64,000 nucleotides of DNA from the NCBI GenBank assembly GCA_021159005.1, contig JAGGSN010000187.1, positions 6,972 through 70,971 of the forward strand. The letters are read 5' to 3'. Below the pieces are notes generated by a model. The model had not been told where the DNA came from. It ran no database searches and worked only from the letters and a program-made list of their open reading frames with translations. Both the position numbers and the translations under genes were made by a program. This document shows positions 1 through 64,000 of the stretch, one piece after another. Each line of letters opens with the position of its first letter. Within the stretch, counting starts at the first letter, position 1. The stretch comes from Candidatus Zixiibacteriota bacterium (lineage in GTDB: Bacteria > Zixibacteria > MSB-5A5 > UBA10806 > 4484-95).

Positions 1-451
1 CTCATCGTTTTGCAAGTATGCATCACCCTATAGCCGATGTCAACAATTAAAATACCATGAGTTTCCCCGTTTTTTTCAGAACCCGACCTGCGAATAATTT
101 ATTAAAATTTTAGTGGTTGGTGTACGTCCTCGCGCACTAACTTTTTTTCAAATTGTATATATCAATATCCAAAGAATGCATCTACCTAATTTCATGTATT
201 GTCAGGAACTCTTCATGCGTAGTTCCATGCGTTGTCAGTCCGCCCCGGCGGATTTCCAGACAACATCGGCGTTCACGCAAATGGGTTCCTGCCTTCGCGT
301 AAAGCTCGGTGTATTAATAGTCAAGACCGCAAGGAGGGTCTTGACTTGAAAGACGGTATCTAATGGGCTGATGAGTCAAGTCCCAAGCGGACTTGACCTG
401 CTTCGCAATGCATCGTTTGTTGAAAGAAATCTGATAATTTGCCTGAAAAAA

Positions 452-1438
452 CTATATTTTAATTGCTTTTGAGGCGATATCCGTACCAAGCAAATGAACA
501 AATTCTACAAATATCTTTTTGTCAAATTTAATGATAGAAGCCTTCATTTTTAACAATATCTTAAACGGTTTATGGTTCAATTTTAATTTATTGGTACGCA
601 ATGCTTCATCGTAACAATCACAAATAGCGATAATCCGCCCCTCTATACCAATTTCACCTGCTTTTAATCCGAAAGGGTAACCGGTTCCATCAAGACGTTC
701 CTGATGTTCGAGAACAGGACGGAGAGCGCCGCTGGGCACAACACCTGTTTTCTCCAACATGTTTTTGCCTATTATTGGATATTTTTTAAATCGCGTATTT
801 GTGATTCTAAAATTATCATTTTTGCGAAAGTAATAATTTTCGTCAATTATTCTTTTGCCGATTTCGTGCAATAGAGCTCCAATACAAATATTTTGGAGTT
901 TTTCGGGGTTAGTAATCCCACACCGTATGCCAAGAAGTATCGACATGTTAGCGACATTGATAGCATGCGCAATCGGATACGAAATTTTAGAGTAATCCAT
1001 TGTCATTAAATGCCGGGAGGATTCTTTATGAAGCGCCATATAAACATGGTTGTTGCTATGGTCAACCGAGTTCTTTATATTTGCTTTAGACATTGGTTCA
1101 GTTAGAATTCTATCGAGAATGCTCACCGAAGTACTAGTAAGAATATCAATTTTTTCTTCAATTAATACGGATTTATCTTGAAGCAAATTGGGCAGGTTAT
1201 TAATCATGTGGTCATAAAACGGTTCCTTTTGCTCGGAAGGCACATACAGGATTTCCTGCCCGTATTCTATAAGATTATCAAAATCCTTTTGTAATACGGG
1301 AATATTTTGGCATCGGAAAAGTCGAAATGAGCCATTATTTTTCTGATAAAGGTCGAATTGATATACCGAATCAATTGAAATCGACTTTATGCTTATAGGC
1401 AAATATTCACCGTTTTCATTGACATTTTGCTCGCGCAT
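452..1438 (-). CDS. HD-GYP domain protein (metal-dependent phosphohydrolase family), probably degenerate
   Basis: H..NVA, LLHEIGK and HQERLDGTGYP motifs fit an HD-GYP fold, but HD is replaced by HE and HHE by HQE. Confidence 0.65.
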   Translation of the reverse strand: MREQNVNENGEYLPISIKSISIDSVYQFDLYQKNNGSFRLFRCQNIPVLQKDFDNLIEYGQEILYVPSEQKEPFYDHMINNLPNLLQDKSVLIEEKIDILTSTSVSILDRILTEPMSKANIKNSVDHSNNHVYMALHKESSRHLMTMDYSKISYPIAHAINVANMSILLGIRCGITNPEKLQNICIGALLHEIGKRIIDENYYFRKNDNFRITNTRFKKYPIIGKNMLEKTGVVPSGALRPVLEHQERLDGTGYPFGLKAGEIGIEGRIIAICDCYDEALRTNKLKLNHKPFKILLKMKASIIKFDKKIFVEFVHLLGTDIASKAIKI

Positions 1439-1832
1439 ATTTTTATCCCTGATAAAAATTTTAAAGGATCCATTACTTTTACTAAATGCTTTGTAAAATA
1501 TTTATGAATTCCTCTATATCTCTATATCGGTTTTTATAATTATCACTTTTTATCGATAAAGAATTTCTGCAATTATTCTTCAATTTTTTCAAAAGTTAAG
1601 TTGCATTATGAATCAAATTTCCTCTCGGGAATCCGACCTGCAATTGAACAGGAAAAAAATGGGGAGAGTTCCGATAGTTATTAGGTTGACTTAATAAATC
1701 CATTTTTATATGTTTTAATATGATAAGCGATTTACCTTCCAAAAGTTATTCAAACCTCATAATAATAAGCCTTAATATTAATGACCGAAATTAATTACAT
1801 AAATCGATATTGTTTCGATAATAATAGATGCG

Positions 1833-2747
1833 ATGGATAATCAGCAATTATTTACAGGCAAGATAATAGCGATTTTTGGCAAAGATATTAAACTTTATCA
1901 CCAAGGGGATGTTTACAATGCCTCAATAAGGGGCAAGCTGTTGAAGGAATATCAACTTATCTCGCCTGTTGCGGTCGGCGATAATGTCGAATTTAAAATC
2001 ACTATTAAAGGCCAGGTGGTTATTGAAAATGTTCTGCCGCGTAAACAATACTTAGCCCGTCCCGGCAAATTAGTTAAAGGAAAAGTTCAAGTAATCGCGG
2101 CAAATTTAGACCAGCTCGTAATTATCAGCTCTACCCAAAACCCGAATTTCAAGCCCGGTTTGATTGACCGTTTTCTCGTCAGCGCCCTGAATGAAAAACT
2201 TAAGGCTGTAATTGTAATTAACAAGATAGACTTGACTGAAAAAAATATCCACAACGATTATCTCGATGCTTGGAGATCGGTCGGATTTCCTGCCATATAT
2301 ACATCTGCGAAAACCGGCGAGGGCATAGAAAAGCTAATCTCCCTTCTAAAAGGCAAATCATCCGCTATGGCTGGCCATTCCGGCGTCGGCAAATCATCCC
2401 TGCTAAATGCTATTAAACCATCGCTAAAATTAGCTACAAAAAAAATCTCCAAAGCTTCCGGAAGAGGAGTGCATACTACTTCCTCGGTTATTATGTTTCC
2501 TCTTGACAGCGATAGTTGGGTAGTCGATACGCCCGGAATTAAAGTTTTCGGTTTAACCGGAATCGATAAAAATAATTTGTTTCAAAACTTTCCCGAAATG
2601 GCTGAACTTAGCGGCAAATGCAGGTTTAACAATTGCCTGCATATTAGCGAACCGGACTGCGCTGTTAAAAAGGCCGTAGAAACAGGTAGTATAAATAAGT
2701 TCCGTTACTTAAGCTATAAAAGAATATGGGAACAACTTGATGAGTAA
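1833..2747 (+). CDS. rsgA: ribosome small-subunit-dependent GTPase A
   Basis: GHSGVGKSSLLNAI P-loop, VDTPGI, C-terminal Cys/His zinc motif CRFNNCLHISEPDCAV. Confidence 0.85.
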   Translation: MDNQQLFTGKIIAIFGKDIKLYHQGDVYNASIRGKLLKEYQLISPVAVGDNVEFKITIKGQVVIENVLPRKQYLARPGKLVKGKVQVIAANLDQLVIISSTQNPNFKPGLIDRFLVSALNEKLKAVIVINKIDLTEKNIHNDYLDAWRSVGFPAIYTSAKTGEGIEKLISLLKGKSSAMAGHSGVGKSSLLNAIKPSLKLATKKISKASGRGVHTTSSVIMFPLDSDSWVVDTPGIKVFGLTGIDKNNLFQNFPEMAELSGKCRFNNCLHISEPDCAVKKAVETGSINKFRYLSYKRIWEQLDE

Positions 2748-2947
2748 AATTATTGATAAAAAAGCGGTTAGAGCTTGGAGAAAAATAAATTAAAAATTAT
2801 GATAATCATTAATACATTTTACTGATTTATAACCTCAAATGTTTGAGCGGGTTGTAAGGCATAGTTTAATTCATTTATTAAAACAGTGCAACTTATGATA
2901 TAATAAATAGTTAGATATGTAAAAAAAACTTGTAAGTGCTTAAGAAA

Positions 2948-2990
2948 AAGCTTGACAAGAATAATGCAAATTATTACCTTGCTAAAAGTT
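2948..2990 (+). promoter_or_regulatory. putative sigma70 promoter upstream of rpsU (TTGACA near 2953) followed by small hairpin overlapping the SD
   Basis: gcTTGACAagaataatgcaaattattacc; CCTTTccgAAAGG hairpin plus GGGGG SD at 3031-3048. Confidence 0.3.
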
Positions 2991-3053
2991 AAGTAAGATG
3001 CTTAGCAGTTTTGCAATGTAAACCCTTAACCTTTCCGAAAGGGGGTTGAATGA

Positions 3054-3251
3054 ATGACAGGTGTCCGTGTACGTATGGACGAGGCTTTTGAAAGAGCATT
3101 AAAAAGATTTACCAAGACTTGTGAAAAAGCTGGGATTCTCTCTGATATAAAAAAACATCAACATTTCGAAAAACCATCCGACCGCAAGAAACGTAAACAA
3201 AATGCTGCCCGACGTAAGGCTCGGAAGAAAACCAGCTATTCGTATTATTGA
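3054..3251 (+). CDS. rpsU: 30S ribosomal protein S21
   Basis: MTGVRVRMDEAFERALKRF...KPSDRKKRK typical S21 sequence, 65 aa. Confidence 0.9.
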   Translation: MTGVRVRMDEAFERALKRFTKTCEKAGILSDIKKHQHFEKPSDRKKRKQNAARRKARKKTSYSYY

Positions 3252-3706
3252 AAGCTGCAATGAAGTTAGTTGATAAAATTAATGAGGACATCAAAACCGC
3301 TATGAAAAAGGGCGACAAGACCCGGCTTAGCGTGTTGCGAATGTTCAAGTCCGACTTGAAATACAGGCAAATTGATGCGGGTAGAGATATTACCGATGAT
3401 GATTGCGTTGCTGTTTTATCCAGTGCCGCTAAAAAACGACGGGATGCAATTGAGGGGTTTGGCAGGGGCGGCCGCAACGATTTAGTCGATAAGGAAAAAG
3501 CCGAACTTGAAATAATCAACGAATATCTGCCAAAACAAATTTCCGATGAAGAGTTGAGTAGGCTTGTCGATGACGTTGTCTCGGAAACTAATGCCTCTAC
3601 GACAACTGATATCGGTATGGTTATGAAAAATATCATGCCAAGGGTTAAGGGAAGGGTTGATGGCAGAAAAGTTAACGAATTAGTTGTGAATAAACTTAAA
3701 GAATAG
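3248..3706 (+). CDS. yqeY: GatB/YqeY domain protein
   Basis: overlaps rpsU stop; N-terminus LVDKINEDIKTAMKKGDKTRLSVLRM matches YqeY family. Confidence 0.8.
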   Translation: MKAAMKLVDKINEDIKTAMKKGDKTRLSVLRMFKSDLKYRQIDAGRDITDDDCVAVLSSAAKKRRDAIEGFGRGGRNDLVDKEKAELEIINEYLPKQISDEELSRLVDDVVSETNASTTTDIGMVMKNIMPRVKGRVDGRKVNELVVNKLKE

Positions 3707-3725
3707 TTTTGAGCAGGAGGGGATT

Positions 3726-4403
3726 TTGAACTGGATAGATTTTTTTATCGCAGTGGTTTTGCTTATAACTGTCGCCATCGGTTTTAGGCAAGGGCTTTTT
3801 AGGTCTATATTCACTTTATTAGGGTTAGTTGCCGCAACAATAATTACGTTCAGTTATGCAGATTGGCTGGCAATTCAGGTTGAGGGTATGTTTAATATTT
3901 CGCCAAGTTTGCGTTATACTTTTTGTTTTATGGCTTTGTTTCTGGTGATGGTGGCGGTATTAAAAATTATCAGCCGCTACTTCTATAGAATGGCTAAATT
4001 AACGCCTCTAAAATATCCCGATATGATTGGCGGCGGGTTGTTGGGTTTATTCCGAGGTGTAGTAATTGTATCAATGATTTTTATGATGTTTATTTTTTTC
4101 CCGGCATTTCAACAATTCAATCAGTCGGTTGATGAGTCTGTATTAGCGTCTCATGTCCGACAAGTAGTGCCGGTGGTTTTTAACATGACCATATCTTTAC
4201 ATCCCGAAAGCGGTCCCTTTGTCGATAAAATCTCTAAAGGCATATTAGGCTCCAAAACAGAAAAATATGCAAAAAACCCTAGGTCTCTGCTCGGTAAAAA
4301 TGAAGTGCTGGGATTTACAAACAAAGATATAGGCGTTCTCGATAATATAGATAAATACTTTGGCGAAACATTAGAACTGGCTACAAAAGATAAAAAAGAT
4401 TAA
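3726..4403 (+). CDS. CvpA family membrane protein
   Basis: N-terminal MNWIDFFIAVVLLITVAIGFRQG, several TM helices, ~225 aa. Confidence 0.55.
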   Translation: MNWIDFFIAVVLLITVAIGFRQGLFRSIFTLLGLVAATIITFSYADWLAIQVEGMFNISPSLRYTFCFMALFLVMVAVLKIISRYFYRMAKLTPLKYPDMIGGGLLGLFRGVVIVSMIFMMFIFFPAFQQFNQSVDESVLASHVRQVVPVVFNMTISLHPESGPFVDKISKGILGSKTEKYAKNPRSLLGKNEVLGFTNKDIGVLDNIDKYFGETLELATKDKKD

Positions 4404-4545
4404 TAATTTAGGGAGGTTGTTTCAATAGCGCTTAGATATTCTGCATCTGAGCAGTTATCGTGTTATTATTCCAAGCGCTATATGCCTGATTATCCGGCTT
4501 TTGAGACGGTCTTTCAGGGAAGGAATTGTCTATCGGCAAATTTGT

Positions 4546-6894
4546 ATGAATTCTCATGCACTTGAAGTACTGGAGTTTGATCGGATAGTTGAAAAACTCC
4601 ATGGATTATGCTGGAGTATTCCGGCTAAAAGATACCTTATTGAACCTACCATTAACTCTGATTGGATTGAACATTCTCTCGATTGCTTAGCGGAGATGGT
4701 TGATGTATACAAATCCGATGGCGGTCCTCCCACATTGGTTTTTGATGATATAGATATGATGTTGGAAAAAACAGCGGCTGAAGGTGTTGTGCTTGAACCG
4801 TCAGAATTGATTAAAACGGCAAATTTATATAATGTTGTTATGGGCTTTAAACAACTAAATAAAAAATATGCTAATATAGGCAGAATTTGTGAAAAATTGA
4901 CATATAGCGATGAGATTACCGCTGGAATCAACCAGGCAATTTTGCCGCCCAATGAAATTAAAGACAACGCTACGCCCGAACTGAAAAACATCCGCCGGCA
5001 AATAAGACAAACCAGACAGCGGCTCGAATCGAAATATAATTCCTATCTCGAATCTGATTATGCCAAATACCTCTCCGATAATGTCGTTACCGTAAGAGAC
5101 GGGCGTTTTGTTCTTCCGGTAAGGGAAGGCGATAAAAACCGCATACAAGGCATTGTGCACGATAGATCATCCACTGGCGCCACATTTTTTGTCGAACCGC
5201 TCGATGCTGTCGAATACAACAACAAATACCGCGAATTATTAGCCGCTGAAAAACAAGAAATTTTCCGCATTCTCAGAACCTTAACAGATCTTGTCCTCGA
5301 AAGCATCGATTCTATTAAAAGCAATATTAAAATCCTTGTCGAATTGGATATTTATTCGGCAAAAGCAAGGTTGGCAATAAAGCTTAAATGCAGCCGCCCC
5401 AAAATCAACGATGAAAGCTATTTCGATATTAAACGAGGCTTCCATCCCTTGCTGCGCTGGCGCGATATACAAAACGGTAATGATGCCTTAGTCCCGCTTG
5501 ATATCGAGCTTGGTAAAGAATTTACAACGCTGGTAATAACCGGTCCCAACACCGGCGGCAAGACTGTCGCCTTAAAAACGGTCGGTCTTGTCTGCCTGAT
5601 GGCGCAATCCGGCATGTTTATTCCTGCGGCTGAGGGTTCATCCGTACCGATTTTTAAAAATATATTCGCCGATATAGGCGATGAGCAATCGCTTGAATCA
5701 TCGCTTTCGACATTTTCGGCACATCTCGCCAATATCAAAACTGCGCTGAGCGAGGCTGCTCATGAATGCCTCGTGCTCTTAGATGAAATCGGCGCCGGCA
5801 CCGATCCCGATGAGGGCGCGGCGCTGGGGCAAGCTATTATAGAAAAGCTAACCGAACAAAATATCCTCTCGATAGTAACCACACATCACGGCAAACTCAA
5901 AACGCTGGCTATTAACATCGAGGGCGTTCAAAACGGTTCGCTCGATTTCGACAGCCGCAACATGAAGCCGACATACCGCTTCAGGCTGGGAACGCCCGGC
6001 CTTTCCTATGCCATCGAAACCGCAGTTAAAATCGGCTTGGATAAATCAATTACCGAACGGGCTGAATCGCTAATCGACCGCTCGGAAAGAAAACTGGCGC
6101 GTATTATTAGCGAACTTTCGGAAAAACTTCAGGCAACAGATGAAACTTTAGTCGAGGCGGAAAATAAAAGACTATCGTATGAAGCATTGTCGAATATTTA
6201 TAAAGAAAAACTCGATAATGTCCAGCAAGAACAAAAGCGTATAAAAAAGGAAGCTCTTCAAGAAGCCGAAAAGATGGTTTACAAACTTAAAGGCGAGATA
6301 ACCGACCTTATTGATGAGGCGAAAAAATCTGACAAGAAAGTAGAAGCCTTTCGCGCCGCCAAACATCAGGCTCAGGAGCAGATTCAAAACCTTAATGAAA
6401 AAATTAGGCAATTCGAACCGCCTGTTAATCAAGCGGCGGCTGATGGAACCGAAGGCGAAAAAGTGTATCTCCCCGACTTGAAAGCAATCGGCGAAATTGT
6501 CGAAAAACCCGAACCCAGCGGCAAGGTGCGAGTGCGCATTGGCAATGTGATTCTGCATACTGAGATGCGAAAGCTTTTCAAATCATCCGAACAGGGTGAA
6601 GCAAAAGCGCCGATAACTCATACCAATCCTTTTGTTAATGTTGACCCGTCAATGGAAATCGATTTGAGAGGCATGACATTCGATGAAGCTCAACCGGTGC
6701 TCGATAAATACCTCGAGGATGTATACCAGGCTCATCTTGATAACGTAACCGTAATCCATGGCAAAGGCACTGGCGTCTTAAGAATCAAGGTGCAGGATTA
6801 CCTTAAAAGACATTCCAAGGTAAAATCATTCCGGCTTGGCAATTGGAATGAAGGCTCATTCGGCGTAACGATAGTCGAGATTGTAAAGGACTGA
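4546..6894 (+). CDS. mutS2: endonuclease MutS2
   Basis: GPNTGGKTV Walker A, DEIGAGTDP, long coiled-coil, C-terminal Smr domain (VIHGKGTGVLR); start placed at MNSHALEVLEF. Confidence 0.85.
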   Translation: MNSHALEVLEFDRIVEKLHGLCWSIPAKRYLIEPTINSDWIEHSLDCLAEMVDVYKSDGGPPTLVFDDIDMMLEKTAAEGVVLEPSELIKTANLYNVVMGFKQLNKKYANIGRICEKLTYSDEITAGINQAILPPNEIKDNATPELKNIRRQIRQTRQRLESKYNSYLESDYAKYLSDNVVTVRDGRFVLPVREGDKNRIQGIVHDRSSTGATFFVEPLDAVEYNNKYRELLAAEKQEIFRILRTLTDLVLESIDSIKSNIKILVELDIYSAKARLAIKLKCSRPKINDESYFDIKRGFHPLLRWRDIQNGNDALVPLDIELGKEFTTLVITGPNTGGKTVALKTVGLVCLMAQSGMFIPAAEGSSVPIFKNIFADIGDEQSLESSLSTFSAHLANIKTALSEAAHECLVLLDEIGAGTDPDEGAALGQAIIEKLTEQNILSIVTTHHGKLKTLAINIEGVQNGSLDFDSRNMKPTYRFRLGTPGLSYAIETAVKIGLDKSITERAESLIDRSERKLARIISELSEKLQATDETLVEAENKRLSYEALSNIYKEKLDNVQQEQKRIKKEALQEAEKMVYKLKGEITDLIDEAKKSDKKVEAFRAAKHQAQEQIQNLNEKIRQFEPPVNQAAADGTEGEKVYLPDLKAIGEIVEKPEPSGKVRVRIGNVILHTEMRKLFKSSEQGEAKAPITHTNPFVNVDPSMEIDLRGMTFDEAQPVLDKYLEDVYQAHLDNVTVIHGKGTGVLRIKVQDYLKRHSKVKSFRLGNWNEGSFGVTIVEIVKD

Positions 6895-6896
6895 TT

Positions 6897-8651
6897 ATGG
6901 CTGGCCCAATACCGGAAAACATTGTCGAAAAAATAAAAAATGACACCGATATCCTCGACTTGATTTCAGAATATGTTACGCTTAAAAAAGCCGGCAAAAA
7001 TTATGTCGGTTTATGTCCGTTCCACAATGAGAAAACGCCGTCGTTTACTGTTTCGCCCGATAAGGGATTCTTCCATTGTTTCGGCTGTAAAGAATCAGGC
7101 AATGCCATAGGCTTTATCATGCGTCATGAAAGCCTGGATTTCCCGGAAGCCTTGAGATTCTTAGCCAAGCGCGCCGGTATCGCGATTCCCGAAAAAGGTT
7201 CCGTTGACTCCATCGCGACCAAACTTTACCAGGCGATTGAATACGCCCAAAGCTTCTATGTGAAGCATCTTAAAAACTCGACCGCCTATGAATATATTAA
7301 ATCGCGCGGCATAAATGATGATGTGATTAAAGAGTTATGGGTTGGTTTTGCGCCTCCCGGCTGGGATAATCTGTATAAAGAGATTTTAAAAGATAAATTG
7401 TCGCCGGAGGTCTTTGAAAAAGCAGGCCTGCTGGTGAAACGTGAAAAACAACCGGGTTATTACGATAAATTCCGCAACCGGTTGATGTTTCCTATATACA
7501 GCCTTTCCGGCCGCTCTATCGGTTTTGGCGGGCGCGCATTAAACGATGAAGAAGGGCCTAAATATCTAAACTCGCCGGAGACTGCTATATATCATAAAGG
7601 GTCTGTGCTGTATGGTCTAAACTGGTCTAAAAATTCAATCCGTCAATCTACTAAAGCTGTTATTGCCGAGGGCTATTTCGATTACATCTCATTATATCAA
7701 GCTGGCATAAAAAATATAGTTGCCGTATCAGGCACCGGCTTTACCGCCAATCAGGCTAATATGCTGGCGCGTTTTAGTGGTGAGGTTATTCTCCTATATG
7801 ATGCCGATTCGGCAGGCCTAAAAGCCACTTACCGGGCAGTTGAGGTTCTCTACAATGCAGGTCTTGAACCTAAGATTGTCAGGCTGCCCGAGGGTTCCGA
7901 CCCCGACAGCTTTATCGTCGAGCATGGCTCTGAAAAGCTTGCTATGTTGATTGATTCTGCCAAAAGCTATCTCGAGTTTGTAAGCGATTCGCTTCCCGAT
8001 AAATTTGTCCGGCTATCAATATCGCATCAGGAGAAACTTATCAAGTCATTAGCGGAAACTGCCGCCGGCATTGATGATAGATTAAAGCATGAATTATTTG
8101 TGCGTAAAGCCATTGAAATATTCGATCTCCCGCTGTCTGCAGAAGCTAAATTTCATAAACGGGGAGACGTCCAACAATCAAGAAGTAAGCAAACCGAACG
8201 GCTTGGCCGCGCTAAATTTGAGATTACATATCTTGGGTTAATAATGTCGCATCCCGAGTTTATTGATGAAAGTCTAAAAGTTATCAAGGAGGATAATTTT
8301 CAAGATTCTTTAAACAGAAGAATTTATGAAAAATTGAATATTATTGACATAAACAATCAGCCTGTCGGCGGACACGGCTTTTCAGTCGGCGATTTCCTTG
8401 AGCATTTTACAGATAAAAATCTCAGACAAAGATTAACCGAGATAATTATCAATGAAACTGCGGGAGCGCCGCCGGAGATGCTTTTTGATGAATATATGGC
8501 AAATTTTAAAAAGTTTATAGTAGCCGACCGTTTGGGCAAACTAAGAATCAAATTGGCCAATGCTGAAAAGGAGGGTAAAATCGAAGAATCAGAAAAAATT
8601 TACAGGGAATTTCAAGATCTTCAGAATACCGCTAACCAGGAGAGGATATAA
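6897..8651 (+). CDS. dnaG: DNA primase
   Basis: [11 protein letters not shown]...FHCFGC zinc ribbon, TOPRIM EGYFD...LYDADSAG. Confidence 0.9.
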
Positions 8652-10123
8652 TGGTAGAAGGGGAAAATTCAGGGTTGCCAGATTTTGACCGTGGATTATC
8701 ATTAGATAATGAAGGCAATGCGGCGAATGGCAGTGAGAATTCAAGTGATGTTAGTATACGCCGGGAAGTAGATGCCTCTGATGCGGGAGGCGATACTACT
8801 TGGGTATATTTTAAAGACCTTGGCAGGTTCAAAATTCTTACCAGGGAACAGGAAGTAGCTGTTGCTCGTCAGATAGAACAACATAAAATACACATCAAAG
8901 AGATAATATTTTCTTCATTAGCTGTCCTTGAAAAAATGATTGAGTGTCAGGACAAGCTTATCAATAAAGAAATCCGGCTTGAGGATATCGTTTCGCCGGA
9001 AACCTGCCGCTGGTTTGCTCCCGAAAACATCAAACGGGAAAAGCTGAAAGTTTTAAATCGCTTGAAAAAGATTAAGAAAATCATCAGCAATTTTGACAGG
9101 CCATTGGGAGATTACTCTCAAGAGAATCTTAAGGATGAGCTCAAATTACGCATTCAGTTGCGTAAAAAACTAATGAATGAAATCGAGAAATTCAATTTCA
9201 ACCTTGAGTTTTTAGATAACCTTATGTATGTATTTAAAAAAAGAACTTCCGGAGGCAGAAGATTTCACCGCCCGCAAAACAACCTGCCCGAGTTGAAAAA
9301 TAATGATCCTTGCGGATATTTATTGGCCGAGGAATTGCCTGTTGATGAACTTTCAAGATTAAAAAAGAAATTGCGCTTTCTCGAAAGAGAGTTGGAAGCT
9401 GCCAAAAAAATAATGATTGAAGCCAACATGCGCTTGGTAATTTCAATTGCCCGAAAATATATTGGCAGGGGCATGGAGTTTATGGACTTAGTACAAGAAG
9501 GCAATTCTGGCTTAGTTAAAGCTGTCGATAAATTCGATTATACAAAGGGCTTCAAATTCGGCACTTACGCTTCATGGTGGATACGTCAGGCTATCACCAG
9601 ATCATTAGCCGAACAGGCCAAAACTATCCGTACGCCAATGTATCTAAATAGCCAGTATGGCAGAGTGGCTAAAGTTTCGCAAAACCTGTTCCAGAAACTC
9701 GGACGCAAACCGAATGTCAAGGAAATATCAAAACTTTCAGGCTTTTCGGTAGACAAAGTCTCTGATATCCTGCAGATGATACCCCAAACGGTCTCGCTTT
9801 CGAAACCGCTTGGCGATGATGAGGAAAACCAGATATCAAATCTGATTGCCGACCCGCAATTCTCGACAACTTCGGGCAAAGCGTCGTTTGTATATCTTCA
9901 GGACCAAATAGAAAAAACGCTAAACTCATTGACTGTCCGTGAGGAGGAAATCATCAGGCTGCGTTTCGGTATGAATGACGGTATGCCGCGCACTCTCGAG
10001 GAGGTCGGTTTGATATTTAATCTGACACGCGAACGCATCCGCCAAATTGAGGCCAAAGCGCTAAAGAAGCTGCGCCATCGCACTCGTTCCGATAAACTGA
10101 GAAAATGTGTTGATTTGCTGTGA
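8651..10123 (+). CDS. rpoD: RNA polymerase sigma factor RpoD (sigma70)
   Basis: region 2 [37 protein letters not shown], region 4 [18 protein letters not shown]; follows dnaG. Confidence 0.9.
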
Positions 10124-10355
10124 TTGATTGCTTTGCGTTGTCAGGCTGCCTAAACAGCTGAATAATCTGTTATGACAGACCGGAAAAATCGGATACTTTA
10201 TTTTGCCGCTTTTTGACGTGTCTTTCTATCTCTTTATGATACAGCATGTTGAAAATTCTAAAATTCTATAAAAATCGCTATATTTAACTTGCATTTTTTC
10301 ATTTGTTAATTATCTTAAAACCTTATCCGTTTTAGAGAAACGGTGTTTTATAGTT

Positions 10356-11672
10356 ATGTTTGAACAGTTGACTGAAAGACTTGAATCGGTATTCAAAAAG
10401 ATTACCGGACGCGGCATCCTTAACGAAAAGGATGTCAAGGAAGCAATGCGGGAAATCCGCATGGCTCTTCTTGAGGCTGATGTCAATTACAAGGTCGCCA
10501 AAAAGCTAATTGTCAACATACAGGAACGCGCGGTCGGGCAAGAGGTTGCCAAATCGATAAAACCCGGTCAGCAGGTTGTAAAAATTGTCAGCGATGAGCT
10601 AACCAAGCTTCTCGGCGAACAAAATGCTCCTCTGAATACAGCTTCCCAGCCGCCGACAATCATCATGATAATAGGCCTTCATGGCGGCGGTAAAACAACG
10701 CTCGCCGGAAAGCTTGCCAAACTGCTTGGCTCGCGCGGCAAACATCCGCTTTTAGTGGCCGCTGATATTCATCGACCGGCAGCCAAAAAACAACTTGAGG
10801 TGCTGGCCAAATCAATTAATATGCCGTACTACACAAGCGATTCCAATGCTCCCGGAATATGCCTTGAGGCTGTAAATCACGCGAAGGAAAAGTTGTACGA
10901 TACTGTTATTCTTGATACCGCCGGACGTTTGCAAATCGATGATGATTTAATGGCTGAGCTTGCAGATATAAAAACTAAGGTGAATCCCGCAGAGGTGTTG
11001 TTTGTGGCGGATGCAATGACCGGTCAGGAAGCGGTAAATGTCGCTTCCTCGTTCAACGAGAAAATCGGCATTACCGGTGTTGCCCTAACCAAACTGGATG
11101 GCGATGCCCGCGGCGGCGCGGCATTATCTATTAAATCGGTTCTGGATGTGCCGATTAAATTCGTCGGTATTGGTGAGAAACTTGATGCAATTGAGGAATT
11201 TCACCCCGAACGAATGGCCTCCCGGATTCTGGGTATGGGCGATATTATAACCTTAGTTGAAAAAGCCCAGCAGAACGTAGATATCGAAAAAGCTAAAAAA
11301 CTCGAACAAAAGCTTCGCAAACAGGAATTTACTTTCGAGGATTTCCTTGACCAGTTAAAGCAGGTCAAGAAAATGGGACCGCTGGAGTCGCTTCTGGAAA
11401 TGGTTCCGGGCATGGGCGGAAAGCTGAAAGGGCTTTCCATTGATGATAAGGCATTGCCCCGAATCGAGGCGATTATTTGTTCGATGACTGTTCAGGAACG
11501 CCGTAATCCGTCAATAATTAACGGCTCAAGAAGAAAAAGAATTGCGCGCGGCAGCGGAACATCTGTACATGATATTAATGTTCTATTAAAGCAATTTACG
11601 CAGATGCGGAAAATGATGAAGAATTTTTCAAAGTTTAATTTCAAAGGTTTTCCGAAAGGGTTTCCGATATAA
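10356..11672 (+). CDS. ffh: signal recognition particle protein Ffh
   Basis: GLHGGGKTT, DTAGR, TKLDGDARGG, Met-rich M domain. Confidence 0.9.
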   Translation: MFEQLTERLESVFKKITGRGILNEKDVKEAMREIRMALLEADVNYKVAKKLIVNIQERAVGQEVAKSIKPGQQVVKIVSDELTKLLGEQNAPLNTASQPPTIIMIIGLHGGGKTTLAGKLAKLLGSRGKHPLLVAADIHRPAAKKQLEVLAKSINMPYYTSDSNAPGICLEAVNHAKEKLYDTVILDTAGRLQIDDDLMAELADIKTKVNPAEVLFVADAMTGQEAVNVASSFNEKIGITGVALTKLDGDARGGAALSIKSVLDVPIKFVGIGEKLDAIEEFHPERMASRILGMGDIITLVEKAQQNVDIEKAKKLEQKLRKQEFTFEDFLDQLKQVKKMGPLESLLEMVPGMGGKLKGLSIDDKALPRIEAIICSMTVQERRNPSIINGSRRKRIARGSGTSVHDINVLLKQFTQMRKMMKNFSKFNFKGFPKGFPI

Positions 11673-11703
11673 ATTTATAAGTTTAAATATAACAGGAGGA
11701 TAA

Positions 11704-12054
11704 GTGGCACTGACAATAAGACTTCGGAGATTGGGAGCTAAAAAAAGACCGTTCTACCGGATTGTTGCAATTGATAACAAAAAAGCTCGCGAGGGACGAT
11801 TTGTCGATATCCTTGGCTGGTATAGTCCGATTGATAAGCCGGCCAAAGTAAAATTTCATGAAGACAAAATTTTTAAACGTCTTGATGATGGAGCTATTAT
11901 ATCGGATACGGTTAATAGCTTGTTTAAACAAACCGGCTTGATGGCTAAGTATTATAAAGTAAAAAAGGGTGAAGATGTTTCGGATGTTGTCGTATCCGAA
12001 ACTATTAAGGAAAGGACAAAAAAGAAGAAGGAAAAAACCGCTAAGGCTGAGTAA
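11704..12054 (+). CDS. rpsP: 30S ribosomal protein S16 with Lys-rich C-terminal tail
   Basis: MALTIRLRRLGAKKRPFYRIVA; ~30 aa KKKKEK-rich extension. Confidence 0.9.
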   Translation: MALTIRLRRLGAKKRPFYRIVAIDNKKAREGRFVDILGWYSPIDKPAKVKFHEDKIFKRLDDGAIISDTVNSLFKQTGLMAKYYKVKKGEDVSDVVVSETIKERTKKKKEKTAKAE

Positions 12055-12096
12055 TGATGCTCAAATTGAACCACTTACTGTAATAAGGAGGCCAAG

Positions 12097-12327
12097 ATGA
12101 AAGAGTTCATCGAAGTCATAGCACGCGCACTGGTTGATAACCCTGAAAATGTCGAAGTCACCGATGTTGAAGGCGAAAAGACAACCGTATATGAGTTGAG
12201 AGTCGCTCCGGAAGACCTGGGAAAGGTTATAGGACGCAAAGGGCAGACCGCTAAAGCTATCAGAACATTGATAGCTGCTGTCTCAGCCAAGAAAGGTAAA
12301 AGGGCCTTACTGGAAATTCTGGAGTAG
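12097..12327 (+). CDS. KH domain RNA-binding protein (YlqC/UPF0109-like)
   Basis: [18 protein letters not shown] motif; position between rpsP and rimM. Confidence 0.7.
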
Positions 12328-12328
12328 T

Positions 12329-12850
12329 GTGAGCCCTAAGGATGATACTCTGATTGCCCTGGGGCATATTCAAAAGCCCCGGGGCCTCAGGGGTGAATTG
12401 ACGGTTTTACCATACCAGGCTGACAGCATAAACTTACGCCAGGGTTTGCAAGTCCTGATCAAAGCTAATAACAACTCATTCGAAACGACAATTGAAGATG
12501 TCAAGCATATCAGTTCCCGTTTAGGTGTGAAGCTTAAAGGAATTGATAATCGTGAGGCGGCGGAAGTTTATAAAAACGGAGAGTTATTTTGCAAATTTTG
12601 TTTTTTGCCAAAAATGGAAAAGAACGAAATTTATGTTTTTGATTTAATTGGATTGAAAATAATCGATGATAACGATGAAGGTTTTGGCACTATTATAGAT
12701 GTTAGAAGTTTTACTGCCAATGATTTGCTGGTAATTGAATCTCAGCATGGCGAGATTCTGGTGCCGATGGTAAAGCAGTTCATCGATTCAATCTCTATTG
12801 ATGAAGGGTTTGTGAAAATTAAAAGAATTCGCGAATTTATTATATCATGA
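12329..12850 (+). CDS. rimM: ribosome maturation factor RimM
   Basis: LIALGHIQKPRGLRGEL N-terminus and PRC barrel; conserved rpsP-rimM-trmD-rplS order. Confidence 0.8.
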   Translation: MSPKDDTLIALGHIQKPRGLRGELTVLPYQADSINLRQGLQVLIKANNNSFETTIEDVKHISSRLGVKLKGIDNREAAEVYKNGELFCKFCFLPKMEKNEIYVFDLIGLKIIDDNDEGFGTIIDVRSFTANDLLVIESQHGEILVPMVKQFIDSISIDEGFVKIKRIREFIIS

Positions 12851-13584
12851 GGATAGACGTCTTGACATTATTTCCCGAAATGATTACCCAACCGCTCAAT
12901 CACAGCATTATTGGGCGCGCGGTTAAAAACGGCGTGATGAATATTCAGGCGCATAATATTCGCGATTATGCTGTCGACAAGCACCATACCGTTGATGATA
13001 AGCCCTTCGGCGGCGGCACCGGCATGGTGATGAAAAGCGAACCTCTATATAATGCGATAAAAGCTATCGACCCCGATAATAAAGCTAAGAAGATATTAAC
13101 CGATGCCTCCGGCTATAAATTCGACCAGACTGCGGCTAAAGAGCTTATGCTTGAAGACTGGCTTTTGATAATATGCGGCCGCTATAAGGGAGTCGATGAG
13201 CGTATAAAAGAACTGTTCGATTTATATGAACTTTCCGTTGGCGATTATGTTTTAACCGGCGGCGAAATACCGGCGCTGACAATAATAGATGCGGTTGGCA
13301 GACTTGTGCCGGGCGTTATCAAAGAGATTTCATCAGCCCAATCCGATTCATATTTCGAGGGATTGCTGGGCTATCCGGAATATACGCAGCCGCGCGAGTT
13401 TATGGGACATTTCGTGCCCGAGGTTTTAACCGGCGGCAATCACAAACATATAAAAAGATGGCGGCTTGAGCAATCATTAAAAAAAACGCAAACAAGAAGG
13501 CCTGATCTTTTGGCAAATAGAGAACTCGATGACGAAGAAAAAATACTATTGAATTTGGAGGATAAAGATGTTGAAAATAATTGA
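12847..13584 (+). CDS. trmD: tRNA (guanine37-N1)-methyltransferase
   Basis: [28 protein letters not shown] motifs. Confidence 0.9.
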
Positions 13585-13915
13585 AAGCAAGTACCTGAAA
13601 GATAAACTGCCTGATTTTAAAGCCGGCGATAATATCAAGGTACACATCAAGATAATTGAGGGTGATAAAGAAAGAGTTCAGGTGTTTCAGGGTGATGTTA
13701 TAGCCATGCGCGGTTCCGGAATCAATAGATCCTTTACGGTCAGAAAAATTTCATCAGGTATTGGAGTCGAAAAAATCTTCGCGCTTCATTCGCCCAATGT
13801 TACCAAGATACAGGTTATTCGCAGAGGCGATGTAAACAGAGCAAAACTGTATTACCTTCGTGAACGCACCGGCAAGCGGGCTAGAATTGAAACTAAGGTT
13901 GCCGAAAAGAAATAG
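13568..13915 (+). CDS. rplS: 50S ribosomal protein L19
   Basis: [16 protein letters not shown]...[11 protein letters not shown]...RRGDV. Confidence 0.9.
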
Positions 13916-13984
13916 CGCCCGATGGAATAGCAGGTAAGCCGATTCATCTCGCTTAGTTGCGAACGAACGCAACATTAAAACGTA

Positions 13985-14017
13985 GGGGCGTCCACCTCAG
14001 GAGGATGCCCTCTTTTT
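13985..14017 (+). terminator. intrinsic terminator after rplS
   Basis: GGGGCGTCCacctcaggaGGATGCCC stem followed by CTCTTTTT. Confidence 0.6.
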
Positions 14018-14051
14018 GCTAAAAACGCTTGACAATCAAAGCAAGTAACTG

Positions 14052-14633
14052 ATGAGCAGGAAGCAGCCCGAAATAATCTGCGGTGTCGATGAGGTCGGTC
14101 GCGGTCCATTAGCAGGACCGGTTGTTGCCGCCGCTGTAATCCTCGATTCAAATATCATCATCAATGGCTTAACCGATTCCAAAAAACTTACACCTGCCCA
14201 AAGGTATCGAATCCTTTCAGGGATATTAGATAATTCCCAATGTTACGCTGTTGCCGGCGTTTCATGGTTTGTTATCGATAAGATAAACATACTTCAAGCC
14301 TCCTTGCTGGCTATGCGGCGGGCGATTGAGAAATTATCGGTATATCCCGACATGGTTTATGTGGATGGCAAATTCGAGATTCCCGGATTGGAGATTCCTC
14401 AACGAGCGGTCATCGGCGGCGACAGCAAGATACCGCAAGTTTCAGCCGCCTCGATTATTGCCAAAATCGCCCGTGATGTTTATATGATAGAGATGGCCAA
14501 TCAATATCCCGAATATGGTTTCGAACGTCATAAGGGATATGGCACTAAAAAACATCTCGAAATTCTCGATAGAATAGGTCCCTGTGAAATTCACCGCCGA
14601 AGTTTTAAACCAGTTTCGCAAATGACATTATAG
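14052..14633 (+). CDS. rnhB: ribonuclease HII
   Basis: GVDEVGRGPLAGPVV, DSK catalytic motifs. Confidence 0.9.
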   Translation: MSRKQPEIICGVDEVGRGPLAGPVVAAAVILDSNIIINGLTDSKKLTPAQRYRILSGILDNSQCYAVAGVSWFVIDKINILQASLLAMRRAIEKLSVYPDMVYVDGKFEIPGLEIPQRAVIGGDSKIPQVSAASIIAKIARDVYMIEMANQYPEYGFERHKGYGTKKHLEILDRIGPCEIHRRSFKPVSQMTL

Positions 14634-14682
14634 TATTTATCGGATGCTGAGGCTTTGCCGCGTGATAGATAATTTCAGGCAG

Positions 14683-14721
14683 TGTTAGTTCATAGTCCGC
14701 CTAAGGCGGATGAACTGACAC
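14683..14721. repeat. family-C long hairpin repeat (…TCAGTTCATAGTCCGCCTAAGGCGGATGAACTGACAC), copy 1, plus partner motif ACCTGCCTGAACAGTTAAATG at 14748-14780
   Basis: inverted repeat around a CCGCCtaaGGCGG core; near-identical copies at 17922 and 29265. Confidence 0.7.
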
Positions 14722-14865
14722 GTTTTACTACACAAAATCGGCAGGTTACGTTTCACTACGACCTGCCTGAACAGTTAAATGAGGGGCAGACGGGGACGTC
14801 TGCCGCCCACGCGAATCCTTGTCCACCATAGGCGGACTTAGGTTGTTGAAAAAGCAGCAACACCT

Positions 14866-14898
14866 CTCTTGTTACCAAGCGCTGCTTGGTAACAAGAG
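14866..14898. repeat. perfect 15-bp stem hairpin CTCTTGTTACCAAGC-gct-GCTTGGTAACAAGAG
   Basis: read directly; exact reverse complement arms. Confidence 0.7.
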
Positions 14899-15060
14899 GG
14901 CGTATCCGCCTGAGGCGTCCTTGTCTGCCAACAACGAATAAAAACCTTTTATTGTCATTTCTTATTATATATACTACTTTTAACGGTTGACATATATCCT
15001 AATGTGTCAACTTTTGAATAAAACACGCTCCGGATAATTTTCAAGGCTGGAGACTAATAA

Positions 15061-16404
15061 TTGGCTAAGGATTTAACACAAGGACCATTAGCAAGTCAAA
15101 TAGTCAGGCTGGCTATACCTGGCTTATTATCTCTTTTAGGGATAACGGTCAATCATTTTGTCGATGGCATCTGGGTCGGCAGACTTGGACCTGAAGCACT
15201 GGCGGCAATTACGCCATCATCATTTATAGTATGGATACTCTATTCGATTGTTGACATTATGCCGATAGGTTTGGTGGCAATAATCTCGCGCTATTATGGC
15301 GAGAAAAATCTAACCCAAGCATCGGAAACATCGCAGAAAGTTATTCAATTAGTATTCTTTATATCAATAATATTATCAGTCTGCGGTTGGCTGTTTGCTA
15401 AAAACGCCATGGAGCTTGTTGGGGTATCGGCCGAGGTTGTCAGGCTTGGCAGCATTTATTTGATGATAATCTCGACCTGTCTGCCGGCGATATTCTTAGT
15501 CGAGACTTATTCGAGCATATTCCGGGCAGTTGGCGATACTATCGTGCCTATGAGGCTTATTTTAACGGCAATTATCGCAAATATAATACTTGATCCGCTG
15601 TTGATATTTGGAATCGGTCCCTTCCCCGAAATGGGGATAGCTGGCGCGGCATTAGCTACTGCGATTGGTTATTATTTATCATTGGGTTTGGCATTTGTTG
15701 AATTAAACAGAGGCAAGCTACCTTTCAAAATTATTAAAGCAAGACCGTTGCCTTTTGATTTCCCCCTTCTCTGGCGGATTGCTAAGATAGGACTTCCAAT
15801 TTCAATATCAGGAATTGGCTTTTCTATAGTATATTTGGCGTTGGTAAGAATTGCCGCTCCATTCGGTGATTATGTAGTAGCCTCATTCAGGGTTGGTCAA
15901 TTTATCGAGGCTGTTTCCTTTATGATATGTTTCGGTTTTGGGCAGGCGACAGCGAGCATGATAGGACAGAATCTCGGCGCCAAGCTTACCGACCGAGCGG
16001 AAAAATCAGCGCAAACGGCAATTGGCATTGTTTCCGGCATTACCATAGCGTTTTCATTCATATTTTTCTTTGCCGCCAAGCCGTTAGTCTCAATATTCTC
16101 AAGCGATATTCAGGTGGCAACTGCGGCGGCTTTATATCTGAAAATCATAGCCATCTCGCAATTGTTTATGGGATTAGAGATCGTTTATGAGGGCGCTTTC
16201 TCAGGGGCGGGCGATACATTGCCCCCGATGCTGATTTCAATTATTGGCACTACCTTGCGAATCCCATTGGCAATTATCTTCGTTGGACCGTTAAATTGGG
16301 GATACCAGGGAATGTACTGGGCGATCACAATTTCGACGGTTTTAAAAGGAGTTAGTATCTTTATCTGGTTTAAGCTTGGCAGATGGAAACTGAAGCAGGT
16401 ATAG
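15061..16404 (+). CDS. MATE family efflux transporter
   Basis: 447 aa, 12 TM-like segments, duplicated halves typical of MATE/NorM. Confidence 0.75.
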   Translation: MAKDLTQGPLASQIVRLAIPGLLSLLGITVNHFVDGIWVGRLGPEALAAITPSSFIVWILYSIVDIMPIGLVAIISRYYGEKNLTQASETSQKVIQLVFFISIILSVCGWLFAKNAMELVGVSAEVVRLGSIYLMIISTCLPAIFLVETYSSIFRAVGDTIVPMRLILTAIIANIILDPLLIFGIGPFPEMGIAGAALATAIGYYLSLGLAFVELNRGKLPFKIIKARPLPFDFPLLWRIAKIGLPISISGIGFSIVYLALVRIAAPFGDYVVASFRVGQFIEAVSFMICFGFGQATASMIGQNLGAKLTDRAEKSAQTAIGIVSGITIAFSFIFFFAAKPLVSIFSSDIQVATAAALYLKIIAISQLFMGLEIVYEGAFSGAGDTLPPMLISIIGTTLRIPLAIIFVGPLNWGYQGMYWAITISTVLKGVSIFIWFKLGRWKLKQV

Positions 16405-16413
16405 AAATTTTAA

Positions 16414-16440
16414 TGGTTGGCGTACGTCCTCGTCTGCCAA
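16414..16440. repeat. family-A hairpin repeat (consensus GGCTGGTGTACGTCCTCGTGCACCAGC), diverged copy
   Basis: ggttggcgtacgtcctcgtctgccaac. Confidence 0.6.
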
Positions 16441-16555
16441 CTTAAGAAATAAAGAATAGCCAAGACCACAAGTCCGCCTCAGTCGGATTGACCTACAAAA
16501 TACTAAACGTTCCCCTTTTATTGAATATATCGATATAATCATTTGTTAACAGTCT

Positions 16556-16600
16556 GAGGGCGTATGCAATACGAGGGCGTATGCAATACGCCCCTACGCG
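16556..16600. repeat. family-B hairpin repeat (GAGGGCGTATGCAATACGCCCCTACGCG), 1.5 tandem copies
   Basis: GGGCGTAT-gca-ATACGCCC perfect 8-bp stem. Confidence 0.75.
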
Positions 16601-16612
16601 AACGGTGTTTCA

Positions 16613-16667
16613 GTGGCTGGTGTACGTCCTCCTTTATAGTGGCTGGTGTACGTCCTCGTGCACCAAC
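16613..16667. repeat. family-A repeats: truncated copy then full copy
   Basis: ggctggtgtacgtcctcc…ggctggtgtacgtcctcgtgcaccaac followed by caataagtt as at 28039. Confidence 0.75.
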
Positions 16668-16676
16668 AATAAGTTC

Positions 16677-16746
16677 AGGGCGTATGCAATACGCCTCTAC
16701 GCGCAACGGCATTTCAGTGGTTGGTGTATGTTCTTGTGCACCAACT
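16677..16746. repeat. composite B + A unit (B 16677-16704, A-variant 16718-16746)
   Basis: same B-spacer-cagtgg-A arrangement as 16574-16667 and 27970-28038. Confidence 0.7.
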
Positions 16747-16830
16747 TCAGTGGTTCATGTGGATGGCATCCGCCATAGGCGGGCTCGTCTGCCAACAACG
16801 ACCCTTGACTGGGCTTATCCGCCTTACCGG

Positions 16831-16866
16831 GCAAACAAAAAGGCAGGTCTCGGAAAGACCTGCCCT
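16831..16866 (-). terminator. intrinsic terminator for the - strand gene 16895-17260
   Basis: revcomp GGGCAGGTCTttccgAGACCTGCC followed by TTTTTGTTT. Confidence 0.6.
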
Positions 16867-16894
16867 ACATAGTTTCCATCCTAATACCTGAAAA

Positions 16895-17260
16895 CTATCT
16901 TCTTCTGCCGATAGCCCTCATCTTCTTCTTAAGATCGGGATTTTCCGCCATTTTTTCAAGCATCATATCAGACATACCTTCATACCCGAGAAGCTTCTCG
17001 AATATAACCTGCCGCTTATCCATCTGCTCAGTCAAGCGGTTTATAGTAGAGCTGACCCAGATGGTGTCTGCAAATAACTGATTAGTGATATCCGCTTTGA
17101 TTGTTTCATTCTCAAGCATCTTGCTCATAAGATAGCTTTTCATTTCCGGTTTTTCTAAAATCTGGTCAATCGCTTTGCGCCGGTCGCAATTTACAAACAA
17201 CACAGCGGCAATAAGCGTAATGAGTAATAATGTTAGAAGCTTTCTCAATTGTTCCTCCAT
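16895..17260 (-). CDS. hypothetical lipoprotein
   Basis: signal peptide with FVNC lipobox-like site; no recognisable domain. Confidence 0.4.
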   Translation of the reverse strand: MEEQLRKLLTLLLITLIAAVLFVNCDRRKAIDQILEKPEMKSYLMSKMLENETIKADITNQLFADTIWVSSTINRLTEQMDKRQVIFEKLLGYEGMSDMMLEKMAENPDLKKKMRAIGRRR

Positions 17261-17337
17261 TTATTTAAATGTTTATATCTTTCCTTATTTGTATAAATTA
17301 TTCATCGGTTAAGTGTCAAGGTAAATTTAAAAAATAC

Positions 17338-17365
17338 TTGACCCGTAATTGCAATGTAGTATAAA
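17338..17365 (+). promoter_or_regulatory. putative sigma70 promoter of fur (TTGACC-16-TATAAA) containing palindrome ATTGCAAT in the spacer
   Basis: read directly; palindrome between -35 and -10 is a candidate autoregulatory operator. Confidence 0.35.
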
Positions 17366-17370
17366 CTTTA

Positions 17371-17832
17371 ATGGTAATGTCGGATTTTGATAGAAATATT
17401 GCCTTGGCTAAGTTCAAATCTTTTCTGGCGGAAAAAGGGTTGAAACTTACCGCTGAAAGGCTAATCATATTAGAGGAATCATTAGCCACCGAGGGGCATT
17501 TCGAGGCGGATGACCTTTTGATGATATTAAAAAATAAAGGCCGCAAAACATCGCGGGCGACTGTCTATCGGACTCTGGATATTATCGCTTTAGCTGGAAT
17601 TCTCCGCAAGGTTTATCTTGGCGATGCGCCGGTGCAGTTCGAGAAAATTACCGATGAGCCCCAGCATGACCACATGATTTGCCAGAAATGCGGCGCCAAA
17701 ATCGAATTTCATCTGCCCGAACTAAGCGAACTTCAAGAACAGCTCTGCGATGAACATGATTTTACCATGAAAGCCTATAGTCTGCAAATTTACGGTATAT
17801 GTTCTAATTGTTCGGAAAATAAGAGCGTTTAG
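17371..17832 (+). CDS. fur: Fur family transcriptional regulator
   Basis: winged-helix N-terminus, HDHMICQKCG, CSNC metal-binding motifs. Confidence 0.8.
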   Translation: MVMSDFDRNIALAKFKSFLAEKGLKLTAERLIILEESLATEGHFEADDLLMILKNKGRKTSRATVYRTLDIIALAGILRKVYLGDAPVQFEKITDEPQHDHMICQKCGAKIEFHLPELSELQEQLCDEHDFTMKAYSLQIYGICSNCSENKSV

Positions 17833-17866
17833 GGGTGTCCGCCTGAGGAGGACGCCCTCTTTTTTA
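17832..17866 (+). terminator. intrinsic terminator after fur, covarying homolog of the rplS terminator
   Basis: GGGGTGTCCgcctgaggaGGACGCCC then CTCTTTTTT. Confidence 0.6.
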
Positions 17867-17921
17867 TTATTCCCCTCTTGAGGGAGGTTAGGGGTATGTT
17901 ATTAACGCAAAATTTTATGTT

Positions 17922-17962
17922 GTGTCAGTTCGTAGTCCGCCTAAGGCGGATGAACCGGCACT
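17922..17962. repeat. family-C long hairpin repeat copy 2, plus partner motif at 17988-18021
   Basis: tgtcagttcgtagtccgcctaaggcggatgaaccggcac … cgtttcgctacgcatgcctaaacagttaaatg. Confidence 0.7.
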
Positions 17963-18099
17963 TTTTGCTTGATAAGAATATCGCCAGGTCACGTTTCGCT
18001 ACGCATGCCTAAACAGTTAAATGTTCTGAAAATAAAATGGGGAAGCTCCTATTTTACTAAAAGATTGACCGTTAATACAGTTATCTATATATTAAATAC

Positions 18100-18858
18100 A
18101 TGAAATTCATCCAATTCAATCCCGAAAGCAAACTGTCTGCCTTGCCTGTCGAGGTTAAACTTGCCTGGATCCTATGCCTGTCAATATGGATACTTGTCGT
18201 CGATTTGGCAACAAGCCAGCTGCTTTTACTTATCCTAATGGCAGTTCTTGCGTTCTGCGGCGGCTTGAAAATATCAGCTATTATGCATCAATTTTACCTG
18301 TTTTTGCCCGTATTTATAATTGTATTCTTGTTTCATCTGTTTTATCATCCGGGAGACGAGCTATTTCATCTCTGGGTTTTAACCGCCACCGACACGGGAC
18401 TTAAAGCTGGCATATTTAATATTTTCAGGTTTATTAATTTCATTATAATGGCTGTGTGCATTTTAAGCTTTATTTCTCCGGAAGAGTTTGCCGTAAAGCT
18501 TTCAACTGGTTTTGGTATTGTGCGGCACAGGTTTTTTCAGGAGTTAGCTTTAGTATTTTTTATCGCCCTGCGTTTTCTGCCGGTTCAGGCTCGCGAAAGG
18601 GAGATAGTCAGGATGGCTATGAATGCCAGAGGCGCCAATCTGAAAGGCGGTTATATTAACAGATTAAAAATGGAATCGAAATTATTATTGCCGCTTTTTG
18701 CCAGAACGATAAAGCAGTCCGATGATGTGGCGGCGGCTATCGCTTTAAAGGGGCATGATGGAGTTTATTTTGCCGGCGTTAAATCATCATTGAAAGGCAT
18801 TGATTATTGCTTTATTTTTGTTGGTTTATCGATTACAATACTTATACTATTAATATGA
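18100..18858 (+). CDS. ecfT: energy-coupling factor transporter transmembrane component (CbiQ/EcfT family)
   Basis: 5-6 TM helices, conserved ARG..L motif region; no adjacent ecfA genes. Confidence 0.65.
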   Translation: MKFIQFNPESKLSALPVEVKLAWILCLSIWILVVDLATSQLLLLILMAVLAFCGGLKISAIMHQFYLFLPVFIIVFLFHLFYHPGDELFHLWVLTATDTGLKAGIFNIFRFINFIIMAVCILSFISPEEFAVKLSTGFGIVRHRFFQELALVFFIALRFLPVQAREREIVRMAMNARGANLKGGYINRLKMESKLLLPLFARTIKQSDDVAAAIALKGHDGVYFAGVKSSLKGIDYCFIFVGLSITILILLI

Positions 18859-18875
18859 ATTGCTATTATTATAAA

Positions 18876-19598
18876 ATGACAGTCGAATATGAAGGCGCAG
18901 AATTCTCCGGCTGGCAAATTCAGTCGAATAATCGCACCGTGCAGGGCGTTATTCAAGATGCAATCGAGAAGGTTTATCGCCAGAAAGTGAAGCTAAGCGG
19001 CTCGGGCAGAACCGATGCCGGTGTGCATGCAGCAGCCCAAGTCTGCGCTTTTGGCCTCGATAAGAATATCGAACCTGCCAAACTAATGTACCGTCTTAAC
19101 AGGCTGCTTCCCGATGAGATAGCGGTTATAAAACTAAGCCGGACTAATGCGAAATTCGACCCTCGGCGGGATGCGGTCAGCCGTCTTTACAGGTACAACA
19201 TAGCTGAATCCCCGACTGCGCTTAACAGACATATAACATATCAAGTTTGTCGGCGTCTTGATATCGACAAATTAAATAAAGCTGCCCGAATGCTTAAAGG
19301 ACGACATGATTTCAGCGCTTTCTGCAAAATGAAATCTCAAAAGCAGGACAACCATTGCGAGGTTTTTATCTCGCGCTGGTTCCGTTATGGAGGCATGTTA
19401 GTTTATGAAGTGAAAGCCAATAGGTTTTTACATCACATGGTTCGGCGTATGGTGAGTGCTATGTTGGCGGTAGAGAATTTGAAAATAAACTTGACACGAA
19501 TGAAGAGTTTTTTGAATAATACAGATTATGTGCGATTTAATGTTCCAGCTAATGGTCTGGTTTTAATTGAGGTAAATTATAGAAAGGAAAAACGATGA
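18876..19598 (+). CDS. truA: tRNA pseudouridine(38-40) synthase
   Basis: [16 protein letters not shown]…[11 protein letters not shown] catalytic Asp motif; start placed at ATG 18876. Confidence 0.85.
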
Positions 19599-20242
19599 AG
19601 TTTTTTATCGATACTGCTAATATCGACGAGATTAAAAAAGCCGCTGAACTCGGTATGCTTGATGGGGTTACGACGAATCCTTCGCTTCTGGCGAAAGAAT
19701 CCGGCAATTATATAGACATCCTGAAAGCCATCTGTGAAATAGTCGATGGTCCTATCTCGGCTGAGGTTACCGCTGTTGATGCCGATGGAATTGTAGCTGA
19801 GGCGGAAGAATTATGCAAGATTCATAATAATATCATTGTTAAGGTTCCCTGTATACGGGAGGGATTTATAGCCACTAAGCGTCTATCCGATAAAGGCATT
19901 AATGTGAACATGACCTTATGTTTCTCGCCCTTGCAGGCATTGATGGCGGCTAAGGCTGGTGCGGCTTTTATTTCGCCTTTTGTCGGCAGGTTGGATGATG
20001 TCAGCCATGTCGGGATGGACTTGGTTGAGCAAATTATCGATATATACGACAACTACGATTTCGAAACTGAGGTGCTGGTAGCTTCCATTCGCAACCCGCT
20101 TCATGTGGTTGAGGCGGCTATGATGGGCGCTGATGTTTCCACTATTCCCTATAAAGTTATCGAGCAGATGGCTAAGCATCCTCTAACCGATATCGGACTG
20201 AAAAAGTTCTTAGCCGATTGGGAGAAAGTGAAAAAAAATTAG
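19595..20242 (+). CDS. fructose-6-phosphate aldolase / transaldolase family protein
   Basis: [23 protein letters not shown], 215 aa short Tal/FSA form. Confidence 0.85.
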
Positions 20243-21535
20243 ATGATTCAGCGCTATACATTGCCGGAGATGGGGGCGCTCTGGACTGATGAAAACAGGT
20301 TCGCAACCTGGCTTAAGGTGGAAATCGCTGTTTGCGAGGCTTGGGCTAAGCTTGGCAAGATTCCAAAATCGGCGGTTGTTGATATTAAGAAGAAAGCCAA
20401 TTTTAATATCGAGAGAATCTTCGAAATCGAAGAAGAAACCCATCATGATGTAATAGCCTTTTTAACCAGCGTGGCTGAATTTGTCGGACCTAATTCCAAA
20501 TATATCCATTACGGTTTGACATCATCTGATATATTGGATATTTCCCTGTCGATTACAATCCAGAAAGCGGCTTTGCTTATCAGGAAAAGGCTGGTTAAGA
20601 TTACCTCTTTACTTAAGAAGATGGCTAAACGTCATACCAATACAATCTGTATAGGCAGAACTCATGGCGTGCATGCCGAGCCGATGACATTTGGTCTGAA
20701 GATGGCGTTATGGTATTCCGAACTGGCAAGAGGAATCGAACGGTTCGATTTTGCTGTTAAGGAAATGGCTGTCGGCAAAGTATCCGGCGCGGTTGGCAAT
20801 TTTGCTCATGTTGACCCTCGAATAGAACAATATGTCTGCCGCAAGTTCAAACTTAAACCGGCTAAAGTTTCCACGCAGGTTATCCAGAGAGACCGTCATG
20901 CCGACTTATTGAATGCTATAGCGGTAATAGGCGGGTCGCTGGAGAAATTCGCAATTGAGATAAGAGGGCTTCAGCGAACCGAGATTGGCGAACTTGAGGA
21001 AGGATTTGCCAAAAAGCAGAAAGGTTCCTCGGCGATGCCGCATAAGAAAAACCCGATTACCTGCGAGAGAATCACCGGACTGGCGCGTATTTTCAGAGCC
21101 AATGCTATAGCCGGCATGGAAAACCAAGCGCTATGGCATGAACGCGACATCTCTCATTCATCGGTTGAACGCATTATTATCCCTGATTCCTGCATCCTTA
21201 TGGATTATGCGCTGTTCAAATTTGAGGGTATTCTTAAGGGTTTGGTTATCAACAAAAAGCGGATGAAGGAAAATGTTTATTCGGGCGGCGGTTTAGTATT
21301 TTCTCAGAGGGTTTTGCTGGCGCTTATCTCGAAGATGCCAAGCAGGGAAGAGGCATACAAAACAGTCCAGACCTTGGCGATGAAAGCCCGCAATACAGGC
21401 GGAAGCTTTTACGACCTTGTTAGCGGCTCATCGGAAATAGGCGGATTTTTATCCGAGAAGGAGATTGAAGATTGTTTCGATGTTGGTTATTTTACTAAAA
21501 AATCGGATTACATAATTAGAAGGGCGGTGAGATAA
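20243..21535 (+). CDS. purB: adenylosuccinate lyase
   Basis: fumarate lyase signature GSSAMPHKKNP; N-terminus MIQRYTLPEM. Confidence 0.9.
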   Translation: MIQRYTLPEMGALWTDENRFATWLKVEIAVCEAWAKLGKIPKSAVVDIKKKANFNIERIFEIEEETHHDVIAFLTSVAEFVGPNSKYIHYGLTSSDILDISLSITIQKAALLIRKRLVKITSLLKKMAKRHTNTICIGRTHGVHAEPMTFGLKMALWYSELARGIERFDFAVKEMAVGKVSGAVGNFAHVDPRIEQYVCRKFKLKPAKVSTQVIQRDRHADLLNAIAVIGGSLEKFAIEIRGLQRTEIGELEEGFAKKQKGSSAMPHKKNPITCERITGLARIFRANAIAGMENQALWHERDISHSSVERIIIPDSCILMDYALFKFEGILKGLVINKKRMKENVYSGGGLVFSQRVLLALISKMPSREEAYKTVQTLAMKARNTGGSFYDLVSGSSEIGGFLSEKEIEDCFDVGYFTKKSDYIIRRAVR

Positions 21536-22155
21536 TGGCGCGTGAGGGATTTATATTCTTTTTACCATTTGTGGTTATAGCCGTGATATTTTTCTATCTA
21601 TTTAATAGATATACTAACATGGCTTTCATTTACTTGGGTGTTATATCATTTGTTCTTGCCTGCGCATTCATATTGTTTTTCCGCGACCCGGTCAGGAAAA
21701 TACCAGCAGGCGACGATTTGATTGTTTCGCCCGCTGATGGCAAAATATTGAATATCGTTGATACAGGCGACCAAACTGTGATTACAATATTTTTATCGAT
21801 TTTGGATGTTCATATTAACAGGATTCCCGTTAATGGCAAGGTTGTAAGGCTAAAATACAAACCGGGGAAATTCTTAGCCGCTTTTAGAGAAGCCGCTTCC
21901 GATGTTAATGAGCGTTTTGAAATAGAAATATCTACCGATAAGGGTAATGTAACAGTTCACCAGATTGCCGGTGTTTTGGCAAGGCGCGTTGTTTGCCGTC
22001 TTAAGGATAATCAAACCGTTGTCAAGGGCGACAGGTTTGGCATGATACGATTTGGCAGCAGGGTGGATTTGTTTATTCCCGGCTCATCGCGAGTTGATGT
22101 TAAAAAAGGGGATAAGGTTAAAGGCGGCGAAACTATAATGGGGAAATTGCTTTGA
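21535..22155 (+). CDS. psd: phosphatidylserine decarboxylase proenzyme (short form)
   Basis: FGSRVD cleavage/pyruvoyl motif; adjacent to pssA. Confidence 0.8.
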   Translation: MAREGFIFFLPFVVIAVIFFYLFNRYTNMAFIYLGVISFVLACAFILFFRDPVRKIPAGDDLIVSPADGKILNIVDTGDQTVITIFLSILDVHINRIPVNGKVVRLKYKPGKFLAAFREAASDVNERFEIEISTDKGNVTVHQIAGVLARRVVCRLKDNQTVVKGDRFGMIRFGSRVDLFIPGSSRVDVKKGDKVKGGETIMGKLL

Positions 22156-22916
22156 ATGGTTATCGTCAAATATTTCCGGGGTTATTTACGATGGGCAATC
22201 TGTTTTGCGGGTATGCCTCGATATTAGCCAGCATGCGCGGCGAGAATTTAACCGAAGCCGCTTGGCTGATTATTTTTGCCGCATTTTTCGATTTTCTCGA
22301 TGGCTTAGTTGCCCGCTTATCGAAAGGCGCCTCGCGTTTTGGTGTAGAGCTTGATTCCTTAGCCGATATTGTTTCGTTTGCGGTTGCTCCGGCAGTCCTG
22401 CTTTATTCATTCAAGATGATAGAATTCGGTAATTGGGGCTGGTTTATAGGCTTCTCTTTCATCATGGCGGGCGCTTATCGTTTGGCAAGATATAATCTTG
22501 ATGCAAAGATTGAAACCAAAGGCAATTTCCTTGGCTTACCGGTGCCGATTGCAGCGATTGCTATCGCCTCATTTGTGATATTTTGCGACCATCTGTGGGG
22601 CGAAATAAGACTTGACCGATTCCTGTTAATTATGATAATACTGTTTTCAGCGCTGATGGTATCGACTATTGAATATGAAACAATGCCCCGGTTCGATTTT
22701 TCAATCAAAAAGAACCGGATTAAGATGATTATATTGGTAAGCGCTGGGATGCTTTTGATGATTAAAACGCGGCTTTTGATGTTTCCGTTTGTTGCCGGCT
22801 ACATAATATGGGGAATTGTAAAATTGCTTGCCAGCTTAATAGAAAAAGGCGTTCATAATGATGATGATAATCAGTCTGAAAAATCATTGAAAAAGAATAA
22901 AAGCGCAGAGGAGTAG
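22152..22916 (+). CDS. pssA: CDP-diacylglycerol--serine O-phosphatidyltransferase
   Basis: CDP-alcohol phosphatidyltransferase motif DFLDGLVAR…G…D…D. Confidence 0.8.
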   Translation: MNGYRQIFPGLFTMGNLFCGYASILASMRGENLTEAAWLIIFAAFFDFLDGLVARLSKGASRFGVELDSLADIVSFAVAPAVLLYSFKMIEFGNWGWFIGFSFIMAGAYRLARYNLDAKIETKGNFLGLPVPIAAIAIASFVIFCDHLWGEIRLDRFLLIMIILFSALMVSTIEYETMPRFDFSIKKNRIKMIILVSAGMLLMIKTRLLMFPFVAGYIIWGIVKLLASLIEKGVHNDDDNQSEKSLKKNKSAEE

Positions 22917-23168
22917 ATGAGTAAATATACGGCAAAAGTTGAAGTCAAATTTAAAAGCGGAGTTTTAGACCCTCAGGGGGAAACTATTAAAAATGCGCTG
23001 TACAACCTTGATTACAACATGGTTGAATCTGTTAAAACCGGCAAAGTGTTTTGGATAGATTTGGAATCGGATTCAACCTCGAAAGCTTTGAAAACAGTAA
23101 ATGAATTAACCGATAAGCTTTTGGCGAATCCGATAATCGAGAAATTTGAGGTGGAGATAGAGAAATGA
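22917..23168 (+). CDS. purS: phosphoribosylformylglycinamidine synthase subunit PurS
   Basis: 83 aa, [15 protein letters not shown] PurS fold. Confidence 0.85.
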
Positions 23169-23857
23169 AATTCGGCGTGGTTATATTCCCGGGTTCCAAT
23201 TGCGATTATGATTCGTATCAGGCGGTTAAATCAACCGGCATCGGCGAGGTGCAATATCTTTGGCATGCCGATAAATCGCTTGATGGTGTTGATGTGGTGA
23301 TCCTTCCCGGCGGCTTTTCATACGGCGATTACCTTCGTTCGGGAGCTATTGCGCGCTTTTCGCCGATTATGAAATCGGTAATCGATTTCGCCAATAATGG
23401 CGGCGCAGTAATAGGTATTTGCAACGGTTTCCAAGTGCTTTTGGAGGCGGGATTACTTCCTGGGGCTATGCGTAAAAATTTGGGAATGAGGTTTGTCTGT
23501 CAGGATGTTTACCTGAATGTTGCCAACCGCGATACGAGATTTACTAAAAACTGCCCGGACGAGAAGCTTCTCAAAATCCCCATCGCTCATGCTGAGGGGA
23601 ATTATTTTGCCGATGAAGATACTATAAATGAACTTAATGAAACTAATCGCATTTTATTCAGGTATTGTAATAAGGATGGCGAAATTACCGAAGAGGCCAA
23701 TCCTAATGGGGCTCAGCAAAATATCGCCGGAATTATCAATAAGGAGGGCAATGTGCTGGGCATGATGCCTCATCCGGAAAGAGCTTGTGATATGCTATTA
23801 GGTTCGCAGGATGGACGGTTTATTTTCGAATCAGTTGCAGGAGAGCAGGATAAATGA
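23165..23857 (+). CDS. purQ: phosphoribosylformylglycinamidine synthase glutaminase subunit PurQ
   Basis: [19 protein letters not shown] catalytic Cys, HPE near C-terminus. Confidence 0.9.
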
Positions 23858-24120
23858 AAAAGAGGGAAGTGGTGTTTTTGACTGTCGCCTTAGTGTTAGG
23901 CGCTGTTATTGGCGGACTGTTAGGCGAACTAATCGGCTCTTTTCTGCCGGATGGAGCGGTTAAAACGCTGTTTATTGAATCGATTGAGATAGGCTTCAAG
24001 ACGTTTACTGTGGAACTTTATGCTCTCAGTTTTACGCTTGGATTAATGGTAAAAATAAATTTTGTTTCTGTCTTGATGATTATTTTTGTTATTGTATATT
24101 TCAGATGGTGGTATATTTAG
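23854..24120 (+). CDS. DUF4321-like small membrane protein
   Basis: 88 aa, two TM helices, [13 protein letters not shown] motif. Confidence 0.55.
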
Positions 24121-24131
24121 AGAAGCGTTGT

Positions 24132-24192
24132 TGTCAGAAGTAACTTTTGACAACACAATAAAAAAGGCGGTTGTCAGAAGTAACTTTTGACC
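24132..24192 (+). promoter_or_regulatory. tandem operator-like palindromes TGTCAGAAGTAACTTTTGACA (two copies, 40-bp period) upstream of tatA
   Basis: read directly; TGTCA-N11-TGACA inverted repeat twice; second copy overlaps a TTGACC -35-like hexamer. Confidence 0.4.
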
Positions 24193-24210
24193 GTACGTAA
24201 GATATGAGAG

Positions 24211-24453
24211 GTGAATATGTTTGATTATATACTGATTGGCACGCCTGGCCCGACAGAACTGATTGTTATTCTATTGTTGGTTCTGGTATTATTCGGCGCC
24301 AAACGAATCCCGGAAATCGCTCAGGGATTAGGCAAAGGAATCCGCGAGTTTAAAAAGTCGATGAGCGACATTCAGGGCGAAATAGAATCCCCCGAAAAGG
24401 AGAAGAAGGCAGACCAACCATCAGAGAAAAAAGAAGACGACAAAAATGGCTGA
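24211..24453 (+). CDS. tatA: twin-arginine translocase TatA/E family subunit
   Basis: MFDYILIGTPGPTELIVILLLVLVLFGAKRIPEIAQGLGKGIREFKKS canonical TatA. Confidence 0.85.
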   Translation: MNMFDYILIGTPGPTELIVILLLVLVLFGAKRIPEIAQGLGKGIREFKKSMSDIQGEIESPEKEKKADQPSEKKEDDKNG

Positions 24454-24904
24454 GAATAATCAACGCCCGATTTTTACTGAAAACGCTATTCAAGCTATAG
24501 CCAAAGTTCTCAACAACGCCGAAGTCTCAAGCCTTCAGGACCACTGGCGAATCAAGGTGGTTAATCCGCAGGAGCATCGGCACCTGTCGATAGATATTTA
24601 TCCCCGGGCGAGTCTATCAAAGAAAAAGAAGGGCGCTTTGGTTTCAGTTTATGCCCTTAACAGCCATTTACAGCTTCATGAGTGCCGCGGTTTTATTATC
24701 TCTGATGAACTTGGCGAGGTTACTTTTATAAGCCATGCCGATAGCACACTCAGCGGTTTGGTTATCGAAAGGGAAGCTGCCTGTTCGCTCTATGCCAATG
24801 CCGACAAAGACCTGCTCTCGGATGATTTCACTCAACTCGGTGTCGAGGTGATGCTATCCGGCGTCGCTCTATCGTTAGCCGAGGAAATAATTGATAATAA
24901 ATAA
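24446..24904 (+). CDS. hypothetical protein, translationally coupled to tatA
   Basis: ATG overlaps tatA stop by 8 nt; 152 aa soluble, no recognisable domain. Confidence 0.45.
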   Translation: MAENNQRPIFTENAIQAIAKVLNNAEVSSLQDHWRIKVVNPQEHRHLSIDIYPRASLSKKKKGALVSVYALNSHLQLHECRGFIISDELGEVTFISHADSTLSGLVIEREAACSLYANADKDLLSDDFTQLGVEVMLSGVALSLAEEIIDNK

Positions 24905-24917
24905 TTAATAATTTTGT

Positions 24918-24949
24918 GGCTGGTGTGCATCACCGTGCGCCAGTTTTTA
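24918..24949 (+). terminator. family-A repeat variant followed by T-run, acting as intrinsic terminator
   Basis: GGCTGGTGTGCATCACCGTGCGCCAG + TTTTTAT 14 nt after the stop codon. Confidence 0.5.
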
Positions 24950-25238
24950 TGATATGCTGTCAGGTGCGGGGACATGACAGCGCTTGAAAATCATTTAAAG
25001 CTATTAATTAATATCACTGAATAGTCAGGAGTCGGAGACTCCTGACCTACTTCCTAAATATATAGTGAGTGCAAGGTAATTTTAAATATCAAATCTCACT
25101 CAGTTATCGCAGGTTGGGTTCTCCACCCCAGGCGGATGAGTGGAGCGAACGAGCGGACGAAGTCCTTTATTCAACCCGACACCTCTCACAACAATATAAT
25201 ATTTTTTCCTTTAGTAAAATCCCTATCATAATCGAAAT

Positions 25239-25269
25239 GTCGGGTTTCTCCCGTTGGTCGGAACCCGAC
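25239..25269. repeat. family-D hairpin repeat (GTCGGGTT…AACCCGAC)
   Basis: gtcgggtttctcccgttggtcggaacccgac; related copies 27812-27857 and 28054-28091; half-sites at 78-90 and 1630-1645. Confidence 0.6.
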
Positions 25270-25299
25270 CTGCTCTACTATAACAGATTGTGTGATAAC

Positions 25300-25413
25300 G
25301 GAAAACAAAAGAAACTCGCACTGACAGCATGTATGAAAAAACTCCTCTTGATAATACGGAGCATGCTAATTAACAAAACAACCTTTAATCCTGAAATAAA
25401 TAGCTTGACTTGA
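25300..25413 (+). pseudogene. IS110-family transposase C-terminal remnant
   Basis: NGKQKKLALTACMKKLLLIIRSMLINKTTFNPEI resembles the conserved C-terminus of IS110/IS1111 transposases; no N-terminal DEDD domain present upstream. Confidence 0.4.
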
Positions 25414-25428
25414 AAGACGGTATCTACA

Positions 25429-25455
25429 AAGCTGGTGTACGTCCTCGTGTAGCTT
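25429..25455. repeat. family-A hairpin repeat, diverged copy, immediately 3' of the IS110 remnant and flanking the GIY-YIG gene
   Basis: aagctggtgtacgtcctcgtgtagctt. Confidence 0.6.
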
Positions 25456-25458
25456 ATG

Positions 25459-25863
25459 CTATTTATGAATATTCCATGATTTCTGAGGCAACGTTGCTAT
25501 TATTGCATTTTCGAGTCCGTTGATCATATCGATTTCCAAACCGCTACTATACTGCCTATTTTCGGATGGTTTCCATGCCAGAATCTTTACCTTTTTATTC
25601 TCTCTAAGAGCTTGTTTAATCAATTCCGCAATCCGTTCATTAGTCCCAGCGCCTATCATTCCTTGGTATCGTCCCATGCGGTCCTTCAAAGTAGTTGTTG
25701 AACTTTGACACGCACCGACATACATGACTTCATCATTAACCAAAAAAGCATAAATAACTCTATCATCTTTGCTTTTATTTAGACTAAAACGTACGCCACT
25801 GCTCAAGTTTTCATCTAATAAACATTCACCAACTTCATTAAATTCAAGTCCTGATATTTCCAT
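25459..25863 (-). CDS. small GIY-YIG-like nuclease family protein
   Basis: RVIYAFLVNDEVMYVGACQSS…R…NERIAE fits GIY-(10)-YVG…R…E pattern; 134 aa. Confidence 0.5.
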   Translation of the reverse strand: MEISGLEFNEVGECLLDENLSSGVRFSLNKSKDDRVIYAFLVNDEVMYVGACQSSTTTLKDRMGRYQGMIGAGTNERIAELIKQALRENKKVKILAWKPSENRQYSSGLEIDMINGLENAIIATLPQKSWNIHK

Positions 25864-25893
25864 AAAACCTCCTGAAAATGGTAGTTATTTTGT

Positions 25894-25920
25894 GGCTGGT
25901 GTACGTCCCCGTGCACCAGC
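25894..25920. repeat. family-A hairpin repeat
   Basis: ggctggtgtacgtccccgtgcaccagc. Confidence 0.75.
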
Positions 25921-26052
25921 TATTTTATCGCCGCGGTGAGTCGAACCGAGGCTGAAAGCCTCGGCTATTATATATCCTAATATATTATATACTTCAAGAT
26001 GGTTCATCTCAGGTGAGCCGTATGACTGTAGGGATGCGGTTGCTCTTGGCAA

Positions 26053-26421
26053 CTACCGTTTCGATTTCTTACTCGATGTGTCCTTCTCGCTGTTTTTCTT
26101 TTCGATTTTTTTAACCTTCACCGGCATTTTCTGCTCAATTTTTGGTTTGGGCTTGGGTGGCGCAACCTTCTTGACAGCCGGCGCTTTGCGTTTCTGATAA
26201 TCATCGTTAATTCCATCGCCGTCTTTGTCGATAAACTTATCTTTCACAGGTAAGGCTGCAGCTTTCGATTTCAGTTTTACAGCCGGCGTTTTCTTATCAA
26301 TCTTCTTTTCGATTTTGGTCGAATCTTTTTTGCTTTTCTTAGACACTTTCTGAATAGCAAAAGCCTCCGCACCGCTCATAGCTATGAACAGCGCCAACGT
26401 CAATATAATTACTTTTTTCAT
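26053..26421 (-). CDS. secreted Lys-rich protein with thrombospondin-type-3-like Ca-binding motif
   Basis: signal peptide MKKVIILTLALFIAMSGAEA; DKDGDGINDD; KKSKK low-complexity; start ATG overlaps upstream gene stop (ATGA). Confidence 0.55.
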   Translation of the reverse strand: MKKVIILTLALFIAMSGAEAFAIQKVSKKSKKDSTKIEKKIDKKTPAVKLKSKAAALPVKDKFIDKDGDGINDDYQKRKAPAVKKVAPPKPKPKIEQKMPVKVKKIEKKNSEKDTSSKKSKR

Positions 26422-27782
26422 TTCCTGCCTCTTTCCTTAGAATATTTCGACCCGGATTTGGAGCTTCCGCTTTTTAATTTGTCGCTGGTTTTAGAACGTA
26501 CAGGTTCGGCTTTTTTAGACTCGTTTTTCTTGATATTGTCTGACTTTTTATTATCTGTTTTTTTTACTGAAGTTTGTCCCGAATTCGGTTTTTTCTGCTT
26601 CTGCTTTTTATTTATAATAATATCTTTATCGTCAGAATTCAAGGATTTACTGCTTTTTTCCCGTTTAATCTGATATTCTCTATCTTTTTGGGGATAATTG
26701 TGAATATTATCCTTTTTGTTTTTTTCTTTAAATATTAATCCGCTATTTTGCTTATTAATCTTTTCCGTGTAGGTTCCATCATTAAAAATCCTATCCGAAT
26801 ACTTTTTCTGCACTCTTGATGGCGGAGTATGAAGCGGCCTGGTATGTTTAACTCGATATTTTTCCGCTTCCCTGACAAAACCGGGATCGTTGCGGTGCTT
26901 CTCCTGTTTAAATCTCCAATTTTTCATATTCGAGCGGCCATAATCGAAATCCCGGAATTTTCGTTTAATCTTGGCATCGACATAATATCGCTGACCTCTT
27001 GTTACATAAACATAATCCTGCCAGCAGGGATAGCCATGATAATAAATCCATACCCAGTGACGGCCAATATATATTTCCGGTATAAGAATTGGCGCGATGC
27101 CGAAATAACAGCCGTCAATCCAGATCTCGGCGCCCGGGTAATCACAGCCAATCCAGATACTGCCAATATAATACGGGTCATAACGCCAGTAGCGGTACCA
27201 ACTGTGATGCCGGTAGCGGTTATCGATAAAAAACATCGTCGAGGCGGAAATATAAGACCCATTCCTAACAATTCTATTATTTAGGTCGTTTACGAAAACC
27301 GCCATCTCGCCGCGCATCGTATGAACGAAATCATCATAGTAGCTGTCCCAGTTGCCATACTCAAAATATTCATAACGCATGAATTCGGGAGGGTCAATCC
27401 GGTAGGGGCTGGCAACGGCGTAAATATATTCCTTGCCCTTAGGTCCGGTTACCTCAAGCCGGTAATCATCATAAGCATCGGGGATACGGTAAACCTCTTC
27501 GCCGCGAATAAAACAATCGCTGTTGTAATCGGATGGGAAAAGAAGGCTGACATTGCCGGCTGGATCGATATCATAAATCACCGCATAGCAATCCTCCGAA
27601 GCGCGAAAATAAACAGCCACATCTTCGCCGAAATAATATGTCGCTCCATCGCTTTTATTAACCCAGACATCAATCTCAAGGTTGTCAACCCTGCTGATGC
27701 CGTGTTTCTGGTCGGCGGAGGCGGCAACTGTCATAATTGCGGCCAGCGCTATTACCATTAAATTTCTCAAATGCTTTTTCAT
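26418..27782 (-). CDS. secreted DUF4384/PEGA domain protein with Trp/Tyr-rich region and Lys-rich C-terminal tail
   Basis: signal peptide MKKHLRNLMVIALAAIMTVAASA; PGAEIWIDGCYFGIAP PEGA-like motif; true start at 27782 (the track ORF extends upstream only by reading through repeats). Confidence 0.6.
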   Translation of the reverse strand: MKKHLRNLMVIALAAIMTVAASADQKHGISRVDNLEIDVWVNKSDGATYYFGEDVAVYFRASEDCYAVIYDIDPAGNVSLLFPSDYNSDCFIRGEEVYRIPDAYDDYRLEVTGPKGKEYIYAVASPYRIDPPEFMRYEYFEYGNWDSYYDDFVHTMRGEMAVFVNDLNNRIVRNGSYISASTMFFIDNRYRHHSWYRYWRYDPYYIGSIWIGCDYPGAEIWIDGCYFGIAPILIPEIYIGRHWVWIYYHGYPCWQDYVYVTRGQRYYVDAKIKRKFRDFDYGRSNMKNWRFKQEKHRNDPGFVREAEKYRVKHTRPLHTPPSRVQKKYSDRIFNDGTYTEKINKQNSGLIFKEKNKKDNIHNYPQKDREYQIKREKSSKSLNSDDKDIIINKKQKQKKPNSGQTSVKKTDNKKSDNIKKNESKKAEPVRSKTSDKLKSGSSKSGSKYSKERGRK

Positions 27783-27811
27783 ATCAACCACCTTGTTTAA
27801 TATTATTGTAG

Positions 27812-27857
27812 GTCGGGTTCTCCGCCTAAGGCGGACCGTAGCGGGGAGAAACCCGAC
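27812..27857. repeat. family-D hairpin repeat containing CCGCCTAAGGCGG core
   Basis: ggtcgggttctccgcctaaggcggaccgtagcggggagaaacccgac. Confidence 0.6.
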
Positions 27858-27888
27858 GCCGTTTGCTTTATTATGGTTTGAGGCATGC

Positions 27889-27999
27889 GAGGGCGTATGC
27901 AATACGCCCCTACGCGGAATAGCATGCGAGGGCGTATGCAATACGCCCCTACGCGGAATAATAGCATGCGAGGGCGTATGCAATACGGCCCCTACGCGG
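27889..27999. repeat. three tandem family-B repeats (39-42 bp period), no unique spacers
   Basis: gcatgcgagggcgtatgcaatacgcccctacgcggaata x3. Confidence 0.8.
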
Positions 28000-28011
28000 A
28001 ACAGTAATTGT

Positions 28012-28038
28012 GGCTGGTGTACGTCCTCGTGCACCAGC
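28012..28038. repeat. family-A hairpin repeat
   Basis: ggctggtgtacgtcctcgtgcaccagc then caataagtt. Confidence 0.8.
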
Positions 28039-28053
28039 AATAAGTTATTGTAA

Positions 28054-28091
28054 GTCGGGTTCCGACCCAACGCAGTAGGGGAGAAACCCGA
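28054..28091. repeat. family-D hairpin repeat
   Basis: gtcgggttccgacccaacgcagtaggggagaaacccgat. Confidence 0.55.
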
Positions 28092-28219
28092 TACAACCAC
28101 TTCATTTAACCCGATGCCGCTTGATTTGTTTTCATCTTTCATCATCGCTGCCTTTTTCTACAGCTGGTATCCGCCATTGACGGACACCAACCATATTACC
28201 CTATAAGAAATTATGCCCC

Positions 28220-29047
28220 TTAATTTACATCCAAGTCATTGCCGGCATGTTTCTGCATATCCGGCCTGATTTTCAATTCTCTATTGTCTTCATCAATTTG
28301 ATAAGCCCAGTAAAACTCCATCGCGTCAGGATTATTATCAAAATCGGTTATCCATATTCGGGCGTAATGCCACTCATCGAAATGCCATAGCTTCAGCATG
28401 TACATATGCCCATCAATAGCCTCGACACTGTTAAAATCCGACCAGCCATCATCGGGAGCATAGCTTACATCATCGAAACCATCGGCATAGCCGAAATCCT
28501 GGATGTAATAATCATCATGACGGACATATATATAGAACGAGTTGTTATAATAGCTAAGGTAAATATCGCAATTGGTATAATCATCATACGGAACTCTTTC
28601 GCCCGCATAAAGATCGAAACCGGTATAATCGTAATAACTGTTTTCGTCATAAGCGTATATAACAGCATTAGCCCCTTCCGGGCGAGGTGTATCATAGGTA
28701 TAATCAGACAACTCTGATTCCTGGCCATCCTCGTCAATAGCGGTTACCGCATAGTAATATGTTTCACCATTATCAACAGCGTTATCAATCCAACTGGTAT
28801 AGTTTGATGATACCTCATTCTGAAAATAAAAGGTATTGTCCGGGCCGTTTGTATTGCGGTAAATAGCATATGTTTTGATATCCAGTTCGCCAACCGCATA
28901 CCAGGCAAGATAAATCGCCTCATCGGCGGTAATTGATGTTAAACCTGTCGGCGCGGCGGGTACGGGATCGACATAAGAAGTGTTTTCCTCACAGCCAACT
29001 ATAATCATGGCTACTAATACTATCATAATGCCCATAAGCTTTTTCAC
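28220..29047 (-). CDS. lipoprotein with fibronectin type III-like domain and Asp/Tyr-rich C-terminal region
   Basis: MKKLMGIMIVLVAMIIVGC lipobox; FN3-like PAAPTGL…YYYAVTAID; DY-rich tail. Confidence 0.55.
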   Translation of the reverse strand: MKKLMGIMIVLVAMIIVGCEENTSYVDPVPAAPTGLTSITADEAIYLAWYAVGELDIKTYAIYRNTNGPDNTFYFQNEVSSNYTSWIDNAVDNGETYYYAVTAIDEDGQESELSDYTYDTPRPEGANAVIYAYDENSYYDYTGFDLYAGERVPYDDYTNCDIYLSYYNNSFYIYVRHDDYYIQDFGYADGFDDVSYAPDDGWSDFNSVEAIDGHMYMLKLWHFDEWHYARIWITDFDNNPDAMEFYWAYQIDEDNRELKIRPDMQKHAGNDLDVN

Positions 29048-29264
29048 TGAAACCTCCTGTTGTTATCGTCTGATAATTAATTAATCAATAATCATGCCAA
29101 AATCGCTAATTCTGTAACATGCAGTCTTTCAGGGAGATATGGTTTTACGTAAAAATGTCGGTTGCTGTTATGCACAATATTTGTTCGTTTGGCAACTATA
29201 GTTGTGCATGGCTATTATTCACATTGCAGGGAAATCCGAGCCGCCTAAACATTTGATTCGGGGT

Positions 29265-29304
29265 TGTGTCAGTTTGCAGTCCGCCTAAGGCGGATGAACT
29301 GACA
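29265..29304. repeat. family-C long hairpin repeat copy 3
   Basis: tgtgtcagtttgcagtccgcctaaggcggatgaactgacaca. Confidence 0.7.
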
Positions 29305-29566
29305 CATATAGCGAAGACAGGAACCACTGCCTGATTCCGGTAATATAAAAGTATCAATGTTGATAGGGAAATATTCCTGACAACGCTTGAATTAATCACT
29401 CCCTGATAATTTTTTAAATTTTGTAAAAACAAAATAATATCAACTTTGTTAATTGTGGTTAGGTTATTCTATATAATTGTGATTCATAGTCTTAAATGGA
29501 ATTATTAATGTTAAGCAATTGGCTTGCCAAACCGATAAAATATTTTAAATGTTTTAAAAAAAGTTC

Positions 29567-29594
29567 TTGACACTCCGATAAGGAGTTTTATATT
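29567..29594 (+). promoter_or_regulatory. putative sigma70 promoter for tRNA-Thr/tuf (TTGACA-16-TATATT)
   Basis: read directly, ~50 nt upstream of tRNA. Confidence 0.45.
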
Positions 29595-29643
29595 GCAAGT
29601 CTGTCATTTAGAGGATGTTCTATTTCTCTATGTGATTAGGTGT

Positions 29644-29716
<73 letters not shown>

Positions 29717-29807
29717 ATTAAACAGAATATGGTTTGCCGAGTGTAGAAATTATTATTGCAGTTCGGTGATTAAATAATGAATTTATGTGGCAGGAGAAGG
29801 ATGACTG

Positions 29808-31016
29808 ATGGCCAAGGAGAAATTTGAGCGAACGAAACCGCATGTGAATGTAGGTACGATAGGTCATGTTGATCATGGCAAGACTACATTAACGGCGGCG
29901 ATGACGATGATATTGGGTCGCAAGGGTCAGGCGGCGGTTCGCGATTTTGATTCGATTGACAATGCTCCGGAGGAGCGTGAGCGCGGCATAACGATAGCGA
30001 CGGCGCATGTTGAGTATGAGACCGATAGGCGTCATTATGCTCATGTTGATTGTCCTGGTCACGCCGATTATGTTAAGAACATGATAACGGGTGCGGCCCA
30101 GATGGATGGCGCGATATTGGTAGTTAGCGCGGCGGATGGTCCGATGCCTCAGACGCGCGAGCATATATTATTGGCACGTCAGGTAGGAGTTCCTTACATA
30201 GTTGTATTCATGAACAAGATAGACCAGGTAGATGATCCTGAGTTATTAGACTTGGTGGAGCTTGAGGTACGGGATTTATTGAGTCAGTATCAATTTCCGG
30301 GTGATGACATTCCGATAATTCGTGGTTCGGCATTAGAGGCTATGAATCGCGGCGCTGATGAGAGCGTACCTTATGATGATCCTGCTTTTAAGTGTGTGCA
30401 TGAGTTGATGGATGCGGTAGACAGCTATATACCGGAGCCGAAGCGTGATATTGACAAGCCGTTTTTATTGCCGATAGAGGATGTATTTTCGATAACGGGT
30501 CGAGGTACGGTAGGAACGGGTCGAGTTGAGCGCGGCAAGATAAAGACCGGTGATCCTGTTGAGCGTGTTGGTGTTAGGGAGACTCGCAAGACGGTAGTAA
30601 CGGGTGTTGAGATGTTTCGGAAGATATTGGATTATGCTCAGGCGGGCGATAATGTAGGTTTGTTATTGCGCGGAGTAGATAAGAATGATCTTGAGCGCGG
30701 CATGGTTTTGGCGGCGCCTGGCAGTATTAAGCCGCACAAGAAGTTTAAGGGAGAGGTATACATTTTGACGAAGGAAGAGGGTGGTCGTCACACGCCGTTT
30801 TTCAATGGTTATCGTCCGCAGTTTTATTTTCGGACGACGGATGTAACAGGTACGGTGAAGCTTCCGGAAGGTGTTGAGATGGTAATGCCTGGTGATAATG
30901 TAACAGTAGAAGGCGAGTTAATAACGCCGATAGCGATGGAGAAAGAGCTTCGTTTTGCTATCCGTGAAGGCGGCCGCACCGTAGGCGCCGGCGTTATTAG
31001 CGAAATAATAGAGTAA
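29808..31016 (+). CDS. tuf: elongation factor Tu (copy 1, tufB-type position)
   Basis: [25 protein letters not shown]; 402 aa; identical to the copy at 45482. Confidence 0.95.
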
Positions 31017-31027
31017 AGAGGTATTCA

Positions 31028-31192
31028 ATGGCTAAAGATAGAAAGCGGCCGATTGTTATACTTGAATGTGTTGAGTGTAAAAATAGAAATTATAATACAA
31101 CTAAAAATAAAAGGAAGCATCCGGAACGAATAGAACATAAAAAGTATTGCCCGACATGCAATAAGCATGTTATGCATAAGGAAACAAGATAA
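31028..31192 (+). CDS. rpmG: 50S ribosomal protein L33
   Basis: [54 protein letters not shown]; below ORF-track size cutoff. Confidence 0.8.
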
Positions 31193-31199
31193 TACTTTT

Positions 31200-31272
31200 A
31201 GGACAGTAGCTCTAATGGTAGAGCGCCGGTCTCCAAAACCGGATGCTGGGGGTTCGAGTCCCTCCTGTCCTG
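31200..31272 (+). tRNA. tRNA-Trp (anticodon CCA)
   Basis: acceptor AGGACAG/CTGTCCT, anticodon loop cTCCAAAa, T-arm GGTTCGAGTCC. Confidence 0.85.
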
Positions 31273-31284
31273 AATGGAGTTTTT

Positions 31285-31470
31285 ATGATAAAAAAGACAG
31301 TTAAATTTGTTACTGAAGTTAGACAAGAACTGACAAAAGTCGCGTGGCCAGCGAAAATAGAATTGCGTGATTCTACGATTGTGGTGATTATTTTTTCGCT
31401 GATTTTATCAATATTCATCGGAATAGTTGATACGGGTTTGACAAAAGCCACAACCCTTATTTTCAGGTAG
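31285..31470 (+). CDS. secE: preprotein translocase subunit SecE
   Basis: MIKKTVKFVTEVRQELTKVAWP + single TM; start set to ATG after the tRNA. Confidence 0.8.
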   Translation: MIKKTVKFVTEVRQELTKVAWPAKIELRDSTIVVIIFSLILSIFIGIVDTGLTKATTLIFR

Positions 31471-31477
31471 GAATATT

Positions 31478-32008
31478 ATGGCTAAAAGGTGGTACGTAGC
31501 TCATACATATTCAGGCCATGAATATAAAGCAAAAAAATATCTTGAAAGCGCTATCGAGGGGAATAACCTTGACGAAGCTTTTGGCGATATACTTGTTCCT
31601 ACTGAAGAAATAGTGGAAATGAAGCAGGGCAAACGCTCAACTTCAGTAAAAAAATTCTTGCCCAGCTATATTTTAGTTGAAATGGAGCTGAGCAAGGATG
31701 CTCAAAATCTCGTTACCTCAACGCCCGGAATAACCAACTTCGTTGGCGCATCCGGCAAACCCGTACCGCTTCGTAAAAATGAGGTAACCAGAATCATGCA
31801 GCAAATTGACCGCTCGAAGAACCGTGATGTTCTTGATATACCTTATAAAATAGGCGAGGCGGTCAAGGTTGTCGATGGACCGTTTTCAGACTTTGCTGGA
31901 ACTGTTAGCGAGGTCAATCCCGAACGCAGAAAATTAAAAGTTATGGTTTCAATTTTCGGAAGGCCAACTCCGGTCGAACTGGATTATCTTCAGGTGAAAT
32001 CTCTTTAA
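31478..32008 (+). CDS. nusG: transcription termination/antitermination factor NusG
   Basis: WYVAHTYSGHE NGN domain, KOW GEAVKVVDGPFSDFAGTV. Confidence 0.9.
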   Translation: MAKRWYVAHTYSGHEYKAKKYLESAIEGNNLDEAFGDILVPTEEIVEMKQGKRSTSVKKFLPSYILVEMELSKDAQNLVTSTPGITNFVGASGKPVPLRKNEVTRIMQQIDRSKNRDVLDIPYKIGEAVKVVDGPFSDFAGTVSEVNPERRKLKVMVSIFGRPTPVELDYLQVKSL

Positions 32009-32026
32009 AGCTGATAAGGAGCTGTT

Positions 32027-32449
32027 GTGGCTAAAAAAATAATAGGTACAGTCAAACTTCAAATACCGGCGGGCAATGCCACTCCGGCGCCGCCAGTAGG
32101 TCCTGCTTTGGGTCAGGCAGGCATAAACATTATGGAATTTTGCAAAGCCTTCAATTCCCGAACTAAATCTCAAGCCGGCTTGATTATTCCAGCTGTTATT
32201 ACTGTTTATGCTGATAAGTCGTTTACGTTTATTACTAAAACGCCGCCGGCAGCAGTTTTACTGAAAAAAGCCGCCAAACTTGAAAAAGGCTCGGGAGAGC
32301 CTAACAAAAATAAGGTTGGCGTTGTCAAAAAATCCCAAGTCAGGGAAATTGCAGAACTTAAGATGACAGATTTAAATGCCGGTTCTGTTGAAATGGCTGA
32401 GAGAATGATTGAGGGTACCGCCCGTAGTATGGGCATCGAAGTTCGGTGA
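32027..32449 (+). CDS. rplK: 50S ribosomal protein L11
   Basis: [35 protein letters not shown]. Confidence 0.95.
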
Positions 32450-32577
32450 TAATCAGGTATTGAAAAGCTGAAATAATTTAAAAGGTAAAATTACTTTTAA
32501 TGGTTTGATAGTTGGAACAAAGAATAATTATTTCTTAGGATAAATAAGGTCGTTAAGGGGAGACCAAAGGAGTTTAG

Positions 32578-33279
32578 TTGAAAAGAGGAAAAAAATACAA
32601 AGAAGCCGCGGAAAAAGTGGAAAAAACCAAAGCTTATACCCTGGCTGAGGCTTTTGAAGTTATTCGTAAAACCGCGACTGCCAAGTTTGATGAGACTATT
32701 GAGGTCTCATGCCGTCTGGGGGTTGACCCCAGAAAAGCCGACCAGATGATTAGGGGAACCGTATTGCTTCCCCATGGCACCGGCAAAAAAGTGCGAGTGC
32801 TGGTATTGACGAAAGGTGAAAAAGCCTCCGAAGCTGAGGCAGCCGGAGCGGATATGGTCGGCGCTGATGATTATATCGAAAAAATTAAAGGTGGCTGGGC
32901 TGATGTTGATGCTATTGTAGCGACACCGGATATGATGGGAAGCATCGGACGCCTTGGCAAGCTTTTGGGACCTAAGGGGCTTATGCCAAACCCCAAAGCC
33001 GGTACGGTAACTAATAATATTGCCAAAGCGGTTAAAGACTTGAAAGCCGGTAAAATCGAATACCGGGTTGATAAAACCAGCAACATCCATTGCGGTGTCG
33101 GAAAACTGTCATTTAACGATGAACAATTAATCGATAATGCTAAAGTGTTTTTCGGAGCGATTGTTAGAGCCAAGCCAGTATCTGCTAAGGGAACATATAT
33201 GAAAAATGCTTCTATATGTTCGACGATGGGACCTGGAATAAAATTGGACACATCAGAAATTTTAACTTTTGCCAGGTAA
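32578..33279 (+). CDS. rplA: 50S ribosomal protein L1
   Basis: KRGKKYKEA…[16 protein letters not shown]; non-ATG start. Confidence 0.9.
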
Positions 33280-33802
33280 GGTTTATATGCCGACTAAAGA
33301 AAAAGAAAATAAGATTAAACTTATTAAAGATAAAATCGCCGATTCTAACTGTATTATTGTAACGGATCACACCGGCGTAAATGTTAATGACATTACAATC
33401 TTAAGGCGAGAACTGAAAAAAACCAATGCCGAATTACGAGTCGCTAAGAATACTCTAATGTCTTTAGCAGTTAAAGAAACGGAACTGGAAAAACTGACTG
33501 ATATTTTTGTCGGACCATCCTCATTGGTATTTGGCTTTGATGATCCGTCGGTTCCAGCCCGGATAATCTATGATTTTGGAAAGAAAACCGATAAGCCTAA
33601 AGTGAAAGCATTCGTTCTTGAAAATCGACTTTTGAGTGTAGAGGATTATAAAAAAATCGCTCAATTGCCGCCCAAAGAACAGGTTTTGGCTATGGTTGTT
33701 GGCGCTGTACAGGGGCCAATCACCGGATTTGTAATGACACTTGATGGTGTTATCAGGAATTTTATCGGTTTAGTGGATGCGTTAGCTGAAAAGAAAAGTT
33801 GA
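33269..33802 (+). CDS. rplJ: 50S ribosomal protein L10
   Basis: position and length; start may be the ATG at 33287. Confidence 0.85.
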
Positions 33803-33942
33803 AAGTTTATGGCAAAATGACAACGCTTCTGATTGCTTGAATTGACCGTCAAATATTAGCAATCTGTCAAAGTAGCTGTAAGCTTTAAATAATGACGGAG
33901 CAGGAAAGTACAAAAGAAAATAGTTAAAAGTAGAGGTTTGAA

Positions 33943-34314
33943 ATGGGTAATAAAATTGAAGAAGCTTTCGATATTATTAAAGAGATGACAGTAATAGAAT
34001 TGTCTGATTTATCAAAAAAAATGCAGGATGAATTCGGTGTTTCTGCCGCTATCGCTGCCGCTCCTGCCGCTGCCGCTCCGGCTGCTGCCGAAGAGGAAGA
34101 ACAAACAGAATTTAATGTTGTTTTGGAATCTATTGGCGACAAGAAAATTCAGGTTATAAAAGCCGTGCGCGAACTCACCAGTCTTGGCTTGAAAGAAGCT
34201 AAAGAAGTGGTCGATAAAGCTCCAGGCAATGTCAAAGAAGGCGTTAGTAAAGAAGAAGCGGAAGCAGCCAAGACTAAACTTGAGGAAGCCGGCGCTTCTG
34301 TTCAGATAAAATAA
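33943..34314 (+). CDS. rplL: 50S ribosomal protein L7/L12
   Basis: Ala-rich hinge [36 protein letters not shown]. Confidence 0.95.
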
Positions 34315-34370
34315 GTGATTTGATTAGATAACATTAATATTTATCATTTAATTGATATGGGAGGGACTTC

Positions 34371-37300
34371 GTGAGTTTAAAGAATGGAAACGGACGAGTC
34401 TCTTTTTCCAGGCTTGAGACTATTTTAAAGCCGCCGCACCTTTTAGCGGTTCAGACAGATTCATTTGAAAGCTTTATGCAGGCTAAGGTTGATCCTGATG
34501 AAAGGAAAAACCAGGGTTTGCAGGCAGTCTTTCAGTCTATGTTCCCTATTACGGATGTCCATGAGATTTATTCTTTGGAATTCGTGAGGTATACTATTGA
34601 GGAGCCGAGGTATTCAATGGTCGAATGCCAGGAACGCAATATGTCTTTTGGGTCAGCTCTTAAAGCTACCCTGCGTTTAGTCGTTAGGGAAGGCGAGGGC
34701 GAGGATGCCAAGGTAAAGGATATTATCGAACAGGATGTGTTCTTAGGTGAACTTCCCCAAATGACCGAAAAGGGAACCTTTATTATTAATGGCGCCGAAA
34801 GAGTTGTGGTTAGTCAGCTCCATCGTTCTCCCGGTGTTTTCTTTGATGAGACTATTCATCCTAACGGCAAAAAACTTTTTTCCGCCAGAATTATTCCATA
34901 CCGCGGTTCATGGGTGGAATTTTCTCTTGATATTAATGATATAATGTTTGTCCATATTGATTCGCGCCGCAAACTATCCGCTACCACGCTTTTGAGGGCT
35001 ATAGGCATTTCGACGGATGAAGACCTACTCAATACTTTTTGCAAAGTTAAAACGGAATCGTTTTCCTCGAAGAAGGCTCCAAAACTGGTAGATAGGTTTA
35101 CAGCCGCTCCGATTGTCGACCCGAACACCGGCGAGATCATTATAGAAGCCGGCGAACTACTTGCTGAAGCTGATATTGAAAAACTTGTAGAATTGCAAAT
35201 CTCAAAAATAAAATTGATTGATATTAACCTGGCTCACGAAACTCCGGTAATCATTAATTCTATTGCGAAGGATAAAAAGGAAAATATCCGCGACGAAGAG
35301 GGTGCTCTTCAGCGTCTGTATTCTTTGATTCGTCCGGGTGACGCTCCTACTATGGAATTGGCCAAATCCCTTCTTGAAAGGATGTTTTTTAATCCCAAGC
35401 GGTATGATCTTGGCGAAGTAGGCCGTTATATGATAAATCAGCGGCTTAACCTCGATATCCCTGTTGAGCAAACTGTTCTGGATAAAACTGATTTTATTTC
35501 CATAGTTAAATATCTTATCGACCTTCGAAATAATATTGGTGATGTTGACGATATTGACCATCTTGGCAATAGACGTTCGAGGTCGGTGGGCGAGCTTCTC
35601 GGCAATCAGTTCTCAATTGGATTGTCGCGCATGGCTAGAACAATCAAGGAAAGAATGAGCCTAAGAAGCGATGAGACTCCTACGCCTCACGAATTGGTTA
35701 ACGCGCGAACCGTGTCATCGGTGATAGATACTTTTTTCGGTTCGTCCCAGCTTTCCCAGTTTATGGATCAAACTAATCCTTTAGCGGAACTTACGCATAA
35801 GAGAAGATTGTCGGCTTTGGGACCAGGCGGACTAACAAGAGAGAGAGCCGGTTTTAAAGTTAGGGATGTTCATCATACACATTATGGAAGAATGTGCCCA
35901 ATCGAAACCCCAGAGGGTCCTAATATCGGATTGATTAATTCTATGGCAACATACGCTCGAATCAATAAATATGGTTTTCTCGAAACGCCATACCGCAAAG
36001 TTATTAAAGGTAAAGCAACTAATAAAATCGAATATCTTACTGCCGATGTTGAGGACCGATTTATTGTTGCTCAAGCTAACGAACCAATTATGGAAAACGG
36101 AGAATTCACTAACAAGATAATCACCGCAAGAAAAAAAGGCGACCTTGTTTCCGTTACACCTAAAGAGATTGCTTATATGGATGTTGCTCCTATGCAGCTT
36201 GTTTCAATAGCAGCGTCATTAATACCGTTTCTTGAGCATGATGATGCTAACCGGGCTTTGATGGGGTCGAATATGCAGCGCCAGGGAGTCCCGCTTTTAG
36301 AAACTGAATCGCCTATTATCGGAACCGGTATTGAGGGAGTTGCCGCTATCGATTCGCATGCGGCTATTACCGCAAAAAGAAGCGGAATGGTCGAATACGC
36401 CTCAGCTGAGCAAATTATTATTAAACCTAATGTCAAAGATATGAATAAATCTTTAGACATTATGGATTTTGATACATATAAATTGCTGAAATTTGCCCGC
36501 TCCAATCAGGATACCTGCATTAGTTATAAACCGATAGTCAAGGCAGGCATGGAGGTTAAGGCTGGCCAGCCAATCGCTGATGGCCCGGCTACTTCAAATG
36601 GCGAATTGGCGTTGGGCAAGAACGTATTAGTAGCTTTTATGCCTTGGCGCGGTTATAATTTTGAGGATGCTATTATTGTTTCGGAAAGATTAATTATCGA
36701 TGATGTCTTTACTTCTATTCATATCGAAACTTTTGAAATTCAGGTGCGGGACACTAAAAGGGGCACTGAGGAAATAACTCGTGAAATACCTAATGTTTCC
36801 GAGGAAGCGTTGGTAAATCTCGATGAAACAGGCATTGCCAGAATAGGTGCCGAAGTAGAAGCCGGCGATATCTTAGTCGGCAAGGTAACGCCTAAAGGCG
36901 AAACAGAACTTTCTCCCGAAGAGAGATTATTGCGGGCAATTTTTGGCGAAAAAGCCGGTGATGTCAGGGATGCTTCCCTGAAAGCCCCTCCGGGGATGAA
37001 TGGAATTGTTATTGACAGCAAACTTTTTTCTCGAAAAAGCCGTTCGTCCGATGAAGCTAAGAAACAGGAACGAAAAGAAATATCGAGAATAAAGAAAGAT
37101 TTTGCCAAACAGATAGACTATATCGTTCAATTGCGAAATACGCGGATGGGCGAATTTCTTGCCAACCAAACCTCGCGAGTAGTCAAAGACGAAAATGGTG
37201 AAATAATAGTTAAACCCGGCTCAAAAATCCATAAGGATACATTCATTAGTTTCAAAAGCGCTGTTATAACTGCTGAAAATGGTTTCGTTGCTGATGAAAA

Positions 37301-38153
37301 ATTAAACAAAGAAGCTATTAAATTATGCCGGCAAGCCAAAGATCTGATAGCCAAAAAGGAATCTCAACGAGAGATAGAAATAGAAAAAGTAGTTCGCGGC
37401 ACTGAATTGCCTCCGGGAGTAGTACAGCTTGTCAAAGTGAAGATAGCGATTAAACGGCATCTCTCCGTTGGCGATAAAATGGCTGGCCGCCATGGAAATA
37501 AAGGCGTAATTGCCAAAATTGTGCCGATTGAAGATATGCCGTATTTACCTGACGGCACTCCTTTGGACATCCTCTTGAATCCATTGGGCGTGCCATCACG
37601 TATGAATGTTGGCCAGCTTCTTGAAACACATCTTGGCTGGGCTGCTAAAGAATTGGGACTGAAAATAGCTACGCCTGTTTTTGATGGTGCAACCGAAGCT
37701 CAAATCAAAGAATACTTGAAAAAAGCCGGACTTCCCGAAAACGGCAAATCTGTCGTCTATGATGGTTTTACCGGCGAACCGTTTGCCAATGAAATTACGA
37801 TTGGCTGCATTTACATGATGAAGCTCTCACATTTGGTTGACGACAAGATACATGCCCGTTCCATCGGACCATACTCGTTAGTTACGCAGCAGCCTTTGGG
37901 CGGTAAAGCTCAATTTGGCGGGCAGCGGTTTGGTGAAATGGAGGTTTGGGCATTAGAGGCTTATGGCGCTTCCCATGTTTTGCAGGAAATGCTGACCGTA
38001 AAATCTGATGATGTTGCGGGCAGATCGCGCATATACGAAGCTATTGTGAAGGGTGAAAATCCTCCCGAACCGGGCGTGCCCGAATCGTTTAATGTTCTTG
38101 TCAAAGAGCTTCAGGCTCTTGGGCTGGATGTTGAATTGGTAGAGAAAGAATAA
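34371..38153 (+). CDS. rpoB: DNA-directed RNA polymerase subunit beta
   Basis: 1260 aa; [18 protein letters not shown], rifampicin-region motifs. Confidence 0.95.
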
Positions 38154-38196
38154 CTTTCAAGTGGAAATATTAATGCCATTGCGTAGGAGACTTTAA

Positions 38197-41100
38197 GTGG
38201 TCGATCCTTTTGCCAAAAATCAGAGGAAGCCGTCGGACATTACAGCTATAAAAGTCCAACTGGCTTCACCGGATGTCATAAGAGAATGGTCTTATGGTGA
38301 AGTTACAAAACCTGAAACGATCAATTACAGGTCGTTTAAACCGGAACGAGAGGGCTTGTTTTGCGAAAGAATTTTCGGTCCGGTAAAAGACTGGGAATGT
38401 AATTGCGGGAAATACAAACGCATAAGATTCAGAGGTATTGTTTGCGACCGATGCGGCGTTGAGGTTACTCAATCTAAAGTGCGGCGCGAGAGGATGGGAC
38501 ACATTGAACTCGCCGTTCCTGTAACTCATATATGGTATACTCATTCGCTGCCAACCAGAGTTGGCTATCTCCTTCATATGCCCGTCAAAGCGTTGGAAAA
38601 GATAATTTATTACCAGTCGTATGTTGTTATTGACCCGGGCAACACTTCGCTGAAATATAAAGAAATAATTTCCGAGGAAGAATGTTTCGAGCTTGAAGAT
38701 GAGGGCAAAAAATTTGACGCCAGAATGGGAGCTGAAGCTGTTCGGGAGCTTTTACGGAAATTGGATATCGAAGAACTGGCTGTTTCGCTTCGAGCGCAGG
38801 TTAAAGTTGAAACCTCCGTACAGCGGAAAAAAGATACGCTTAAAAGACTTAGAGTAATCGAAGCGTTCCGTCAATCCCAAAATAAGCCCGAATGGATGGT
38901 AATGGATGTTATTCCGGTTATTCCGCCAGACCTGCGTCCACTGGTTCCTCTTGAGGGAGGCAGGTTTGCCACCTCGGATTTAAATGATTTATATCGGCGG
39001 GTTATTAATCGTAATAATCGTCTTAAAAAACTTATCGAAATTAAAGCTCCTGAAGTTATTTTGAGAAACGAAAAGCGAATGCTTCAAGAAGCCGTCGATG
39101 CCCTGCTGGATAATGGACGCCGCAGCCGTTCTGTACGCGGCGATTCCAAACGTCCGCTAAAGTCATTGTCCGATTTATTGAAGGGCAAACAGGGCAGATT
39201 CCGTCAAAACCTGCTGGGTAAACGAGTCGATTACTCCGGCCGCTCGGTTATCGTGGTTGGCCCCGAATTAAAACTCCACCAGTGCGGGCTGCCAAAAAGC
39301 ATGGCGCTTGAATTGTTTAAGCCCTTTATTATCCATAAACTCGAAGAAAAAGGGTATGTCCAAACCGTAAAATCAGCTAAACGATTGGTCGAACGGGAAC
39401 GTCCCGAAGTCTGGGATATCTTGGAGGAAATAATCGAAGATCACCCGATTATGTTAAACCGCGCGCCAACACTTCACCTTCTCGGCATCCAGGCATTTTT
39501 CCCAGTACTTGTCGAGGGTAAGGCAATCAGGCTTCACCCGCTTGTTTGCGCCGCTTTCAATGCCGATTTTGACGGCGACCAAATGGCGGTTCATGTGCCT
39601 TTGTCATTCGAGGCTCAATTGGAAGCGCGGCTGTTGATGCTGTCGGTTAATAATCTGCTTCTGCCGTCATCCGGCAAACCGGTAGCGGTGCCGTCTCAGG
39701 ATATCGTTTTAGGATGCTATTATCTTACTAAAGAACGGCATAATGTTAAGGGCGAAGGAAAGATATTCGCCTCCGCGAATAATGTTATTTATGCTCAGTC
39801 AATGAAAGAAATAGACTTGCATGCGATAATTAAAGTTCGGATAAACGATGATGATAAAGAACTGTTGGAGACAACGCCCGGTAGAGTAATCTTTAATGAA
39901 ATTATTCCCGATGAATTAGGCTATTTTAACGAAGCGGCGACTAAGGGAAATTTGGGAGAATTGGTTTTCAAATGTTTTCACAAAGCGGGAATCGCTGTAA
40001 CTGCGAAATTTTTAGATAAGCTTAAAAAGATTGGCTTCGAATACGCTACTCTGGGTGGAATTACAATCGGTATTGATGATTTAGTCATACCAAAAGAAAA
40101 AGAACTTCTGGTTAAAAATACCTATAAAGAAGTTGAAGAAATTACTAAAATGCATAAAAGCGGCGCTATTACACAGGGCGAACGCTATAATAAAGTAATT
40201 GACGCATGGACTAGAACAACATCCGCAGTAACCGAGGCGCTATTCGACAATCTTGCTATTCTCAATGAAGGTTTTAATCCTGTATATATGATGTCAAGGT
40301 CAGGCGCCAGAGGTTCGAAAGACCAGGTTCGCCAGTTAGCTGGTATGCGCGGATTGATGGCTAAGCCGCAGAAGAAAGTCATTGGTCAGATAGGCGAAAT
40401 TATTGAAACCCCGATTATTGCTAATTTCCGCGATGGCTTAACGGTGCAGGAATACTTTATTTCAACTCATGGCGCTCGCAAGGGTTTGGCTGATACAGCC
40501 CTGAAAACCGCCGATGCCGGTTATCTTACGCGCCGGTTGGTTGATGTTGCCCAGGATGTTATTATCACAGAGGATGATTGCAATACTATATTAGGTCTTA
40601 ATGTCTCAGCATTAAAAGAGGGCGAAGAGGTTATCGAGTCCCTTGCCGACCGCATCATTGGCCGAGTAACTCTTGAAGATGTTATTCATCCGATCACCAA
40701 TGAGGTCTTAGTCGAATCCGGAGATATGATTACCGAAGAGACTGCCAAGGAAATTGAAGATGCGGGAGTCGAGTCGGTTTATATTCGATCGGTATTAACT
40801 TGCGAGGCTCGCCGGGGCGCTTGCGCTAAATGTTATGGGTCAAATATGGCCTCCGGCAATCTGGTTGAAATCGGCGAGTCTGTTGGGGTAGTCGCTGCTC
40901 AATCAATAGGCGAGCCCGGTACGCAGCTTACACTAAGAACATTCCATATTGGTGGTACTGCTGCTGTTATTGCCGAACAATCAAAAATCGAATCCCGCCA
41001 TTCTGGCAAAGTTGTTATTAAGGATGTTCGATCAGTTCCCACAAGAGAAGAAGGCTGTCAAATTGTTTTGTCATCAAAAGGCGAAATACAAATCGTTGAT

Positions 41101-42270
41101 GAAAAAAATCGAACTCGCCAAAAATTTTCTATCCCTTATGGCTCAACATTAAAAGTGATGGATGGTCAGGAAATAGAAAAGGGCACTATTATTTTTGAGT
41201 GGGATCCGCATACAAATTATATCCTTACCGATAAAAAAGGCATTGTTGAATTTGTAGATATTATCGAAAATGTTACATACAGGGAAGAACTCGATGAATC
41301 AACCGGCTTATCGGCGAGGATGATTATTGAACAAAAAGATAAATCGAAGCGGCCGCAAATAAGGATTCTCAATGAAAACGGTAATCGTATTGCCAATTAC
41401 CCCGTTCCCACATTAGCCAACCTTGTAATAAAGGATGGTCAGGAAGTTATAGCTGGTGATTTGCTGGTTAAAATTCCTCGTGAAATCTATAAAACGAAAG
41501 ATATTACCGGCGGTTTACCAAGAGTTGCCGAGTTATTCGAAGCGCGTCATCCTAAAGACCCCGCAGTTGTTACGGAAATCGATGGTACGATTGAATATGG
41601 GAAAATAATTAGAGGCAATCAGCAAATTATAGTTAGTGCCGAACATGAAGAAGTTAAAGAATACTTAGTGCCTCACGGTAAACATATGAGGGTTCATAAC
41701 GCTGATAGGGTAGATTCCGGAGATAGATTATGTGAGGGTCCGATTGACCCGCATGATATATTGAAAATCAAAGGTCCTAACGATGTGCAGGAATACTTAG
41801 TCAACGAGATTCAGGAAGTTTATCGTCTTCAAGGCGTTAGAATAAATGATAAACACATTGAAGTTATTGTTCGACAGATGCTGCAGAAGGTTAGAGTTGA
41901 AGAAGTTGGCGATACCAATTTCCTTGAGGGTGATCAGGTTGATAAATTCCGATTCAATGATGAGAACCAGCGGGTTATTTCCGAGGGCGGCGAACCGGCG
42001 ACATTTACACCCATATTAATGGGGATAACTAAAGCGGCTTTGTCGACCGAGAGTTTTATCTCGGCCGCCTCATTCCAGGAAACTACTCGTGTTCTCACTG
42101 AGGCTGCCATTAACGGCAAACAGGACAATCTCCTTGGTTTGAAAGAAAATGTTATTATTGGACATCTGATTCCTGCTGGCACAGGTCTGGAAGAGTATAA
42201 TAAAATAGAAATTGAGGAAGAAGAGAAAGAAGAAGAAACGGAAAAGGAAACTGAATCAACAATTATCTAA
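38197..42270 (+). CDS. rpoC: DNA-directed RNA polymerase subunit beta'
   Basis: 1357 aa; [14 protein letters not shown] catalytic motif, zinc fingers CNCGKY…CDRCG. Confidence 0.95.
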
Positions 42271-42277
42271 AAAATGC

Positions 42278-42306
42278 TTGACAATAGCAAATTTAAGAGT
42301 ATTTTA
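42278..42306 (+). promoter_or_regulatory. putative sigma70 promoter for str operon (TTGACA-16-TATTTT)
   Basis: read directly. Confidence 0.4.
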
Positions 42307-42336
42307 AAATTTTGTTTTTGAATAACGGAGGTTCGA

Positions 42337-42711
42337 TTGCCGACAATAAGTCAGTTAATAAGAAAGCCAAGGAAGCGGATTCTCACGAAACCGACAACAC
42401 CGGCTTTGAAAGGGTGCCCGCAAAAACGGGGCGTCTGTACCAGAGTGTATACATCCACTCCCAAGAAACCTAATTCGGCTTTGCGTAAAGTTGCTCGTGT
42501 AAGGCTGACTAATGGGATTGAAGTAACTGCCTATATTCCAGGCGAAGGTCACAACCTTCAGGAACATTCCATTGTTCTTATTCGCGGCGGCCGCGTAAAA
42601 GATTTGCCCGGAGTGCGCTATCATATTATAAGAGGCACTCTCGATACGGCCGGAGTAGAAGATCGTAAAAACAGCCGTTCAAAATACGGCGTTAAAAGAC
42701 CGAAGAAGTAA
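42337..42711 (+). CDS. rpsL: 30S ribosomal protein S12
   Basis: [13 protein letters not shown]…[11 protein letters not shown]. Confidence 0.95.
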
Positions 42712-42729
42712 TAAACTGTTGAGGTAGTT

Positions 42730-43200
42730 GTGCCGAGAAAGTGCGCACCATTAAAAAGAGAAAGAATGCCTGATCCCCGCTATAACCTTCAATTGGTTTC
42801 GCAATTTGTTAATTGCTTAATGGAGCGGGGGAAAAAGCAGGTTGCCGAAAGAATATTTTATAATGCAATGGATATCATCCAGGAAAAATCCAATGAAGCA
42901 CCTCTGGATGTATTCCATAAAGCATTAACTAACGTTAAACCATTATTAGAGGTAAAGTCCCGCCGAGTAGGTGGCGCCAATTACCAAGTGCCTATTGAAG
43001 TAAGACCTGACCGTAGAGTAGCTCTCGCCATCAGATGGTTGATTAATTACTCGAACAGCCGGCCTGAAAAAACAATGGCTGACAAGCTAGCTAATGAAAT
43101 CCTCGCCGCTTCTCGTAATGAGGGCAGTTCTGTAAAGAAAAAAGAGGATACTCATAAAATGGCTGAAGCCAACAAGGCATTTGCTCATTTCCGTTGGTAG
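42730..43200 (+). CDS. rpsG: 30S ribosomal protein S7
   Basis: 156 aa, NAMDII…VEVRPDRRVALAIRW. Confidence 0.95.
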   Translation: MPRKCAPLKRERMPDPRYNLQLVSQFVNCLMERGKKQVAERIFYNAMDIIQEKSNEAPLDVFHKALTNVKPLLEVKSRRVGGANYQVPIEVRPDRRVALAIRWLINYSNSRPEKTMADKLANEILAASRNEGSSVKKKEDTHKMAEANKAFAHFRW

Positions 43201-43332
43201 GTTGGGATAAAAGGTTGTATTTAGACGATTCTTTTTACATAGGAAATTAAAATATCGGTTCTAATCCGCTGCTGCGTGCTTAGCTCGATTGTTTATGTTT
43301 CCGCACATTGTAAAAACAGCAGTGGTTTTTTT

Positions 43333-45417
43333 ATGTCAATGAATCTGGAAAAAACAAGAAATATCGGAATTATGGCTCATATTGATGCTGGCAAAACTAC
43401 TACCACAGAGCGTGTGCTCTACTATACGGGTCTGACTCATCGGATAGGAGAAGTCGATGACGGTGCGGCTGTTATGGATTGGATGGACCTCGAAAAAGAA
43501 CGCGGTATTACTATCACATCCGCGGCCACTACTGTTTATTGGAATGATTATCGCCTCAATATAATCGATACGCCCGGTCATGTTGATTTTACTGTTGAAG
43601 TGGAAAGATCGCTCAGAATCCTGGATGGAGCAATTGCTCTTTTCTGCTCCGTCGGTGGAGTCGAACCGCAATCCGAAACTGTCTGGCGTCAGGCGGATAA
43701 ATACAGAGTTCCGCGCATTGCCTATGTTAATAAAATGGATCGTATCGGTGCCGATTTCTTTGGCGCTGTTGATATGATGAAAAAAAGATTAGGTGCCAAT
43801 GCCGTTCCTATTCAGATACCTGTTGGCTCGGGAGATTTGTTTACCGGCATTATTGATGTTATAGAAATGAAGTCCAGGACTTTCGATGAGGAAACGCTTG
43901 GCGCAACTTATTACGATAGCGATGTTCCCGATTCCCTTATGCAGCAAGCCGAAAAAACCCGCGAAGAACTCTTGGAAATCCTCTCCGAATATGATGATAC
44001 GCTGCTGGATAAGTTTGTTAACAATGAACCAATAATGATTCATGAAATAAAAAACGCCCTTCGGAAAGCCACGCTTAAATCAGAAATATTTCCGGTAATG
44101 TGCGGGTCATCTTTTAAAAATAAAGGCGTTCAGAAGATGCTTGATGCAGTAGTTGATTATCTGCCATCCCCTCTCGACCTGCCTCCTGTTATAGGACATA
44201 TTCCGGATACGGAAAAAGAAATAACCAGAAAACCATCTGAAGATGAACCGTTTGCAGGCTTGGTATATAAAATAATTGTCGATCCATACGTCGGAAAACT
44301 CACCTATTTTAGGATTTATTCAGGCAAGATACAAGCAGGTTCTACCATATTTAACGCTACAACCGGCAAAACCGAAAGAGTTTCTCGGCTGCTTCTGATG
44401 CATTCTAATAAGAAAAATGATGTTCGCGAAGCGTGTGCTGGCGACATTGTTGCCGGTATCGGGTTTAAAAATACCGCCACTGGCGATACGATATGTGATA
44501 AAAAGCACCCTATTATCCTCGAGCAAATGAATTTCCCTGATCCGGTAATTTCTATTGCTATCGAACCTAAAACAAAAGCAGACCAGGAGAAGTTAGCTAT
44601 TTCATTATCTCGCTTGGCTGAGGAGGATCCGACATTCAAAGTGAATCAGGATGAAGATACCGGCCAGACAATTATCTCGGGAATGGGAGAACTTCACCTT
44701 GAAATATTAATTGATAGGATGGTTAGGGAATTTAAGGTTTCGGCTAATGTAGGTAAACCACAGGTTGCTTATAAAGAAACCATCTCGAAAATCGCCAAAT
44801 GTGAGGGGAAATTCATCAAACAAACCGGCGGCCGCGGCCAGCATGGTCATGTCAAGTTAAGAATAGAACCATTAGAAACCGGATGTGATTTTGAATTTGC
44901 CAGCGAAGTTACCGGCGGGGAGGTCCCAAAAGAATATATTCCCGCAGTTGAAAAAGGTGTTAGAGAATCCCTTGATAATGGAATTATCGCCGGCTATCCT
45001 ACCGTGGATATCAAAGTTGTGCTTATTGGCGGAAGTTTCCATGATGTCGATTCATCCGAGTTGGCATTCAAAATAGCCGGGGCGATGGCTTTCCAGGATG
45101 GTCTCAGGAAGGCGGCGCCTGTGCTTTTGGAGCCTATAATGGATGTTGAAGTGGTCGTGCCCGAGGAATATCTTGGCGATATTATCGGCGACCTGCAAAC
45201 CAGACGCGGTAAGATCGAGGGAATTGCTCAGCGGCCTGATGCTAAAGTTGTGGCAAGCGAAGTGCCGCTATCCGAAATGTTTGGTTATGCAACTAAACTG
45301 AGGTCGCTTTCTCAGGGAAGGGCAGTATATTCGATGCAGTTTGCGCATTATGCGAAGATGTCTCAGCAGGTAAGTGATAAAATTGTTAAGAAAGTTAAAG
45401 GATATGTTTATCATTAA
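43333..45417 (+). CDS. fusA: elongation factor G
   Basis: [22 protein letters not shown]; start set to [12 protein letters not shown] (track ORF starts earlier at 43276). Confidence 0.9.
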
Positions 45418-45481
45418 ATAGGGACGTTATTTTTATTTTTTAGTGATTTGATAATGGAAAATAAAGTTAAGGAGATGACTG

Positions 45482-46690
45482 ATGGCCAAGGAGAAATTTG
45501 AGCGAACGAAACCGCATGTGAATGTAGGTACGATAGGTCATGTTGATCATGGCAAGACTACATTAACGGCGGCGATGACGATGATATTGGGTCGCAAGGG
45601 TCAGGCGGCGGTTCGCGATTTTGATTCGATTGACAATGCTCCGGAGGAGCGTGAGCGCGGCATAACGATAGCGACGGCGCATGTTGAGTATGAGACCGAT
45701 AGGCGTCATTATGCTCATGTTGATTGTCCTGGTCACGCCGATTATGTTAAGAACATGATAACGGGTGCGGCCCAGATGGATGGCGCGATATTGGTAGTTA
45801 GCGCGGCGGATGGTCCGATGCCTCAGACGCGCGAGCATATATTATTGGCACGTCAGGTAGGAGTTCCTTACATAGTTGTATTCATGAACAAGATAGACCA
45901 GGTAGATGATCCTGAGTTATTAGACTTGGTGGAGCTTGAGGTACGGGATTTATTGAGTCAGTATCAATTTCCGGGTGATGACATTCCGATAATTCGTGGT
46001 TCGGCATTAGAGGCTATGAATCGCGGCGCTGATGAGAGCGTACCTTATGATGATCCTGCTTTTAAGTGTGTGCATGAGTTGATGGATGCGGTAGACAGCT
46101 ATATACCGGAGCCGAAGCGTGATATTGACAAGCCGTTTTTATTGCCGATAGAGGATGTATTTTCGATAACGGGTCGAGGTACGGTAGGAACGGGTCGAGT
46201 TGAGCGCGGCAAGATAAAGACCGGTGATCCTGTTGAGCGTGTTGGTGTTAGGGAGACTCGCAAGACGGTAGTAACGGGTGTTGAGATGTTTCGGAAGATA
46301 TTGGATTATGCTCAGGCGGGCGATAATGTAGGTTTGTTATTGCGCGGAGTAGATAAGAATGATCTTGAGCGCGGCATGGTTTTGGCGGCGCCTGGCAGTA
46401 TTAAGCCGCACAAGAAGTTTAAGGGAGAGGTATACATTTTGACGAAGGAAGAGGGTGGTCGTCACACGCCGTTTTTCAATGGTTATCGTCCGCAGTTTTA
46501 TTTTCGGACGACGGATGTAACAGGTACGGTGAAGCTTCCGGAAGGTGTTGAGATGGTAATGCCTGGTGATAATGTAACAGTAGAAGGCGAGTTAATAACG
46601 CCGATAGCGATGGAGAAAGAGCTTCGTTTTGCTATCCGTGAAGGCGGCCGCACCGTAGGCGCCGGCGTTATTAGCGAAATAATAGAGTAA
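45482..46690 (+). CDS. tuf: elongation factor Tu (copy 2, tufA-type position)
   Basis: protein identical to copy 1; nucleotide identity extends from ~10 nt upstream of ATG to the stop. Confidence 0.95.
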
Positions 46691-46695
46691 TTAAA

Positions 46696-47004
46696 ATGGA
46701 TAGCCAGAAAATAAGAATAAGACTCAAGGCGTATGATCATGTCTCCCTTGATAGGTCTACTTTAGAAATTGTTAATACTGTAAATCGAACCGGAGCAAAA
46801 ATTATCGGACCGGTGCCGTTGCCGACTAAGAGGACTGTTTATACTGTTCTGCGTTCTCCGCATGTTGACAAGAAATCGCGGGAACAGTTTGAGACCAGGA
46901 TTCATAAAAGGTTGATTGATATTTATGATTCCAATCCTCAAACAGTCGACTCATTGATGAGGCTTGATTTGCCGGCCGGTGTTGATGTTGAAATTAAAGT
47001 CTAA
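46696..47004 (+). CDS. rpsJ: 30S ribosomal protein S10
   Basis: [12 protein letters not shown]…PLPT conserved. Confidence 0.95.
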
Positions 47005-47019
47005 GGATAGTGCGTCAAA

Positions 47020-47640
47020 ATGAAAACATTGTTTGGTTTTAAAATAGGAATGACACGGGTCTTTGACGAGATAGGAAACATGGTGCCGGTAACTGTAATC
47101 CAGGCAGAGCCCCAGCATGTTATCGGTATAAAGACTAAGGATAAAGACGGCTACAATGCCTTAAAAATAGGTTTTGGCGAAATTCGCAAGAAACTTGTCA
47201 AAAAGCCGGTAGCTGGTCAATTTAAGGAAGCGGGCATCGAACCGCGCCGTCACATCAGGGAAATAAGAACTGAATCTGACGTTGACAGCAAGATTGGTGA
47301 TGCCATTAATGTTGACATTTTTGCAGCTGGCGAAAAGGTTAACGTTACGGGAATTTCTAAAGGTCTTGGCTTTCAGGGCACTGTTCGCCGTCATGGATTC
47401 AAAGGCGGACCCAAAACGCATGGCCAGTCTGATAGACTGCGGGCGCCTGGTTCAATTGGTCAATCTTCATATCCATCCCGGGTTTGGAAAGGCATGAAAA
47501 TGGCTGGTCATATGGGTAATGAAAAAGTTACTACTAAAAAACTGTTGATAAATTCGGTAGAACCCGAACATAACTTGATTTTAATTCGCGGTGCAATCCC
47601 CGGCAAGCCCGGTGGGCTGTTGAAAATCGTTAAAGCATAG
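47020..47640 (+). CDS. rplC: 50S ribosomal protein L3
   Basis: GFKIGMTRVFDE, 206 aa. Confidence 0.95.
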   Translation: MKTLFGFKIGMTRVFDEIGNMVPVTVIQAEPQHVIGIKTKDKDGYNALKIGFGEIRKKLVKKPVAGQFKEAGIEPRRHIREIRTESDVDSKIGDAINVDIFAAGEKVNVTGISKGLGFQGTVRRHGFKGGPKTHGQSDRLRAPGSIGQSSYPSRVWKGMKMAGHMGNEKVTTKKLLINSVEPEHNLILIRGAIPGKPGGLLKIVKA

Positions 47641-47642
47641 GT

Positions 47643-48281
47643 GTGATTGCGATGGCTGAAGTAAAAGTATTTGATATTGACGGAAACAACAAAGAAAGCA
47701 GGCAATTGAACGGTCCGCTGTTTAATTCAGAGGTAAAACCGCATCTGCTTCATGAATATTCTGTTGGTTATTTGAGAAATCAACGTCAAGGAACCGCTTC
47801 TACAAAAACCAGAACTATGGTAAGAGGCGGGGGGCGAAAACCATGGCGTCAAAAAGGAACCGGTAGGGCAAGAGCAGGCACTAAGAATTCGCCTTTGTGG
47901 GTTGGCGGCGGCGTTGCTTGGGGACCTCACCCAAGAGATTATTACCGGGATATGCCCAAAAAGTTTAAGCGCGCGGCATTAAAATCAGCATTTTCTGATA
48001 AAGTCGCCAACGATCGAATAAGAATTGTCGAACTGCCCGAATTGGAAGAACCCAAATCTAAAATTATCGCAGGGTTTTTAAAAGGACATGAAATTTATCA
48101 TAAACGAACGCTAATACTTTATGAGGGCGTAAATAAAAATCTGGGCATGTCATGCCAAAATATAAAATGGCTTGCGGTGAAACGTTCAGTATTAGTAAAT
48201 CCATTTGACCTTATATGGGCTGAACATATCCTTATTACACCTGATGCCTTGCAAAAAATAGAGGAGGTATTTGGTAATTGA
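47643..48281 (+). CDS. rplD: 50S ribosomal protein L4
   Basis: RQGTASTKTR…KPWRQKGTGRAR; ATG at 47652 is an alternative start. Confidence 0.9.
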   Translation: MIAMAEVKVFDIDGNNKESRQLNGPLFNSEVKPHLLHEYSVGYLRNQRQGTASTKTRTMVRGGGRKPWRQKGTGRARAGTKNSPLWVGGGVAWGPHPRDYYRDMPKKFKRAALKSAFSDKVANDRIRIVELPELEEPKSKIIAGFLKGHEIYHKRTLILYEGVNKNLGMSCQNIKWLAVKRSVLVNPFDLIWAEHILITPDALQKIEEVFGN

Positions 48282-48568
48282 AAACGGCAGAAAACATAAT
48301 TAGACAGGCTGTTATTTCTGAAAAGGGAACCCTTTTGAGAGATAATGAAAATTGCTATGTTTTTAAGGTTCATCCCTCGGCCAATAAAATAGAAATAAAG
48401 AAAGCCATTGAAAAGGCTTTTGATGTTAAGGTTTTGAATATCAAAACAATTAACGTAAAAGGTAAAACCAAGCGGTTGGGACGATTCGAAGGCAAACGCT
48501 CTTCTTGGAAAAAAGCTATGATTAAGCTAAAAGAAGGCGATTCAATCGATATCTTCGAGAATGTGTGA
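48278..48568 (+). CDS. rplW: 50S ribosomal protein L23
   Basis: 96 aa, VFKVHPSANKIEIKKAIE. Confidence 0.9.
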   Translation: MKTAENIIRQAVISEKGTLLRDNENCYVFKVHPSANKIEIKKAIEKAFDVKVLNIKTINVKGKTKRLGRFEGKRSSWKKAMIKLKEGDSIDIFENV

Positions 48569-48577
48569 GGCAGCTAA

Positions 48578-49402
48578 ATGGGACTAAAGAAATTTAAACC
48601 GACGACTCCTAGCCGTCGCTATATGACAGTTTCCGATTTTTCGGAGATTACTCATGGCTATCCCGAAAAGAGTTTGTTGAAACCTATTCGGAAAACGGGC
48701 GGACGATGCAATACCGGACGAATTACAAGCCGGCATATAGGCGGTGGTCATAAAAAGCATTATCGTATAATTGATTTCAAACGTGAAAAAATCGGTATTC
48801 CAGCCAGGGTAGCTTCAATAGAATATGATCCTAATCGGTCGGCCAGGATTGCATTATTGTTTTATTTTGATGGCGAGAAAAGATATATCATAGCGCCGCT
48901 GAATCTAAAGGTTGACGATATCATCCAGACTACCGATAAGCTTGAAATTAAACCCGGCAATAATCTTCCTTTGGAAAAAATTCCTCTTGGAACTGATATT
49001 CACAATATCGAACTCAAAGCCGGCAAAGGAGCGCAGATGGTTCGTTCGGCTGGTACGATGGCAACGCTTTTAGCTAAGGAAGGGAATTACGCTCATGTTC
49101 GCCTGCCATCCGGCGAAGTAAGGCTGATTCATTTAAAGTGTCGTGCTACTATTGGTCAGGTCGGTAATATCGACCATGAAAATATAAATCTTGGCAAAGC
49201 CGGCCGTTCCAGATGGCTGGGAAAACGTCCTAAAGTAAGGGGCGTTGCCATGAATCCGGTGGACCACCCTATGGGCGGCGGCGAAGGACGCTCGTCGGGC
49301 GGACGACATCCTTGCAGCCCCTGGGGACAATTTTCTAAGGGACTAAAAACACGCAAGAAAAAACACTCTGATAAGATGATTATTAAGAGACGAGGGAAAT
49401 AA
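48578..49402 (+). CDS. rplB: 50S ribosomal protein L2
   Basis: [20 protein letters not shown]…MNPVDHPHGGGEG pattern. Confidence 0.95.
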
Positions 49403-49433
49403 TATCCCGATGGACTATACAGGAGGTTTTTAA

Positions 49434-49721
49434 ATGACCAGGTCTTTGAAAAAAGGACCATACTTGGATGCTAGCTTAGTGAAGAAAGTTAAGGCGCTGA
49501 ACGATAGCAGCGAAAAACGCGTTATCAAAACATGGGCGCGCCGTTCGACTATTCCACCTGAATTCGTAGGACACACGCTGGCGATTCATAATGGAAATAA
49601 ATTTATCCCCGTATATATAACTGAAAATATGGTAGGCCATAAACTCGGTGAATTTGCTCCTACGAGAATATTTAGAGGGCATTCAGGCAAGCTTACCGAC
49701 AGGTCTGTCACTTTAAAATAG
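49434..49721 (+). CDS. rpsS: 30S ribosomal protein S19
   Basis: [10 protein letters not shown]…[11 protein letters not shown]. Confidence 0.95.
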
Positions 49722-49733
49722 GTTATGATTATT

Positions 49734-50108
49734 ATGGAAGCTAAAGCAACTTCAAAATACATTAGAATGTCGCCTCGAAAAATCCGTCAGGTGGCGGAAT
49801 TAATTAAAGGTCGCAAGTATGTCGATGCAAAAGGTATCCTGACATTTATGCCCAAAGCGGCCAGTCAGGTTCTTTTGGCCACCATGAAATCTGCGGCGGC
49901 TAATGCTATATCAAAAGAGGGTTCGGCAAAAGTAAAGGTTGAAAACCTCTATGTTAAGAATATACAAATTAATTCCGGCCCAATCCTAAAAAGAATTAGA
50001 CCGGTTGCAATGGGAAGGGCTTTCAGAATTCGTAAAAGAACCTCCCATATTAATATTGTTCTGGCTGAGAAAAAAGCCTCAACAGTTAGACCAGGTAAGG
50101 AGGCTTAG
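49734..50108 (+). CDS. rplV: 50S ribosomal protein L22
   Basis: MEAKATSKYIRMSPRKIRQV; start set to ATG 49734. Confidence 0.9.
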   Translation: MEAKATSKYIRMSPRKIRQVAELIKGRKYVDAKGILTFMPKAASQVLLATMKSAAANAISKEGSAKVKVENLYVKNIQINSGPILKRIRPVAMGRAFRIRKRTSHINIVLAEKKASTVRPGKEA

Positions 50109-51100
50109 TGGGACAGAAAACTCACCCATACGGGTTGCGGCTTGGAATAGTTAAGCCATGGAAATCTCGCTGGTTTGCCGCTAAAAATTTCGCTGATTTG
50201 CTGCAGGAAGATTTGCTCATACGGCGCTATGTTTCTAAGCGTTTGGATCATGCCGGCATTGCAGACATACAAATTTTAAGGGCTCCGAAAAAAGTGTCAA
50301 TTGATATTCATACTGCAAAACCAGGCATAGTAATCGGTAGAAAAGGCACAGAAGTAGATAAGCTGAAGGAAGAACTTCAACTTCTGTCGGATAAAGAAAT
50401 TCTGCTGAATATTGTTGAGGTTAAAAAGCCGGAGCTTTCTGCTTCGTTGGTTGCTCAATCGATTGCTCAACAGCTTGAGGGCAGAGTGAATTTCCGTCGA
50501 GCTATGAAAAAAGCCGTAGCCGCTTCAATGAAAAGCGGTGCCGAGGGAATCAAAGTAGTCTGCGGCGGACGTCTCGGCGGCGCCGAAATTGCGCGGTCTG
50601 AAAAATATCACAAAGGAAGAGTCCCGCTTCATACCCTGAGAGCAGATATCGATTATGCCGCCGTTACAGCGCATACTACCTATGGCTGTATCGGAATAAA
50701 AATCTGGATATGTAAGGGCGAAATCGTTGAAAAAGAGAAGGTTAATGCCAGACTCTTAGGCGAGGACATTGCAGACAAAGACGAAAAACCAACCGAACAT
50801 CGTCAAAAACCCAGAAGAAGCAGAAGAGGCGGCGATAGCCATAGACGTCCCTTTGTTGGCGGTAAAAAACCATCAGCTAAAGATCTCGATAAGTCAAAAA
50901 AATATCGCCGGGAAGATAGCAGAACTGAAAAAAGACAACATCCGGATGCTTCCCCCAAAACAGATACTGGCAAAAAAGAAGGCTCTAAGAAAGCTTCAAA
51001 GAGCTATTCAAAAACTAAAGCTTCCGGTGATGCTAAAATAGATAAAAAACCAATTAAAAAACCTGATGCCTCAGGCGGGTCGGATAAGGAGAAGAAGTAA
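50108..51100 (+). CDS. rpsC: 30S ribosomal protein S3 with ~110-aa Lys/Arg-rich low-complexity C-terminal extension
   Basis: [16 protein letters not shown]-domain core; 330 aa versus ~220 typical. Confidence 0.9.
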
Positions 51101-51102
51101 GT

Positions 51103-51525
51103 ATGCTTACCCCGAAGAGAGTGAAATTCAGGAAACAACAACGTGGCAGGCGTAGAGGTAAAGCTTATCGCGGCAGTAATATCGATTTCGGTGAATATGG
51201 CTTAAAAGCTCTCGAACCGGCATGGATAACCAATAGACAAATTGAAGCTGCCAGGGTTGCCCTTACACGTCATATTAAAAGAGGCGGCAAGGTTTGGATT
51301 AGGATATTTCCCGATAAACCGGTTACTTTCAAGCCCGCCGAAACTAGAATGGGTAAAGGCAAAGGCTCGCCCGAATACTGGGTAGCTGTTGTAAAGCCAG
51401 GCAGAATTCTGTTCGAACTCGAAGGTGTTGCCGAATCTGTGGCAAGAGAGGCTTTAAGGCTGGCTGATGCCAAACTGCCTATCAAAACCAGATTCGTTTC
51501 GCGTCAGGATATTACAAAGGATTAG
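51103..51525 (+). CDS. rplP: 50S ribosomal protein L16
   Basis: [16 protein letters not shown]. Confidence 0.95.
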
Positions 51526-51779
51526 TGATGAAAGCTCGTGAGTTAAGAGACCTTACTTATGAAGAAGTTCTTCAAAAAAGGGAAGAGGTCAGAAAAGAAA
51601 TCTTTAATTTAAGATTAAGACAGGCAACTCGCCAAACTGATAATCCTTTAAAAGTGCGTGAGCTGAGGAAGGATTTAGCCAGAACTAATACTGTTATTAA
51701 TGAACATGGTAAAAAAATTAACATTTTAGCTGATAATCCAACAGAAGTAAAAGACAGGCAGGGCGTTGATGAGAAATAG
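51525..51779 (+). CDS. rpmC: 50S ribosomal protein L29
   Basis: [32 protein letters not shown]. Confidence 0.9.
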
Positions 51780-52020
51780 TCGTAAAATCAGAACAGGCAC
51801 CGTAAAATCGGCGAAAATGGGGAAAACTATTGTAGTGGCGGTAGAAAGAACGCTAAGACACCCAAGATATGGCAAAATTATTAAACGAACGTCCAAAGTT
51901 TACGCCCATGATGAAAAGAATGAAGCAAAATTAGGCGATGTTGTACAGGTTATGGAAACACGACCTATATCTAAAACTAAAAAATGGCGCCTGACTAATA
52001 TTTTAGAAAAAGCTAAATAG
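51766..52020 (+). CDS. rpsQ: 30S ribosomal protein S17
   Basis: [23 protein letters not shown]…KYHAHDE pattern. Confidence 0.9.
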
Positions 52021-52036
52021 CAGGTGGTGAGCAGTT

Positions 52037-52405
52037 ATGATACAGGAATATACCAGATTAACAATATGCGATAACTCAGGCGCGAAAATCGCCATGTGTT
52101 TTCGTATTCTCGGCGGTACCCGTCATCGCTATGGTAGAATTGGCGATATTATCGTGGTTACTGTAAAGGACGCAATTCCGGGCGGTACGGTCAAGAAGAG
52201 CGAAGTCTGTAAGGCAGTAATTGTACGCACTAAAAAGGAAATCCGCCGTAAGGATGGTTCTTACGTAAGATTTTCCGATAATGCCGCCGTGATAATAAAT
52301 GATCAAGGCGAACCGCGCGGAACCAGAATCTTCGGCCCGGTAGCCAGAGAACTTCGCGAAAAGCAATTTATGAAAATCGTATCTCTTGCCCCGGAGGTTT
52401 TATAA
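52037..52405 (+). CDS. rplN: 50S ribosomal protein L14
   Basis: [17 protein letters not shown]. Confidence 0.95.
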
Positions 52406-52430
52406 TTATGCAGTACACCGGGAGGATCGT

Positions 52431-52742
52431 ATGAGAGTCAGAAAAAACGATACCGTAAAAGTTATTTCGGGCGACGATAAGGGAAAAATCGGCAAAATAC
52501 TCAAAACTTTCCCTGATAAAAACAGGGTCATTATTGAGAATGTCAATCTTATCAAACGCCATACCAGACCAAGTCAGAAAAATCGTAAAGGCGGAATTGT
52601 TGAAAAAGAAGGCACTATTTCGGCAACTAATGTTATGCTTTATGATGTAAGAACCAATGCCCCTGCTCGAATTGGTTATAGACGATTAAAGGATGGCTCT
52701 AAAGTCAGAATTAATAAAAAATCAGGGGAGATTATTGAGTAA
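52431..52742 (+). CDS. rplX: 50S ribosomal protein L24
   Basis: MRVRKNDTVKVISGDDKGKIGKIL KOW; GGGAGG SD upstream. Confidence 0.9.
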   Translation: MRVRKNDTVKVISGDDKGKIGKILKTFPDKNRVIIENVNLIKRHTRPSQKNRKGGIVEKEGTISATNVMLYDVRTNAPARIGYRRLKDGSKVRINKKSGEIIE

Positions 52743-52745
52743 ATT

Positions 52746-53285
52746 ATGGCCAGGTTAAAAGAAAAATATCTAAGCGAGGTCAGACCTGAACTTCAAAAAA
52801 AGTTGGATTTTACAAACATTAATGAAGTTCCCAAAATTTCAAAAATAGTAGTTAATTCAGGCGTTGGCGAAGCGATAGTCGACCATAAGAAATTGGAATC
52901 TGTATCCAACGAGCTTATGATAATTACCGGCCAAAAACCGGTAGTTCGCAGGGCTAAAAAATCGATTTCAAATTTTAAGCTTCGTGAGGGTATGCCAATA
53001 GGTGTTTCCGTTACCTTGCGCGGCGATAGAATGTTCGAGTTTTATGACCGCTTGGTTAACGTTGCTATCCCAAGAATTAGAGATTTTCGGGGTGTGCCCG
53101 AAAAATCATTCGATGGCCGCGGCAATTATACGATTGGAATAACCGAGCAAATTATTTTTCCTGAAATAGATTATGATAAAGTGGATAAAATCCGCGGCAT
53201 GAACGTAACGATTGTTACTTCAGCTAAAACGGATTCTGAAGCTTTCGAATTGTTAAAACTAATGGGTATGCCATTTAAAAAATAG
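52746..53285 (+). CDS. rplE: 50S ribosomal protein L5
   Basis: MARLKEKY…NINEVPKI. Confidence 0.95.
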
Positions 53286-53295
53286 AGGAGTTGGT

Positions 53296-53481
53296 GTGGC
53301 CAAAAAATGTAAAATCGCAGCTAGTTTGAAAAAGCCGAAATTTAATGTTCGTCAGAGTAATCGCTGCAGAAGATGTGGTCGCCCGCGCGGTTATATGAGA
53401 CGTTTTGGGCTTTGTAGAATATGCTTTAGACAACTTGCGTTAGCTGGGGAAATCCCCGGCGTAACAAAAGCTAGCTGGTAG
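53296..53481 (+). CDS. rpsN: 30S ribosomal protein S14 type Z (zinc-binding)
   Basis: 61 aa, [23 protein letters not shown]. Confidence 0.9.
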
Positions 53482-53496
53482 CAGGAGGACTTGGCT

Positions 53497-53895
53497 ATGA
53501 CTATGACTGACCCAATCGCCGATTATTTAACTCGTATTAGAAATGCCAGCAGAGCTTCAATAAGACGAGTAGAGATTCCGGCGTCTAATATGAAAAAAAG
53601 AATCACTGAAATCCTTCTGGAGAACAACTTTATTCGTTCAGTCGATTATATCGAGGACGATATACAGGGGGTTTTAAGGATTCGTCTTAAGTATACTTCT
53701 GATGGGATAAGCATTATCAAGGGGCTTGAGAGAGTTTCCACACCCGGCTTGAGAGTCTATCGAAATAGTAAAGATTTGCTTAAAGGCTCAAGAAAACCGG
53801 GTATGGTAATAGTATCTACATCATCAGGTATTATGACAGAAAAAAATGCCAACCAACAAGGAATCGGCGGCGAGGCATTATTCAGAATTTGGTAG
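53497..53895 (+). CDS. rpsH: 30S ribosomal protein S8
   Basis: TDPIADYLTRIRNA. Confidence 0.9.
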   Translation: MTMTDPIADYLTRIRNASRASIRRVEIPASNMKKRITEILLENNFIRSVDYIEDDIQGVLRIRLKYTSDGISIIKGLERVSTPGLRVYRNSKDLLKGSRKPGMVIVSTSSGIMTEKNANQQGIGGEALFRIW

Positions 53896-53908
53896 GAGGA
53901 ATTTCAAT

Positions 53909-54448
53909 TTGTCACGAATAGGAAAATTGCCGATAGACATCCCCAAAGGGGTTAAAGTTGCCCGAAGTGGTGATGTTATTAATGTGGAAGGACCGAAAGG
54001 AAAGCTTTCTGAAAGTATCCACCCATTAATACAGACTGAAATAACTGATACCAATGTTGTTGTTAAACGTTCATCGGATTTGAAATATCATCGGTCGCTT
54101 CATGGCTTATCAAGAGCATTAATCGCCAATATGGTGATTGGTGTTACCGAAGGATTTAAGAAGAACCTTGAAATTATCGGTGTCGGTTATCGAGCAGAGA
54201 AAATCGGAAAAGTAATAACTTTTTATCTGGGATATTCCCATCCAATTACGCTTGTGCCCCCAGAGGAAGTAAGTATAGAGCTTGATGGGGCTAATAAAAT
54301 ACAGGTTTCAGGCATTAATAAACAGATAGTTGGCCAGGTGGCGGCTGAAATTAGATCGTTCAGGCCTCCTGAACCATACAAAGGCAAGGGAATTAAATAT
54401 TCCGACGAAAATATTAGAAGAAAAGCCGGAAAGACGGCAGGCGCTTAA
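53909..54448 (+). CDS. rplF: 50S ribosomal protein L6
   Basis: [16 protein letters not shown]; TTG start in frame. Confidence 0.85.
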
Positions 54449-54450
54449 TT

Positions 54451-54816
54451 ATGGCAAATTTCGAAAAACAAAAAAACAGAGCTATAGCCAAACGCAAACT
54501 TCGCTCTAAGAGAAAATTGTTTGGCACATTGGAACGACCCCGGATGACAGTATATAAATCATTGAAGCATATCTATGCTCAGATTGTAGACGATCAATCT
54601 CAGAAATGCATTGTCGGAGCTTCAACTCTATCAAAAGAATTATCAGATTCAAAAATACCCAAAACAGAAAATGCTGTCAAGGTTGGCGAATTAATCGCCG
54701 TTCGAGCGAAAGAAAAAGGAATTACAGATATCGTTTTCGATAGATCGGGCTACCTTTATCATGGCCGCGTGAAGGCTGTTGCTGAAGGCGCTCGTAAAGG
54801 TGGATTGAATTTTTAA
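54451..54816 (+). CDS. rplR: 50S ribosomal protein L18
   Basis: 121 aa, [20 protein letters not shown]. Confidence 0.9.
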
Positions 54817-54836
54817 TATAAAACTGAGAGGTTTCT

Positions 54837-55343
54837 TTGGCGCAGTTTAATCAGATAGATACCGAATTCGAAGAAAAAGTCATTAATGTGAATCGCGTTG
54901 CCAAAGTGGTTAAAGGCGGTCGGCGCTTTAAATTTACCGCTTTAGTGGCAACCGGCGATAAAAAAGGCAAAGTCGGAATCGGCTATGGTAAAGCATCTGA
55001 GGTTGCAGAAGCTATACGCAAAGCCTGCGAGGCTGCGCGTAAAAATCTGGTCAGAATCGATGTCCATGAGGGTTCCATTTCTCATGAAGTAATCGGTAAG
55101 TGCGGTGCTGCCAGCGTCCTTCTTAAACCAGCCTCGGCTGGTACCGGTGTGATTGCCGGCGGACCTGTCAGGGCGGTAGTCGAATCTGCCGGTATCCAGG
55201 ATGTACTGACAAAGTGCCTCGGTACATCAAACCCCTTTAACGTTGTTAAGGCTACAATGAATGGACTTTTGCAGCTTAAAGAAATCGAGAGCCTTATCAA
55301 GGCTCGAACAGAAGCGGGAAAAGAAGATGGCAAATCAAATTAA
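54837..55343 (+). CDS. rpsE: 30S ribosomal protein S5
   Basis: [26 protein letters not shown]. Confidence 0.95.
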
Positions 55344-55509
55344 AATTCAACAGGTAAAAGGCGTAGCGGGTTCCTCCCAGCATCAAAGACGAGTTCTGCG
55401 TGCATTGGGACTCCGCCGCCGCGAACATACTGTCATGCATTATGATACTCCGCAAATAAGGGGTATGATAAACAAGGTATTTCATATGGTAAAGGTGATT
55501 GAGGGGTAA
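55327..55509 (+). CDS. rpmD: 50S ribosomal protein L30
   Basis: [31 protein letters not shown]; internal start within a longer track ORF. Confidence 0.85.
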
Positions 55510-55955
55510 TGATGGATTTATCAAGCTTAAAACCAGCTCCGGGTGCAAAAAGTAATCGTAAAAGACTCGGACGAGGTCCCGGTTCCGGGTTAGGGTCGCA
55601 AAGCGGCAAAGGTCATAAAGGGCAAAAATCAAGATCCGGATATAAAAGCAGAGCCTGGCATGAGGGCGGTCAGATGCCAATGAATCGTCGGTTGCCAAAA
55701 CGCGGCTTTACGAATATATTCAAAACTATTAGCCAGGTAGTTAACTTAAACTCCCTCGAAAAATTGAACTTGGATGTTATTGATAAAGATGTTCTTTATT
55801 CAAAAAAGCTGATACGGAGAAAAAGAATTCCTGTTAAAATACTGGGTACTGGCGATATAACAAAGCCGTTAACTGTAAAAGCTCATGCTTTTTCTAAGAC
55901 AGCTATTGAAAAAATCGAAAAAGCGGGCGGAAAAGCAGAGGTAATCAAGTGTTAG
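55509..55955 (+). CDS. rplO: 50S ribosomal protein L15
   Basis: Gly-rich N-terminus GRGPGSGLGSQSGKGHKG. Confidence 0.9.
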   Translation: MMDLSSLKPAPGAKSNRKRLGRGPGSGLGSQSGKGHKGQKSRSGYKSRAWHEGGQMPMNRRLPKRGFTNIFKTISQVVNLNSLEKLNLDVIDKDVLYSKKLIRRKRIPVKILGTGDITKPLTVKAHAFSKTAIEKIEKAGGKAEVIKC

Positions 55956-57259
55956 GGAGTTTTAAAAACGTATTCAAAATCCATGAACTCCGTCAGCGGC
56001 TTCTATTTACTTTGGCCATTTTGGTTGTCTATAGAATTGGCGGTCATATACCGACACCCGGTATTGATGCGCATGCTTTGGGAGAGTTTTTCCAAACCGC
56101 CTCCGGGTCTTTATTCGGCATGTATGATATGTTTGTCGGTGGTGCCTTTAGTAAAGCAACTGTCTTTTCTTTAGGTATTATGCCGTATATCTCAGCTTCG
56201 ATTATCTTTCAGCTTTTGGGAGCAGTAATTCCCTACTTCCAGAAACTCCAGAAAGAAGGCGAGGAAGGCAGGCGGAAAATCACCCAGTATACGCGTTATG
56301 GAACAGTGTTGATTGCCTCGCTGCAGGCTTTGGGAACCGCTGTGTTTTTAGAATCAATAACAACTTCATCCGGCGCTTCAGTAGTGCCCTATCCCGGCAT
56401 TGGCTTCAAACTGCTGACTATGCTGACATTCACTAGCGGCACAATTTTTATTATGTGGCTGGGTGAAAAAATAACCGAACGCGGTATCGGTAACGGCATC
56501 TCCCTGATTATCTTCATAGGTATTATTGCCAGATTCCCGCAGGGCGTTATGGATGAAGCGCGCATGGTTTTAGGCGGCCAGCGGTCAATAATCGTAGAAT
56601 TAATTATTCTTGCTTTTATGGTTGCTATTATTGCAGCGATTGTGCTGGTTACTCGCGCTCAGCGCAAGGTTCCGGTGCAGTATGCTAAACGCGTTGTCGG
56701 CCGTAAGGTTTATGGCGGAATGGCTACTCATATACCTTTATCAGTCAACACCGCCGGCGTTATTCCTATCATCTTTGCCCAGTCGATTATGTTTGCTCCA
56801 ACAACTCTAACATCATTTTTCCCAAATTCCGAATTCATGCAGATGATTGCCTCATGGTTTGACCCGGGCGCTATAGTGTACAGTTTGGTTTATGGTTTAA
56901 TGATTATATTCTTCGCTTATTTCTATACGGCTATTGTGTTCAACCCTATTGATCTGGCTGATAATATGAAGAAACAGGGCGGATTTATTCCCGGCATTCG
57001 ACCAGGTCAAAAAACAGCTGAATATATCGATTACATCCTTACCCGTATCACGCTCCCCGGCGCTATGTTCTTTGCTCTGGTTGCGGTGTTGCCTTATGTT
57101 TTGATTAGAAAAATAGGCGTAACATTTTATTTTGGCGGCACAGGCTTGCTGATTATTGTCGGTGTGGCTCTTGATACGCTTCAACAAATTGAATCCCATC
57201 TTTTGATGAGGCATTATGACGGGTTTATGAAAAAAGGAAAAATGAAAGGCAGGTATTAG
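55949..57259 (+). CDS. secY: preprotein translocase subunit SecY
   Basis: 436 aa, 10 TM; LFTLAILVVYRIGGHIPTPGID. Confidence 0.9.
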   Translation: MLGSFKNVFKIHELRQRLLFTLAILVVYRIGGHIPTPGIDAHALGEFFQTASGSLFGMYDMFVGGAFSKATVFSLGIMPYISASIIFQLLGAVIPYFQKLQKEGEEGRRKITQYTRYGTVLIASLQALGTAVFLESITTSSGASVVPYPGIGFKLLTMLTFTSGTIFIMWLGEKITERGIGNGISLIIFIGIIARFPQGVMDEARMVLGGQRSIIVELIILAFMVAIIAAIVLVTRAQRKVPVQYAKRVVGRKVYGGMATHIPLSVNTAGVIPIIFAQSIMFAPTTLTSFFPNSEFMQMIASWFDPGAIVYSLVYGLMIIFFAYFYTAIVFNPIDLADNMKKQGGFIPGIRPGQKTAEYIDYILTRITLPGAMFFALVAVLPYVLIRKIGVTFYFGGTGLLIIVGVALDTLQQIESHLLMRHYDGFMKKGKMKGRY

Positions 57260-57262
57260 TTA

Positions 57263-57898
57263 ATGCGCTTAGTGTTTTTAGGGCCTCCTGGTTCGGGCAA
57301 AGGAACTCAGGCAAAAATTTTGGCTGAGAAGAAAAATCTTACTCATATATCTACTGGAGATGTATTAAGAAATGCCGTAAAAAATGGCACCGAACTTGGC
57401 AAGAAAGCAAAACCTATTATGGATACCGGAGGCTTGGTTCCTGATAATATTATTTTGGGAATGATAAAAGAACTGTTGCAAAACACTAACGATAACTTTA
57501 TACTTGATGGTTTTCCAAGAACCGCTGCACAAGCCGAGGGCTTAGAAAAAATGATGGTTGAACTCGGAATTAAGATTGATGCGGCGGTAAACCTTGATGT
57601 GAATGATGAAGAAGTGTTGAAAAGATTAACTGGCAGATTCTTCTGCGAAAAATGCGGCGCTGATTTTAATGCTAATACTCGTCCTCCAAAAGCTGAAGGC
57701 ATTTGCGACAAGTGCGGCGGTAAATTAATGCAGCGCGATGATGATAAAACTGAAGTAATTACTGGCAGACTCAACGTCTATCGGGAAAAAACAAAACCGG
57801 TTGAGGATTTCTACCGTTTACATAATGTGTTGGTGAATGTTAACGGAACTCAGGGTTTTGATGATGTTACTGCTGATATTTTAAAGGTTGTAAACTGA
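57263..57898 (+). CDS. adk: adenylate kinase (zinc-binding lid)
   Basis: MRLVFLGPPGSGKGTQA; lid CEKCG…CDKCGG. Confidence 0.95.
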   Translation: MRLVFLGPPGSGKGTQAKILAEKKNLTHISTGDVLRNAVKNGTELGKKAKPIMDTGGLVPDNIILGMIKELLQNTNDNFILDGFPRTAAQAEGLEKMMVELGIKIDAAVNLDVNDEEVLKRLTGRFFCEKCGADFNANTRPPKAEGICDKCGGKLMQRDDDKTEVITGRLNVYREKTKPVEDFYRLHNVLVNVNGTQGFDDVTADILKVVN

Positions 57899-57902
57899 TT
57901 TT

Positions 57903-58646
57903 ATGATAATTTATAAATCGGCCAACGAAATAAAAAAAATAAGAGCGTCTGGCTCAATAGTGGCGCAAACGATAAAATTGCTCTTTGAAAATATTAAACC
58001 TGGTATCACCACCGCCGAATTGGATAAAATGGCCGAAGATTTTATTCGTTCTAAGAAGGCTGTACCTTCATTTAAGGGCTACAATGGATTCCCAGCCAGT
58101 ATCTGTGCATCAATCGATGATGAGGTTGTGCATGGAATTCCGGGCTCGAGAGTTTTAGAGGAAGGTCAGGTTATCGGTATTGATGTTGGAGCTTACAAAG
58201 ATGGATATCATGGCGATTCCGCTTGGACTATTACTGTCGGCAAAGTAAGCGATGAAGCGAAAAAACAAATCAAAGTGGGCGAAGAGTGTCTTTGGCGGGG
58301 AATTGAACAAGCGCGTGTCGGCAATCAGCTCGGAGATATCGGACATGCTATTCAAGCTCATGCCGAAAAGAACGGTTATTCGGTTGTGCGGGATCTGGTT
58401 GGTCATGGTGTCGGTAGAAAGCTGCATGAAGACCCCCAGGTGCCTCATTATGGAAAACAACACACCGGACTTACTTTGAGATCCGGTTTGGTTATTGCAA
58501 TAGAGCCTATGATAAATGATGGCGTATATCAGGTAAAATTACTTAATGATAATTGGACTATTGTTACTGCTGATGGCAAACGCTCAGTCCATTTTGAACA
58601 TACAATTGCCGTAAGTGAAAACGGTCCTGTTATTTTAACGGAATAA
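57903..58646 (+). CDS. map: type I methionine aminopeptidase
   Basis: pita-bread fold motifs DVGAYKDGYHGD, HGVG, metal ligands. Confidence 0.9.
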   Translation: MIIYKSANEIKKIRASGSIVAQTIKLLFENIKPGITTAELDKMAEDFIRSKKAVPSFKGYNGFPASICASIDDEVVHGIPGSRVLEEGQVIGIDVGAYKDGYHGDSAWTITVGKVSDEAKKQIKVGEECLWRGIEQARVGNQLGDIGHAIQAHAEKNGYSVVRDLVGHGVGRKLHEDPQVPHYGKQHTGLTLRSGLVIAIEPMINDGVYQVKLLNDNWTIVTADGKRSVHFEHTIAVSENGPVILTE

Positions 58647-58657
58647 TTTGAGGTTAG

Positions 58658-58876
58658 ATGGCTAAGGAAGATGTAATAGAGGTTGAAGGCAGAGTTATTG
58701 AACCTTTACCCAACGCTATGTTTCGCGTTGAACTTGATAATGGACATCAAGTATTAGCGCATATTTCGGGTAAAATGAGGATGCACTTTATCAAAATCCT
58801 CCCCGGTGATAAAGTTACTCTCGAACTATCACCCTATGATCTGAACCGAGGTCGGATAACATATAGACATAAATAG
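58658..58876 (+). CDS. infA: translation initiation factor IF-1
   Basis: [41 protein letters not shown]. Confidence 0.95.
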
Positions 58877-58894
58877 AGAATTAAGGAGTTGGTT

Positions 58895-59008
58895 GTGAAA
58901 GTACGATCATCTGTTAAAGTTCGCTGCGAAAAATGTAAAATAATCAGGCGCAAAGGCGTGGTTAGGGTTATTTGCTCTAACCCCAAACATAAACAGCGTC
59001 AAGGCTAA
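58895..59008 (+). CDS. rpmJ: 50S ribosomal protein L36
   Basis: [40 protein letters not shown] start; below ORF-track cutoff. Confidence 0.8.
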
Positions 59009-59023
59009 ATAAGGAGGTTATGA

Positions 59024-59395
59024 TTGGCTCGTATAGCCGGAGTTGATTTGCCGCGCAGCAAAAGAATCGAAGTTGCGTTAACATATATTTATGGTATTGG
59101 GCATACTACCGCTAAGAAGATTATTAAAATCAGTAAAGTTGACCCCGATATACGGGTGAATAAACTTACCGATGAACAAATTGCCAGCCTGAGAAATGTT
59201 ATCGAACAGAACCATAAAGTCGAAGGCGCTCTAAGAACAGAATACAACATGAATATCAAGCGCCTTATCGATATTGGATCTTATCGCGGTCTCAGGCATC
59301 GACGCGGTTTACCGGTTCGCGGACAGCGCACCAAAACAAATGCCCGAACCCGTAAAGGTCGCAAGAAAACCATAGGAAGAAAGAAAAAATCTTAA
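59024..59395 (+). CDS. rpsM: 30S ribosomal protein S13
   Basis: [26 protein letters not shown]. Confidence 0.95.
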
Positions 59396-59413
59396 TTATA
59401 AACGGAGGAAGAT

Positions 59414-59809
59414 TTGGCAGAACCTTCTAAGAAAAGAAAAACTAAAAAGAAAGCAAAAAAAGTTGATGCTAATGGCGTTGTCCATATAAAGGCTTCTTTT
59501 AATAATACCATTATTACTATTGCTGATACTAAAGGTAATGTGATTGCATGGGCGACTGCGGGAAAAGCTGGTTTTAAGGGTTCTAAAAAATCTACTCCTT
59601 TTGCCGCGCAGGTTGCCGCGCAGGCTACTGCAAAGGAAGCTATGGATATGGGCTTAAGGAAAGTTGAAGTATGGGTTAAGGGACCAGGTTCCGGCAGAGA
59701 AGCTACCATACGGTCAATCCAGGCTGCCGGACTCGAAATAACCGCAATAAAAGATGTGACCCCTATCCCGCATAATGGATGTCGTCCTTCTAAAAAGAGA
59801 AGGGTTTAA
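59414..59809 (+). CDS. rpsK: 30S ribosomal protein S11
   Basis: [16 protein letters not shown]…[10 protein letters not shown]. Confidence 0.95.
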
Positions 59810-59812
59810 GAA

Positions 59813-60442
59813 ATGGCTAGGTATCGTGACGCAAATTGTAAGCTTTGCCGACGAGAGGGTATGAAATTATTCCTGAAGGGAAGCCGCTGCTATTCTGACA
59901 AATGCGCTTTCGACCGCCGCGGTTATGCCCCTGGTCAGCATGGCCAAAAAGGCCGCCGTAAAGGTTCCGAATACGGCCTTCAGCTTCGCGAAAAACAAAA
60001 AGTGCGTCGTATTTATGGCGTTTTAGAAAATCAATTTCGCAATTATTTTAAAAAAGCTGCCAAGAAAAAAGGCATTACCGGTGAAATACTTTTGCAAATG
60101 CTGGAATGCCGCCTGGATAACCTTGTTTACAGGTTTGGTTTTGCCCCCTCGCGAAAAGCTGCTCGTCAGCTTGTAAGGCATTGTCATATCACGGTCGATG
60201 GTAGAAAGGTTAACATCCCATCTTTTGGAGTTAAAACTGGCAGCGTTGTAAGTGTTCGAGAAAAAAGCCGCAATCTTGATGTTGTTCACCAAGCATTAAA
60301 AGATGCAGGCCGAGGAGTTGACCTTGATTGGATTCAATTGGATAAGGTTAAGATGGAAGGCAAATTGCTCGAAATCCCCACTCGAACACAAATCCCTGTT
60401 TTAGTGCAGGAACAAATGATTGTAGAGTTATATTCAAAGTAG
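59813..60442 (+). CDS. rpsD: 30S ribosomal protein S4
   Basis: [16 protein letters not shown] zinc motif, S4 domain. Confidence 0.95.
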
Positions 60443-60482
60443 TGTGCTTTTATTTATTTAGAATTGTGGAGGCGAGCTGCCG

Positions 60483-61472
60483 ATGAAATGGAAAAGCATT
60501 CAAATGCCCAAAGAAATGGTTATTGATGAAAACGGTACCGATGATCATTATGGACGTTTTATCATCGAACCTTTAGAACGAGGTTTTGGACAGACTATAG
60601 GCAATGCTATGAGACGAGTGCTGCTGTCCTCTATTCAGGGTGCGGCATTCACGTCAATTAGGATTGATGGAATCTTACACGAATTTTCTACTATCTCCGG
60701 CGTGTATGAGGATTTAACTAATATCATCCTTAATGTGAAAAGAACAAACATAAAACTTGATGGCGATGCGCCTAAAACTGTCATTCTTGAAGCGATAGGC
60801 AAAGGCGATTATTCGGCATCCCATTTTCAGCATGATGCTGATCTCGAGATTTTAAATCCCGACCAGCATATTCTTACTTTAACCGATGATATTACTTTAA
60901 GAATGGAACTCAGAGTTGACAGCGGCAGAGGATTTGTTACCGCTGAAATGAATGTCCAGCCTGATGCGCCAGTCGGCTCTATCCCGCTTGATGCTCAATT
61001 TTCGCCTATCGAAAAGATTAATTTCGAGGTTGAAAACACAAGAGTCGGACAGCGCACAGATTACGATAAACTCATTTTGTATGTCTGGACTAACGGCGCT
61101 ATTTCCCCTGAGGATTCCCTGTCTTTTGCGGCTAAGCTTATTAAAGATCATCTTAATGTGTTTGGTCATGCCGAACAGGAAATGGAAATTGATGAGGATG
61201 AGAAAGTCGACGAGGAAGTTCTTCGCATTCGCAATCTGCTGAATATGCGCGTTGATGAACTGGAACTGTCCGTTCGGTCTTCAAACTGCCTTCACGCTGC
61301 TAACATTGTTACTTTGGAAGATCTTGTCCGTAAAACAGAAAGTGAAATGTTGCGCTATCGTAATTTCGGAAGAAAATCATTGAACGAATTAAACAACATC
61401 TTAAGCGAACTCGGCTTGTCATTTGGTATGGATGTTGAAAAATATAAAGAGGAAATAACAACTAAGGCTTAA
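60483..61472 (+). CDS. rpoA: DNA-directed RNA polymerase subunit alpha
   Basis: GFGQTIGNAMRRVLLSS, C-terminal domain NCL..A.I..L.DL. Confidence 0.9.
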   Translation: MKWKSIQMPKEMVIDENGTDDHYGRFIIEPLERGFGQTIGNAMRRVLLSSIQGAAFTSIRIDGILHEFSTISGVYEDLTNIILNVKRTNIKLDGDAPKTVILEAIGKGDYSASHFQHDADLEILNPDQHILTLTDDITLRMELRVDSGRGFVTAEMNVQPDAPVGSIPLDAQFSPIEKINFEVENTRVGQRTDYDKLILYVWTNGAISPEDSLSFAAKLIKDHLNVFGHAEQEMEIDEDEKVDEEVLRIRNLLNMRVDELELSVRSSNCLHAANIVTLEDLVRKTESEMLRYRNFGRKSLNELNNILSELGLSFGMDVEKYKEEITTKA

Positions 61473-61474
61473 TT

Positions 61475-61888
61475 ATGCGTCATAGAAGATCGGTTCGTAA
61501 ACTGGGAGTTAAAACCGCGCACCGCAAGGCTATGATGTCGAACATGGCATCATCCTTAATAGAGCATGGACAGATTCAAACTACTGTTGCTCGCGCTAAA
61601 GTGCTGGTGCCGGTTGTTTCACGTTTGATTACATTTGCCAAAAGAGGCGATGTCCATGCCCGCCGCATGGCTGCCATTACTATTAAAAATAGAAACATCC
61701 TCAAGAAGCTGTTTAACGATATTGCTCCTGAATTTGAAAATAAAAACGGCGGTTATGCCAGAGTCATCAGAAATGGATTCAGAAAAGGTGATGGCGCCTC
61801 GATGGCTGTTGTTGAACTTCTTATCGAGAAAAAAGGCGAAACAAAAGAAACGAAAAAAGGCAAAGCAGATAAAGATAAAGAAAAGTAA
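61475..61888 (+). CDS. rplQ: 50S ribosomal protein L17
   Basis: MRHRRSVRKLGVKTAHRKAM. Confidence 0.95.
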   Translation: MRHRRSVRKLGVKTAHRKAMMSNMASSLIEHGQIQTTVARAKVLVPVVSRLITFAKRGDVHARRMAAITIKNRNILKKLFNDIAPEFENKNGGYARVIRNGFRKGDGASMAVVELLIEKKGETKETKKGKADKDKEK

Positions 61889-61915
61889 TTTGCGTATTAA
61901 ACTCAGTTTAAATTA

Positions 61916-61945
61916 GGCCGGACGATTTCGCCCGGCCTTTTTGTT
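61916..61945 (+). terminator. intrinsic terminator ending the ribosomal super-operon
   Basis: GGCCGGacgatttcgCCCGGCC + TTTTTGTT. Confidence 0.7.
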
Positions 61946-62328
61946 AATGCCGCTATATTAGTATTTTGTTTTAACCCAAGTTTTTGCAGTAGAAGTTTAT
62001 TATAGCAGTGATTATCACATAAAGCATTGCAATGAATCGATATCATTACACCATTTTAGCTCGGTTTACTAAGCGGTGCTTGGCAGCCAGGGAAAATAAC
62101 CTCACAGATAAAGTGAAATATTAGAAAACTGTCTTAATACTATTACAATCGTCAACATGCCCCTAAATCTCCTCTCAAGAGGGGGACTTCGTTAACATAT
62201 CACAAATGAGAATTGCCATAAAACCCTAAATCCTCCGCCATTTACGGGGGACTTTTAGATTGCATAGCCATATAACGTGTTAGCGCAAATATTATTCCTC
62301 TCTCGAGAGGGGTTAGGGGTGTGTTATG

Positions 62329-62386
62329 ACTGGTGTACGTCCTCGTGCAAAAGCGTCGCGGCTGGTGTACGTCCTCGTGCACCGGC
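62329..62386. repeat. two family-A hairpin repeats (truncated + full) adjacent to prfB 3' end
   Basis: gactggtgtacgtcctcgtgcaa … ggctggtgtacgtcctcgtgcaccggc. Confidence 0.75.
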
Positions 62387-62392
62387 ATTTAG

Positions 62393-63518
62393 CTATCTCG
62401 AAATCTTACCCGCGCCCTTTTTACTACCCCTATGAGACAGATAACCTGAGATGAAAACATCCAATCCGCCATCCATAACCATCTGGATATTGGATGTTTC
62501 AATATTAGTGCGATGGTCTTTTACCATGTTGTAGGGATGAAAAACATAAGAACGAATCTGACTGCCCCATTCAATTTTCTTTTTATCAGGTTCCTTTTTA
62601 GCCAATTTTGCTTGTTCCAATTCAAGATAATGCTGATAAAGGCGCGATTTTAAAATCTTCATTGCCGATTCTTTATTCTTATGCTGGGAACGCTGAGTCT
62701 GGCATTGGACAACGATTTTTGTGGGCAAATGCGTAATCCTTACCGCCGATGAGGTTTTATTGACATGCTGACCGCCAGCGCCCGAGGCTCGATAGGTGTC
62801 AATCCGCAAGTCCTCGTCATTAATTTCAACGCTTACGTTGTCTTCTATCTCGGGGATGACAAAAACCGAGGCAAACGAAGTATGACGGCGATTATTAAAA
62901 TCAAACGGCGACAGCCGCACTAACCTGTGAACTCCCGATTCGGCTTTCAAATATCCGTAGGCATGGTCGCCTCTTACCTCTACGGTTGCTGACTTTATAC
63001 CGGCTTCCTCGCCGTCGATATAATCCAAGGTCTCAGTCTGGAAACCTTTCTGCTCTGCATAGCGAAGGTACATCCGTAAAAGCATCTGCGCCCAATCCTG
63101 AGACTCGGTTCCGCCGGCTCCGGGGTGGATAGTTAGTATGGCATTTTTGTCATCATCCTCGCCGGAGAGAATAGATTTAAACTCGAAACTATCTATCTGT
63201 TTGACTAAAGATTCCGCCTGAATGGCAATATCCTGAAGGGATGTTTCGTCGTTATCGGAATTAGCCAACTCTGAAAGCTCTTTAAGGTCGGAGACCTCGC
63301 TATGGAGTTTTGTCCATAATTCGATTATGTTTTTTTTGCGGGAAGATTCTTTAAGGATTGCCTGAGCTTTCAGATTATCATTCCAGAAACCATCGACTTG
63401 AGTTTGCTTATCAAGCTTGGCAACCTCATCTTTAAGGGTATCGATGTCAAAGATACCCCCGTAATTTCATCAGGCGGTCGTCTAATTTATCGAAATCTAT
63501 TTCAAGATGATAAGCCAT
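62393..63518 (-). CDS. prfB: peptide chain release factor 2, requires programmed +1 ribosomal frameshift (join 63518..63450, 63448..62393)
   Basis: frame-0 MAYHLEIDFDKLDDRLMKLRGYL ends at in-frame TGA within AGGGGGTATCTTTGAC; +1 frame continues DIDTLKDEV… into the SGAGGQHVNKT (GGQ) ORF. Confidence 0.85.
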
Positions 63519-64000
63519 TTATTTATTCCATTTAATTTTAAAGAAATTTTTCTTGCCGATTTTTATAACATTATCATTCGACAAATCAACTTTTTGATCT
63601 TTATCGGCAATTTTCGCCCCATTTAGCTGAATGCCGCCGCCTTTAATCAACCTTATAGCGGCGCTGTTGGATTTAGCTATGCCTGAGGCCGCAATAACCT
63701 TCACAATCCAGACTCGAGGTTCATCGCTGCTTATCAAAAGCTCCGGAATATCATCGGGAATAATCTTTTTCGAGAACTTCATTTCGAAATCGTTTCGGGC
63801 TTTTTCCGCCTCCGCCTTATTATGATATAACTCAACAAGTGTCCAGGCCAGTTCCTTTTTCAAAACCATTGGATTTACTGAATCGGATTCAAGCTGCAGC
63901 TTAATCTGCTTAAGCTTATCTTCATTGACTTCAGTGGCTAAGGTGAAATAATTTAATATCTGATTATCCGGAATCGACATTGCTTTGCCGTATATTTCAG
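63519..64000 (-). CDS. tyrS: tyrosyl-tRNA synthetase, C-terminal portion (5' end lies beyond window)
   Basis: S4-like RNA-binding C-terminal domain IRLIKGGGIQLNGAKI…FFKIKWNK resembles TyrS C-terminus; coordinates at the window edge may be off by 1. Confidence 0.55.
   Translation of the reverse strand, partial: EIYGKAMSIPDNQILNYFTLATEVNEDKLKQIKLQLESDSVNPMVLKKELAWTLVELYHNKAEAEKARNDFEMKFSKKIIPDDIPELLISSDEPRVWIVKVIAASGIAKSNSAAIRLIKGGGIQLNGAKIADKDQKVDLSNDNVIKIGKKNFFKIKWNK

Follow-up and report, generated by a model that had tools for sequence, protein, structure and literature searches.

A conserved three-gene envelope operon of Zixibacteria with a predicted sigma-54 promoter and enhancer

Three consecutive minus-strand genes of a Candidatus Zixiibacteriota bacterium, here named P1, P2 and P3, represent a new conserved three-gene envelope operon present throughout Zixibacteria and in neighbouring lineages. 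Our reading of the locus as a whole, to which we assign a probability of roughly 0.6, is that the operon is controlled by a sigma-54 promoter and an enhancer, that in this genome it has been relocated away from its kinase and regulator genes, and that its products assemble through their charges.

The analysed DNA, referred to below as the window, comprises 64,000 nt (GCA_021159005.1, contig JAGGSN010000187.1, positions 6,972–70,971, forward strand); coordinates are positions within it, and the gene block occupies 26053–29047 on the minus strand. The homologous module was collected as 42 loci from species-representative genomes, and counts below are given for loci with enough flanking sequence (29) or for non-redundant loci (36). 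P1, P2 and P3 occur in the same order in every recovered Zixibacteria locus with enough sequence (~40 species-level genomes), as well as in WOR-3-like loci (L050, L066) and in loci of other lineages (L069, L070). A dN/dS of 0.13–0.14 relative to the closest relative indicates purifying selection on the block, which is therefore still functional. Literature on DUF4384, on PEGA together with periplasm or sigma-54, and on sigma-54 in Zixibacteria does not describe this module.

The three genes and their predicted products

The initial annotation placed an operon-like block of three exported proteins between the tatA locus and a tRNA-Thr gene. This outline is supported: three minus-strand ORFs were found between tatA (24211–24453) and tRNA-Thr (29644–29716). 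All three products are predicted to be exported, P1 through a lipoprotein signal peptide with a lipobox, P2 and P3 through AxA-type cleaved signal peptides.

P1 (28220–29047, minus strand) encodes an acidic lipoprotein of 275 aa, with a GTG start preceded by the Shine-Dalgarno sequence AGGAGG (29053–29058, minus strand). Its lipobox, MKKLMGIMIVLVAMIIVG-C19 (...IIVG|C19), fits the pattern [LVI][ASTVI][GAS]C after a signal peptide; the lipobox had been noticed earlier, and its Cys19 proves invariant across 41 homologues. The net charge is −41, with 35 Asp and 17 Glu per 256 residues, and the protein is also Tyr-rich. Structure prediction and a profile search both back the proposed FN3 domain and point to the seven-stranded beta-sandwich of this fold at approximately aa 30–120, but Pfam fn3 (PF00041) does not detect it in the window protein and gives sub-threshold hits in 5 of the 41 homologues (best E 3.7e-4). 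A second predicted beta-sandwich follows at approximately aa 121–256. No Pfam family covers it, nothing in P1 exceeds the Pfam or NCBIfam thresholds, and a PDB sequence search with the C-terminal domain returned no match even at E ≤ 10. HmuY (PF14064) was considered for this domain and rejected, as three of the 41 homologues scored below threshold (17.7 bits versus 27) and the window protein had no hit.

In proteobacteria, Asp at position +2 of a lipoprotein means retention in the inner membrane. The Cys of the window P1 is followed by two Glu residues (C-E-E), and Asp or Glu occupies +2 in 61% and +3 in 46% of the 41 homologues, an enrichment that is only modest because P1 is acidic throughout. 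Judged by these residues, the localization of P1 appears ambiguous between surface export and inner-membrane retention. P1 resembles the surface-exposed lipoproteins of Bacteroidetes in being an FCB-group lipoprotein with acidic residues right after the Cys; experimental definition of the acidic export signal is confined to Bacteroidetes, in which the signal has its centre at +3 to +5 and follows K, Q or S (PMC5080379).

P2 (26418–27782, minus strand) encodes a protein of 454 aa with an ATG start at 27782 and the signal peptide ASA|DQ. A 575-aa ORF was rejected as over-extended through repeats, since all homologues start with a signal peptide at the equivalent of 27782. The two domains assigned earlier both pass the Pfam gathering thresholds: DUF4384 (aa 48–126, nt 27405–27641, minus strand; E 8e-23, 80.8 bits against a cut-off of 27) and PEGA (aa 207–274, nt 26961–27164, minus strand; 33.4 bits against 20.8), the latter match containing PGAEIWIDGCYFGIAP. 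The W/Y-rich segment of the initial annotation was located at aa 186–300, where Arg is also abundant, and its Lys-rich tail at aa 301–454, a disordered polycationic stretch with a net charge of +26. The AlphaFold model of P2 is poor (pLDDT 52.8, with only the DUF4384 part confident), and Foldseek of this model against PDB gave generic Ig-like matches alone (E > 0.001). We know of no function for either the DUF4384 or the PEGA family; published mentions of DUF4384 are confined to its role as accessory domain in orthocaspases, Ser/Thr kinases and Csx30.

P3 (26053–26421, minus strand) encodes a small Lys-rich protein (122 aa, signal peptide AFA|IQ, net charge +22). Its start codon overlaps the P2 stop codon in an ATGA at 26418–26421, as previously reported; almost every orthologous locus keeps the overlap, and the two genes are predicted to be translationally coupled. 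The motif DKDGDGINDD, also seen before, belongs to a single DxDxDG-type element (D61–D73, nt 26203–26241, minus strand) within the only conserved block of the family, D-x-F-I-D-x-[DN]-x-D-G-[IL]-[ND]-D. The designation as a TSP3 protein does not hold beyond the resemblance of this short motif: TSP_3 was detected neither in the window protein nor, at E ≤ 1, in 23 family members, EF-hand and dockerin HMMs had no match in the same 23 proteins, and Pfam and NCBIfam gave nothing above threshold for P3. The core D-K-D-G-D-G-I-N-D fits the pattern DxDxDGxxD of thrombospondin type-3 and other DxDxDG calcium-binding loops; unlike thrombospondin type-3 repeats, it is present in single copy, and around it just D-x-F at −4 to −2 is conserved.

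Promoter, enhancer and regulator genes

Control of the three genes by a sigma-54 promoter and an NtrC-type activator is a well-supported prediction. The putative −24/−12 promoter lies upstream of P1 at 29084–29099 on the minus strand (TGGCATGATTATTGAT; GG at 29097–29098). It reads TGGCAT-N5-TTGAT, with the GG at −24 in place and GA (TTGA) at −12 where the canonical element, with its GG and GC 10 nt apart, has TTGC, and is the sole match to TGGCAYN5TTGHW on both strands of the window. A relaxed motif (TGGCAY-N5-TTGNW) stands at the equivalent position ahead of P1 in 34 of the 36 non-redundant loci; the background frequency is 0.015 per 250 nt. Orthologous sites of deep clades have a perfect TGGCAC-N5-TTGCW; the clade of the window has TTGA or TTGT at −12, which could weaken or alter sigma-54 dependence there.

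A predicted upstream activator sequence (29172–29208, minus strand) includes a distal half-site TGCACAA (29202–29208) and a proximal near-palindrome GAACAA-ATA-TTGTGC (29172–29186, minus strand). The distance from AACAAnnnTTGTGC down to the −24 element is exactly 86 nt in about 20 orthologous loci, and in L050, L066 and L069 the enhancer is a perfect palindrome, GCACAA-N3-TTGTGC. When the region upstream of P1 is compared between the window and locus L019, enhancer and promoter are the only two conserved non-coding blocks. The enhancer is positioned where such binding sites are usually found (PMC7057263). Both elements had been overlooked in the initial annotation.

Genes for a periplasm-sensing histidine kinase and for a sigma-54 activator of the NtrC type are located within 8 kb of the module in 21 of the 29 loci with enough flank. 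The regulators contain REC, Sigma54_activat (AAA+) and HTH_8 domains, with GAFTGA in all seven examined, and the partner kinase has two transmembrane helices, a periplasmic sensor of ~250 aa and a PAS-HisKA-HATPase architecture. Loci without an adjacent regulator (L006, L013, L029, L030, L035, L038, L039 and L042) keep the promoter, and most of them a recognisable enhancer. The window belongs to this type: a search of its 64 kb found no trace of kinase or regulator genes, nor of the fourth gene described below, and rpoN and the kinase/regulator pair are absent from the 64–86 kb available of this genome.

P1 and P2 are separated by 437 nt (27783–28219, minus strand) of REP-like palindromic repeats, including a 39-nt unit in three copies (27883–28002). 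At the 3′ end of the unit (25882–25964, minus strand) a G+C-rich hairpin (25946–25964) and a REP-like palindrome (25895–25920) are present. Repeats were thus correctly described as flanking and punctuating the block, but the same families recur at 16.6 kb and 62.3 kb; they are dispersed genome-wide and not block-specific. In other Zixibacteria the position of the spacer corresponds to a fourth gene encoding a small CxxCH lipoprotein. This gene, with its conserved C-x-x-C-H...C motif, occurs in six Zixibacteria loci and in WOR-3-like loci, and is missing from the window and many other loci.

The spacer could uncouple P1 from P2–P3 in this genome. In the extreme case P1 alone would be transcribed from the sigma-54 promoter, the REP array blocking read-through and P2–P3 being expressed separately or not at all. 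Such a split would suit the strong structure of the spacer (fold z = −5.15), the weak sigma-70-like matches that a promoter scan gives inside the region, and the solitary P1 homologues of Ignavibacteria and Poribacteria, each with its own sigma-54 promoter. We nevertheless regard it as improbable: the terminator search gave no minus-strand call in the spacer, whose hairpins lack a U-tract, purifying selection acts on P2, the genes for P1 and P2 are contiguous or overlapping in many species, and P1–P2 spacers across the loci contain no second conserved promoter motif. That the motif upstream of P1 is instead a sigma-70 promoter, or a site for some other protein, is scarcely credible. A sigma-70-like arrangement, TTGGCA-16-AATTAT (29100–29073), does score 9/12, and the −12 GC is degenerate in the clade of the window; however, GG and TTG at sigma-54 spacing are invariant across loci whereas the −10 hexamer is not, the deep-clade sites are perfect, most loci adjoin a gene for a GAFTGA-bearing activator, and the enhancer-like palindrome keeps its fixed distance.

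Genomic position and alternative explanations

The initial annotation interpreted the block as accessory and proposed that its conservation at the same place in relatives would contradict this. The block itself is conserved, in all recovered Zixibacteria loci and beyond, which leaves the accessory interpretation unsupported; its position differs, and only this location is lineage-specific. Of 40 loci, this one alone has the module beside tatA and tRNA-Thr/tuf, with neither tatA nor tuf within 8 kb in the others, and the site is a synteny breakpoint. Relatives sharing purS-purQ-tatA-ORF152 lose synteny right after ORF152, and for this reason the proposed comparison offers no "empty site" between tatA and tRNA-Thr. 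The breakpoint holds a phage-type endonuclease gene and a transposase remnant; the latter, noted earlier as an IS remnant, is weak but real, matching a transposase C-terminus (phrog_2199, E 2.8e-5; NCBIfam IS110, E 0.0096). PADLOC defence models had no matches among the ORFs neighbouring the block. In the contig of the closest relative (L049), P2 breaks off at codon ~340 and continues straight into the 3′ portion of purQ; the junction is without a repeat and reflects either a real inversion or a chimeric assembly.

A horizontally acquired surface or adhesion island beside a tRNA gene, delimited by repeats and the IS remnant, would explain why the block lies on the strand opposite to nearly all surrounding genes, adjoins tRNA-Thr, a transposase remnant and an endonuclease gene, has REP-like repeats around and inside it, and occupies a unique position. 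We consider this very improbable. The features expected of tRNA-associated islands, an integrase with an att repeat and patchy presence with deviant composition, are absent: no integrase was found in 24.9–29.6 kb, no repeat of the tRNA-Thr 3′ end exists in the window at up to 3 mismatches, the module is conserved phylum-wide and more widely together with orthologous regulatory DNA, and its G+C content (0.39–0.48) is inside the range of the whole window. Moreover, the block is located 5′ to the tRNA gene, the repeats belong to dispersed families, and P2 identity to other Zixibacteria declines gradually (87, 64, 59 ... 27%), as expected under vertical descent. Another explanation concerns function: the module may be a ZraPSR-like response to cation or metal stress of the envelope, in which the kinase senses a periplasmic cation, P1 and P3 bind or buffer Ca2+ or metal, and the CxxCH lipoprotein of the ancestral four-gene form would bind metal too. 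The abundance of Asp and Glu in P1, the invariant DxDxDG-type loop of P3, the C-x-x-C-H...C motif of the fourth gene and the layout of a membrane kinase and sigma-54 regulator beside periplasmic proteins would fit. We find both the response and the metal-binding role of the fourth lipoprotein unlikely, since Pfam and NCBIfam detect no metal-binding family, the CxxCH gene is dispensable, P3 has just one loop, and similarity to ZraP, Spy or CpxP is lacking.

Proposed function and comparison with known systems

Returning to the proposed reading of a relocated, charge-assembled operon, all 24 species whose P1 ORF is complete combine an acidic P1 with a basic P2 and P3. In raw correlations over 23 species, without phylogenetic correction, the charge of P1 is related to that of P2 plus P3 with r = −0.59, and P2 to P3 with r = 0.85. 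A charge pattern that is kept and co-varies across species suggests an electrostatically assembled envelope complex.

We hypothesize that transcription starts at the predicted sigma-54 promoter when the NtrC-type response regulator (REC, AAA+ with GAFTGA, HTH_8), presumably phosphorylated by its periplasm-sensing partner kinase, binds the GCACAA-N3-TTGTGC-type site centred ~81 bp upstream of −24. In most genomes the pair would act from immediately upstream; here the operon seems to have been separated from it with enhancer and promoter intact, so that regulators encoded at another site of the genome must control it in trans. P1 would anchor to a membrane and assemble electrostatically with the polycationic tail of P2 and with P3, whose single loop is a possible Ca2+ binder. 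Together they would form an inducible protein layer associated with the envelope or surface, produced in response to an envelope or extracellular signal that the kinase perceives. Our confidence in this layer, deduced from composition and charge correlations, is low, and the surface, adhesive or matrix role suggested earlier is reasonable at the level of an envelope or surface role. Tentatively, we speculate further on a "sense-and-coat" module, a hyper-acidic FN3 lipoprotein coated or cross-linked by polycationic, aromatic-rich partners under one dedicated periplasm-sensing two-component system acting via sigma-54. Such a self-contained, inducible module would be common to Zixibacteria, WOR-3 and their allies, ancestrally with the fourth CxxCH lipoprotein, and would be without a characterised counterpart.

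The envelope biology of Zixibacteria and WOR-3, uncultured phyla of sediment and groundwater, is essentially unstudied. The module is among the few gene sets there with a complete, readable circuit (predicted sensor kinase, sigma-54 activator, enhancer, promoter and three exported products), spans at least two candidate phyla and offers a concrete testable regulon. With it come two protein families that no Pfam model covers, namely P3 and the C-terminal domain of P1, and the orphan domain DUF4384 gains its first genomic context. For annotation, the lesson is that a block resembling an island by its opposite strand, tRNA gene, IS debris and repeats can be a relocated core operon.

Among known systems, ZraSR-ZraP of Enterobacteria comprises a periplasm-sensing membrane kinase and an NtrC-family activator that adjoin and control genes for exported envelope proteins, and P1-P2-P3 loci share kinase and sigma-54 activator genes beside genes for exported proteins. 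However, ZraP is a helical protein of the Spy/CpxP family, whereas the three proteins here are beta-rich or disordered and unrelated to it in sequence or fold, with no Pfam or NCBIfam match to the ZraP/Spy/CpxP (LTXXQ) family in any of them; the ZraSR-ZraP genes are divergent and those of our module co-directional. Promoters of the NtrBC/glnAp2 type have the same layout, a −24/−12 element plus an upstream dyad and a REC-AAA+-HTH_8 activator. The enteric NtrC site is TGCACCA-N3-TGGTGCA, which the dyad GCACAA-N3-TTGTGC resembles. NtrB is cytoplasmic, in contrast to the predicted transmembrane kinase with a periplasmic domain, and NtrBC targets nitrogen assimilation genes rather than exported proteins. 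Finally, P2 lies above the curated thresholds of both DUF4384 (PF14326) and PEGA (PF08308) and differs from other proteins with these domains by its aromatic segment, polycationic tail, fixed partnership with P1 and P3 and predicted sigma-54 control, a combination that is new relative to the literature.

Gene layout and protein architecture

The minus-strand block between positions 26053 and 29047 consists of three consecutive ORFs, as the initial annotation had described and the ORF listing confirmed. P1 (28220–29047, minus strand) encodes 275 aa from a GTG start codon preceded by AGGAGG, and its signal peptide contains a lipobox (IIVG-C19). P2 starts with the ATG at 27782 and the signal peptide MKKHLRNLMVIALAAIMTVAASA|DQ; all of the 29 aligned homologues share this start, and the protein therefore comprises 454 aa, a 575-aa version of the middle ORF being an over-extension through a repeat array. 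P3 (26053–26421, minus strand; 122 aa) possesses a cleavable signal peptide, and its start codon does overlap the P2 stop (ATGA), implying translational coupling. Export signals on all three proteins are strongly supported. The P2 C-terminus (26418–26440) carries a [KR]-[RK]-G-[RK]-[KR] motif which, unlike the remainder of the tail, is conserved. The codons GAAAGAGGCAGGAAATGA at this end hold the Shine–Dalgarno sequence and the start of P3, so that an embedded ribosome-binding site may explain why these residues are conserved.

The two domains initially proposed for P2 both exceed the Pfam threshold: DUF4384 (aa 48–126, 80.8 bits) and PEGA (aa 207–274, 33.4 bits). Outside DUF4384 the P2 model is poor, and the fold search returned generic Ig-like similarity alone. 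P1 and P3 have no significant match in Pfam or NCBIfam. The FN3 assignment of P1 nevertheless holds at the level of predicted structure, as the confident AlphaFold model (pLDDT 88.5, from a 41-sequence family alignment) contains an FN3-type sandwich at aa ~34–119. It is followed by a second, larger beta-sandwich (aa ~124–250) for which no relative could be detected, with no PDB sequence match even at E ≤ 10; matches between HmuY and the P1 family were sub-threshold and limited to 3 of 41 members. For alignments spanning full-length P1, the only Foldseek targets were tandem FN3 pairs. When 1.84 billion representative proteins were scanned, 227 clusters proved to contain the C-terminal domain; it invariably ends proteins of 260–360 aa, which indicates a fixed architecture. 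The TSP3 motif claimed for P3 stands only as a pattern: the sole conserved block in the 23-sequence family alignment, D-x-F-I-D-x-[DN]-x-D-G-[IL]-[ND]-D, fits the generic DxDxDG calcium loop, but none of the 23 members matches TSP_3 or a Ca-binding family. None of the three proteins belongs to a characterised family, and a literature search found no paper describing the module.

A conserved module with a predicted sigma-54 promoter

P2 has 88 close homologues, and all named ones come from Zixibacteria. Scanning one genome per species yielded a set of 42 loci, and the order of P1, P2 and P3 is identical across those mapped. For the deep-branching loci in which phmmer gave no P3, searching by motif recovered, in every case and immediately 3′ of P2, a small secreted Lys-rich protein carrying D-x-[FY]-x-D-x-[DN]-x-[DN]-G-[IV]-[DN]-D. 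The module is also found outside the phylum. Two WOR-3-like contigs (L050 and L066) encode P1, a W/Y/C/H-rich protein of 310 aa whose tail is basic, a 205-aa DUF4384-PEGA protein and a small P3-like protein; in two further loci, L069 and L070, a sigma-54 regulator gene stands ahead of those for P1, a DUF4384 protein and P3. Lone P1 homologues occur in Ignavibacteria, Bacteroidota and Poribacteria. When the window is compared with L049, its closest relative (79–87% amino-acid identity), P1 has a dN/dS of 0.14 and P2 one of 0.13; the genes are thus kept by selection.

Of the 29 loci with enough flank, 21 have genes for a histidine kinase and an NtrC-type activator no more than 8 kb from the module, mostly directly upstream and on the same strand. 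The kinase (~670 aa) has two predicted transmembrane helices around a ~250-aa periplasmic domain, followed by PAS, HisKA and HATPase_c; the response regulator (~445 aa) combines REC, Sigma54_activat with GAFTGA present, and HTH_8. A −24/−12 motif, [TC]GGCA[CTA]-N5-TTG[ACT]N, precedes the P1 start codon by 20–65 nt in 34 of 36 non-redundant loci, against a background of 0.015 per 250 nt, half of which is made up of the P1-upstream sites themselves. Deep clades show the canonical TGGCAC-N5-TTGCW, and the −12 element is TTGA or TTGT in the clade of the window. About 20 loci share a further conserved element, AACAAnnnTTGTGC, at a distance of exactly 86 nt upstream of the −24 T; in one clade the distance is 122 nt. 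Enhancer-binding proteins usually bind close to this position (PMC7057263). A TGCACAA half-site often comes before the element, which in L050, L066 and L069 forms a perfect palindrome, GCACAA-N3-TTGTGC.

In the window, the predicted promoter TGGCATGATTATTGAT (29084–29099) is the only motif match in 64 kb, and a candidate enhancer, TGCACAA...GAACAA-ATA-TTGTGC, lies at 29172–29208. These two elements are the sole aligning blocks in the 600 nt upstream of P1 when the window is compared with L019, another Zixibacteria locus. Neither the kinase, the regulator nor remnants of either were found within the 64-kb window, and the regulators would therefore act in trans. The conserved enhancer-and-promoter architecture and the usually adjacent sensor kinase and regulator are strongly supported. 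Motifs of the −24/−12 type, with different upstream palindromes, also precede stand-alone P1 genes on one contig from Ignavibacteria and one from Poribacteria, and the P1 family in general seems to be under sigma-54 control.

Downstream of the module, many Zixibacteria share a conserved gene set encoding DUF362, a 570-aa TPR protein and a 560-aa Big_5 protein (L004, at 10576–17473, L006, L010, L015, L016, L018, L019 and L021–L025). L004 and L006, whose flanks are long enough, add a giant protein, which in L004 reaches 2765 aa. Neither a sigma-54 motif nor an enhancer was seen ahead of these downstream genes, and no member of the set, giant protein included, is present in the window.

A probably relocated copy at a synteny breakpoint

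The block lies between tRNA-Thr (29644–29716), followed by tuf-rpmG-tRNA-Trp-secE-nusG, and purS-purQ-ORF88-tatA-ORF152 on the other flank. Elsewhere among the mapped loci, the module has neither tatA nor tuf closer than 8 kb. The purS-purQ-ORF88-tatA-ORF152 order of the window recurs in metagenomic relatives with a 74–84% identical ORF152, and downstream of ORF152 these contain nothing matching any part of the window. Since the relatives diverge past ORF152, the region is a synteny breakpoint, as opposed to a conserved tatA...tRNA-Thr interval interrupted by an insertion. ORF152 itself (24446–24904, plus strand) shares its first 8 nt with the end of tatA; it follows tatA in all of 12 metagenomic relatives at 70–93% identity and has no family in Pfam, NCBIfam, PHROGs or PADLOC. 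Just upstream of tatA, a perfect 22-nt direct repeat, GTTGTCAGAAGTAACTTTTGAC, occurs at 24130–24151 and 24170–24191, 40 nt apart, each copy being itself near-palindromic (GTCAGAAGT/ACTTTTGAC). The two tuf genes of the window (29808–31016, after tRNA-Thr and tufB-like; 45482–46690, after fusA in the str operon) are 100% identical over 1209 nt, and identity stops within 8 nt of the ORF ends, which looks like gene conversion of a duplicated tuf.

Two mobile-element traces mark the junction at 24.9–25.9 kb. The IS remnant reported initially (25069–25413, plus strand) can be upheld with reservation: its last ~40 residues match the C-terminus of an IS110-like transposase, but weakly (phrog_2199, E 2.8e-5; NCBIfam IS110, E 0.0096), and the remainder of the protein is missing. 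Directly downstream of P3 lies an intact phage-type endonuclease gene (25459–25863, minus strand; 134 aa) that matches phrog_1111 over nearly its full length (E 4e-9) and has no Pfam, NCBIfam or PADLOC match. This ORF is absent from L049 (JGI 3300024121 Ga0255385_10917), where a PBP-family gene takes its place and the module also lies beside tatA genes. There, P2 is interrupted near codon 340 and fused to the 3′ part of purQ (junction ~2163–2168, with no repeat at it), followed by ORF88-tatA-ORF152, the PBP gene and an inverted P3. The arrangement represents either an inversion of window ~23604–26760 or a chimeric assembly.

The palindromic repeats said to bound the block are real REP-like elements of several intergenic families, but these are dispersed, occurring at 16573–16700, 24906–24948, 25431–25449, 25895–25920, 27803–28091, 29280–29297 and 62329–62386, and in L049 too. 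They include GCTGGTGTACGTCCTCGTGCACCAGC and GAGGGCGTATGCAATACGCCCCTAC; GAGGGCGTATGCAATACGCCCCTAC is present as three copies of a 39-nt unit at 27883–28002. The 437-nt spacer between P1 and P2 is a highly structured REP array (z = −5.15) with no U-tract terminators. In six Zixibacteria loci (L009, at 7581–7979; L010; L015, at 4369–4731; L017; L022; L025), the corresponding interval of ~400 nt encodes a small lipoprotein that has a basic tail and in which the motif Y-C-Y-D-C-H...W...C is conserved; the extremely Trp/Tyr-rich 310-aa protein of the WOR-3-like contigs (L050, 8785–9717; L066, 6785–7726) is their version of it and has the same C-x-x-C-H...W...C core. From its sequence, this motif is a possible haem-c or metal site. 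No trace of this fourth gene was found in the window.

The initial annotation was thus largely right, except in reading the block as an accessory island: gene order is conserved across loci, and neither an integrase, a repeat of the tRNA-Thr 3′ end nor a compositional anomaly of the block was found. We regard the block as the relocated version of an envelope operon that is widely conserved and controlled by sigma-54.

Charge polarity and proposed function

Mature P1 is strongly acidic (net charge −41, pI 4.05, 35 Asp, 33 Tyr), and its partners are polycationic (P2 tail +26, P3 +22). This polarity is kept in the 24 species with a complete P1 ORF. In phylogenetically uncorrected values for 23 of them, P2 charge rises with P3 charge (r = 0.85), and the two run counter to P1 charge (r = −0.59), opposite to the expectation from a general proteome pI shift. 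The reading we therefore favour is that P1 may serve as a lipid-anchored acidic scaffold to which P2 and P3 attach through charge, forming a layer of the envelope or surface that is made on induction and in which the P3 loop may bind Ca2+. The main rival is a ZraPSR-like role in handling cations or metals. As to localisation, D/E occupies position +2 after the lipidated Cys in 61% of P1 homologues and position +3 in 46%. In proteobacteria, acidic residues after the lipobox Cys would suggest inner-membrane retention. The P1 pattern resembles the surface-export signal of Bacteroidetes (PMC5080379).

The module gives a good and testable entry to how uncultured phyla build their envelopes. Its mechanism is not surprising. 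The regulatory logic is the same as that of classic NtrC-family two-component systems, the enhancer resembles the enteric NtrC site, and the gene layout resembles that of ZraSR-ZraP or PilSR-pilA.

Follow-up and report, generated by a model that had tools for sequence, protein, structure and literature searches.

Our results indicate that the repeats clustered near 28.0 kb of the DNA analyzed here, a 64,000-nucleotide stretch of a Zixibacteria genome that we call the window, very probably constitute a REP cluster, and that the hairpin repeated head to tail within it, B, is a GTAG-tagged REP of the TnpAREP subclass 2.4/RAYT Group 4 type. If so, Zixibacteria, a candidate phylum represented mainly by MAGs, would be among the hosts of REP/RAYT-type systems. 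This genome may have a subclass 2.4 RAYT, or may have had one formerly. Two further features of the locus are mildly surprising, namely, the letter-for-letter identity of B across about 15 phyla and its fusion with a second hairpin family, A. The name of the enzyme class refers to two classifications of the same group, as TnpAREP subclass 2.4 is given as the equivalent of Bertels' RAYT Group 4 in PMC6006769 and PMC5581495.

The cluster lies in the intergenic region at 27783-28219 (minus strand), between the stop of a 275-aa gene (28220-29047, minus strand) and the start of a DUF4384/PEGA gene, also on the minus strand, whose true ATG is at 27782. On the minus strand, B reads GTAG followed by GGGCGTAT-TGC-ATACGCCC, a perfect 8-bp stem closed by a 3-nt loop. 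The foot of the hairpin is GGG...CCC, with three consecutive G-C pairs, and corresponds to the subclass 2.4 GTAGGGGCG... type. The unpaired GTAG at the foot is described in PMC3733652 and in PMC6006769 as the defining mark of the GTAG REP superfamily. As expected for a palindrome of this superfamily, the 8-bp perfect stem-loop is repeated well above chance: the core GGGCGTATNNNATACGCCC, searched with up to two mismatches, has five matches in the 64-kb window (16575, 16678, 27891, 27930, and 27972), and the number expected from 100 dinucleotide-preserving shuffles of the window is 0. Within the window, B is present as five full copies plus a half copy, divided between two loci that are both intergenic, and all of the copies read GTAG on the minus strand. 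In 74 kb of this genome, we count six B copies at three loci, one of them in L125.

At the 28.0-kb locus, B unit 1 (27891-27913, minus strand; GTAG tag at 27913-27910) and B unit 2 (27930-27952, minus strand), which starts 39 nt from unit 1, are perfect copies. B unit 3 (27972-27995, minus strand) starts 42 nt from unit 2 and carries a 1-nt insertion in its stem (ATACGGCCC), an insertion that is not present in the ENA scaffold or in Logan SRR14000037. The three units form a head-to-tail array at 27883-28001 with a 39/42-nt unit, GCATGCGAGGGCGTATGCAATACGCCCCTACGCGGAATA, that comprises the REP and its own flanks, and Tandem Repeats Finder reports this interval with a period of 39, 2.9 copies, 95% matches, and a score of 206. 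The first-pass annotation, made from the letters alone, had described three head-to-tail copies of a perfect 8-bp stem with a GCA loop and a 39- to 42-bp period, and both the core matches and the tandem repeat search bear this out, the one exception being unit 3, whose insertion breaks the perfect stem. The second locus lies in the intergenic region at 16405-16894, between convergent genes. Here a half B of 17 nt (16556-16572) is followed by a full B (core, 16575-16593; CTAC, 16594-16597), together spanning 16556-16597 on the minus strand, and a further B with one mismatch (ATACGCCT) and a CTAC tag occupies 16678-16700, again on the minus strand.

B is not confined to this genome. A scan of 596 Gb, with one genome per species, found the exact 19-mer in about 15 phyla, at no fewer than 120 genome loci, and only about 4 matches are expected by chance (2 x 596e9/4^19). 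The phyla include Atribacterota, Chloroflexota, Cyanobacteriota, Bacteroidota (including Ignavibacteria), Gamma- and Alphaproteobacteria, Desulfobacterota, Bacillota, Zixibacteria, Omnitrophota, Latescibacterota, Fibrobacterota, Spirochaetota, Cloacimonadota, and Patescibacteria, and B is also found on twenty-eight IMG/VR viral contigs. Among the matches listed, 158 exact copies have full flanks, and in their alignment the hairpin is preceded on its 5' side by G, T, A, and G at frequencies of.92,.90,.92, and.89, respectively. No further flanking position is conserved in this alignment, and GTAG was absent from the search pattern. The copies avoid genes: 20 of 171 (12%) lie deep in long ORFs, compared with 74% of random positions. 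Among the matches listed, 55 copies lie between tandem genes, 18 between convergent genes, and 8 between divergent genes.

Several genomes carry B many times, with eleven loci in a Chloroheliaceae MAG, six in an Oscillospiraceae genome, and five in a cyanobacterial MAG among the matches listed, and B is clearly the master sequence in several unrelated genomes. The arrangements of B in other genomes, again among the matches listed, include 21 inverted dimers with the tags outside, 6 with the tags inside, and 14 head-to-tail arrays. Two long arrays are larger versions of the tandem amplification in the window. In an Ignavibacteriaceae genome (L028, 3805-4615), B recurs head to tail every 127 to 265 nt, mostly about 264 nt, with conserved flanks, and in an Oscillospiraceae genome (L113, 5387-6425), the spacing is mostly 83 to 213 nt, with both orientations represented and the flanks again conserved. 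The guide itself can vary. In Desulfobacteraceae S08.Bin136, GCAG replaces GTAG in L012 and L025, which is a lineage-specific change of the guide tetranucleotide, and the sole copy in L003 has CTGA. The proteins that recur beside B, surveyed at 120 loci among the matches listed, belong to generic families only.

The link between B and a RAYT comes from other genomes. In a Moraxella sp. (L010), an ORF of 170 to 176 aa lies between two exact, inverted B copies with their tags outward (117-140 and 693-715), and this arrangement is a textbook REPtron. It came to light in a phmmer search whose queries were RAYT-like ORFs from the vicinity of A copies. The ORF scores 24.3 bits against Pfam Y1_Tnp (cutoff, 23) and 78.7 bits (E = 4e-22) against the NCBIfam model for the REP-associated tyrosine transposase, 1.3 bits under the cutoff of 80. 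At E <= 1e-10, relatives of the ORF number about 8000, and these belong to Moraxella, Pasteurellaceae, many Bacteroidota, Chlorobium, and metagenomes; IMG labels several of them RayT. We inspected six homologs with 41 to 59% identity, from Pasteurellaceae, Rufibacter, Chitinophagales, and three metagenomes. B-type hairpins are inserted in-frame in all six and are found beside the gene in four. The hairpins beside these four genes are B or compensatory variants of it, with the stems GGGCGTAT, GGGCGAAT, and GGGCGTTT and the loops TGC, GCC, GGC, and CGC. Counting the Moraxella locus, B-type hairpins that flank such a gene or lie within it were found in other genomes at L010, L276, L277, L278, L280, L282, and L284.

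The motifs of the homologs are MPNH[MIL]H, WQR, and YIxNNP. According to PMC6006769, subclass 2.4 is marked by NH[IFV]H, WQ, and YIxNNP, by a foot of three G-C pairs, by "double-foot" forms, and by REP insertions within the gene, and it is distributed among "Cyanobacteria, Bacteroidetes and various phyla." The histidine motif of the Moraxella ORF, NHMH, departs from NH[IFV]H. The exact 23-mer GTAGGGGCGTATTGCATACGCCC, tag included, is listed in supplement file 2 of the same source as a REP of Bibersteinia trehalosi AGH38469.1, a subclass 2.4 tnpAREP. B is therefore, on the evidence of that supplement, a known REP type in a new host. The first-pass annotation had called its sequence unrelated to that of the E. 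coli elements, a statement that needs amending with regard to known REPs, since B carries the canonical 5' GTAG guide on the minus strand and is identical to the catalogued Bibersteinia trehalosi REP. In the main texts searched, neither the B sequence nor the REP-encoded peptides gave a match, and B matched only in the PMC6006769 supplement.

In the window and 10 kb more of this genome (L124 to L127; together 74 kb of an 86-kb scaffold), a motif scan and phmmer found no RAYT gene. Two side observations concern the coding sequences around such repeats. The call of the DUF4384/PEGA gene is over-extended through the REPs, both in the window (26418-28145, minus strand, 575 aa) and in L281 (3906-5630, 574 aa), and the peptides that the REPs encode in the spurious ORFs of the window (GVLHTPSHA, VGAYCIRP, and GVCNTPL) are also found as insertions in subclass 2.4 RAYT proteins. 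In two genomes, one of them a Chitinophagales MAG, the subclass 2.4 RAYT gene lies between hsdS and hsdR (L280, 796-4693; L282, 308-3810), a pair that belongs to a type I restriction-modification system.

The second component of the cluster, A, is a hairpin family unrelated to B, characterized by its GTG(G/C) tag, its 10-bp stem, and its GTCCYC loop. At 28010-28038 (plus strand) it reads GTGGCTGGTGTACGTCCTCGTGCACCAGC, or GTGG-CTGGTGTAC-GTCCTC-GTGCACCAG-C when divided into its parts, and its 10-bp stem contains a conserved T.G mismatch. It is followed by the tail CAATAAGTT (28038-28046, plus strand), which is shared with the end of a module at 16667-16675. The 16.6-kb locus holds a truncated A (16613-16631) and a full A (16639-16667), which together (16613-16667, plus strand) represent an internal 26-nt duplication, and a diverged A, GTGGTTGGTGTATGTTCTTGTGCACCAAC, at 16717-16745 (plus strand). 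Altogether, the window contains about eleven A-like copies at seven independent loci (113, 16413-16745, 24916, 25431, 25892, 28010, 62326, and 62358). All are on the plus strand, whatever the direction of the genes, including between minus-strand genes. As the G-rich strand and the one that bears most of the genes, the plus strand is probably the leading strand. The strand uniformity of A may fit a mechanism linked to the replication strand, on what is a small sample.

The A core, GGTGTACGTCCYCGYGCAC, is abundant in metagenomes from diverse samples and was recovered from at least 120 metagenome contigs, about ten of which are chance matches in high-GC genes. On its 5' side, A is flanked by a T-rich stretch and then GTG. 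The search pattern did not constrain the three outer pairs of the stem; in 114 distinct copies, these pairs are Watson-Crick in 80 to 83%, compared with 34 to 58% in shuffles, and they covary among several pair types. A is under hairpin constraint. The constancy of its T.G mismatch and its GTCCYC loop is uninformative in this respect because both lie inside the search pattern. No match to the A sequence was found in the literature searched by sequence or in the text and supplements of PMC3733652.

It is possible that the hairpins are mainly RNA elements, in the 3' untranslated region of the 275-aa gene or the 5' untranslated region of the DUF4384/PEGA gene, and that their repetition is a by-product. 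We regard this as unlikely, and such a role could coexist with an origin as REPs. The roles proposed for RNA elements of this kind are exonuclease blocks, processing sites, and attenuators, as well as protection of mRNA 3' ends, and stabilization of mRNA by REPs is reported in PMC6006769. The cluster is probably transcribed, because it lies between two codirectional minus-strand genes. On the minus strand, a G.U pair is possible between the final G of the tag and the base that follows the stem, and a 301-nt region folds far better than shuffles do on both strands (z = -5.0 and -8.4). However, a scan for promoters and terminators found 0 terminator-like sites at 27600-28400, and no T run follows B across phyla. 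No Rfam family matched the hairpins as an RNA element; a scan of the whole window returned two tRNAs only. Moreover, the strand of GTAG shows no real bias relative to the flanking genes across genomes (same in 32 cases, opposed in 23), and A, being on the plus strand throughout, is antisense where it lies between minus-strand genes. Recognition at the DNA level is favored by the unpaired GTAG, which is conserved, and by the association with a Y1 transposase.

As an alternative at the DNA level, B and A could be the ends or target sites of a transposon other than a RAYT, such as a MITE or a hairpin-targeting element of the IS110 family. A remnant of an IS110-family transposase in the window (25069-25413), a C-terminal fragment with a weak NCBIfam match, ends exactly at a truncated A (25431-25451), and no RAYT flanked by A was found. 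The three Y1 genes that we checked near A copies (L162, L239, and L190) are flanked directly by other hairpins (GTAGGTCAG..., GTAGGTCGGGAGC..., and CCCACAGC...GCTGTGGG). We nevertheless consider a non-RAYT transposon very unlikely. Both B and A are single hairpins that lack terminal inverted repeats and target-site duplications, B brackets Y1 transposase genes and is inserted within them in several phyla, and the IS110 junction is probably better read as an insertion into a preexisting A copy. Some IS110-family elements insert into REPs, and a study of ISPpu9 reportedly describes such a case. The 24-nt end sequence of the remnant, CTTGACTTGAAAGACGGTATCTA, is found again at 340-363 of the window, and the junction suggests that A hairpins serve as insertion sites for an IS110-type element. 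Between the truncated A and a second A in the same orientation (25892-25920) lies a 134-aa ORF (25459-25863, minus strand) that is conserved in the JGI assembly. We considered this ORF as the enzyme of A and rejected it, as it has no Pfam match and one insignificant NCBIfam match far below the cutoff. At 120 metagenome loci, the only proteins that recur beside A are secreted proteins with dockerin, T9SS, or IPTL-CTERM tails.

Further hairpin families surround the REP cluster. Two C elements, of the form GTAG/GTAA-GTCGGGTT...GGAGAAACCCGAC, flank the B-A cluster. The first, GTAG-GTCGGGTTCTCC...GGAGAAACCCGAC with a nested CCGCCTAAGGCGG hairpin, lies at 27808-27857 (plus strand), and the second, GTAAGTCGGGTT...GGAGAAACCCGAT, at 28050-28092 (plus strand). 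The orthologous locus (L158, 915-1155) comes from a related genome, 82 to 90% identical, and is without both C elements; A is retained there, and the B array consists of two divergent units whose loops contain CCGCCTGAGG inserts. The absence of C from this locus indicates that the C elements are recent insertions or have undergone deletion. Hairpins that share the head of C (GTAGGTCGGG/GTAGGTCAG) lie immediately beside subclass 2.2-like RAYT genes, one in L239 and one in L162. These subclass 2.2-like genes account for two of the three Y1 genes near A, have the motifs DHLH and YIHYNP, and are flanked by the GTAGGTCAG... and GTAGGTCGGGAGC... hairpins.

Elsewhere in the window, E hairpins, GTAGGGGCGTCC-ACCTCAGGA-GGATGCCC followed by TCTTTTT, lie just 3' of plus-strand genes (13982-14017 and 17830-17864). 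They share the GTAGGGGCGT foot with B and differ in the T run at the end, and they look like REP-derived terminators. Family D is a 59-nt repeat (14671-14729, 17911-17969, and 29255-29313) in which a long hairpin, GTCAGTTCAT...ATGAACTGAC, encloses TAGTCCGCCTAAGGCGGA. A small CCGCCTNAGGCGG hairpin is nested in several families of the window and in the B units of the related genome. The window also contains two tuf (EF-Tu) genes that share 300 nt at 100% identity (29800-30099 and 45474-45773), a duplicated gene that has apparently undergone gene conversion. When the B-bearing genomes of other phyla were searched for families A, C, D, and E, the sole match, with one mismatch, was to the 13-nt fragment of C, so that only B is common across phyla.

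B-A modules are found at the 28.0-kb locus and at 16573-16745. Adjoining B and A copies are inverted relative to each other, tag toward tag, and the gap between the 28-nt B repeat of the first-pass annotation and the GTGG tag of A is semiconserved, at 11 to 13 nt. That annotation had placed A 12 nt after the last B of the array; A does follow, at a distance of 14 nt from the CTAC tag, or 11 nt from the 28-mer. The order at 16556-16745 is half B, full B, truncated A, full A ending in CAATAAGTT, one-mismatch B, and diverged A. The recurrence claimed for the order B-A-CAATAAGTT thus holds at 16573-16675 and fails at 16676-16745, which does not end in CAATAAGTT. A 77-nt module, B-spacer-A-AATAAGTT, can be compared between loci. 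The copy at 16.6 kb is 90% identical to that at 28.0 kb, spacer and tail included, and the copy at 28.0 kb is only 70% identical to the orthologous module of the related genome. This difference implies that the composite has been copied or converted between loci, and the proposal that the modules duplicate as composites is upheld by it.

In the triplet B-B-B, each repetition takes in the REP and 16 to 19 nt of flank, which suggests tandem duplication in place rather than three independent insertions. An array of this kind could in principle be an assembly artefact, a repeat that was misjoined or wrongly expanded. The ENA scaffold of the same population (L121, scaffold_53, about 10823-11345) has a 100-N gap inside the array, two of the Logan contigs (set L122, L123, and L286) stop inside it, the assemblies disagree by 1 nt on the B unit nearest A, and a 1.1-kb Logan contig with a neighboring gene ends beside the 16.6-kb cluster. 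Against this, the window and the independent JGI contig Ga0186713_136564 are gap-free, base-for-base identical, and have three units, the related genome has a two-unit array in the same place, and the array, at 119 nt, is under the typical length of a short read. In every assembly, unique flanks anchor both of the outer B units, so that at least two units are secured, and the count of three rests on the two gap-free assemblies. An artefact, against which the first-pass annotation had advised a check, is therefore extremely improbable. The regular spacing of a 28-nt palindromic repeat every 39 to 42 nt might also recall a small CRISPR-like array, a reading with practically nothing in its favor otherwise, since the "spacers" are 11 to 14 nt long and identical to each other where unique ones would be expected, no cas genes are nearby, and the repeat is dispersed singly, with its GTAG tag, in many phyla.

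For the REP cluster, we propose a mechanism modeled on E. coli TnpAREP and the IS200/IS605 family, in which, according to PMC6006769, a hairpin with its GTAG guide is recognized on single-stranded DNA and cleaved by an HUH-Y1 enzyme. In single-stranded DNA, the 8-bp GC-footed hairpin of B would extrude with its 5' GTAG guide, and the cognate RAYT (HUH-Y1) would bind and cleave it, so that the element is copied to new extragenic sites. Arrays would then grow by tandem duplication of the REP and its flanks, giving the 39/42-nt B-B-B. In this lineage, B and A would have been joined tag to tag as the 77-nt B-spacer-A-AATAAGTT and subsequently copied between loci, presumably by the same enzyme that moves B. 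REP activity may be current in this genome, and the cluster may affect the mRNAs of the flanking genes. A REP cluster at this position would also explain assembly breaks and spurious ORFs in Zixibacteria, such as the 575-aa call and peptides like GVCNTPL.

The presence of an exact 23-nt REP as master copy in about 15 phyla, beside RAYTs that are only 41 to 63% identical to each other, raises the tentative possibility that the pair either has been frozen by an unusually strict recognition code or has been transferred repeatedly between phyla. The B-A fusion, in turn, could be a chimera in which one family hitchhikes on the enzyme of the other. We favor this combined view only weakly. In the literature, we found no explicit account of a frozen or transferred 23-nt REP or of an A-B chimera. 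REPIN-RAYT systems of Groups 2 and 3 are lineage specific and vertically inherited, and the subclass 2.4 pair would contrast with them if this view is true. The identical 23-mer provides a test case for whether REP-RAYT pairs always inherit vertically and, more practically, a simple marker for subclass 2.4 REP-RAYT systems in about 15 phyla.

Among known systems, B is most directly comparable to the REPs of subclass 2.4/RAYT Group 4 (Quentin et al. 2018, PMC6006769; Bertels et al. 2017, PMC5581495), which have the same 5' GTAG, 8-bp stem, foot of three G-C pairs, and 3-nt loop, as well as the same patchy spread over many phyla. The B type of hairpin both flanks subclass 2.4-type genes and sits inside them. 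B differs from these REPs in its host, a Zixibacteria MAG from a phylum not named in the available parts of either survey, in being without its cognate gene in 74 kb of scaffold, and in its occurrence as a head-to-tail triplet fused to a hairpin of another family. For the GTAG superfamily as a whole, Di Nocera et al. (2013; PMC3733652) described GTAG-tagged hairpins, variants with a GTGG tag, hybrid dimers that combine families, and clusters in which units are repeated in tandem along with DNA from their flanks. Head-to-tail dimers are reported there as rare, whereas B-B-B is head to tail, and the A family, with its T.G mismatch and GTCCYC loop, does not appear in the text or supplements.

The first-pass annotation had compared the modules to E. 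coli BIMEs, and this comparison is right in kind. Like BIMEs, which are built of REP Y and Z, the B-A composite is an extragenic cluster of two inverted hairpin types with semiconserved spacing that is copied as a unit, and here it is clustered with more REP-like families. Its inverted arrangement, with the tags facing each other, is "TT" in the nomenclature of PMC3733652. In contrast to BIMEs, B and A have no sequence similarity to the E. coli elements beyond the GTAG tag, and the partners come from different families, B with GTAG and A with GTG, whereas BIME partners are Y and Z variants of one family. The likeness does not extend to B-B-B either, which is head to tail and lacks the alternating orientation that defines E. 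coli BIMEs; the B-A pairs, for their part, are inverted and have similar spacers of 11 to 13 nt. The composite also resembles REPINs (Bertels and Rainey 2011; PMC3116915) in consisting of two inverted hairpins in about 80 nt that are copied as a unit. In a REPIN, however, the same REP is present twice and pairs into one long hairpin, whereas B and A differ in sequence, are not complementary, and are predicted to fold as separate hairpins. The B-A composite shows that fusion and joint copying are possible for hairpins that belong to different families.

Follow-up and report, generated by a model that had tools for sequence, protein, structure and literature searches.

A pair of identical tuf genes in a Zixibacteria genome carries an old, gene-specific codon preference

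Duplicated tufA and tufB genes, which encode EF-Tu, are reportedly under long-lasting concerted evolution, a picture attributed to Lathe & Bork 2001 and Abdulkarim & Hughes 1996, and RecA-dependent non-reciprocal recombination is said to be the mechanism of their conversion, as inferred from work in Salmonella. The tufA and tufB genes of E. coli differ at about 13 nt, compared with 0 of 1,217 nt in the Zixibacteria pair described here. Concerted evolution of tuf is on record for 6 phyla and 29 orders (PMC6053082), which do not include Zixibacteria or the FCB group. In most respects the new pair resembles the known duplicates (Wang & Chen 2018, PMC6053082): in both, two full-length copies of tuf occupy the same pair of conserved sites, one following fusA and the other lying between a tRNA-Thr cluster and secE-nusG, and both combine near-identity within a genome, divergence between genomes and a conversion tract limited to the coding sequence. 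As a duplicated, converted tuf pair it is ordinary textbook biology, now seen in a candidate phylum as well. The codon usage of the two genes is a result that reaches further.

The window, meaning the whole 64-kb stretch of DNA that was analyzed, holds both genes on its forward strand. An earlier note on this DNA had described them as nucleotide-identical from about 10 nt upstream of the start codon. The identity stands, with no mismatch between 29800-31016 and 45474-46690 (1,217 nt, 100% identity), but the repeat starts 8 nt before the ATG, at position 29800, and not at about 10; it ends on the final base of the TAA stop. As that note also stated, the flanks diverge right outside the repeat (the 200-nt flanks of the two copies are 24-28% identical, which is the random level), and the same 402-aa EF-Tu is encoded by both copies (ORFs 29808-31016 and 45482-46690). 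Both ORFs are intact, and their products score 742 bits over residues 1-402 on the TIGR00485 equivalog model, for which the cutoff is 522. The features of the two loci are as follows.

29567..29594, + strand: putative sigma70-like promoter (TTGACA, 16-nt spacer, TATATT) 5' of tRNA-Thr and tuf copy 1, proposed from 11/12 consensus matches only
29644..29716, + strand: tRNA-Thr, anticodon GGT, directly 5' of tuf copy 1; remnant of a tRNA cluster of the thrU-tyrU-glyT-thrT-tufB type
29800..31016, + strand: homogenized gene-conversion tract of copy 1, a 1,217-nt exact match to 45474-46690
29808..31016, + strand: tuf copy 1 in tufB-type context, 402-aa EF-Tu, atypical codons
31028..31192, + strand: rpmG (L33), adjoining tuf copy 1 on its 3' side with no terminator between; ordinary codons, AGA included
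31199..31273, + strand: tRNA-Trp (CCA), followed by secE, nusG, rplKAJL and rpoBC
43333..45417, + strand: fusA (EF-G), adjoining tuf copy 2 on its 5' side; ordinary codons, ENC 52.6
45474..46690, + strand: homogenized gene-conversion tract of copy 2, an exact match to the copy-1 tract
45482..46690, + strand: tuf copy 2 in tufA-type context, closing the str operon; nucleotide sequence equal to copy 1, 402 aa
46696..47004, + strand: rpsJ, first gene of the S10 operon, 5 nt past the tuf stop with no terminator; ordinary codons

The neighborhood of copy 1 is the canonical tufB type (tRNA-Thr-tuf-rpmG-tRNA-Trp-secE-nusG) and that of copy 2 the canonical tufA type (rpsL-rpsG-fusA-tuf-rpsJ). Both contexts recur in relatives, here represented by the locus pairs L085/L086, L091/L092 and L089/L096. 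A fuller tRNA cluster, Thr(TGT)-Tyr-Gly(TCC)-Thr(GGT), is found in the relatives L086 and L025; the tRNA genes of the window are Thr(GGT) and Trp(CCA) only, and an Rfam search around both tuf copies returned no RNA elements beyond these two. An antisense ORF lies within tuf copy 1 on the minus strand (29889-30164). It was considered as a cause of the codon bias and set aside, the bias being even along the whole of tuf.

Comparison of paralogues with orthologues is informative about how the two copies evolve. Orthologous tuf genes of different lineages are 200-295 nt apart, whereas the paralogues differ by 0 nt in this genome and in L085/L086, by 1 nt in L091/L092 and by 4 nt in L089/L096. Each of the last two pairs lies on a single contig: the copies of L091/L092 are 15.6 kb apart on a 919-kb long-read contig, and all four differences of L089/L096 fall inside nt 1186-1198. 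The homogenized tract always ends at the stop; it begins at -8 nt in the window and at -3 or -5 nt in the relatives, and it is restricted to the sole DNA that is homologous between the sites, the tuf coding sequence. This pattern, seen in at least four lineages, indicates concerted evolution rather than an assembly artefact, and it strongly supports the gene conversion that the earlier note had invoked; by this evidence, recurrent intrachromosomal conversion keeps both copies identical. The same note had raised the possibility of a collapsed or chimeric contig, to which a duplicated one may be added. Exact repeats of 1.2 kb are difficult for short-read assemblers, a short scaffold from another sample (L090) resembles a chimeric join across the repeat, and the absence of differences could hide a few true paralogue differences. 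However, the two-copy layout is present in both the JGI and the ENA assemblies of this population, relatives carry both copies on single contigs (the 919-kb long-read contig among them, and also GCA_029932605.1), and the genes follow the canonical bacterial order. An artefact as the source of the tuf pair is scarcely credible in the face of these observations.

Each tuf copy encodes 19 of its 27 Ile residues by ATA (ATT 7, ATC 1), 19 of its 27 Thr residues by ACG (ACA 3, ACC 3, ACT 2) and 19 of its 22 Lys residues by AAG (AAA 3), which bears out the three preferences that had been described from the sequence. Glu is encoded by GAG 28 times and by GAA 5 times, and AGA is not used for Arg. The accompanying claim that flanking genes use other codons proved equally sound: across 30 of them (nusG, ribosomal-protein genes, rpoA/B/C and fusA) the fractions are 0.25 for ATA, 0.14 for ACG, 0.26 for AAG and 0.26 for GAG. 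By total-variation distance, tuf lies 0.357 from these 30 genes, where the sampling null is 0.114 +/- 0.014 (z = 17), whereas every non-tuf flanking gene has a codon-distance z between -1.3 and +2.6. In tuf the effective number of codons (ENC) is 37.7, compared with 52.1 in the ribosomal-protein genes taken together and 54.0 in background genes, and a codon model derived from four orthologous tuf genes gives tuf as the sole positive-scoring ORF in the window. A general high-expression preference for ATA, ACG and AAG was looked for and is absent from about 30 genes for ribosomal proteins and RNA polymerase; the anomaly is therefore real and, within the available sequence, specific to tuf. A literature search on codon usage in Zixibacteria, or on ATA as a preferred codon of highly expressed genes, gave no directly relevant result.

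One explanation offered earlier was horizontal replacement, in which a foreign allele took the place of tuf and the second copy was then converted. The composition is strikingly atypical and bounded exactly by the gene (z = 17, ENC 37.7 against 52), as such an event would have it. Yet the nearest EF-Tu sequences belong to Zixibacteria or the FCB group (84-100% identity), with the next phyla at 78% or below, and within the clade the EF-Tu tree has the topology of a tree of eight concatenated flanking proteins (rpoC+rpsL+rpsG+fusA+rpsJ+rplC+rplD+rplB). Relatives rank in the same order by EF-Tu identity as by all 24 neighboring proteins. Mobile-element genes are absent from both tuf sites, which are canonical operon positions, and the bias is inherited across the clade without decay (amelioration) at about 80% synonymous saturation. 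These results show tuf to be vertically inherited, and a foreign replacement is very improbable.

The relatives also indicate how old the preference is. The tuf and flank fractions are.70/.28 for ATA,.80/.14 for ACG and.87/.38 for AAG in L085;.64/.34,.56/.17 and 1.0/.36 in L089; and.50/.30,.87/.25 and.96/.56 in L005. The bias is near full strength in four of six lineages, and synonymous codon differences among the relatives stand at 77-88% of the saturation expectation. The strange codon usage is an old, tuf-only preference of the lineage that has been actively maintained despite near-saturated synonymous turnover. A lagging ancestral composition was also considered and discarded, since the synonymous turnover of tuf almost equals that of the flanks. 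When tuf was compared with 24 other genes, pooled over six genomes, the shift was found to be specific to codon boxes. G/(G+A) in Lys, Glu and Gln is.91 in tuf against.33-.53 in the other genes, the NCG fraction is.60 against.13-.37, and AGR makes up.06 of Arg codons against.21-.59. The two-fold pyrimidine families, each normally read by one tRNA, are unshifted (C/(C+T).31 in tuf against.20-.45).

These box-specific results bear directly on the idea of a gene-specific mutation or repair bias, arising either from GC-biased conversion between the two copies or from the strand asymmetry that very heavy transcription would bring, with C to T and A to G changes on the non-template strand. Conversion and codon oddity are both limited to tuf, tuf is richer in GC than the window (.49 against.42), and its third positions are rich in G and T (G/T/A/C.35/.35/.17/.12, against.19/.33/.28/.19 in the neighbors). 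GC-biased gene conversion was nevertheless rejected because C3 drops from.19 to.12 as G3 rises from.19 to.35; GC3 falls in Val and Gly. A to G change fails in Val (GTA 20, GTG 4), Gly (GGG 0), Leu (CTG 0) and Arg (CGG 3), and Ile goes to ATA, not ATT. In addition, rpmG and rpsJ are ordinary even though, with no terminator between them and tuf, they are probably cotranscribed with it. Transcription-associated G+T skew was rejected on the same grounds. The pattern is set by the codon box and not by the base: G-ending codons rise in Lys, Glu and Gln and in Thr, Ala, Pro and Ser, ATA rises, and the pyrimidine families stay flat, which excludes both GC-biased conversion and a simple mutational skew. 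We regard any mutational origin as quite unlikely.

Selection acting on the mRNA itself is about as doubtful. It could take the form of removal of A-runs, on which RNA polymerase and ribosomes tend to slip or make errors or which may serve as AU-rich RNase sites, of a more stable mRNA, or of avoidance of endoribonuclease toxin motifs. The tuf mRNA has no AAAA (14.3 expected) and 5 AAA against 37 (z = -6.8), AA dinucleotides are depleted relative to recoding with flank usage (z = -7), and local folding is stabler than in flank-recoded versions (z = -3.1). However, the loss of A-runs follows automatically from the use of AAG and GAG, and the enrichment of ATA, GTA and TTA runs contrary to an anti-A or anti-AU rule. 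The local folding energy does not differ from that of synonymous shuffles in which the codon usage of tuf is retained (z = -0.33), which implies that no specific mRNA structure has been selected. Avoidance of toxin RNase motifs is likewise unsupported, as ACA, the MazF site, occurs 13 times against 14.0 expected and GCT and TAC are unremarkable.

A more substantial alternative is that ATA, ACG, AAG and GAG are genome-wide optimal codons in a slow grower in which selection is so weak that it is seen only in the most expressed gene; groEL, dnaK and porins elsewhere in the genome would then match tuf. The tuf bias is very strong (ENC 37.7), and the ribosomal-protein genes are nearly unbiased (ENC 52 against 54), as a weak-selection organism predicts. 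Part of the preference is classical and matches the optimal codons of E. coli: GGT for Gly, CGT/CGC for Arg and GTA/GTT for Val, to which CCG and CAG may be added. Selection per codon is also measurable in the tuf gene of Salmonella, where synonymous changes carry a fitness cost of 0.2-4.2e-4 per codon per generation (PMC4786093). Against this stand about 27 ribosomal-protein genes, rplL and fusA, none of which has even a partial shift. The gene of the most abundant ribosomal protein, rplL, lacks the bias (G/(G+A).33, NCG.14), and for GAG, GCG and TCG the ribosomal-protein genes move in the opposite direction to tuf. Overall, the shift of the ribosomal-protein genes relative to background genes is weakly anticorrelated with the tuf shift (r = -0.26). 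Furthermore, no second gene with tuf-like usage was found in the 64-kb window, in the 10 kb past its left end (ENA scaffold L094) or in the loci of the relatives. On this evidence genome-wide optimal codons are an unlikely explanation.

Of the three explanations put forward earlier for the codon anomaly, an unusual tRNA pool, here taken as selection at the level of tRNAs, is the best one remaining. We consider it on balance probable that this is a vertical tufA/tufB pair, homogenized by conversion, whose maintained tuf-only codon preference comes from selection on the decoding tRNA species. We infer that selection would act during translation on which tRNA species decodes the most abundant mRNA of the cell. 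It would steer tuf to G-ending codons in the families that allow a C34 "auxiliary" tRNA (AAG, GAG, CAG, ACG, GCG, CCG, TCG and TTG), to ATA, for which the dedicated tRNA-Ile2 (lysidine-CAU) would be the sole reader, and also to the classical optima GGT, CGT/CGC and GTA/GTT. Codons of U34 tRNAs (AAA, GAA, CAA, ACA, GCA, CCA, TCA and AGA) would be avoided, and conversion would copy every favored synonymous change into both genes. C34 tRNAs are known to form a variable auxiliary set whose members are gained and lost together (PMC4041420). That the ribosomal-protein genes do not follow may reflect a far higher abundance of EF-Tu or a need for EF-Tu synthesis when bulk tRNAs are limiting.

Selection on tRNA choice is not a perfect fit to the data. 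Under simple expression-proportional selection rplL would be expected to be partly shifted, and it shows none of the shift. The universal sign of translational selection, C-ending codons in Phe, Tyr, Asn and Ile, is absent or reversed in tuf (TTC.14, TAC.18, AAC.22, ATC 1 against ATT 7; log-odds ratio for C -0.45 against the flanks). For Val, Gly, Leu(CTN) and Arg, tuf of the window avoids the codons that end in G, yet L085 and L089 use them in part, so the C34 reading fits imperfectly. An Akashi-type test for accuracy selection gave a marginal result from nonindependent orthologues (Mantel-Haenszel OR 1.27, Z 1.98). A cross-phylum control set came from an EF-Tu search of genome contigs, with two Zixibacteria loci among the matches. 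Across about 65 other bacterial loci, the shifts of tuf relative to its flanks grade continuously from classical to G-ending, and across these loci the Lys/Glu/Gln shift and the NCG shift are correlated (rho.57). The G-ending extreme is occupied by Zixibacteria, a Glassbacteria MAG (L025) and a Gemmatimonadota MAG (L046). A bolder proposal, which we hold to be rather unlikely, is that tuf has a private codon dialect in Zixibacteria, reached convergently in the Glassbacteria MAG, the Gemmatimonadota MAG and several uncultured lineages, that routes it to C34 tRNAs and tRNA-Ile2. If so, EF-Tu synthesis would be kept off the U34 and G34 tRNAs on which most of the proteome depends, ribosomal proteins included. 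EF-Tu output would thereby be insulated from tRNA competition, amino acid starvation, loss of U34 modification or anticodon nucleases, and the tRNA pool would be partitioned in a gene-specific way rather than by ordinary expression-linked bias.

The results have practical consequences. The tuf gene and the ribosomal-protein genes are routinely pooled as a high-expression reference for CAI, for the strength of selection and for codon-based prediction of growth rates from MAGs. In this genome, as in several other uncultured lineages, the direction of the tuf bias is unrelated or opposite to that of the ribosomal-protein genes. The locus is also a warning that horizontal transfer should not be deduced from atypical codon usage. 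If selection does act on one gene at the level of tRNA species, these bacteria would offer a natural system for the study of synonymous selection in slow growers, whether for speed, starvation robustness or independence of U34 modification.

As in classical translational selection, reportedly described by Ikemura, Sharp & Li and Sharp et al. 2005, the bias is strong in the gene of the most abundant protein, and as in highly expressed genes of E. coli, tuf prefers GGT, CGT/CGC, GTA/GTT, CCG and CAG and avoids AGA, AGG, GGG and CTA. Unlike the classical case, the bias is not common to the ribosomal-protein genes, tuf is without the C-ending preference in Phe, Tyr, Asn and Ile on which the S statistic of Sharp et al. 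2005 is reportedly built, and the preferred Ile codon is ATA, which is normally avoided. The bias is also strongest in the Lys, Glu and Gln NNA/G families, which are usually weakly biased (PMC5800062). The preferred NNG codons of tuf are those that C34 tRNAs decode by pure Watson-Crick pairing, a likeness to the auxiliary-C34 states described by Wald & Margalit 2014 (PMC4041420). Unlike those genome-wide states, the pattern here is found in one gene only and in a genome of 42% GC, whereas auxiliary C34 tRNAs elsewhere generally go with high GC. A model of alternative states of tRNA and codon usage, again genome-wide, is reportedly due to Higgs & Ran 2008. In M. tuberculosis, MazF-mt9 is said to cleave tRNA-Lys(UUU) and so to favor AAG-rich mRNAs (Barth et al. 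2019). By pure analogy with that case and with modification-tunable transcripts, a tuf mRNA that avoids AAA, GAA and CAA would be independent of xm5s2U34 tRNAs, on which anticodon nucleases and modification loss usually act.

The window contains a single long exact direct repeat of 1,217 nt (29800-31016 and 45474-46690, 100% identity) that begins 8 nt 5′ of an ATG and ends on the final base of a TAA stop codon. The two ORFs within it (29808-31016, copy 1, and 45482-46690, copy 2) encode one and the same 402-aa protein, a full-length match to the EF-Tu equivalog TIGR00485 (742 bits; cutoff 522). In NCBI this exact protein carries the annotation EF-Tu and comes from a 'candidate division Zixibacteria bacterium' MAG; the nearest other homologues (84-96% identity) belong to Zixibacteria or the FCB group. 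The earlier note had claimed two nucleotide-identical tuf genes with identical products, which is borne out, as is the extent of identity to the stop codon; the start it had placed about 10 nt upstream of the ATG lies at 8 nt. The flanks do diverge directly outside the repeat, with 24-28% identity over 200 nt on either side, which is the random level. The positions of the pair are the canonical tufB-type (copy 1) and tufA-type (copy 2) contexts, the former with these features:

29567-29594, putative sigma70-type promoter with an 11/12 consensus match, upstream of tRNA-Thr(GGT) and copy 1
29644-29716, tRNA-Thr(GGT), upstream of tuf copy 1
31028-31192, rpmG, 3′ of copy 1

After copy 1 the order is rpmG, tRNA-Trp, secE, nusG, rplKAJL, and rpoBC. 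Copy 2 is the last gene after rpsL-rpsG-fusA, with rpsJ 5 nt downstream followed by the S10, spc, and alpha operons. A terminator-like site was sought 3′ of both copies and found at neither. The tRNA cluster of the E. coli thrU-tyrU-glyT-thrT-tufB operon, Thr(TGT)-Tyr(GTA)-Gly(TCC)-Thr(GGT), is kept upstream of tuf in the Zixibacteria relative L086 and in a Glassbacteria MAG (L025). In the window (29047-29643 and the tRNA-Thr gene), tRNA-Thr(GGT) is the sole tRNA ahead of copy 1, and another relative, L091, retains Gly(TCC) about 1.9 kb upstream. Set against the fuller clusters of relatives, this indicates that the tufB-upstream cluster was reduced or relocated in the lineage.

The proposal of gene conversion between the copies is confirmed by comparison with the tuf pairs of three relatives. 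Paralogues differ by 0 nt in the window and in L085/L086, by 1 nt in L091/L092, and by 4 nt in L089/L096, whereas orthologues are 200-295 nt apart between genomes, the classical tuf pattern. In each lineage, the identity tract runs from 3-8 nt 5′ of the ATG through the stop codon. The four mismatches between L089 (10001-11209) and L096 (181-1389), both from GCA_029932605.1 (JAOZPT010000014.1), fall only in the final 24 nt (nt 1186, 1192, 1193, and 1198) and cause three C-terminal amino-acid differences; this looks like an unconverted patch left by a conversion tract ending before the 3′ end. Concerted evolution of tuf is on record for 6 phyla and 29 orders, a list from which Zixibacteria and the FCB group are missing (PMC6053082), and the twin genes therefore add a lineage to a known phenomenon. 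The identical pair itself is ordinary.

The earlier note had also considered a collapsed or chimeric contig. A collapsed repeat should yield one copy and two are present, and, since the repeats are direct, no linear path other than the observed one can include the 14.5-kb segment between them. The two-copy structure recurs on contig Ga0186713_136564 of JGI metagenome 3300016457 and on scaffold_53 of ENA ERZ23499350 (99.99% identical to the window), assemblies that are only partly independent because they sample the same population. Independent support comes from relatives: two genes for P0034 (an EF-Tu 87% identical) sit 15.6 kb from each other on a single 919-kb contig, which to judge by its name (ctg97345l) comes from a long-read assembly; P0032 and P0035 are both encoded on one NCBI contig of GCA_029932605.1; and P0017 is present in both tuf contexts. 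An artefact is therefore rejected, with the caveat that short-read consensus could mask a few true differences behind the 0-nt value.

Assemblers do get misled by the tuf repeat on short contigs. In L090 (ENA ERZ23491059 scaffold_214705, 1-2106), the fusA 3′ end and fusA-tuf spacer are joined to tuf-rpmG-secE; the 159 nt of spacer ahead of the ATG are identical to L089, and the scaffold thus combines a tufA-type upstream side with a tufB-type downstream side. The likeliest origin is a chimeric join made in assembly at the 1.2-kb repeat, a genuine recombinant being less likely. Scaffold_53 carries two 100-N gaps (6083-6182 and 8054-8153, corresponding to window ~26105 and ~27922-27959) within and beside a PEGA/DUF4384 gene (window 26418-28145). 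Because of these gaps, the protein is called at 454, 574, or 575 aa across assemblies, differences that reflect a hard-to-assemble local region and not biology. Short repeated units make up a GC-rich (about.54) intergenic stretch at 16400-16880, where a hairpin-forming motif, GGGCGTATGCAATACGCC(C/T)CTACGCG, is present three times or more and GTGG(C/T)TGGTGTA(C/T)GT(C/T)CT...CCAAC four times or more. These units resemble REP or MITE elements; a 102-aa ORF at 16564-16872 is probably spurious, and Rfam gave no match above noise for the stretch (best E-value 0.14).

What sets tuf apart is its codon usage. As the earlier note had observed, Ile is mainly ATA (19, against 7 ATT and 1 ATC), Thr mainly ACG (19/27), and Lys mainly AAG (19/22); Glu is GAG in 28/33 and Ala GCG in 15/28, and Pro uses CCG 14 and CCT 9 times and CCA and CCC never. 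AGA (Arg), TCA, TCC, TCT, CTA, CTC, CTG, GTC, and GGG are also absent. In 30 flanking genes (nusG, ribosomal-protein genes, rpoA/B/C, and fusA), the corresponding fractions are ATA.25, ACG.14, AAG.26, and GAG.26. By amino-acid-weighted total-variation distance, tuf lies.357 from these genes (sampling null.114 ±.014; z = 17), and each of the other 30 genes gives z from -1.3 to +2.6. tuf has an ENC of 37.7, compared with 52.1 for the ribosomal-protein genes taken together and 54.0 for a set of 28 background genes. With a codon model trained solely on four orthologous tuf genes from other genomes, tuf is the only window ORF with a positive log-likelihood ratio (+0.29/codon; mean -0.39, SD 0.18). 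The bias is even over the whole length of the gene. Ribosomal-protein genes are nearly the same as background, and the slight shift they have shows a weak negative correlation with the large one of tuf (r = -0.26), as do those of rpoB, rpoC, and rpoA; fusA is at about 0.1. When tuf was pooled against 24 neighbouring genes over six Zixibacteria genomes, G/(G+A) in Lys/Glu/Gln was.91 vs.33-.53 (rplL, for the most abundant ribosomal protein,.33), NCG in the Thr/Ala/Pro/Ser boxes.60 vs.13-.37, ATA among Ile.53 vs.15-.39, and AGA+AGG among Arg.06 vs.21-.59. For Phe/Tyr/Asn/Asp/His, each of which normally has a single tRNA, C/(C+T) showed no shift (.31 vs.20-.45).

Horizontal replacement of tuf, as the earlier note had offered, would make this usage a foreign imprint. 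In order of EF-Tu identity to the window, the relatives run L085 (90%), L088 (89%), L089 and L091/92 (roughly level at 87%), and L005 (84%), and the order is the same for rpoB, rpoC, fusA, and virtually all ribosomal proteins. Neighbour joining gave one within-clade topology for both EF-Tu and the concatenation rpoC+rpsL+rpsG+fusA+rpsJ+rplC+rplD+rplB, (L005,(L089,((L092,L088),(L085,window)))). The codon contrast is shared as well, with tuf/flank fractions in L085/L086 of ATA.70/.28, ACG.80/.14, AAG.87/.38, and GAG.97/.38; in L089 of.64/.34,.56/.17, 1.0/.36, and 1.0/.51; in L088 of ATA.32/.14, ACG.64/.24, and AAG.90/.35; and in L005 of.50/.30,.87/.25, and.96/.56. It is weaker in L091/92. A further Zixibacteria MAG (L006, GC.60; tuf 9311-10510) does not differ specially from its flanks in codon bias (distance.099; GAG.44 vs.54, ACG.39 vs.36), and the tuf-only dialect is therefore not universal in the phylum. 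At conserved amino-acid sites, 36-47% of tuf codons differ between the window and relatives, a synonymous turnover of 77-88% of the full-saturation expectation from per-gene codon frequencies (flanks 82-96%). Silent sites have been largely replaced and the preference kept, which marks a maintained equilibrium and not a fading imprint. On the strength of congruent trees, identity ranking, Zixibacteria/FCB homologues, and the undecayed bias shared in the clade, horizontal replacement is rejected; the tuf-only contrast is inherited and actively maintained.

About 65 other bacterial tuf loci, obtained with flanks as a by-product, place the window on a continuum of tuf-versus-flank shifts. Cultured Clostridia, Bacteroidota, Helicobacter, and Stenotrophomonas are classical, with C-ending codons up and NCG and ATA down; cultured fast growers show the opposite of the G-ending pattern. 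That pattern belongs to a group of lineages, most of them uncultured, made up of the Zixibacteria, the Glassbacteria MAG L025, the Gemmatimonadota MAG L046, and a number of Gamma-/Betaproteobacteria and Acidobacteriota MAGs. The Lys/Glu/Gln-G shift correlates with the NCG shift (rho.57), and the NCG with the C-ending shift negatively (rho -.55). Most loci have tuf-flank distances of.09-.25, against.356 in the window and.370 in L025; the window tuf is extreme and not unique. In each G-ending-type locus examined, tuf is the sole gene with such usage. Compared with the ribosomal-protein and RNA polymerase genes next to it, tuf is enriched in NCG, AAG, GAG, and sometimes ATA in L025, L046, L036, L074, L054, L076, L041, L044, and L063; Dokdonella tuf has ACG at.96 vs.32 in flanks.

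At third positions G is commoner in tuf than in its neighbours (.35 vs.19) but C is rarer (.12 vs.19), and GC-biased gene conversion is thereby excluded. A-to-G/C-to-T strand asymmetry cannot be the main cause, given the box-level counts (GTA 20 and GTG 4; GGG, CTG, and GTC all 0; Ile shifted to ATA, not ATT) and the normal codon usage in rpmG and rpsJ, which lie 3′ of tuf with no terminator between. The folding energy of tuf is no different from that of its synonymous shuffles (z = -0.33) and is below that of versions recoded with flank usage (z = -3.1), an expected effect of its higher GC. No ACA avoidance was found in tuf; AAAA is absent (14.3 expected) because AAG and GAG are used. An Akashi-type test on tuf was marginal.

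The most economical reading is selection on tRNA choice in translation of tuf mRNA, since the pattern is box-dependent, present where a choice among tRNA species would be possible and absent from two-fold pyrimidine families. Such selection would steer tuf to codons read by C34 'auxiliary' tRNAs through Watson-Crick pairing and to ATA, which only tRNA-Ile2 (lysidine-CAU) reads, and away from A-ending codons read by U34 tRNAs; conversion would carry every favoured change into both copies. EF-Tu is several-fold more abundant, and expression-linked selection would predict a partial shift in rplL, which shows none. That ribosomal-protein genes stay outside the dialect would mean either a steeply non-linear selection or a distinct demand on tuf; candidate demands are synthesis in starvation or freedom from reliance on U34-modified tRNAs. 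Among bacteria, the C34 tRNAs form a variable set whose members are gained and lost together (PMC4041420), and synonymous changes in Salmonella tuf carry measurable fitness costs (PMC4786093).

The window tuf resembles classical optimal codon usage in preferring GGT, CGT/CGC, GTA/GTT, CCG, and CAG, which are optimal codons in E. coli. It differs in having no C-ending preference in two-fold families, in favouring ATA for Ile, and in being most strongly biased in NNA/G families, where bias is usually weak elsewhere (PMC5800062). This tuf-only, selection-maintained dialect with its ATA preference is a real variant of codon-usage bias.
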